Source: Elsinoe ampelina
Taxonomy: Eukaryota
Length of the DNA stretch: 22,809 bases
Direction: 5' to 3'
NCBI GenBank assembly: GCA_010093995.1
Contig: ML992507.1
Location: 1,511,147-1,533,955 of the forward strand
Positions 1 to 22,809 of the stretch are shown here, piece after piece (positions within the stretch are counted from its first letter, which is position 1; every line of letters begins with the position of its first letter). A program made the translations under genes and the position numbers. The notes under the pieces were generated by a model, which was not told the DNA's origin, did not search any database, and saw nothing but the letters and a program-made list of their open reading frames with translations.

Positions 1-3000
1 TCACCAATACAGGCTGTCCGGCGACCAGTGTGAGATCGGATGAGGAGCGCGATCGACGCCTTTTGCGTAGGAGAGCATCGACATGCGATCACAGTTGGCA
101 ACGTGACTGCCAAAGAAATGAATGTCTGCTGATGGTGTTGCAAGAAAAGTGCAAGCGATTGACCATCAATCAGAAGGCAAGCGGAGGGCTGAGAATGCAG
201 TACCGAAAGTGCGTCGAGTGCAGCATCCTTTCGCTTCAGATTTGCGATGGTATGGATGTACTGACCTCGAGCGACAAGCTTCGAGCTCACAGCAACGCAG
301 CGAGCAGTCTCAACTTTGTCTCCAGTCAACATCCAGATCTTGATACCAGCGTTGCGCAGTAGCTCCAGTGATGGCTTGATGTTCGCCTGCAATTTGTCCT
401 CCACTCCGGTAACTCCCAGAAGCTCCAAATCGTGCTCCAGATGACTCTTGACGGTTCTTGCCATCGACGCTTCGCGGTTCGATAGGCTCAAAGACGCAGC
501 ATTGTACTCCGTGAGGAAAGATTGGTACTGTCCGGCCGATAGAGCTCGTCGACCGATGACCAGCGTTCGTAGACCTTCTCGTGCCATATTTCCAGTCTCT
601 TCGTCAAGCCAGTCATTGGCGGCGACGATCGAGGTCATGACGGTATCTGCACCCTTTTGGAAGAAGTAGATATCGCCTGTGCTCGAATCGGATGTGATGA
701 ACTTGGCAATGATACCCATGCGCTTGCTATCGGAGGTGAAAGGGAAGATGTTCAAAATGGATATCTTGACGACAGTCCGCTCGTCTTTAGCATATTGCAG
801 GGTGATAGTCTTCCTGTCTCGGTGTAGCAGCCGCAAACCAACTTGCTCTGTCCAACGAACGATGGCTATCTCGTCAGGCGAGGAAGCCTGATATGATGTG
901 ATGATTTTGCCATCGATCTCTTCGTTTGTTGGCGTGACATTATGACATAGAGCCAGCGCAAGCACGAGGTCCCTGACTCTGGATCCAATCTCGCGTCTCG
1001 TACGAGTACCTGTCACAGGCCCAACTCCAATTGTGGTCGATGGATTGAATAGATCTTGAGATTCGCCAGATGCAGAAGCGAATGCTTGCTTGATGTACGA
1101 TGCTACTTCATCCATGGCTTCGTTTGCGTACGAGACCGTCCCGACGTGGACCTTCTTTAGCTCCATCTCATTTTGCGTTAGGGTTCCAGTCTTGTCGCTG
1201 AGCAGATATTCGATCCGTCCCAGATCCTCTGGAATTGTGCTAGTGCGAACAACTGTCTCAGGTATGCCCTTATCTCTCTGAATAAACCATGCGTACACGG
1301 ACTTGCCCATGTCTAAATTGACACGAAGACTGATGGGTACAATCGTGGAGAATAAGATTAGGAAGCGCATGACAGCGACGTACCACTTCATATTTCCATC
1401 TAGGTTGAATCCGTGCACTGCAACCAGGCCAAAGGATAGAGCCAAGGTCAAGAAACAGAGAATCTTCGTCAATGAATTGATCTCGTACTCCAACAGACCA
1501 GTCTTTGATCTTGACGATGAGGTGGAAAGAGCCGCCCGTGTCTCGCTACCCGTATATATCACCACCGCGAGGACCGTAGAGCTGGAGGCCAAGACGGTAT
1601 TTGCCCAAGCAGTGTTGTCGATGGACAGAGGCTGAGACTTTGGCTGCTCGTTTTCTGTGTCTTCTGCCCCTTGTCCTTCCGCGATATCCGGTTTGGCGAC
1701 ATGAGGGTCGTAATGGGTAGTCTTTGAGGGTATCAATTCCAGAGTGCCGACAAAGTCATTGACTTTTCGATCAGGTTTGCCAGCCACAAGACGAAGTCGT
1801 GTGAACTCCTCCACAGAGAGATTTTGTGATAGAGGTGCTGCGAGACGAAGCTTCCAGTCTGTCTCTCCATCGAGCTGATCCGTTCGAATAAAGGCTTCAC
1901 CACCAGCGCTGGGATCCGAAGAAGTGGTTTCGTTCACAGTTTTACCATCGACCTTGTCAGGTTCGCCGATTGTATCGATGAGATCAGCTGCAATATCTGC
2001 AGACTCTTTGCGAGGAGTCGTCGCTGCGACATCGATGGTGTTTTCCTGCGAGAAACTCTTTAGAATAATGACATCCGCTGGGAATCTAGAATCTTTCTCC
2101 ATGACAAGTACATCCCCAACCTTCAGATCTTTTGCACTCTTAAAAACGCGTCTCCTCTCGATCGCTTCCGTATCTGAGAGGTCGTGCCGGGTCGTCTCGT
2201 CATACTCTTGCGTGCCTTGCGCTTCATCCGCCCTCTTCCGACGCTGTAATTTCTTTCGTCTGATGCCCAGCTTTGATGTTGTTGACTCATTATCGTCCAG
2301 GCGCAGAACGGCATACAGCTCTGAGTTGGCTTCACTGTCTCGTTTTCGTCTTTGTATGTCATCCATAGCCTCTTTCCCCAGAGTTATCATAAGCACAAAG
2401 GCCAGAGGTGCAACATATGTACTGAGCATCCCAATCCGAAGAGGCTTGATCAGTTGCGAGAGAGCAACCAGAAGAAAGTACATGTTGAAGAAGAAAGAGA
2501 ATTCATTATAAAGCGTCCGAGGCAGAAATGACACAGGGGTATATTTTGCATTGGAAACAGCATTCGAAGGAAACTTGTGTTCTTGTCGTAATCCAACATG
2601 GATAGTTCTGTCCGATGCTGGATCGTGCTCTTCATCTTGTTCCTGGTCTGTAGGCGTGAGTGCTAGCTGGGGCGGTCTCTCCGAGGATAAGAAACGTGAT
2701 TTGAGCTGAGCAAAAGAAGGTCGCTTTCGTCCTTCCGGTGGAGGCTCTCCGCGCAGTAATGGTGCATCATCGTCGCCAAACCCGAGACTGGATCCAGAGT
2801 CTGGCGCTAGCTGCTGTGACCGGTCGACCAGGCCCTCAAGATCCTCATCGTCGCCGTCTGCTGCGGGTCTGCGATACCCTTTGCGGCCACCTATACGAAG
2901 ATTCCGGAGCGGTATTTGAGTCCGTAACTCCAAGCTCTTATTCTTCTGTTTCCCCTTTGATCGTTCCGAAAACCCATGCCCGTTTGCAGTCTGTGGGTCT

Positions 3001-3065
3001 AGCTCCTGCAAATCAAGGTCGACGTCCGAATCATCATCGCCGTACAAGTCCGCGGGCTCTGGCAT
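1..3065 (-). CDS. NEO1: P4-type ATPase phospholipid flippase, Neo1/ATP9 subfamily; 3' part lies beyond the left edge
   Basis: Missing from the ORF track because there is no stop in the window. Manual minus-strand translation from ATG 3065 gives MPEPADLYGDDDSDVDLDLQELDP...FPSNAVSNAKYTPVSFLPRTLYNEFSFFFNMYFLLVALSQ. Also TDQLDGETDWKLR (~1850-1885; DGETDWK is Neo1-type), the phosphorylation motif SDKTGTLTQNEM (~1165-1200), and RTACIG(D) at the window edge (start of the GDGGND hinge). Start codon, DKTGT and the edge motif share one frame, consistent with no intron. Confidence 0.96.
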   Translation of the reverse strand, partial: MPEPADLYGDDDSDVDLDLQELDPQTANGHGFSERSKGKQKNKSLELRTQIPLRNLRIGGRKGYRRPAADGDDEDLEGLVDRSQQLAPDSGSSLGFGDDDAPLLRGEPPPEGRKRPSFAQLKSRFLSSERPPQLALTPTDQEQDEEHDPASDRTIHVGLRQEHKFPSNAVSNAKYTPVSFLPRTLYNEFSFFFNMYFLLVALSQLIKPLRIGMLSTYVAPLAFVLMITLGKEAMDDIQRRKRDSEANSELYAVLRLDDNESTTSKLGIRRKKLQRRKRADEAQGTQEYDETTRHDLSDTEAIERRRVFKSAKDLKVGDVLVMEKDSRFPADVIILKSFSQENTIDVAATTPRKESADIAADLIDTIGEPDKVDGKTVNETTSSDPSAGGEAFIRTDQLDGETDWKLRLAAPLSQNLSVEEFTRLRLVAGKPDRKVNDFVGTLELIPSKTTHYDPHVAKPDIAEGQGAEDTENEQPKSQPLSIDNTAWANTVLASSSTVLAVVIYTGSETRAALSTSSSRSKTGLLEYEINSLTKILCFLTLALSFGLVAVHGFNLDGNMKWYVAVMRFLILFSTIVPISLRVNLDMGKSVYAWFIQRDKGIPETVVRTSTIPEDLGRIEYLLSDKTGTLTQNEMELKKVHVGTVSYANEAMDEVASYIKQAFASASGESQDLFNPSTTIGVGPVTGTRTRREIGSRVRDLVLALALCHNVTPTNEEIDGKIITSYQASSPDEIAIVRWTEQVGLRLLHRDRKTITLQYAKDERTVVKISILNIFPFTSDSKRMGIIAKFITSDSSTGDIYFFQKGADTVMTSIVAANDWLDEETGNMAREGLRTLVIGRRALSAGQYQSFLTEYNAASLSLSNREASMARTVKSHLEHDLELLGVTGVEDKLQANIKPSLELLRNAGIKIWMLTGDKVETARCVAVSSKLVARGQYIHTIANLKRKDAALDALSVLHSQPSACLLIDGQSLALFLQHHQQTFISLAVTLPTVIACRCSPTQKASIALLIRSHTGRRTACIG

Positions 3066-3502
3066 ACCTCATTGGCGCTTCGAAAGGTCGTGTGGATGTG
3101 TGTCAAGTCCGAGTGGGTGCGATCGTTTGTGTGATAGAGTGTATATTTGTGGTCGCTATTCGAAGTTGAGATTATTTCTTTGTCTGTCATGTTATGAAGT
3201 TAGGTATGTAGCAGCCTATAGAGAGGCCATTTGCGGCGGCCGGAGCTGTAGCGGACGGACCAACCAACAAGATTACTTCACGTCTTACTCTTCGCAATCT
3301 ACAATATTTTCCAGCGATCTCTTCGGAGATAGATTATCTCATCGGCATCGCCTTGACCGCCCATCTGTACCATAAAACGACCTGGTGTATAATAGAATGG
3401 CGCGCCTGTCAAGCGGACCTACACAGCTCACATGAAAGTGAGGACACCTACTCCATGTCTACGATCGTTCTACAATTGCGACCCTAGCATCAACTCGCAG
3501 AG
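3066..3502. promoter_or_regulatory. Putative bidirectional promoter between NEO1 and SEC16 (437 bp)
   Basis: Two divergent start codons lie 437 bp apart. No specific sites were identified with confidence. Confidence 0.6.
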
Positions 3503-6500
3503 ATGGCAAACCCTACCTCCGGCTCGACGCTCCTGTATCCTTCCGGCAATGCTTCTTGGAATCCAGCATTGAGACAACATTTCGAGACGCCATCGCCCGA
3601 TGCGCTCGCACATTCTCCTGCCTTGCCCGATGGACCGAACGATACTGAAGGCATAATAGAGGGCGAAGAGGAGAACACAACACCCGGCGATGTATCTGCG
3701 GGAGTCGGAACCACGAGCAGCAATGCCTACATCACCCAACACGATTCGGAGTTGGCGGTCGATACCGGTCCAGCAGTGGATCAGGCGCAAATGATTCCGC
3801 ATCTCCAAACGGCGACACATTCGCCCACCACTGCACCCCAACCGGACGCCTCACCGGAAGCTCAGCCGGAAGTGACCATGTCAGCGGACGATGATATCGG
3901 CGCGCAGGGGAGCAGGGATGTGGATGAGGAGATTATCCCTGGGGCTGCAAATCAAGTGCTGACAATGGACTCGGCTGATGAAGCTGTTCCGGTCGATCTC
4001 GAGGCGATACAACAGGCCGTACATGCTCCCCTTCAGATGGAAGTACCGCATGAAGATGCCACGGTTACAGATCTGCCTTCGGAGGACCCAATCTACTCTC
4101 CGAACCATACACAGTACGAGCATCAAGGAGATGCCACGGAAGCAGATATCGCAGTTGATGAAGCACCCACAGCTAGCTTATTACGCGAGCCCGAAGCTGG
4201 ACCCGACCTAGATTCTCCTATGGAACAGAGTAATGTTGAAATCACGGAAGAGGTGTTGGACAACGGAATCGCTAGCTTCGAGGACGTTACCAAGTCTGAT
4301 CAGCTCGGCAATTCAAAAGCATCAGAGTGGGACGATATAGAGGGCGGAGATGACTTTGAGAACATACTTGGAAAGTCTAGAGAGGTACCAACGAACGACC
4401 CGTTTGCTTCGGAGTTACAAGATTCCGACGCATTCCCACAGTCTGAGCCCGTGGTAGACCCGTTCGCAGCTGCATTGGCTGAAGATGATCTTAGCGAGGA
4501 GTCACAGAAAACAACAGGGCAAGAGATTCGAGATAATCAAGAGGACATTGAAGATCTCTGGGCAGCAGCGCTCGACGACGACGATCTATTGGATACCTCT
4601 GGAGCTGTCGATCCCAGTGGCTTCTTCGACGATGACGATGACGGAGGTTTTCTTGGTGACGATGTTACCAGTAGCGGTGATCAAGTCCCGCCTCTGCCAG
4701 CACAAACACAGCCGGCGCAGAGAAATATCAGCTACGCACCAGCTTCTGCTCCACAGCAACAGCAGAATCAGTATGCGCCCGTGTCACAATCACCTCTAAA
4801 CTATACTCAACAGTCTTTTGGGCCTCGACCAGCGTCAACTCCAACATCTTTCTTGCCGGTCATGCCGAATCAGTTCACAGAGTCCATCCCAGCGTCGCAA
4901 AGACCGACGCCAGCATCTTCTAGCAGCTTCGTTGACAAGTCGAAATCTGGCTATAGCTCACCATACGATCTACCTACAGACATTGTGGCTCCTCGCAGGC
5001 GAGCGCCAGCACCAGTGACGGCGCCAGTACAGGCGACTGCTCCACCTCCTCGAACCAGCAGCATGAGCAGCATGAATGCACCGCTAGGTGGACCACCTAG
5101 GCCACCTTCCAACGTATCTGCCATAGTTTCACCCACCACACCTTCCACGCAGACATCACAAGTGTCTCCAAGGAAAGTCAGCAATGACAAGTCTGGGTTT
5201 TTCGCAGATCTGCCTATTGCGCCCAAGGTGAGGTCGAGGCAACCTACATATACTCCAGCACCGGCGAATGCAATTGCAGCACCACCCCAACAGCCTCAAC
5301 CACCGAGATCTCTACCTCAGCCCTCGGCACCTCTTCCATCAGCCCCACAGCCACAAACGTATGGTGGACTGCAGCAGCCGGCGAGGCTCCCACTTTACCC
5401 GGATCAGATCGATCCATCTGGTGCACTATCTTCTCAACCACATGCGCCACCTGCAGCCACAAATCGATACTCGCCTGCTCCAGCAAGCCAACAAATCCCG
5501 CAAGGCAACAGATTCTCTCCCATGCCCCCAGCGCCTCCTGTGCAAAGCAGATATGCGGCAGCTCCTGGTGCACCAACGACTGCTGCCCAGCGTGCCCACT
5601 CTTTCATTCCGAAAACCTCAAGTCCACTCGCGTACCACGACGAGACTGAACAAGCAAAGCCTCGACAGGGATCCCTCACAAATATGGGGACCGACGCTGA
5701 TGCTGGACGGATACTAGGCCACAGATCACGTCTCTCCGGCCAACTTGACGATGATGCCATGATTCGAAGTCATCCAGAGAGGACGTTGACTCCACCACAA
5801 GGCGCAGCCAAGTCTGCCTCTGCACAAAGCTCTCCACGACATTCCACAAGGTATGCACCGTATGAAACGGGATCTGCTCGGGCAATCTCACCCCCGAATC
5901 GCCCACAGACGCAGTCTCCACTACAAACCAAGAGAGGCCCATCATCGTACGCTCCAGCTGCGGATCGCCGAACATCTACAGCATATGCTTCGCAACCTGT
6001 CCAGTCGTCTCAGCCTCAACTCGCTCTACCAAGTCGACGACAGTTTTCCACCGACCTCAACTTTGACGTGCCACAGGATGAGCGATCTGCGGATCACCTT
6101 GAGAGATGGAAAGGCCATCCCATCTTCCGATGGGCGCCCAGCGGCATCTTGATCAGCAGCTTTGCTAAACAGATGCCCTTCTATGCCGCAGGTCACGCAA
6201 TTCCAGTGATTAAGTGTACGGCTGGGCCGATCACTATTCATGACACCAAGGAGACATTCCCGCTGAGCGACAAGGACAATCGATTTCCAGGACCTCTACA
6301 GGGCAAGGGGAAAGGCAAGAAAAAAGACGTCGTAGCCTGGATGACGGCAAAAATAGAAGCTATGGATAAGGAGCTCGGTGAGACTCTGCTCGATCTGAGT
6401 ACGCCTACCCTGATCAAGCAGCGTGCAGAAGAGAAACTCCTGCTGTGGAAGATTGTGCAATTATTTATAGAGCACGACAACGCTCTTGAGGGAAAAGCCG

Positions 6501-9190
6501 GCGTTGACGATGCCATCCGACGACTTCTACTGCCCGGTGACATCGATGATTTATCCCCTCTAGTTGCACAACTTGATGCGGATCGGCAAGGTTCTGCTCC
6601 CGATCAAATAGATCCAAATGCGCTTGCCGAGGTCCGCAAGTTGCTGTTCGCAGGTCAACGTGAGAAAGCCGTGTGGTTGGCGACTGAGAAGAAGTTGTGG
6701 TCCCATGCCATGCTCATTGCCTCCACCATGGGCCCAGAGATCTGGAAGCAGTTGATCCATGAGTTTGTCAAATCGCAGGTCAAGGGTCCTGGTGACGGTA
6801 TGAGAAGTCTCGCAGCAGTATATGAGGTCTTTGGTGGCAATCACGACGAGAGTATTGATGAGCTGGTCCCGCCTTTTGCACGAGCTGGTCTGACCCTTGG
6901 CAACGGAGTTGGTGCATCAGCAGCTAGCATAGATGGCCTTGAAAAGTGGCGAGAAACTTTGAGCTTGATTCTCAGCAATCGCAGCGCCAACGATGGGCAA
7001 GCTATTGCGGCTCTTGGAAAGCTTCTCGCTGGCTATGGTCGCGTAGAGGCTGCCCACACCTGCTATCTATTTGCGCGGACTTTCGTCAACCACAGCGGCA
7101 CTGATGATCCAGAGGCGGCTTTCGTCCTTCTGGGTGCAGATCACAAGGCTCACAGTCCAGCTCTTGGCAGTGATCTGGATTCTATTATGCTCACGGAGGT
7201 GTACGAGTATGCTCAATCACTAAACCCCACACCAGGGGTCTCGTCGGTGATACCGCACCTTCAAGCCTACAAGTTGATACATGCATATGGCCTGGCTGAT
7301 CATGGAATGCGTTCAGAAGCCCAGAGCTATTGCGAATCCATCTACCAAGCGATCAAATCGACGACACGAGCATCGCCGTACTACCACGTGGCATTCACTA
7401 CCGCAGTCGAGGACCTCAATCGCTGTCTGTCGCAGGCGCCTCAAACGTCATCCTCGACCGGGCTATTCTCCAAACTGTCATCTGACAAGATGTCTGGAAG
7501 CATGTGGAAACGCTTCAACACCTTTGTCGCTGGAGACGACGACGACAATGCTTCAACTGGCTCGGGCCCAGGAGATCACGGTGACACTGCAGGACCGTTT
7601 GGGAAAGTCACCGGCAACAGTCCAGCAATTAGTCGGGCTCCTTCTAACGCGGACCTGTACGGAGCAATGTCAATGGGGGCAGGCATGAACGGTAGTGTCG
7701 CTTATGGGACATCGCCAATGTCACCGAACGCCGTCTATAATACCTCTCCTGGTCAAGCTGTCCAACAAGGAAACGACCGCACAGTCAGTGGACGGTACGC
7801 ACCTCAGGCTCCGGGAGCCCTCACGGCTCAGAGGAAAGCCAGTACCACTCGACCCTACGAGCCACAACGGACAGCATCTGGGTACATCCCACCTGCTGCG
7901 GGAACAAGAGCGCCGTCAAAATCATACGCTCCTTACACACCTCAGCCACAGGAAGGTAGGCAGCCCAGCTACGGCGCTTATACTCCTGCAGTAAAACCGG
8001 ATCAGCCAGTAAGGTCATCCTCGGACTACAATGTACCATATTCGATCGGGCAAGGTGCGCAGCCCACGATTCGACCTCCGTCAGCGGGATTGCATGTCCC
8101 GCCTGGTCTCGGATCTCCATACAAGCCTCAACCATCACCACTCAGCGCCGAATCTTCCCCACCCTCGCAGAATGGATATGTTCCGTCAATAACACAATCA
8201 CCTGAACCTGCTTCCGACCACCATGTAGAAGAAAGTCAAGGGTATGAACCTCCATCAGCGACTTTCCAGTCGCCAGCATCGAATAGCTACGAGCCGCCGT
8301 CTGCATCTTTCGAGCCACCCACGGCATCCTACGATCCTCCTTCAGCGTCCTATGAGCCTCCATCTGCCTCCTTTGATGATGAGCCAGCTCCATCCTCCGA
8401 AGACCCTTCATCATCCTACGAACCTCCCATCTCGTCATACCAACCGTACGAGCCTACCTACGACGACACCCCAGCCGACGACGAACCCCGACCGAAAAGG
8501 AAAGGCATCATGGACCTCTCAGACGACGAAGACTTCCCCCGCCCCACCCCTCCACCAAAACAACCCTCATCCTCATCCACCGCCGCAGACCGCGCCGCAG
8601 CCGACAAAGCAGCCGACGAGGCCTTCCGCAAAGCCGCCGAAGCCGACGCCGAGCGCGACAAACAAGCCAAAGAACTCGCGGCCAAGAAAGGCTGGTTCGG
8701 CGGCTGGTTCGGCAAGAAAGGCAGCGAAGACCTCGACCAACAACCTAAAGCCATCCGAGCCAAGCTGGGCGAAGAGAACAGTTTCTACTTCGACAAGGAC
8801 CTCGGCAAATGGGTCAACAAAAAAGGTGGCAAAGAAGAGGAGACAAAAGCCGCCGCCACTCCGCCCCCGCCTATGGCTGGGCCACGCAAGGGGACGCCTG
8901 CTCCCCCCATGGGGCCGGGGAGTGCCCCGCCGAGTAGAGTCGCGAGCGGTGTTGGGCTCGCGGGTGCGGGAGGACCGCCGAGTCGACCGCCGACGTCGGT
9001 GCCGAACGGGACGCCACCGCTTGGTGGGCCGAGGACGGGAACGCCGGGGTTGGAGATGCCGAGTAGGCCGGGGACGGGGTTGAGCAATGCTAGTAGCATC
9101 GATGATTTGTTGGGACCGGCGGGGGCGAAGAAAGGGACGGTGAGGGGGAAGAAGAAGGGGGGGAGGTATGTGGATGTTATGGCTAAGTAG
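3503..9190 (+). CDS. SEC16: COPII coat assembly / ER exit site scaffold Sec16 (1895 aa)
   Basis: Acidic and Pro/Ser-rich disordered N-terminus. Central conserved domain motifs RWKGHPIFRW, FPGPL, LWSHAMLIAS, KWRETLSLILSNR, AAHTCYLFA and HLQAYKL. C-terminal motifs KGWFGGWF, AKLGEENSFYFDKDLGKWVNKK, SIDDLLG and RYVDVM are typical of fungal Sec16. The exact start codon is less certain. Confidence 0.95.
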   Translation: MANPTSGSTLLYPSGNASWNPALRQHFETPSPDALAHSPALPDGPNDTEGIIEGEEENTTPGDVSAGVGTTSSNAYITQHDSELAVDTGPAVDQAQMIPHLQTATHSPTTAPQPDASPEAQPEVTMSADDDIGAQGSRDVDEEIIPGAANQVLTMDSADEAVPVDLEAIQQAVHAPLQMEVPHEDATVTDLPSEDPIYSPNHTQYEHQGDATEADIAVDEAPTASLLREPEAGPDLDSPMEQSNVEITEEVLDNGIASFEDVTKSDQLGNSKASEWDDIEGGDDFENILGKSREVPTNDPFASELQDSDAFPQSEPVVDPFAAALAEDDLSEESQKTTGQEIRDNQEDIEDLWAAALDDDDLLDTSGAVDPSGFFDDDDDGGFLGDDVTSSGDQVPPLPAQTQPAQRNISYAPASAPQQQQNQYAPVSQSPLNYTQQSFGPRPASTPTSFLPVMPNQFTESIPASQRPTPASSSSFVDKSKSGYSSPYDLPTDIVAPRRRAPAPVTAPVQATAPPPRTSSMSSMNAPLGGPPRPPSNVSAIVSPTTPSTQTSQVSPRKVSNDKSGFFADLPIAPKVRSRQPTYTPAPANAIAAPPQQPQPPRSLPQPSAPLPSAPQPQTYGGLQQPARLPLYPDQIDPSGALSSQPHAPPAATNRYSPAPASQQIPQGNRFSPMPPAPPVQSRYAAAPGAPTTAAQRAHSFIPKTSSPLAYHDETEQAKPRQGSLTNMGTDADAGRILGHRSRLSGQLDDDAMIRSHPERTLTPPQGAAKSASAQSSPRHSTRYAPYETGSARAISPPNRPQTQSPLQTKRGPSSYAPAADRRTSTAYASQPVQSSQPQLALPSRRQFSTDLNFDVPQDERSADHLERWKGHPIFRWAPSGILISSFAKQMPFYAAGHAIPVIKCTAGPITIHDTKETFPLSDKDNRFPGPLQGKGKGKKKDVVAWMTAKIEAMDKELGETLLDLSTPTLIKQRAEEKLLLWKIVQLFIEHDNALEGKAGVDDAIRRLLLPGDIDDLSPLVAQLDADRQGSAPDQIDPNALAEVRKLLFAGQREKAVWLATEKKLWSHAMLIASTMGPEIWKQLIHEFVKSQVKGPGDGMRSLAAVYEVFGGNHDESIDELVPPFARAGLTLGNGVGASAASIDGLEKWRETLSLILSNRSANDGQAIAALGKLLAGYGRVEAAHTCYLFARTFVNHSGTDDPEAAFVLLGADHKAHSPALGSDLDSIMLTEVYEYAQSLNPTPGVSSVIPHLQAYKLIHAYGLADHGMRSEAQSYCESIYQAIKSTTRASPYYHVAFTTAVEDLNRCLSQAPQTSSSTGLFSKLSSDKMSGSMWKRFNTFVAGDDDDNASTGSGPGDHGDTAGPFGKVTGNSPAISRAPSNADLYGAMSMGAGMNGSVAYGTSPMSPNAVYNTSPGQAVQQGNDRTVSGRYAPQAPGALTAQRKASTTRPYEPQRTASGYIPPAAGTRAPSKSYAPYTPQPQEGRQPSYGAYTPAVKPDQPVRSSSDYNVPYSIGQGAQPTIRPPSAGLHVPPGLGSPYKPQPSPLSAESSPPSQNGYVPSITQSPEPASDHHVEESQGYEPPSATFQSPASNSYEPPSASFEPPTASYDPPSASYEPPSASFDDEPAPSSEDPSSSYEPPISSYQPYEPTYDDTPADDEPRPKRKGIMDLSDDEDFPRPTPPPKQPSSSSTAADRAAADKAADEAFRKAAEADAERDKQAKELAAKKGWFGGWFGKKGSEDLDQQPKAIRAKLGEENSFYFDKDLGKWVNKKGGKEEETKAAATPPPPMAGPRKGTPAPPMGPGSAPPSRVASGVGLAGAGGPPSRPPTSVPNGTPPLGGPRTGTPGLEMPSRPGTGLSNASSIDDLLGPAGAKKGTVRGKKKGGRYVDVMAK
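8285..8368 (+). repeat. In-frame 21-nt coding tandem repeat in SEC16, 4 x S-[YF]-[ED]-P-P-[ST]-A
   Basis: agctacgagccgccgtctgca / tctttcgagccacccacggca / tcctacgatcctccttcagcg / tcctatgagcctccatctgcc, with further degenerate YEPP units on both sides. Confidence 0.85.
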
Positions 9191-12168
9191 GGATGGGGAG
9201 CAAAGGGGATGTATACATTTCTTTGTGCTTTTTGTTCGGGCTCGATGTATCTTACGGTGGTGCCATGATGAGTGATTGCCTAGAGGTATATCTCGTCGAG
9301 TATCTTGCTTCTGCGGATATCTGTATCGAGTGTTGGAGAACCTGCTACCTACTGGCATGATCGTCAAGCACGTGATCGACATCTCACTTGCTGCACTCGA
9401 CACACTGCACAATACTATTCGGACTCTGCATGCCCGGATTATGCCTGTGCAAAGCCATCAACATGCGCATGACAGGGACTTTACCTCACCCTCAGCCAGC
9501 ATTTGACCGTATATCCAGTTGGACCAGAATAGAAGAAAGGGCCGAACATGAACGAAGTATCATTGAGATGTGCCCGAAAGCATAGACATTGACTTACCTA
9601 ATCAGGACGATGTGAGACTTGCACGAGTCAACCTCAGTTCGTAGATGGTCAATTATCAGGACCTACATGACCATTCTGTGTATTCGCGAGGCTATTCCTG
9701 CGTTTTGTACCGGATTGTGGCCTAAGTGCAATGTGTGCTTTGTATGGCAGATGCAGGTCGGTGGCGGGCCTTGGCTGATGTCGGCTAATCACTTCCACGA
9801 GCAGTCAGGCGACCTGGTCATCTCCCTCGCAGCCTGAGACACAGAGGAAATAGGCGAATAGGCCTCTGGAGTGCTTGCCTATCGTGTCTTGGGTATGAAT
9901 GCCTGGAGAGAGATGATCGCTCGGTATAGCGGCTCAAGTGGCATGCATCAGACTTCCGTCATGGGTGCCTGCATTCAATGTTGCTGTGACCGGCTGCCTC
10001 ATTGCATCGCTGTCCATGACTGCAGATCGTATGAGTATGACGAGACGGGTGCTAGGCACGTTCCTCTCAGAAAGCAATGAGTGACTAAGGAGAAGCAATG
10101 AGAACCTTGTTGGTATGGAGGCCCCGCAAAAACACCCGCCATAAGGTCAATTTCAGCTCGACCGACTCCCTCTCCCAGTCCCGTGAAAACCCGAAAGAAT
10201 TGCTCTGGATCCGATTGATTGCATCTTCGCAATTGCTCATCACCTGTGCAAACATCGAAAAGCAACTCCTCTCGCCACCAGGAGCGGCACGATCCAGGAT
10301 CGACCAAAAGACGAATGCGGTGATCTTCAGTCCGGCGGAAAGACCAAGGGGAAACGTGGGATCCCCAGCGGACACCTTGACATCATCGCGCTGACCCATC
10401 AGAGCACGCTCCGACGAATGAGATGCTTCATACACCCATTCCACGCGACAAGGAGGCAGAACGTGACAACTCACGTCTTTACCGCTGGCCTCTACGGGCA
10501 TCATAGTTGGCATCATCTGGCCATCGTCTGGATCGCCAGCACACCGTCTTGCTGCCCGCTTCTGCTAGACCGACTTGACCATGACTGGCGATCTTCCTTT
10601 GCCTCAGGAGAGTCAACGGTCATCAAAGGATATGCTCGGCGGTGATGAAAGATGATCAAGACACGCGACCATGTGCGGATCGAAGTAGAGAAACACGGTA
10701 ACACTGTCTCTACAGCGATCTGCAGCTTCATGGTCGGGACGCCGAACTTGGTGCCTTTGATACAGACCAGAAACAGGGGAACCGGACACCAAATGGCATG
10801 TCAGACAGCGCATAGGGCCGCAGAATCTGGTTTTGGGCGCACACTCAGCCGCATCCTTCTGCATCTCAGCTTCCAGAACCAACACGCATCAAAGGAACAC
10901 ACGCGCCGTGAAACGCGGTCGGCACAGATCTGTCGTCACGCTACCGAGCTGCACGTCCTCTGCAGCAGCCACGCCTTGTTCCCCCTGCTTTTCCCATCAA
11001 TCATCCATGATTTTGCCGTGATTTTCGTAAACATCATCGTGGGTCTCGCCTTCCAAATTTTCAATTCATCTCCGCTTCTTCCTTTGATTCATGCCCCGCA
11101 CTGAATTCAATAGATTCGTTCAGACTAAGCGCCAAAGTGGTCATATGAGCTTAGTAGTCATCAAACTTGTATGCCGATCTGGGAAAAGTTGCCGGTGGAC
11201 TCGACAAGACCTGCTCCATGGACAAAATAAACTAATTAGACTATCCCACGATCGACGGTCTGGTGGCTTGTGGCTCGCGCCTCCCGCACGCCCACCCTTT
11301 GACCCCAGATTCCCAAGCCTTGTCGGGGCTGACCTCGCCCGAACACATCACGTCCTGCCCCCCTCATCACCTAGCGTGAAAGTACGCGCTCCCACCGCTC
11401 ACAGGTCATGCGCAGGTACAAGGCTCTCCAGGTCGGGTGAAAACTCCGTCACAGCAAGGCTCGACAGCTGCGCCGCTCGGTGCCCCGCGGGCATGGTTGC
11501 ATTTCCCATCTGCAAGCATTCCTTGACGAACTTCTCCATCATCTTGCCATCCGCGCCGAGCCAAAACTTGTACCGCTCTCTTTCCTTTCTGGTAGCGTGC
11601 CCCTCGCGCCGTTCCAGTCCGTCCGGAGATCTCGTCATACGCTTCATCTGAACCCAGTCTGTCTTCTCTATGGCATCTCTCTGCTGTTCTCGCGGCGACT
11701 TGGCTTGCAAGCATACGGCTGGGTCATCAGCTCAATCTCAAGTATAGGTACAGCAACACTGGTGGCCTCGGATCGATCTCGTCCCGCCGATCCCGCTTCG
11801 TTCTTGGAAACATACCGCCTGCTGAGCCTCTTGTAGGTAAACCATGCGGACCCTCGGTGCAGATCATCTTGACCTGATCTAATCTTCTTTCGCCCAATCC
11901 GGCACGCCTGTTGTCTAAATTTCCATCTGTATGACGTACAGGTACCTGACCGACTTGTTTTCCTCCTGACATGCACCTCGTGCCCACGCAACGACAGCAC
12001 CACACGCGCATCAATTCGCGCTGCCTCATTACAGCCCAATGACAGTCAGTGCTTGCCATCCGAGCTTGCCTACATGTCGGTCAGATGTCGCGCGTCATGC
12101 CCTGGCCATGCTCGGCGAGGTTGCTTGGAACATTTCCGGTCCTTCTCAGCTGAACCCACTCAATTCTC

Positions 12169-12174
12169 TATAAG
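12169..12174 (+). promoter_or_regulatory. Candidate TATA box of the GH43 gene
   Basis: TATAAG lies 144 nt upstream of ATG 12313 and is followed by a pyrimidine-rich leader. Confidence 0.35.
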
Positions 12175-12312
12175 TGAGCCTGAGGTAACCCTTACTTGCT
12201 TCCCGATCTCTCCATTGCTCGCTCACCGGAAGAAGCTCAGAGGCCAGCCCTGATCCCCACTTACTCCAAGAGGGAATAATCTCCAATCCCAAACCTCGGA
12301 CAGCATCTCACC

Positions 12313-13305
12313 ATGCTCTCCCCCCATCTCCTCACCACCCTCACCGGGCTGGCATTAGTCACCGCCAACCCCATCTCCAAACGCCTCGTCAGCCCCCCCG
12401 TAATCAGCCAAGACTTCCCCGACCCCTCCCCCTTCTTCGAGTCCGGCACCTGGTACGCCTTCGCCTCACAATCCAACTTCACCCGCGGCGGACCCAAAGT
12501 CCAAGTCGCTTCATCTCCCGACTTCACCACCTGGACCGTCCGCGAAGGCTACGACGCCCTCCGCTCCCTCCCGCCCAACACAATCGACACCAACGAAGTC
12601 TGGGCCCCGGACGTCACGCGCCTCAACGACGGCTCCTTCCTCATGTACTTCGGCACCACCCCGGCCTCGGACCGCGGGAAAAAATGCATGTACACGGCGC
12701 GCAGCACCACCCTCCTGGGACCCTACGACCCGGACCCGGAACCCTTCGACTGCTCCCTGTCCGAGGGCGGGTCGCTCGACGCATCGGGCTTCGTGGACGA
12801 CGACGGCACGCGGTACGTGACGTGGAAACTCGACGCCAACAGCCTGGGCAACGGGGGGTCGTGCGGCAACAGCGTGCCGCCGCTGGTGGACACGCCGATC
12901 GTGATCCAGCAGGTGGGCGCCGACGGGGCGACGAAAGTGGGTGATCGGACGGTGATTTTGAACCGGGACGACATCGATGGGCCGACGGTCGAGGCGCCAA
13001 AGATCATCAAGAAGGAGGGGTTTTATGTCTTGTTCTTTTCGAATAATTGCTTCAATAGTCCGTACTACACGCAGAGTTATGCGTATAGTAGGAATGTCAG
13101 GGGCCCGTATACCAAGGCGGCGAGGCCGTTGTATACCCTGGGTACGCAGGGGTTGTCGGGGCCCGGAGGGGGGGAGGCGACGGCGGATGGGAGTAGGATG
13201 GTTTTTCATGCGTTGAGGGAGGGAGGGGTGAGGTTCATGCATACGTCGAATTTGGAGTATAATGTTGGGGGGTTTGGGGAGGGGAGTATTGAGATTATTG
13301 GGTAG
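12313..13305 (+). CDS. Secreted glycoside hydrolase family 43 (single five-bladed beta-propeller; arabinanase/arabinofuranosidase/galactofuranosidase-like), 330 aa, intronless
   Basis: Signal peptide MLSPHLLTTLTGLALVTA followed by NPISKR (Kex2 site). GH43 motifs DFPDP (catalytic base), WAPDV, GGSLDASGF (pKa-modulating Asp) and VEAP (catalytic acid). Strong codon bias. Confidence 0.93.
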   Translation: MLSPHLLTTLTGLALVTANPISKRLVSPPVISQDFPDPSPFFESGTWYAFASQSNFTRGGPKVQVASSPDFTTWTVREGYDALRSLPPNTIDTNEVWAPDVTRLNDGSFLMYFGTTPASDRGKKCMYTARSTTLLGPYDPDPEPFDCSLSEGGSLDASGFVDDDGTRYVTWKLDANSLGNGGSCGNSVPPLVDTPIVIQQVGADGATKVGDRTVILNRDDIDGPTVEAPKIIKKEGFYVLFFSNNCFNSPYYTQSYAYSRNVRGPYTKAARPLYTLGTQGLSGPGGGEATADGSRMVFHALREGGVRFMHTSNLEYNVGGFGEGSIEIIG

Positions 13306-13682
13306 GACTTGCAATGATGGTCGAGGGAGATGAGATCCGGACTTGGATGTTCTGGATGTTCCGACGACTTGCTTTCGATCTTAATGCTTTCGGCTTCACG
13401 CTCGTTTTATACCCTTTTGCGGGCACGGCTTCTGCGACACGTTTCTCTGCGATGCGATAAAAGATGAAACGAAGACAGTAATGAGGATATGATGATGGAA
13501 AATGGGAATGAGGGTGGCTTGTCCACCCTTGTTGGGATATGATCTGGCAGGCGAGGAGCTCGGCGCTATAGTCTATAGTCTGTCAATGAATTTCTCCCTT
13601 ACCTACTTCTCAATGATGCCTTTGAAGTAAGCCGGGATTGCCGTGTCGTTCTCGTACACTGCCTCACGAAGTCGACGCGGTA

Positions 13683-15174
13683 TCACATGACTCTCAGTCT
13701 CCCGTCCCGTGTAACATAAAGGAGCATGTTCAGCGGAGAAGATGTGCATGACCGATACATGTCCCAGACACGCTTTGCATGTGCATGTGCTGGAAGAATC
13801 TTACTCCCCGCGTGATGCTGATCTGCAATACGGTAGGTAGGCAAAAGGTATGCCTCGGTCTTTGCAGATCTGGGCTGATGGCAGTGACAAGTTCTGAGCA
13901 TATGACAGATGACGTCTTTGCGTGTTGACGTTGGTGGTTCTGCTGTCACATGCTGCTTCGTGGTGTGGAATGCCGAATTGCGCCGAGATGCCGCAATCCA
14001 GTTCTGGTAGGATGTCACGTGCCCCGCGCTGTAGAACGATGTGATGGTCGACCAGCGATGGCTTGTGCAGTACTAGTCTGTGGTGCAATCGATGTTACCG
14101 AGTATCGCTAGCGATGAACGTGGAGTAGTTTGGTCTCGCAGTAGAGTGATCTTGCTCGGCACGTGAGGGTGGGACAAGCAATAGGAGGCCGTGTCTAGAC
14201 CGGTGTCAATAGATGCTTCGACGATCAGTGGCACGAGTGCTGGTAGACAGGAATATGCCCCTCTTCTGCCCAAGTGCCATGGATGCTTCGAGGCCTGTCA
14301 TGCGGCATGGCTGCCATAGATGGAGATGGCGGGGTAGACTCCGGGGTACCGGTGGGTGGCATGACTCGCAAGGGTGGAGAGAAGGAAGTCGGTGTAGCTG
14401 ATGAGGAAGAAAAGTGCTCTATCCAATTCGAGGATGCTTGCTTTTCATCGGTCCGATTGCTTGCGCGAAACCCAAGGTCTCTCAAAGGTTCGCTTGTGGA
14501 CGGAAAGTGATTCCGGAGCTGTCAACATACCATGTTATCCAGAGCAAGGTACTGCGTCGAGAAGCGACTTCAGAACAGCGTTCAAGCTCGGTGAGATTGA
14601 GGTGCACCATCGGAGGATGTTGGTGCAGCGATGATGGCTCCTGGGAGCCGATGTTCGATGGCCGACTGGAGATGTATCATCTCACAAGCTTCATCAATGT
14701 GGTACGTGTTCCATTCGAGACGTTTCACCAACGTCATCGCCACCACTGTGTCCTCTTTGCGAATTTGGGTCGAAAAGACATTTGTCCGTTCTTCCACCAT
14801 GAACCACGGCACAGCCTTCAAGACCCGACTCGATAAGGCCACAGTAATCTCTTCCAATGGGCATCCGCCGGCCACGATCATGAACGCTCCGCAGTTTTAA
14901 CTTCAGTCGCGAGCCAATGCCCTTCATCAGAGCCCTTCCCACATCACTTGGCGACGACGACGTCAAATCTACCATGACAAGCTTCCCTCCAAACGACCGT
15001 GCTTTATCGGCCTCATTTTCGCTTTCAAATTCGGTGGAATCCTCATCCACCGAGCTGGAGGATATACTAGAAGGACTTGCAGCTGGGTCGGTGTTCTGAT
15101 TGTGAACATCCTACCATCAGAGTATCTATACATGGTGCGTATCATTGCGATAGTAAGACTACATCTTTCAACAT
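13683..15174 (-). pseudogene. Probable decayed gene of unknown family (spliced 5' end, several frame breaks)
   Basis: ATG TTG AAA GAT (15174-15163), then a candidate 52-nt intron 15162-15111 (gtagtc...ctgatggtag) that splices in frame to DVHNQNTDP...VDEDSTEFESENEADK. Protein-like minus-strand fragments follow in changing frames (14582-14881, 14225-14485, 14073-14273, 13683-14018). No recognisable domain, and the donor site is weak. Confidence 0.35.
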
Positions 15175-15340
15175 AATCGCCTGGAGAAGATGGAAATCAA
15201 CCTTTATCAGCCCTCGTCTCGCGTCAGAAAAGTCTCTGTGTTGCTGTGTCGATTGACCCTAACCTAGGCAACTTCAATAATAGAAGCAGGGTATTAGGTG
15301 TCGGAAAACTCTTCAGTCTTGCTTAAGGGGGAGCGTCGAA

Positions 15341-15347
15341 TATAAAT
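15341..15347 (+). promoter_or_regulatory. TATA box of the small secreted protein gene
   Basis: TATAAAT lies 116 nt upstream of ATG 15457. It is followed by a C/A-rich leader and a strong start context (gcaaaaATG). Confidence 0.65.
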
Positions 15348-15456
15348 AAGCTCACCTTTCCACTCTACATCGAACACCAGCACCACTTTTATTAACCTGC
15401 ACAACTTCTATTCACCTGCACAACAACAGTCCCTTCAGCTGTTCTTCAACGCAAAA

Positions 15457-15981
15457 ATGATTCTCGGTCGTTTCAGTCGTGTCATCCTGGCAGTACTCTG
15501 CCTCTTCTTGAGCCTTGCTGCTGCTTCGCCAGTTGCCAAGCGTGACGCTAGCGATGTGGGATTCGTCACCGGGGAGCCCTTCACTGCCTTGGGCCAGCCA
15601 ATCACTGACTTGGACACCATTTCAACGTGAGCATCAAGGCGATTTAAGCAGAAGTGGACACTAACCCGTAACAGGGAGGAGAACGCGGAACTAGTAAAGC
15701 GCCAAAACCCAAGTGGAGTAATCAGCATCCCACCTAGGCGGACACCTGGTTTCAACGACATCATAGTCGGAGCTGTCAGGGTCATCACCTACTACACCGT
15801 AAAGGGCGCCATTGAAATCTACGTCAAGAACCTGAGTCCACACGCGGCTGCGTACAAACTCATTCACGCTCCGGGAGGAATAATCACTGGAATTGTCCCA
15901 GCTAACATGCAGGATCATTACACAAACCCTGCAAACTTCGGTCCGGGCGACCTTATTGACATCGCTGCCGTTCCTAGATAG
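15457..15981 (+). CDS. Small secreted Kex2-processed protein (158 aa; exons 15457-15626 and 15675-15981); effector/toxin candidate
   Basis: Not in the ORF track. Spliced translation: MILGRFSRVILAVLCLFLSLAAA-SPVAKR-DASDVGFVTGEPFTALGQPITDLDTISTEENAELVKR-QNPSGVISIPPRRTPGFNDIIVGAVRVITYYTVKGAIEIYVKNLSPHAAAYKLIHAPGGIITGIVPANMQDHYTNPANFGPGDLIDIAAVPR*. It has a signal peptide, two KR sites and an acidic pro-region, and a canonical intron restores the frame. Confidence 0.9.
15627..15674 (+). other. 48-nt spliceosomal intron of the small secreted protein gene
   Basis: Donor GTGAGC, branch site ACTAAC (15660-15665), acceptor CAG. Phase 2; splicing removes an in-frame TGA. Confidence 0.9.
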
Positions 15982-16238
15982 ACACCTAAAACGCCGACAC
16001 AAGAAAGGAACGATGCCGCTTATAAGGCGGCTAGGGAGTTAGCGTGGAAGAGACTATTCTCACGGGATAGAGCGTAGTGCTTCACTTCATTTTGTCGACA
16101 CACAAGTCTTGGAGAGTAGATTGCGTATCACGCATTCTACATACAAGCTAGTGTATTACTTTCCGATCTTAGTCTAGCCTAGCTGACAGCCACTCGTTTA
16201 CAAGTTTAGAATGAGCATAAATAAACTCCTTTTTGTGT

Positions 16239-17080
16239 TCACCAACAATCGGGCATGATGGGCTCGGCAATAGAGTCTGTAAAGAATCCTTGCTCAACGG
16301 TGGTGAGCATATCAAGGGATGTAACTACCAGAAATAGTCAATCGTGCTGCATAAGTGCTTCAAACCAAAGTACTCACGATCATTGCCACGACTCAAAGAG
16401 GAATTGTTCAGCTCCTGCTGCAGGAGGCAAATTCGGATCCGTGGAGGCAGTGTGTGTTGTCAAGACAAGGACCTCTCGAAGCACTATCGATCAACTCCAT
16501 GTCAACGAGCTTTCGTCCGGGACGAATCTTGCCAGGCTGTTTCTGGAACCACAGCCACTTCTGTTGACCAATTGCAGAAGCGACTGGCACCATGAGAGCA
16601 ACGCGCATGATTGTGGACAAAGAGGCGATGAGTGAGTTGAGCGTGAACACCGTGGAGGTCCAATCGGACACCAGAGTGTCGTCTGCTTGTGCTAAGACGA
16701 CGACAATCGCAATGTAGCAGCCAAAGGCCACGAGCATGCCAGAGATTTCCCAAAGCCACTATGTTGACGCGAATTGGAGGAAAGTACTCCAGCACGACCG
16801 TTCTGACTGGATGACTTTGGGCTCGTCGAATGCCTCGTGCTTCGGAGGAGGTGTTGGAGGCCTTGATGTCTGCCTGGTGTCGATGGAACTGTCGTCGAGC
16901 ATACCGCGATAGGACTGTGGTGTATTTGTAATAGATTGGTGGTCGGTTAGGTACGAGTCGCTGCCGGGGCTCGCTGAGCAGCCACTGCTGTTCATGCATA
17001 GGCGAAGGGGGAAATAGGTTACTCTGGATAAGTGGGGACGCTGGACGTCCTGCTGGGCTGGGGTAGTTCATCGGCTCCAT
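16239..17080 (-). pseudogene. DUF3176-family membrane protein pseudogene
   Basis: Family motifs (W)WLWEISG, FTLNSLIASLSTIMRVALMVPVASAIGQQKWLWF and LIDSASRGP. Lesions: frameshift near 16995-16999, in-frame TAG at 16759-16761 where TGG is expected, frame break and apparent deletion right after ASRGP, and early end at EPIMPDCW* (16239). A 53-nt intron at 16377-16325 (GTGAGT...TTGAC...TAG) is still recognisable. Confidence 0.82.
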
Positions 17081-17825
17081 GATTCAAGCGAGTGTGATTT
17101 CCAGTAGCAACGAGAGATTGCAAAGGGAAGAGTAGGGAGAGAGGAGAGAAACGACAGTGAGGACTTTAATAGAAGGAGTGGGCAATGTATGCCTACTCAC
17201 ACCACCAGGCGCAGCTGCGCCCTCTTGTGCTAGCTCAGCATCGAGGTCGAATGACCATCCACTACATGCTGGGCCAGACCGGCAGACGTATGCGCCAAGC
17301 CACCCTGCAGAGAGGAAGATGGGTGGCAGCAAAGATAGAGCAGCCAATGCAGAGCGTGGGCGCGGCTGAAAAGCATCTTCGTGCCTGTACTGCATTGGCT
17401 GTAAGCGCAATCCCAAAGAGCTAATGGATTGGTTGGACCTACCATACAGCTGAGACTGCCTCGTTACGCTTACCGGGAGTGGCAAAACAGGCGTAGTGGA
17501 CGTGGTTGCTAGCAGCGTGTCTACCACAGATTGCGCTCGAGCAGGTCAGTCCGCGGTATGGGGCACCGCAACGTGTGACAGCGAGGGGCACCGCGTGGGA
17601 TATGACCAATTGCGCCTGGAAGAACGTGGTAGATCATTGATCCCTTGTTGTTGCCTTTACGAGGTAATCTTGTGAATTTGGGAGGTGAAGCCGGAACATT
17701 AAGATGGAGCAGAAGTCTAAGTTCACTTATCATACCCAACCCTGACACAGACGGGAAAGTCACACGCAGCCATGAGGACAACAAACATTTGTGATTGTAC
17801 ATTACGCTATCCCACAACCCTGCTC

Positions 17826-19889
17826 TCACCCCCTAACCCTCAAACTATTACTCCTCCTCTCCTCCGCCCTATACCCCCTCTTCCTCCCCGTAACCTTCAG
17901 CACCAAATCCCCCACCCCCCTCTCCGGCTTGAACTCCACCTCCTGCCCCTGCTTCACCTCAAATTTCCTCCCCACCTCCCTCCGATCAGCAATCCACTGC
18001 GCCTCCAACGTGACCCCAGGATCCCACCGCCCCACGCTCGCCGTCACCCTTCCCCTTCCGTCGTTCTTGACCTCCGGATCCGCTTGTCTGGCTTTCGCCG
18101 CTGCCCGGCCGCCGTGAGCGAGGACTTCCTCCCACGCATTCCCCCTGCTCGTCGGCACGGTCACGGCAGAGTCGAGCGGCGTCTTGCCATCCGGTGCATG
18201 GTCTTGGATCCACTGGTAGACGAGCTCGAAGAACTCCCATTGAGGGAGGTTGTTGTAGACACCACCATGGGGGCGGGTGGGGAGGTAGGTGAAATTAGCC
18301 CAGCCTGCGCCTCCCAAAGCTTCGACTTTCTTCTGGAACTCCTGCACGCCGAGGTTGAGGTAGTAGGTGTCTCTTCCGCCGACGTAGATGAACATGCGGT
18401 TCTTGAGGACTTGGCCTAGGTTCCGTGAAGAAGCCCAGTTGGAGGTGATGTACTCTGCTAGATCGAAGGGTTTCCAGAGCTCGACGGCGCCGGGGTAGAT
18501 CTCGCCCGTGTACTTGTCCCATGCTTCGAGGGGGTAGTTGTTGTAGCCTTGGGCGGAGAAGACGGCTTGCCAGACGTCCCATTGGAGGAAGGAGCGGGTA
18601 GAGGTGCCGAAGGAGAGTTCCCAGTGGTTTTCTTGCTGGGTGGTGGCGAGGACGACCTCGGTGTCGTTGACGAAGGTGCGGATTGAGGGGATGCTGCTGC
18701 CGTCGGCGTTGAAGTAGGCGTTTTTGTTGGTGTAGAGAGGAATGGCTTGGTGGCGGATGAAGGAGAGAGAGTCCGGGTAGGAAGAGAAGCAGGCACCGAA
18801 GAGGTCTGGGCGGTAGGCGAGGGAGGCGGCGGAGATCCAGCCGCCTGTGCTGCCGCCTTCTTGGACGCGAGCGTAGGGTTCAGCGATGGTCCGGAAAGTA
18901 GAGTCGATGAGAGGAATCATTTCGTCGTTGATTGCGTCGCCGTAGGGGCCGATGTTGGCCGTGTTCACCGCATAGCTGTCGTCGTAGAATGGAGCTTCGT
19001 GGCGGAAGGTGACGTGGATGAACTTGGGGGTCGGTCTGCTTGGAGAGCTGTTGGTCGCGGGAATGATACCAGAGTCCCACTGAGCCGTGAAAGCCTCACT
19101 GTACCGCCAGTCACCTCCAGTCCAGTGATCTTGTTCATACACAACGGGATAGCGAGTGGTGGAGTTGGCATATCCAGGCGGGAGACGGATGTTCGCGCCA
19201 ACATACATGTCTCTGCCCCAAAATTTGCTCAATGCTTCGCTGCGGATCTTGAGGTGCTTGAGCGAGCCGGCGTCTTCGTAATTGCCCTGATTGCAGCCAC
19301 CAATCTCGCTACCAGTAAAGTCCTCTGGGCCGGTGACGTTGGTGAATTTCAATTCAACAGTCTGCCCACGACCAGTGATTTGCACATCAGTGATGACAGA
19401 TGTCAGACTGCCGGGACCATTGATAGTTGCGCCGCCGTCACCGCACGGGAAGCGGACGCTGACCTTTGACCCATCACTGCGTACAGCAGTCTCGTACTTG
19501 GTCAAGAAAGCCTGGACACTGTAGCTGCCAGCTGGGATCTGGTTCAAGCTGACGTTCGGCCATCCGTAGACGCCAGTGTCGGTGTCAACACTGCTACCTC
19601 CAGAAAGTGTGATGATGCTACCAGCTTCGATGCCGAAGACATTCTTGCCAAAGATCTTGTCAGGTGAGGAATCGACTTCAGTGTCTTCCAGTGGATCGGT
19701 GCCAGCAGGTGCGAACAGGACATGCACGCGGCCGTCGGTGGTATTCGACAGAAGTCCGTCGGCAATTGACAGACGGACATTCAAGCCTCGTTTGGCATAA
19801 TCTTCCGGTGCAGAAGTGGTCGACTGTGGAAGAGCAATAACCGCCGACACGGCAGTCAAAGCAAGACCGAAAACCCGAAATCCAACCAT
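17826..19889 (-). CDS. Secreted alpha/beta-hydrolase (putative esterase, enterochelin-esterase/CE1-like), 687 aa, intronless, with a C-terminal Ig-like module
   Basis: The likely start is ATG 19889 (MVGFRVFGLALTAVSAVIA signal peptide, then YAKR Kex2 site), not the GTG at 19952. Nucleophile elbow GGSTGG (18857-18840), candidate acid GGRDTYYL, candidate His PTRPHGG, and the conserved block YDDSYAVNTANIGPYGDAI. Confidence 0.88.
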   Translation of the reverse strand: MVGFRVFGLALTAVSAVIALPQSTTSAPEDYAKRGLNVRLSIADGLLSNTTDGRVHVLFAPAGTDPLEDTEVDSSPDKIFGKNVFGIEAGSIITLSGGSSVDTDTGVYGWPNVSLNQIPAGSYSVQAFLTKYETAVRSDGSKVSVRFPCGDGGATINGPGSLTSVITDVQITGRGQTVELKFTNVTGPEDFTGSEIGGCNQGNYEDAGSLKHLKIRSEALSKFWGRDMYVGANIRLPPGYANSTTRYPVVYEQDHWTGGDWRYSEAFTAQWDSGIIPATNSSPSRPTPKFIHVTFRHEAPFYDDSYAVNTANIGPYGDAINDEMIPLIDSTFRTIAEPYARVQEGGSTGGWISAASLAYRPDLFGACFSSYPDSLSFIRHQAIPLYTNKNAYFNADGSSIPSIRTFVNDTEVVLATTQQENHWELSFGTSTRSFLQWDVWQAVFSAQGYNNYPLEAWDKYTGEIYPGAVELWKPFDLAEYITSNWASSRNLGQVLKNRMFIYVGGRDTYYLNLGVQEFQKKVEALGGAGWANFTYLPTRPHGGVYNNLPQWEFFELVYQWIQDHAPDGKTPLDSAVTVPTSRGNAWEEVLAHGGRAAAKARQADPEVKNDGRGRVTASVGRWDPGVTLEAQWIADRREVGRKFEVKQGQEVEFKPERGVGDLVLKVTGRKRGYRAEERRSNSLRVRG

Positions 19890-19954
19890 GACGAACTGAA
19901 GATTAATAGAAACGACACGTCGTGACCTTGACGTCGTTGAAGACATCCTCACCT

Positions 19955-19960
19955 CTTATA
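19955..19960 (-). promoter_or_regulatory. Candidate TATA box of the hydrolase gene
   Basis: TATAAG on the minus strand ~70 nt upstream of ATG 19889. Confidence 0.5.
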
Positions 19961-19974
19961 AAGACCTCGCATAC

Positions 19975-20116
19975 TGTTGTAACTAGCAAATCGGATCGAG
20001 AGACGTGTGTTTCATTCAGAGAGTTACAATAACCGATTTATCTACTGTGCGTGCGCTGACTCATTAGTACCAGTTCTTTAGTACTAGAGAAGCTATACCA
20101 GCCTTCTATTATAACA
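19975..20116 (-). repeat. 3' LTR (142 bp)
   Basis: The minus strand begins TGTTATAA directly after the PPT and ends TTACAACA. These termini are an 8-bp inverted repeat with one RIP-type mismatch (TGTTGTAA vs TGTTATAA). Predicted 5-bp TSD is CATAC (19970-19974). The partner LTR is outside the window. Confidence 0.85.
20057..20063. promoter_or_regulatory. TGACTCA Gcn4/CpcA (AP-1-type) consensus inside the LTR
   Basis: Exact match to TGA(C/G)TCA, ~170 nt upstream of the hydrolase ATG. A single 7-mer, so function is unproven. Confidence 0.3.
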
Positions 20117-20126
20117 CTCCCCCTCT
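20117..20126 (-). other. Polypurine tract
   Basis: AGAGGGGGAG directly abuts the TG of the LTR, the typical copia arrangement. Confidence 0.9.
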
Positions 20127-20476
20127 GGTATAGATTGCTAAAGCTAGAGAACTGTCCTATTATATATAAGTAAAGTAATTAGCTTATTACTTTATCTCTT
20201 TGTAATTGCTTATAATTGTTAGTATTAGCTAATCATTAGTAAGAATTTACTATTAGTTTAGCTTATAATTACTAGCAATAATAGTAACTATTAATAATAG
20301 CTAGGCAGCTATTATTTATATAAATAGACTAGCTTATAAGTCTTAATTAAAGAGATATAAGTATCTAACTAGCCTCTTTATAATTTCTCTTTCCTTTATT
20401 ATACTTATAGTAGTAGCCTTTTCTTTTATATAACACTTTTACCTTCTTACTATACTATATTAATAATACTTATAAT

Positions 20477-21750
20477 ATAAGCACTATAGTGTAGTAATAG
20501 CTAGGTATTAGTAGCATTACTACTAGTGCTAGTGCTCTAAGTAGTCTACTAGGTAGCGGAGGTAGTAGTAAGAAGAGAAATCCTCTATTAAGGTTACCTA
20601 GTACTTCTAATGTTAATTATAATACTACTATAAGACTAATTACTTGTCTTAATGCTCTTAGTAAGTAGCTATAAAGCATTAATAGCATAAGCTAACATTA
20701 ATAGCCTAATTAACTTAGACTTTAACTTAATAGTTAGCCGACATAATCTAGAATACTCTCCTTAGGCTTAGGATAATTAGTTATTACAACTATACTAACT
20801 TATATCCTATCTAGAGGTCTATAGTAGTCTAGGCCTTTAGTACCTATAGTATATACCTAGTAGTTACTAATTCTATTCTAGTTAAGGATCTAACTAAGTA
20901 AGTTAACCTTACTAGATCTACTAACTACTCTACTACTTTAATAGCTTCTAGTGCTACTAGTAGAGTAGTCTACTATAGCACTAATCGCTATACTAAGTGT
21001 TAGGGATCTAACCCTAGTAATAATTAGAGTAAGGGTAAGAGTAGCAAGTTTAGTAAGTATATTACTTTGCCTAGTTAGCTTAATAAGGCCTACACTTACT
21101 ATACTTATAGTAACTAATATACTAGATGTTCCTTAGCTAACTATACTCTAACTCTAAGGCCTATTAGCTCTCCTAAACCTATAAGGACCCCGAGTAGCTT
21201 AAGGGTTATTACCTAGCCTATTCTATATAGCCTAATACACCTACTAATAGAGCTCCTAAGGTCTATCTCTTTTAGTAGTACTTTACCTTAGAGGTTCTTA
21301 CTAAGGGCCTATATACTAGGAGTATTATTAGGTGTAGTTAATACCTTAATAACTTATACTAACTCTTGCTACTTTATAGTAGTCCCTATAAACTTTATAG
21401 ATCCTACTAACCTAATCGCTACTAAGGTTCGTAACTTAGCTACTATAGTAATAAACTATATAGTAGAGCTTATAAGGATTATAGCTACTAGCTACCCTAG
21501 TTAGCTTTCTCCTATTTATGCCTTTATACTAGGCCTAGCACTAATAAGGTATAGTAGGTCTAGATCTAACACTTCTATAAGGTCTACTAGTAGTAATAAG
21601 GGAAGGAGTTCTTCTTCTATAAAGAAGTAATTAGAGGTAGAGGATAGGTAGAGGTTATTAAAGGTAATAATAGTACTAAGTAGTAGATATAGCTTAGGCA
21701 TAAGTAGCTAGTAATAGAGTTATAATAGCTTTTCCTTTCTCTCTTCTTAA
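20477..21750 (+). pseudogene. RIP-degraded antisense gene inside the copia element; Cys6 DUF3716-like domain; at least one intron (20661-20704)
   Basis: The plus frame at 20986-21135 reads RYTKC*GSNPSNN*SKGKSSKFSKYITLPS*LNKAYTYYTYSN*YTRCSL. Reversing RIP-type transitions (TAT/TAC to TGT/TGC, TAG/TAA to CAG/CAA, AGT to GGT) gives RCTKCQG...GKGGKFGECITLPGQLxxACTxCxYGNQxTRCSL. The intron GTAAGT...GCTAAC...TAG joins an upstream Gly/Pro-rich KKR-containing frame to this frame. Start (ATA, read as ATG) and stop are estimates. Confidence 0.7.
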
Positions 21751-21897
21751 TAATAAAATAATTTACTTTAAGCTTTAGATAAATAAGATAGCTTAATAAG
21801 TAGTAGTAGCATAAATAACATACTTAAAATAATAATATATATAAAATCTAAATAAGTATATAGTATAGATATATACTAAGTAATTAGCCTTTGCTAA

Positions 21898-22809
21898 TTA
21901 ATTAAGGATCTTATTAGGAGACTTAGGCTTTATAAGTGTATTAGCTAATTACTAAGTTATATTAATATACTTAAGCTTAATTACTCTAAGTTTATACTAC
22001 TCTCTATAGTAATAATTCCTTAAATTAATATACTTAGATCTCCTTAAATTAGTATAATCTCTTATAAGTTTAATAGCTAACTTGTTATTAACAAAGACTA
22101 TAGTTAGGCTAAGGTAAATATTAGTAAGTGGCCTAAGTTTAATAATAAGATTTCTTAACTAATTAATCTCTCTATAGGTCTTAGTAAGGGCAAGGTATTT
22201 AGCCTTAGTACTTAATAATATAATAATCTTCTATAGCTTTAACTTCTAAATAACTAGTGCACTAAGTATATAAATAATAGTACTAGATATAGATCTTGTA
22301 GTTAATCTATCTCTAGCAAAGTCTAAGTTAGAGTAGGCCTTAATTGTGTTAACTAATAGTCTATTAGTCTTCTTAAAGGTAAGGCCCTTTATAATAGTCC
22401 TATTAATATACCTCTAGATCTACTTAGCTATAACTATATAAGCTATAGTTAGATTCTAAAGGAACCTAGCTAGGTAATTAGTAGCATAGCTAATATTAGG
22501 CCTTATATTGTTAGCTAAATATTGTAATTTACTAATGATTCTATTAAATGTCTTATAGTACTAAGCATTAACTTAGCTATTAGTTAGTTTATAGAGTTAA
22601 TTAATAAAATACTTTATAGTTCTTACTTAGTAAAGATTATAATCTTTAAGCTTCTCCTTTAAGTAGTATAATTACTTAATCTTAATTAAGTTCTTAGTTC
22701 TATAAAGTTAAACACTAAGGAAGAGGTTTAAGTTTATAATCTTTATTAGAAACTTAAGATAAAGATCTTTAACTAGCTTATCTATATACTTCTACCTAGT
22801 AGTAATAAT
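21898..22809 (-). pseudogene. pol: Copia pol remnant: RT C-terminus and RNase H
   Basis: One frame with RIP stops: IISKLQYLANNIRPNISYA (=IGKLQY..TRPDISYA), AYSNLDFARD at ~22338-22309 (=YSDSDFAGD), LLSTKAKYLAL (=LSSTEAEYLAL), VFVNNKLAI (=VDNKSAI), RSKYINLRNYY (=RSKHIDLRNH), LANTLIKP (=LADTLTKP). Confidence 0.95.

Follow-up and report, generated by a model that had tools for sequence, protein, structure and literature searches.

A candidate DUF3716-type gene antisense to pol in a RIP-inactivated Ty1/copia retrotransposon of Elsinoe ampelina

Antisense extra genes of LTR retrotransposons are a long-standing puzzle, being widespread in plants and having neither a known function nor a recognisable domain. 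Maize Grande, rice RIRE2 and Silene Retand are Ty3/gypsy elements, and the Boty element of Botrytis cinerea is a Ty3/gypsy chromovirus. In the three plant elements the antisense extra ORF (aORF; gene23 in the case of Grande) lies between pol and the 3' LTR, and the passages of PMC7264820 that deal with such ORFs describe them as frequent in some families, of unknown function and without a clear database match.

Fungal counterparts have been reported for each half of the present case. Boty-like retrotransposons of B. cinerea possess an additional antisense gene, brtn, which is cited in PMC8365987, PMC7264820 and PMC4227169; where PMC4227169 treats Boty, it gives the gag-pol a chromodomain and calls one Boty-like gag-pol potentially functional. 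PMC8365987, which took the domains of each family from a GC-rich copy, draws the extra ORFs of other Botrytis LTR families in its supplementary figure S1. The class II (IS3EU-type) transposon REP9 of Zymoseptoria tritici contains the DUF3716 genes REP9-1 and REP9-2, according to the account of them in PMC8232023. A preliminary description of the locus studied here knew of no account of it as a fungal copia system; a general lack of fungal precedent is not supported, given brtn in Boty-like gypsy elements (PMC8365987, PMC7264820) and the DUF3716 genes of a DNA transposon (PMC8232023). Our literature search found no link between DUF3716 (PF12511) and a retrotransposon, and no fungal LTR retrotransposon described under the term 'antisense ORF'; figure S1 of PMC8365987 may include a copia example.

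The locus lies at the end of a stretch of 22,809 nt, which was analysed as a whole and is referred to below as the window. The window end is probably the 3' part of a RIP-killed Ty1/copia element on the minus strand, with a captured antisense gene of about 230-243 codons whose product would be of DUF3716 type.

The copia element at the window end

Positions 1-19974 of the window are ordinary fungal gene space with a GC content of 0.49-0.62, in which the following genes were placed:

3-3068, minus strand: P4-type phospholipid flippase
3488-9190, plus strand: Sec16
12280-13305, plus strand: GH43 hydrolase
17829-19889, minus strand: esterase-family protein with a signal-peptide-like start

The distance from the end of the esterase gene to the LTR of the element is 85 bases. 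In a database search the esterase protein was 95% identical to that of Elsinoe batatas, 82% to that of Sphaceloma murrayae and 79% to that of E. fawcettii. At 19975 the GC content drops to 0.27-0.40 and stays so to the window end, over a stretch comprising these features:

19975-20116, minus strand: 3' LTR of a copia element, 142 bp (direct reading and contig edge)
20117-20126, minus strand: polypurine tract AGAGGGGGAG, adjoining the 3' LTR on its upstream side (direct reading)
20127-20901, no strand assigned: spacer without detectable coding frame, which would be the promoter or upstream side of the plus-strand ORF (shuffles)
20902-21630, plus strand: antisense extra ORF, RIP-inactivated, 243 codons, position mod 3 = 1 (shuffles)
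20989-21132, plus strand: cysteine-rich motif near the N-terminus of that ORF (per-codon RIP-compatible residue sets)
21631-21897, no strand assigned: tail-to-tail spacer from the stop of the extra ORF to the stop of pol (two stop positions)
21898-22809, running off the window end, minus strand: C-terminal reverse transcriptase and RNase H of copia pol (protein searches)

The identity of the element was established from its pol. A reading of the minus strand from 21796 to 22809 with stops written as X (P0002) was searched among longer proteins, and all seven of the seven matches at E ≤ 0.01 were RVT_2-bearing (PF07727) copia polyproteins of the TNT1-94 type, the best having an E value of 1.5e-5. 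BLASTP against the best match, P0004, aligned residues 19-294 of the reading with residues 677-950 of 970 (E 3e-15), and the first in-frame stop after the aligned part is at 21898-21900. The pol frame has 16 stops in 303 codons, an openness that was reached in none of 2000 shuffles (mean minimum 30.6). Together with the LTR and the polypurine tract, the RVT_2-type matches and the C-terminal alignment bear out the assignment to Ty1/copia made in the preliminary description. The same is true of its observation that some 1.77 kb separate the end of pol from the polypurine tract, as shown by the pol stop at 21898-21900 and the tract at 20117-20126.

The spacer between the two stops contains one further frame of note. 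In 21631-21897 the most open frame is the minus frame at position mod 3 = 1, which is not the pol frame; 3 of its 89 codons are stops, a value that was reached by 26 of 1000 shuffles. This frame is borderline and could be due to chance or be a short frameshifted tail of pol.

The LTR has the ends TGTT(A/G)TAA...TTATAACA and reads TGTT...AACA whichever strand is taken, that is, it is of the TG...CA type. Its outer edge was located by comparing Logan contigs of four runs with 19500-22809 at 80% likeness: loose contig ends fall at 19973-19974 in three runs and continue into other sequence, and the summed contig depth rises from 133-155 to more than 100,000 in the bin 19944-20054, at the LTR edge. 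No second LTR copy was found within the 22,809-nt window. The window covers the 3' part of the element, 19975-22809, and the remainder lies beyond the window end.

Several side observations concern the edges of the element. In X6, a run guessed to be RNA, contigs matched the flank and the LTR only, over the compared 19500-22809, and in some of them LTR sequence is fused at 19973-19974 to unrelated GC-rich sequence; this suggests solo LTRs, or LTR ends within transcripts, elsewhere in the genome. Among the loose ends near 19974-19980, organisms A and B have in common, left of the LTR, letters (GGCTTATAAC...) that are unlike the flank in the window, and this is what the primer-binding-site side of a 5' LTR would look like. 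At 20127, beside the polypurine tract, the window has G and most other copies have A in both same-organism runs (81,722 of a summed depth of 87,118 in run X1).

The interior of the element is heavily mutated by RIP, for which the usual thresholds are about 0.89 for TpA/ApT and about 1.03 for (CpA+TpG)/(ApC+GpT). Relative to the flanking gene, where these indices are 0.64 and 1.08, the region of the extra ORF (2.83 and 0.12) and pol (1.87 and 0.21) both have the composition of a RIP-mutated repeat, and over 20415-21667 the values are 2.58 and 0.17. The indices in the gap are at least as extreme as those in pol, in agreement with the earlier claim that the gap had been mutated as heavily as pol. 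Differences between the window and the other copies, as seen in the contig comparison, are nearly all C/T and G/A transitions, and all copies seen are RIP-mutated. The LTR itself is less affected, with a GC content of 0.39 and a (CA+TG)/(AC+GT) ratio of 0.76 versus 0.12-0.24 inside.

An ancestral antisense frame and its cysteine motif

The plus strand of the gap contains a frame that was once coding. Of its 243 codons over 20902-21630, 8 are stops, namely seven internal TAG or TAA codons and the terminal TAA at 21628, versus 22-53 stops in the other five frames. Not one of 1000 dinucleotide shuffles of this interval had any frame with 8 stops or fewer (mean minimum 23.7, standard deviation 2.7), and none of 2000 shuffles of a slightly different interval, 20850-21650, reached the observed openness. 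All eight stops are a single RIP transition away from CAG, TGG or CAA, and the frame is continuous, with no frameshift across its 243 codons. No start codon survives; a candidate former start is the ATA at 20941, which RIP could have derived from ATG. The coding signal of this frame is stronger than that of the adjacent pol. The ORF is on the strand opposite gag-pol, with the pol stop at 21898 on one side of it and the polypurine tract at 20117-20126 on the other, and thus has the position of an aORF.

The ORF is an ancestral coding frame inside the element and is not copia gag or pol. An origin as an inverted copia fragment was considered and rejected: compared with seven copia polyproteins it gave a best E value of 3.0, whereas pol gives 1e-8 to 1e-14. 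No terminal inverted repeats, target duplications, or long or LTR-like direct repeats were found around the ORF, where short low-complexity matches were the only ones present.

These results uphold the proposal of a gene on the opposite strand of the gap and redraw its extent. The preliminary description had the gene occupy 20477..21750; its antisense frame stands and its start at 20477 does not, the coding signal beginning near 20902. In 20127-20900 no frame is open beyond what shuffles give (89 of 1000 reached the observed minimum), and the same holds for the sub-stretches 20470-20700 (204 of 1000) and 20701-20901 (994 of 1000). A basic KKR patch near 20570, which had been put forward as a possible nuclear localisation signal of the protein, falls away with this part: it is in frame +2, not the frame of the cysteines, and there is no coding signal there. 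An intron joining the frame +2 ORF at 20501-20668, which contains the patch, to the cysteine frame was also rejected, as the phases do not fit; intron-like words are present (GTAAGT at 20661, TACTAAC...AG at 20793-20814), and such words are abundant in RIP-mutated DNA.

The cysteine codons reported in the preliminary description are exactly where it had put them, all six in one plus frame (position mod 3 = 1): TGT at 20998 and 21127, TAT at 20989, 21058 and 21100, and TAC at 21091. Two cysteine codons of the motif are thus intact and four are now tyrosine codons. To reverse RIP, each T before A was allowed to be C and each A after T was allowed to be G. Read in this way, the motif is C-x2-C, 19 residues, F-G-E-C-[IV]-x-L-P-G, four residues, A-C-T-x-C-x-Y, five residues, C-S. 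The cysteine pattern of DUF3716 is CxxC ... F..C[VI] ... CxxC.Y ... CS, and RIP reversal permits all six cysteines of it together with the Phe, the [IV], the Tyr and the Ser. A regular expression for this pattern, not derived from the Pfam model and drawn up with the sequence already in view, had a single match across all six frames of 20121-22809, which fell in the open frame, and matched in none of 1000 shuffles. These findings support a product with a six-cysteine, zinc-type domain that would be compatible with DUF3716. Readings of the CxxC as a gag CCHC knuckle or as part of an integrase HHCC domain were compared by eye with the RIP-compatible residue sets and do not fit them.

Database searches with the ORF returned little. 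Pfam gave no match at E ≤ 10 for five readings of the ORF (the whole and four sub-pieces), the model for PF12511 having 59 positions and a cut-off of 22 bits. Because a control, the equally mutated pol (the whole and two sub-pieces), likewise gave no Pfam match, this silence is uninformative about DUF3716. With phmmer no homologue of the ORF was found among 1.84 billion representatives; the sole match, a bacterial Ig-repeat surface protein (P0003), is spurious and is explained by its composition, rich in Thr, Ser and Val. None of 3103 candidates in a word-indexed search with the ORF reached E ≤ 10, and the PDB gave no match. The PF12511 model itself had no matches in a record of E. coli or in 14 control genomes.

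The ORF might be genuine and carried by the element, and encode some other cysteine-rich or unrecognised protein rather than DUF3716, much like the plant aORFs with their lack of database matches; we consider this alternative doubtful. In its favour are the missing matches in Pfam, the PDB and the protein databases, and two positions of the consensus that RIP reversal cannot restore, the Asn of C-A-N-C and the Gly two residues before it. Tyrosine codons are moreover very common in RIP-mutated DNA, so that reading tyrosine as former cysteine costs little: when the regular expression was loosened by dropping the Phe, 26 of 1000 shuffles matched, and when the upstream CxxC was dropped as well, 138 of 1000 did. 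Set against this are the occurrence of the full motif once in six frames, and there in the one open frame, and the failure of the pol control, which deprives the unsuccessful searches of their weight. On balance there is rather more reason to accept than to doubt that the gene encoded a small protein whose N-terminal part held a six-cysteine zinc domain of DUF3716 type.

Copies, origin and role of the extra gene

A single copy of the element is readable in full, and the window holds one copy; the others are seen as contigs. In the two same-organism runs 5625 (X1) and 2291 (X2) pieces matched the compared stretch. The summed depth, which is not a copy number, is 59,000-177,000 in every bin of 19944-22809, ORF included, as against 133-155 in the flank. 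Short same-organism contigs of about 130 letters lie as densely over the ORF as over pol. They include copies that are not identical to the window, differing from it at 10 of 124 letters in 20941-21064 and at 8 of 126 in 21161-21286, or 6-8%. Because such non-identical contigs span the whole stretch including the extra frame, the frame belongs to the multicopy element; the ORF is part of the copy that was amplified in this genome. The earlier statement that the region was multicopy and had travelled with the element is thereby supported, by thousands of non-identical same-organism pieces.

The family appears to make up a very large share of the repeats of the genome, given thousands of short non-identical contigs on 2.8 kb. 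For a published assembly of E. fawcettii, by contrast, a table in PMC12941528 gives a repeat content of only 2.36%. In public DNA collections, RIP-degenerate DNA patterns of the ORF, with Y or R at RIP-prone sites, had no matches in viral_contigs and metagenome_contigs, and a RIP-degenerate pattern of the junction between LTR and polypurine tract had none in metagenome_contigs. Neither these scans nor the protein searches with the ORF yielded an intact copy.

Some copies lack parts of the gap. Three joints were found, 20171>21624, 20414>21668 and 20198>20353, which skip 1452, 1253 and 154 bases, respectively, and each is seen in one contig; they represent a few element copies with deletions in the gap. 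Organism B, whose flank gene is about 90% identical to that of the window, was represented by run X3, in which the LTR side and pol are covered and 20610-21608 is without cover at 80% likeness, missing cover not being evidence. A single contig of organism B agrees with the window over 20282-20409 except for 6 differences, beyond which its next 255 letters are unlike the window.

These structures bear on a second alternative, namely that the segment is left over from some other mobile element, such as a fragment of a REP9-like DNA transposon, that came to lie in a master copy and was passively amplified, serving no function for the copia element. DUF3716 genes are indeed known in a class II transposon (PMC8232023, in its account of REP9), and both the rare same-organism forms that skip 1253-1452 bases including the ORF and the departure of the organism B contig from the window after 20409 speak for it as well. 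However, the ORF is not bracketed by terminal inverted repeats, target duplications or LTR-like direct repeats, it has no similarity to copia proteins, and there is no transposase-like frame elsewhere in the gap. The three joints differ in their end points, and in two of the contigs the shorter side is only 30-31 letters long; the joints resemble independent deletions more than one insertion boundary. We therefore regard debris of another element as unlikely. Finally, it is scarcely credible that the open plus frame is an artefact of RIP composition or the mirror of a sense-strand ORF such as an env-like gene or an extension of pol: RIP-mutated DNA is strongly codon-biased and frames opposite coding sequence are often partly open (minus frame -0 has 0 stops in 20941-21090), but dinucleotide-preserving shuffles were never as open (0 of 1000 and 0 of 2000), and over 20902-21630 the minus frames have 22, 22 and 53 stops versus 8 in the plus frame.

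As the likeliest history we see a single capture, by which a small zinc-domain gene came into the 3' spacer of a master copy; amplification, passive or assisted, would have come next, and RIP last. The gene would have been captured once by the master copy. Lying antisense in the 3' untranslated spacer, it could have had its own promoter and terminator without these interfering with the RNA of the element, and it would have been copied at each retrotransposition until RIP destroyed all copies.

Whether the gene was of use to the element is a separate matter. More probably than not it was a passenger; that it helped the element is conceivable, and the less probable of the two. The anti-silencing or targeting role that the preliminary description had suggested for the product is pure inference. 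In the most far-reaching form of the idea, a DUF3716 gene for a DNA-binding protein was captured antisense in one Elsinoe species and the composite, in place of the plain element, became the dominant repeat, with the protein promoting the element; we think this improbable. The protein might then have steered integration or blunted the defence of the genome, until RIP caught up. Were this so, DUF3716 would be an accessory module that recurs in both classes of fungal mobile elements, REP9 included.

The wider meaning of the locus depends on the zinc domain. If the domain is real, the extra gene of a fungal copia element gives the aORF question a handle, as a fungal DNA transposon also carries this domain, and so does a protein reported to be orthologous to a binder of telomeric sequence. 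For annotation, the locus indicates that gene captures in AT-rich, RIP-mutated blocks can escape standard domain scans altogether, even pol being without a Pfam match here. Since the copies seen are dead and the domain is putative, the present value of the finding is that of a lead. Its significance would rise with intact relatives showing a recurrent association of DUF3716 with retrotransposons.

Comparison with known systems

The ORF is most like the plant aORFs in its place, since it lies between pol and the 3' LTR and antisense to gag-pol, the arrangement set out in PMC7264820. Where that paper characterises plant aORFs, it has them in most copies of a family and mentions a suspected nuclear or regulatory role. 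Unlike the plant cases, the host here is an ascomycete, the element is Ty1/copia and the copies seen are RIP-inactivated; the ORF also has a six-cysteine motif and may encode a DUF3716 domain.

With Boty and brtn the locus shares a fungal LTR retrotransposon and an extra antisense gene besides gag-pol, brtn being represented here by the papers that cite it. Unlike Boty, the element is copia and was seen in RIP-mutated copies only, and brtn is set beside the ORF by description and not by sequence.

The closest parallel for the domain is REP9, whose DUF3716 genes, in the part of PMC8232023 that concerns them, are of unknown function and have no signal peptide. REP9 is a DNA transposon in which DUF3716 was shown with Pfam, whereas the element here is a retrotransposon in which a DUF3716-type domain is suggested by the RIP-reversed motif. 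What it shares with REP9 is a Dothideomycete host, a multicopy mobile nature and an extra gene, here a candidate, of DUF3716 type.

What the first reader, a model, noticed from the sequence alone, without database searches (positions are those of the whole stretch)
20661..20814. Spliceosomal intron(s) preserved inside a retrotransposon, in the only orientation that survives retrotransposition
Seen: GTAAGT (20661), GCTAAC (20691) and TAG (20704) define a 44-nt intron. Removing it joins the upstream frame (de-RIP approx. GAGAPSGPPGGGGGGKKRNPPSRSPG) exactly to the Cys6 frame. A second possible in-frame intron ends at 20814 (TACTAAC 20793-20799, CTAG), but its donor is unclear. Known: introns in the sense of the genomic RNA are lost on reverse transcription, while antisense ones are not spliced from it. 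Inference: the cargo is an independently transcribed, spliced gene, probably with its own pyrimidine-rich promoter at ~20340-20476, ending tail-to-tail with pol across ~150 bp. Overlapping antisense transcription could also generate dsRNA.
Basis: partly seen in the sequence, partly recalled or inferred. Interest (0 to 1): 0.7.

Follow-up and report, generated by a model that had tools for sequence, protein, structure and literature searches.

The report
Real intron in dead Copia passenger
A mutation-wrecked fungal jumping gene carries a backwards passenger gene whose one short intron is genuine: the same intron sits in this gene's relatives in other kinds of mobile DNA and is cut out of a relative's RNA, while the proposed second intron is ordinary coding sequence.

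Summary
The 44-nt intron (20661-20704) is very probably real; the second proposed intron is not. The DNA is a RIP-saturated fungal Ty1/copia element (minus strand) carrying, between pol and the 3' LTR, the wreck of an antisense DUF3716 (PF12511) six-cysteine gene; Zn2Cys6 membership was not shown. The splice motifs alone are chance-level in RIP DNA. But an intron of 47-49 nt with a different interior sits at the same phase-1 position in a sister copia subfamily, a pogo-like DNA transposon and two subtelomeric paralogues, and an RNA-type contig shows it removed from one paralogue. The 'second intron' aligns gap-free with coding sequence of all four relatives. Two Ty3/gypsy elements from a metagenome carry the same gene family antisense, one with a canonical intron. 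Antisense extra genes are known (plant aORF-3R, Botrytis brtn); 'only orientation that survives' is overstated. This scan noted the cargo before, on other copies and genomes; in the notes I saw for this genome the intron and family were left unproven. Likely role: a nuclear DNA-binding helper shared among transposon classes (inferred). No RNA evidence for the copia copy itself.

The parts
19975..20116 (-). 3' LTR (142 bp, TG...CA) of a Ty1/copia retrotransposon
   Evidence: Direct repeats 6.7 and 7.0 kb apart in two full copies; aligned ends and 5-bp target duplications in 2 of 2 full copies
20117..20126 (-). Polypurine tract
   Evidence: Purine run on the minus strand abutting the LTR; kept in 6 of 6 aligned copies of three subfamilies
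20126..20428 (+). Non-coding block shared by copia subfamilies with diverged cargoes, ending in a CT-rich stretch; candidate promoter of the antisense gene (inferred)
   Evidence: 72-78% identity to the C37 family over ~300 nt, while the window-type cargo behind it did not match that query; alignment; function untested
20477..20660 (+). Exon 1 of the antisense gene (start not recognisable after RIP, approximate); Gly-rich stretch followed by a basic patch
   Evidence: Frame; a similar Gly-rich/KK-P N-terminus in homologues P0006, P0009, P0011, P0013, P0014, P0020
20661..20704 (+). 44-nt phase-1 spliceosomal intron (GTAAGT, branch 20691-20696, AG 20703-20704)
   Evidence: homologous intron absent from gene models P0002/P0003 and from an RNA-type contig
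20705..21630 (+). Exon 2, RIP-broken; includes the proposed 'second intron' as coding sequence; end approximate (stop at 21628-21630 after a basic tail)
20989..21132 (+). DUF3716-type six-cysteine cluster; two of the six aligned positions still read Cys in the window, four read Tyr
   Evidence: hhalign to homologue profiles E 5.3e-5 and 2.1e-5; P0003 finds two copies of this cargo genome-wide at E 6.9e-5 and 6.2e-4; alignment; the window's own reading gives no Pfam hit
21763..22809 (-). RIP-broken end of copia pol (RT/RNase H), cut by the contig end; low end approximate
   Evidence: Translation; RVT_2 (PF07727) in the full copy L031 at E 5.4e-24 and 7.6e-19

Best explanation
The stretch is a genuine relic intron of a two-exon passenger gene (about 370 codons, DUF3716 family) lying antisense between pol and the 3' LTR of a fungal Ty1/copia element that RIP has since destroyed. 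Shown: element type, copy family, intron position conserved across four diverged contexts, splicing of the homologous intron in a subtelomeric paralogue, no second intron. Inferred from established retrotransposon biology: the genomic RNA runs on the minus strand, so the spliceosome never saw this intron on it and reverse transcription copied it intact; the passenger was transcribed on the plus strand from near the 3' LTR and spliced. Inferred, weaker (about 0.45): the protein was a nuclear zinc-binding, sequence-specific DNA-binding helper that favoured the element's own expression or persistence, which is why unrelated transposon classes carry it.
For: Copia identity and structure. 52 matches at 91-100%. 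Donor and acceptor kept in all copies covering them. Sister copia subfamily: 48-nt intron at the same site, GT in 10 of 11, CTAAC and TAG in 11 of 11; the only non-triplet gap against the window falls inside the intron. Subtelomeric paralogues L033 (49 nt) and L034 (47 nt) and the pogo-like TIR element L077/L100 (48 nt) have it too. Run X9 holds a contig joining L033:1176 to 1226; X6 has a loose end agreeing by one diagnostic letter; the DNA run X1 shows no such joint. Intact gypsy L139 (LTRs 100% alike) has an open antisense DUF3716 ORF, and gypsy L140 one with a canonical 51-nt intron. For DNA binding: a DUF3716 protein is reported orthologous to N. crassa NCU05718 (PMC10776026), which binds double-stranded TTAGGG directly (PMC4650311).
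Against: No unmutated copy of this copia was found (all 114 RVT_2 matches carry stops), so its pre-RIP splice sites are inferred, not read. The window's frame has no Pfam hit of its own and its links to DUF3716 are modest (E 1e-4 to 1e-5; hhalign probability 67-77%). RNA support concerns a paralogue, in contigs whose RNA status is a guess; 1 of 3 RNA-type runs laid nothing, and X9 also holds an unspliced L034 contig at depth 3.7. Identity inside the intron (24 of 44 columns, my count) is not clearly lower than in the start of exon 2. 44 nt is the shortest of the five introns. The CGTACG array that earlier notes tie to this gene family is absent here, so no binding site supports the helper role.
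Confidence: 0.87

Rival explanations
1. The splice signals are RIP-made TA-rich look-alikes and there never was an intron here.
For: Motifs are chance-level in this DNA; a nearby GTAAGT is demonstrably RIP-made; all copies are RIP-saturated.
Against: Same position and phase in four relatives with unlike interiors, two of them little touched by RIP; spliced contig for the paralogue; the two exons are in different frames without it.
Confidence: 0.05
2. The gene has two introns, the second ending at 20814.
For: A branch-like word and CTAG lie at the stated places; the AG is kept in 26 of 28 copies as CTAG followed by A, and all 28 keep the TA of it.
Against: No canonical donor; sister subfamily lacks branch and AG in 11 of 11; 71 residues after intron 1 align without a gap in 5 of 5 sequences, two of them open coding exons; profile alignment runs across the proposed acceptor.
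Confidence: 0.04
3. The intron is real but the gene is a passive hitch-hiker, picked up as DNA (for example from an inserted DUF3716-bearing DNA transposon or subtelomeric repeat) and of no use to the retroelement.
For: Donor candidates with the same intron exist in the same genome (L077/L100, L033/L034); a kept intron fits capture at DNA level or from unspliced opposite-strand RNA; no target motif found.
Against: Kept at the same place in three copia subfamilies with frame-preserving divergence (58% identity over 186 residues between two) and independently in two gypsy elements, one with a fully open 334-aa ORF.
Confidence: 0.3
4. The antisense RNA, not the protein, is what matters: it pairs with genomic RNA and tunes silencing.
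For: Geometry allows overlap; spliced non-coding antisense RNAs are described for TART (PMC1636488) and the idea is discussed for aORF-3R (PMC7264820).
Against: What is conserved between elements is the reading frame and the Cys pattern, not the nucleotide sequence.
Confidence: 0.08

Closest known systems
Antisense additional ORFs between pol and 3' LTR (aORF-3R): maize Grande gene23, rice RIRE2, Silene Retand, bean PvRetro13 (review PMC7264820, main text read)
   Same: Position, orientation, presence in most copies, own upstream promoter and nuclear product shown for Grande gene23, function unknown
   Different: Here a fungal Ty1/copia host element, a recognisable family (DUF3716), an intron, and homologues in other transposon classes, whereas the review notes a lack of similarity of aORFs to other TEs
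brtn of Boty (Ty3/gypsy) in Botrytis cinerea and Sclerotinia (Zhao et al. 2011; seen only as cited in PMC7264820 and PMC8365987)
   Same: Fungal LTR element with an extra antisense gene before the 3' LTR
   Different: Gypsy rather than copia; whether brtn is a DUF3716 protein or has this intron could not be checked
REP9/Styx (IS3EU DNA transposon) of Zymoseptoria, genes REP9-1 and REP9-2 (PMC8232023, passages read)
   Same: DUF3716 passenger genes, multi-exon, inside a fungal transposon; REP9-1 is expressed and lowers pycnidia formation
   Different: Class II element; no strand conflict with reverse transcription
Neurospora Tad LINE-like element (Sewell and Kinsey 1996; seen only as a citation in PMC1636488; its spliced minus-strand ORF3 with a putative zinc domain is recalled, not read)
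   Same: Fungal retrotransposon with introns in its transcripts
   Different: Non-LTR element; relation of ORF3 to DUF3716 not tested
NCU05718 of N. crassa and PSC58 of Fusarium graminearum (PMC4650311, PMC10776026; passages read)
   Same: DUF3716 host protein; NCU05718 binds double-stranded TTAGGG directly
   Different: Host genes; the binding domain was not mapped, so DUF3716 as the DNA-binding part is an inference
VANC anti-silencing proteins of Arabidopsis VANDAL elements (recalled; lead from earlier scan notes; paper not read)
   Same: Possible mode of action: a transposon-borne DNA-binding protein acting for its own element
   Different: No sequence link tested; the motif array expected of such a system was not found here

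Membership tests
Ty1/copia LTR retrotransposon | LTRs with TG...CA ends and 5-bp target duplication | tested here: met
   (2 of 2 full copies); the window's own copy is cut by the contig end
Ty1/copia LTR retrotransposon | RVT_2-type reverse transcriptase | tested here: met
   PF07727 E 5.4e-24 and 7.6e-19 in copy L031
Ty1/copia LTR retrotransposon | Domain order protease-integrase-RT-RNase H | tested here: inconclusive
   Only RVT_2 scored in the RIP-broken frames; RT lies at the end of pol, as expected
aORF-3R (antisense ORF between pol and 3' LTR) | [quoted passage not shown] | tested here: met
aORF-3R (antisense ORF between pol and 3' LTR) | Own antisense transcript from an upstream promoter | not testable with these tools
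   All copies seen are RIP-broken; contigs give no strand or start
U2-type spliceosomal intron (intron 1) | GT donor, CTRAY branch, YAG acceptor, conserved position | tested here: met
U2-type spliceosomal intron (intron 1) | Removed from RNA | tested here: inconclusive
   Shown for the paralogue L033, not for the copia copy
U2-type spliceosomal intron (intron 2) | Donor and conserved 3' signals; absent from the coding alignment | tested here: not met
DUF3716 (PF12511) | Pfam match over the cut-off | tested here: inconclusive
   Window reading: no hit. Homologues: L033/L034 48.7 bits; 39 of 40 at E<=0.01
DUF3716 (PF12511) | C-x2-C...C...C-x2-C...C spacing with the upstream NL-x-SNTNY-type motif | tested here: met
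   Collinear; four of six positions read Tyr in the window after RIP
Zn2Cys6 (Gal4-type) binuclear cluster | PF00172 match, C-x2-C-x6-C spacing | tested here: not met
   Not listed for any of 40 homologues at E<=0.01; nine or more residues between Cys2 and Cys3
Zn2Cys6 (Gal4-type) binuclear cluster | Fold similarity | tested here: inconclusive
   Core model pLDDT 92; the searches listed no such chain, which does not exclude it for so small a domain
VANC-like anti-silencing system | Array of a short target motif across the element | tested here: not met
   Only the CGTACG word of earlier notes and its decay forms were tested: below chance in L002 and L090, within chance in L034, L139, L140. Other words not surveyed; RIP could have erased one
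VANC-like anti-silencing system | Protein binds its element and removes silencing marks | not testable with these tools
   Needs bench work

The most novel reading that the evidence does not exclude
DUF3716 genes are a fungal transposon helper module: a small zinc domain, possibly of undescribed fold, that binds DNA, is handed with its introns between Ty1/copia, Ty3/gypsy, pogo-like, IS3EU and subtelomeric helicase-linked repeats, and acts for its carrier against host silencing or as its transcription factor. In retroelements it settles antisense, where its introns survive, and intron positions record the hand-overs.
Probability: 0.3. Interest if true: 0.75.

Novelty: new variant of a known kind. 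Interest (0 to 1): 0.45.

Why it matters
The intron itself, in a dead element, changes little. Its value is as a marker: one intron position ties a copia passenger to genes in a DNA transposon and in telomere-linked repeats of the same fungus, and the family recurs antisense in gypsy elements. That gives the long-unexplained antisense extra ORFs of LTR elements a named protein family, with intact, expressed members that can be assayed for DNA binding. In my nine literature searches DUF3716 appeared in 2 papers and PF12511 in 1; the two DUF3716 papers place it in a DNA transposon and a host gene, not in an LTR element; subscription papers such as the brtn and Tad reports were not searchable.

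Tried and rejected
Scripted statistics were not possible (script machine lost); chance levels come from the DNA search shuffles. Motif-only argument rejected. A LINE reading, suggested by one-sided truncations, was dropped once LTRs and RVT_2 were found. No unmutated copia copy among 114 RVT_2 matches. Word-index protein searches returned little (2, 2 and 2 hits); source names for the homologues could not be fetched. PDB sequence search: one hit at E 1.1. Fold searches: whole model gave only helix matches (Z up to 6.1); core model gave no chain with Z of 2 or more among 48,161 and no Foldseek hit under E 6; Atlas found only DUF3716 clusters above TM 0.5. CGTACG array not found. Two rows of the alignment (C13, C51) and the frames for L077 were mis-specified by me and are not used; L020 did not cover the donor. 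Whether the C37-type cargo (L090, L110, L111) has intron 1 was not settled. PMC2881922 held nothing on Tad's transcripts. No complex was predicted.

Full report
Setting. The window is the end of contig C7 of a 28.3-Mb fungal genome; a source labels proteins from two contigs of matching length as Elsinoe ampelina. GC falls from about 0.53 to 0.26-0.34 after position 20000. The AT-rich part is a Ty1/copia element on the minus strand: a 142-bp LTR at 19975-20116, a polypurine tract, and the end of pol from about 21763. Two full copies have LTRs 6.7 and 7.0 kb apart and 5-bp target duplications, and RVT_2 scores E 5.4e-24 in one. The search gave 52 matches at 91-100% identity from 40 of 219 candidates scored. 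All 114 RVT_2 matches in the genome carry stops: no live copy was found.

The observation. Removing 20661-20704 (phase 1) joins the Gly/Lys-rich frame to the frame carrying the Cys cluster. Motifs alone prove nothing here: GTAAGT 8 seen against 15.4 expected, the full pattern 1 against 0.41, and another GTAAGT at 20898 reads GC in 10 of 28 copies, so RIP made it. At the proposed donor no such variant occurs (GTAAGT in 27 of 27), AG is kept in 28 of 28 and one copy reads CAG; but RIP is near saturation, so copies of one family cannot decide the point.

What decides it is the relatives. The Cys spacing suggested DUF3716 (my recall; confirmed as PF12511). That family has three matches in the genome; two, L033 and L034, are little-mutated members of a repeat with 19 matches, four of which lie within about 14 kb of TTAGGG arrays, upstream of a gene with an OrsD-type hit. 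Their protein P0003 finds two copies of the copia cargo genome-wide (E 6.9e-5, 6.2e-4) and a third context, L077, inside a 4-kb element with terminal inverted repeats and a DDE_1 transposase. A sister copia subfamily (L102 and ten more) shares the LTR and a cargo 58% identical over 186 residues. All four have an intron at the same codon position and phase as the window: 48 nt in L102, 49 in L033, 47 in L034, 48 in L077, with unlike interiors; A|GTA and AG are invariant in 5 of 5 (lengths counted). In the sister subfamily GT stands in 10 of 11 copies, CTAAC and TAG in 11 of 11, and the only non-triplet gap against the window falls inside the intron. Against this, intron identity (24 of 44 columns, my count) is not clearly below that of early exon 2. 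Public gene models P0002 and P0003 omit this intron; these are predictions. On L034:500-2400 a contig of run X9 joins the L033 exon end (1176) to 1226; X6 has a loose end agreeing by one letter; a second intron behind the Cys cluster (49 nt, GT..AG) is skipped in X6 and X9; the DNA run X1 shows neither joint; X7 laid nothing, and X9 also holds an unspliced L034 contig at depth 3.7. The RNA label of these runs is the tool's guess.

The second intron fails. There is no canonical donor between 20705 and 20793; the branch word reads TGCTAAC in 7 of 28 copies; the sister subfamily lacks the CTAAC and the AG in 11 of 11; and the 71 residues after intron 1 align without a gap in 5 of 5 sequences, two of them open exons. 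The copia cargo also lacks a GT at the place of the post-Cys intron of L033, L034 and L140, so it is a two-exon gene of about 370 codons.

The protein. A search of 1.84 billion representatives gave 39 hits; of 40 aligned homologues 39 match PF12511 and none lists Zn2Cys6. Several share the Gly-rich, basic N-terminus seen in exon 1. The window's X-read frame has no Pfam hit itself but aligns to homologue profiles at E 5.3e-5 and 2.1e-5. The core of an intact member folds confidently (113 residues, pLDDT 92); structure searches were uninformative.

Other elements. One metagenome scan (218 candidates, 2 confirmed) returned two Ty3/gypsy elements. L139 is intact, with identical LTRs, gag and pol on one strand and an open 334-aa DUF3716 gene on the other, tail-to-tail with pol; by eye a canonical 50-nt intron lies in its leader (604-653). 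L140 has the same layout with a canonical 51-nt intron behind the Cys cluster (233-283). A third copia subfamily carries a much more diverged cargo behind the same LTR and the same ~300-nt block.

How it works. Shown: structure, intron conservation, splicing in a paralogue. From established biology: an intron antisense to the genomic RNA is not spliced from it and is copied by reverse transcription. Inferred: plus-strand transcription from the conserved block by the 3' LTR. Inferred and weaker: a nuclear DNA-binding helper of the element; the support is recurrence in unrelated transposon classes, frame-preserving divergence, and direct TTAGGG binding by NCU05718, reported orthologous to a DUF3716 protein (PMC4650311, PMC10776026; passages read). 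Earlier scan notes report a CGTACG array in DUF3716-bearing elements; here that word and its decay forms are below chance in L002 and L090 and within chance in L034, L139 and L140, so that support is missing for this subfamily. A passive hitch-hiker remains possible (0.3).

What is known. Antisense extra ORFs before the 3' LTR are reviewed in PMC7264820 (parts 1-2 of 3 read, the whole main text), which cites brtn of Botrytis Boty; PMC8365987 (passages) annotates brtn; PMC8232023 (passages) has DUF3716 genes in the IS3EU element REP9; PMC10853768 (passages) names other domains for the same element; PMC1636488 (passages) lists retrotransposon transcripts with introns, Tad among them; PMC5225507 was seen as a search listing only. 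The brtn, Tad and VANC papers were not read; what I say of Tad ORF3 and VANC is recalled. The leads to brtn, aORF-3R and the palindrome came from earlier scan notes, which had found this cargo on other copies of this genome and in other genomes. A five-term search for antisense ORF, intron, fungal, copia and LTR retrotransposon returned 0 papers.

Verdict. Observation partly confirmed: one real intron, one false. New variant of a known kind; interest 0.45. The bolder reading, a DNA-binding helper module traded among fungal transposon classes, has probability about 0.3 and would merit 0.75.

Noticed in passing
window 19889-19975: The copia 3' LTR ends about 85 nt upstream of the likely start of a secreted-looking esterase gene (17826-19889, minus strand, PF00756) on the same strand; the insertion may have cut or replaced its promoter.
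   Followed up: no
window 3-3068, 3488-9190, 12280-13305: Ordinary host genes: P4-type phospholipid ATPase, Sec16, GH43 hydrolase.
   Followed up: partly
window 19975-20116: The short LTR keeps CpG and CpA dinucleotides that the internal region has lost, so it looks far less RIP-damaged than the DNA next to it (by eye).
   Followed up: no
L090:780-1950, L110, L111: A further copia subfamily has nearly the same LTR and PPT-proximal block but a very diverged DUF3716-like cargo with a basic tail, hinting at cargo exchange or fast divergence; intron state not settled.
   Followed up: partly
L100:5486-9465: RIP-broken 4-kb pogo-like TIR transposon (DDE_1) carrying a DUF3716 gene with the same intron.
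   Followed up: partly
L034 and L037: Subtelomeric repeat family (19 matches) in which a spliced DUF3716 gene precedes a gene with an OrsD-type hit, resembling telomere-linked helicase repeats (label recalled); two or three copies largely escaped RIP.
   Followed up: partly
L034, L140: CCTGA is enriched over dinucleotide shuffles: 47 against 13.5 and 48 against 21.1, 0 of 200 shuffles reaching it. May be CpG decay or a motif of its own.
   Followed up: partly
L139:604-653: Candidate 50-nt intron (GTGAGT, ACTGAC, TAG) ending 3 nt before the ATG of the antisense gene in an intact gypsy element.
   Followed up: no
L031:6657-6673 (minus strand): The primer-binding site resembles the internal half-tRNA(iMet) type of copia elements (recalled, not tested).
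   Followed up: no
L035:1501-1632: Weak third PF12511 match (27.8 bits) in unmutated DNA downstream of what looks like a tRNA gene (by eye).
   Followed up: no
   Followed up: no
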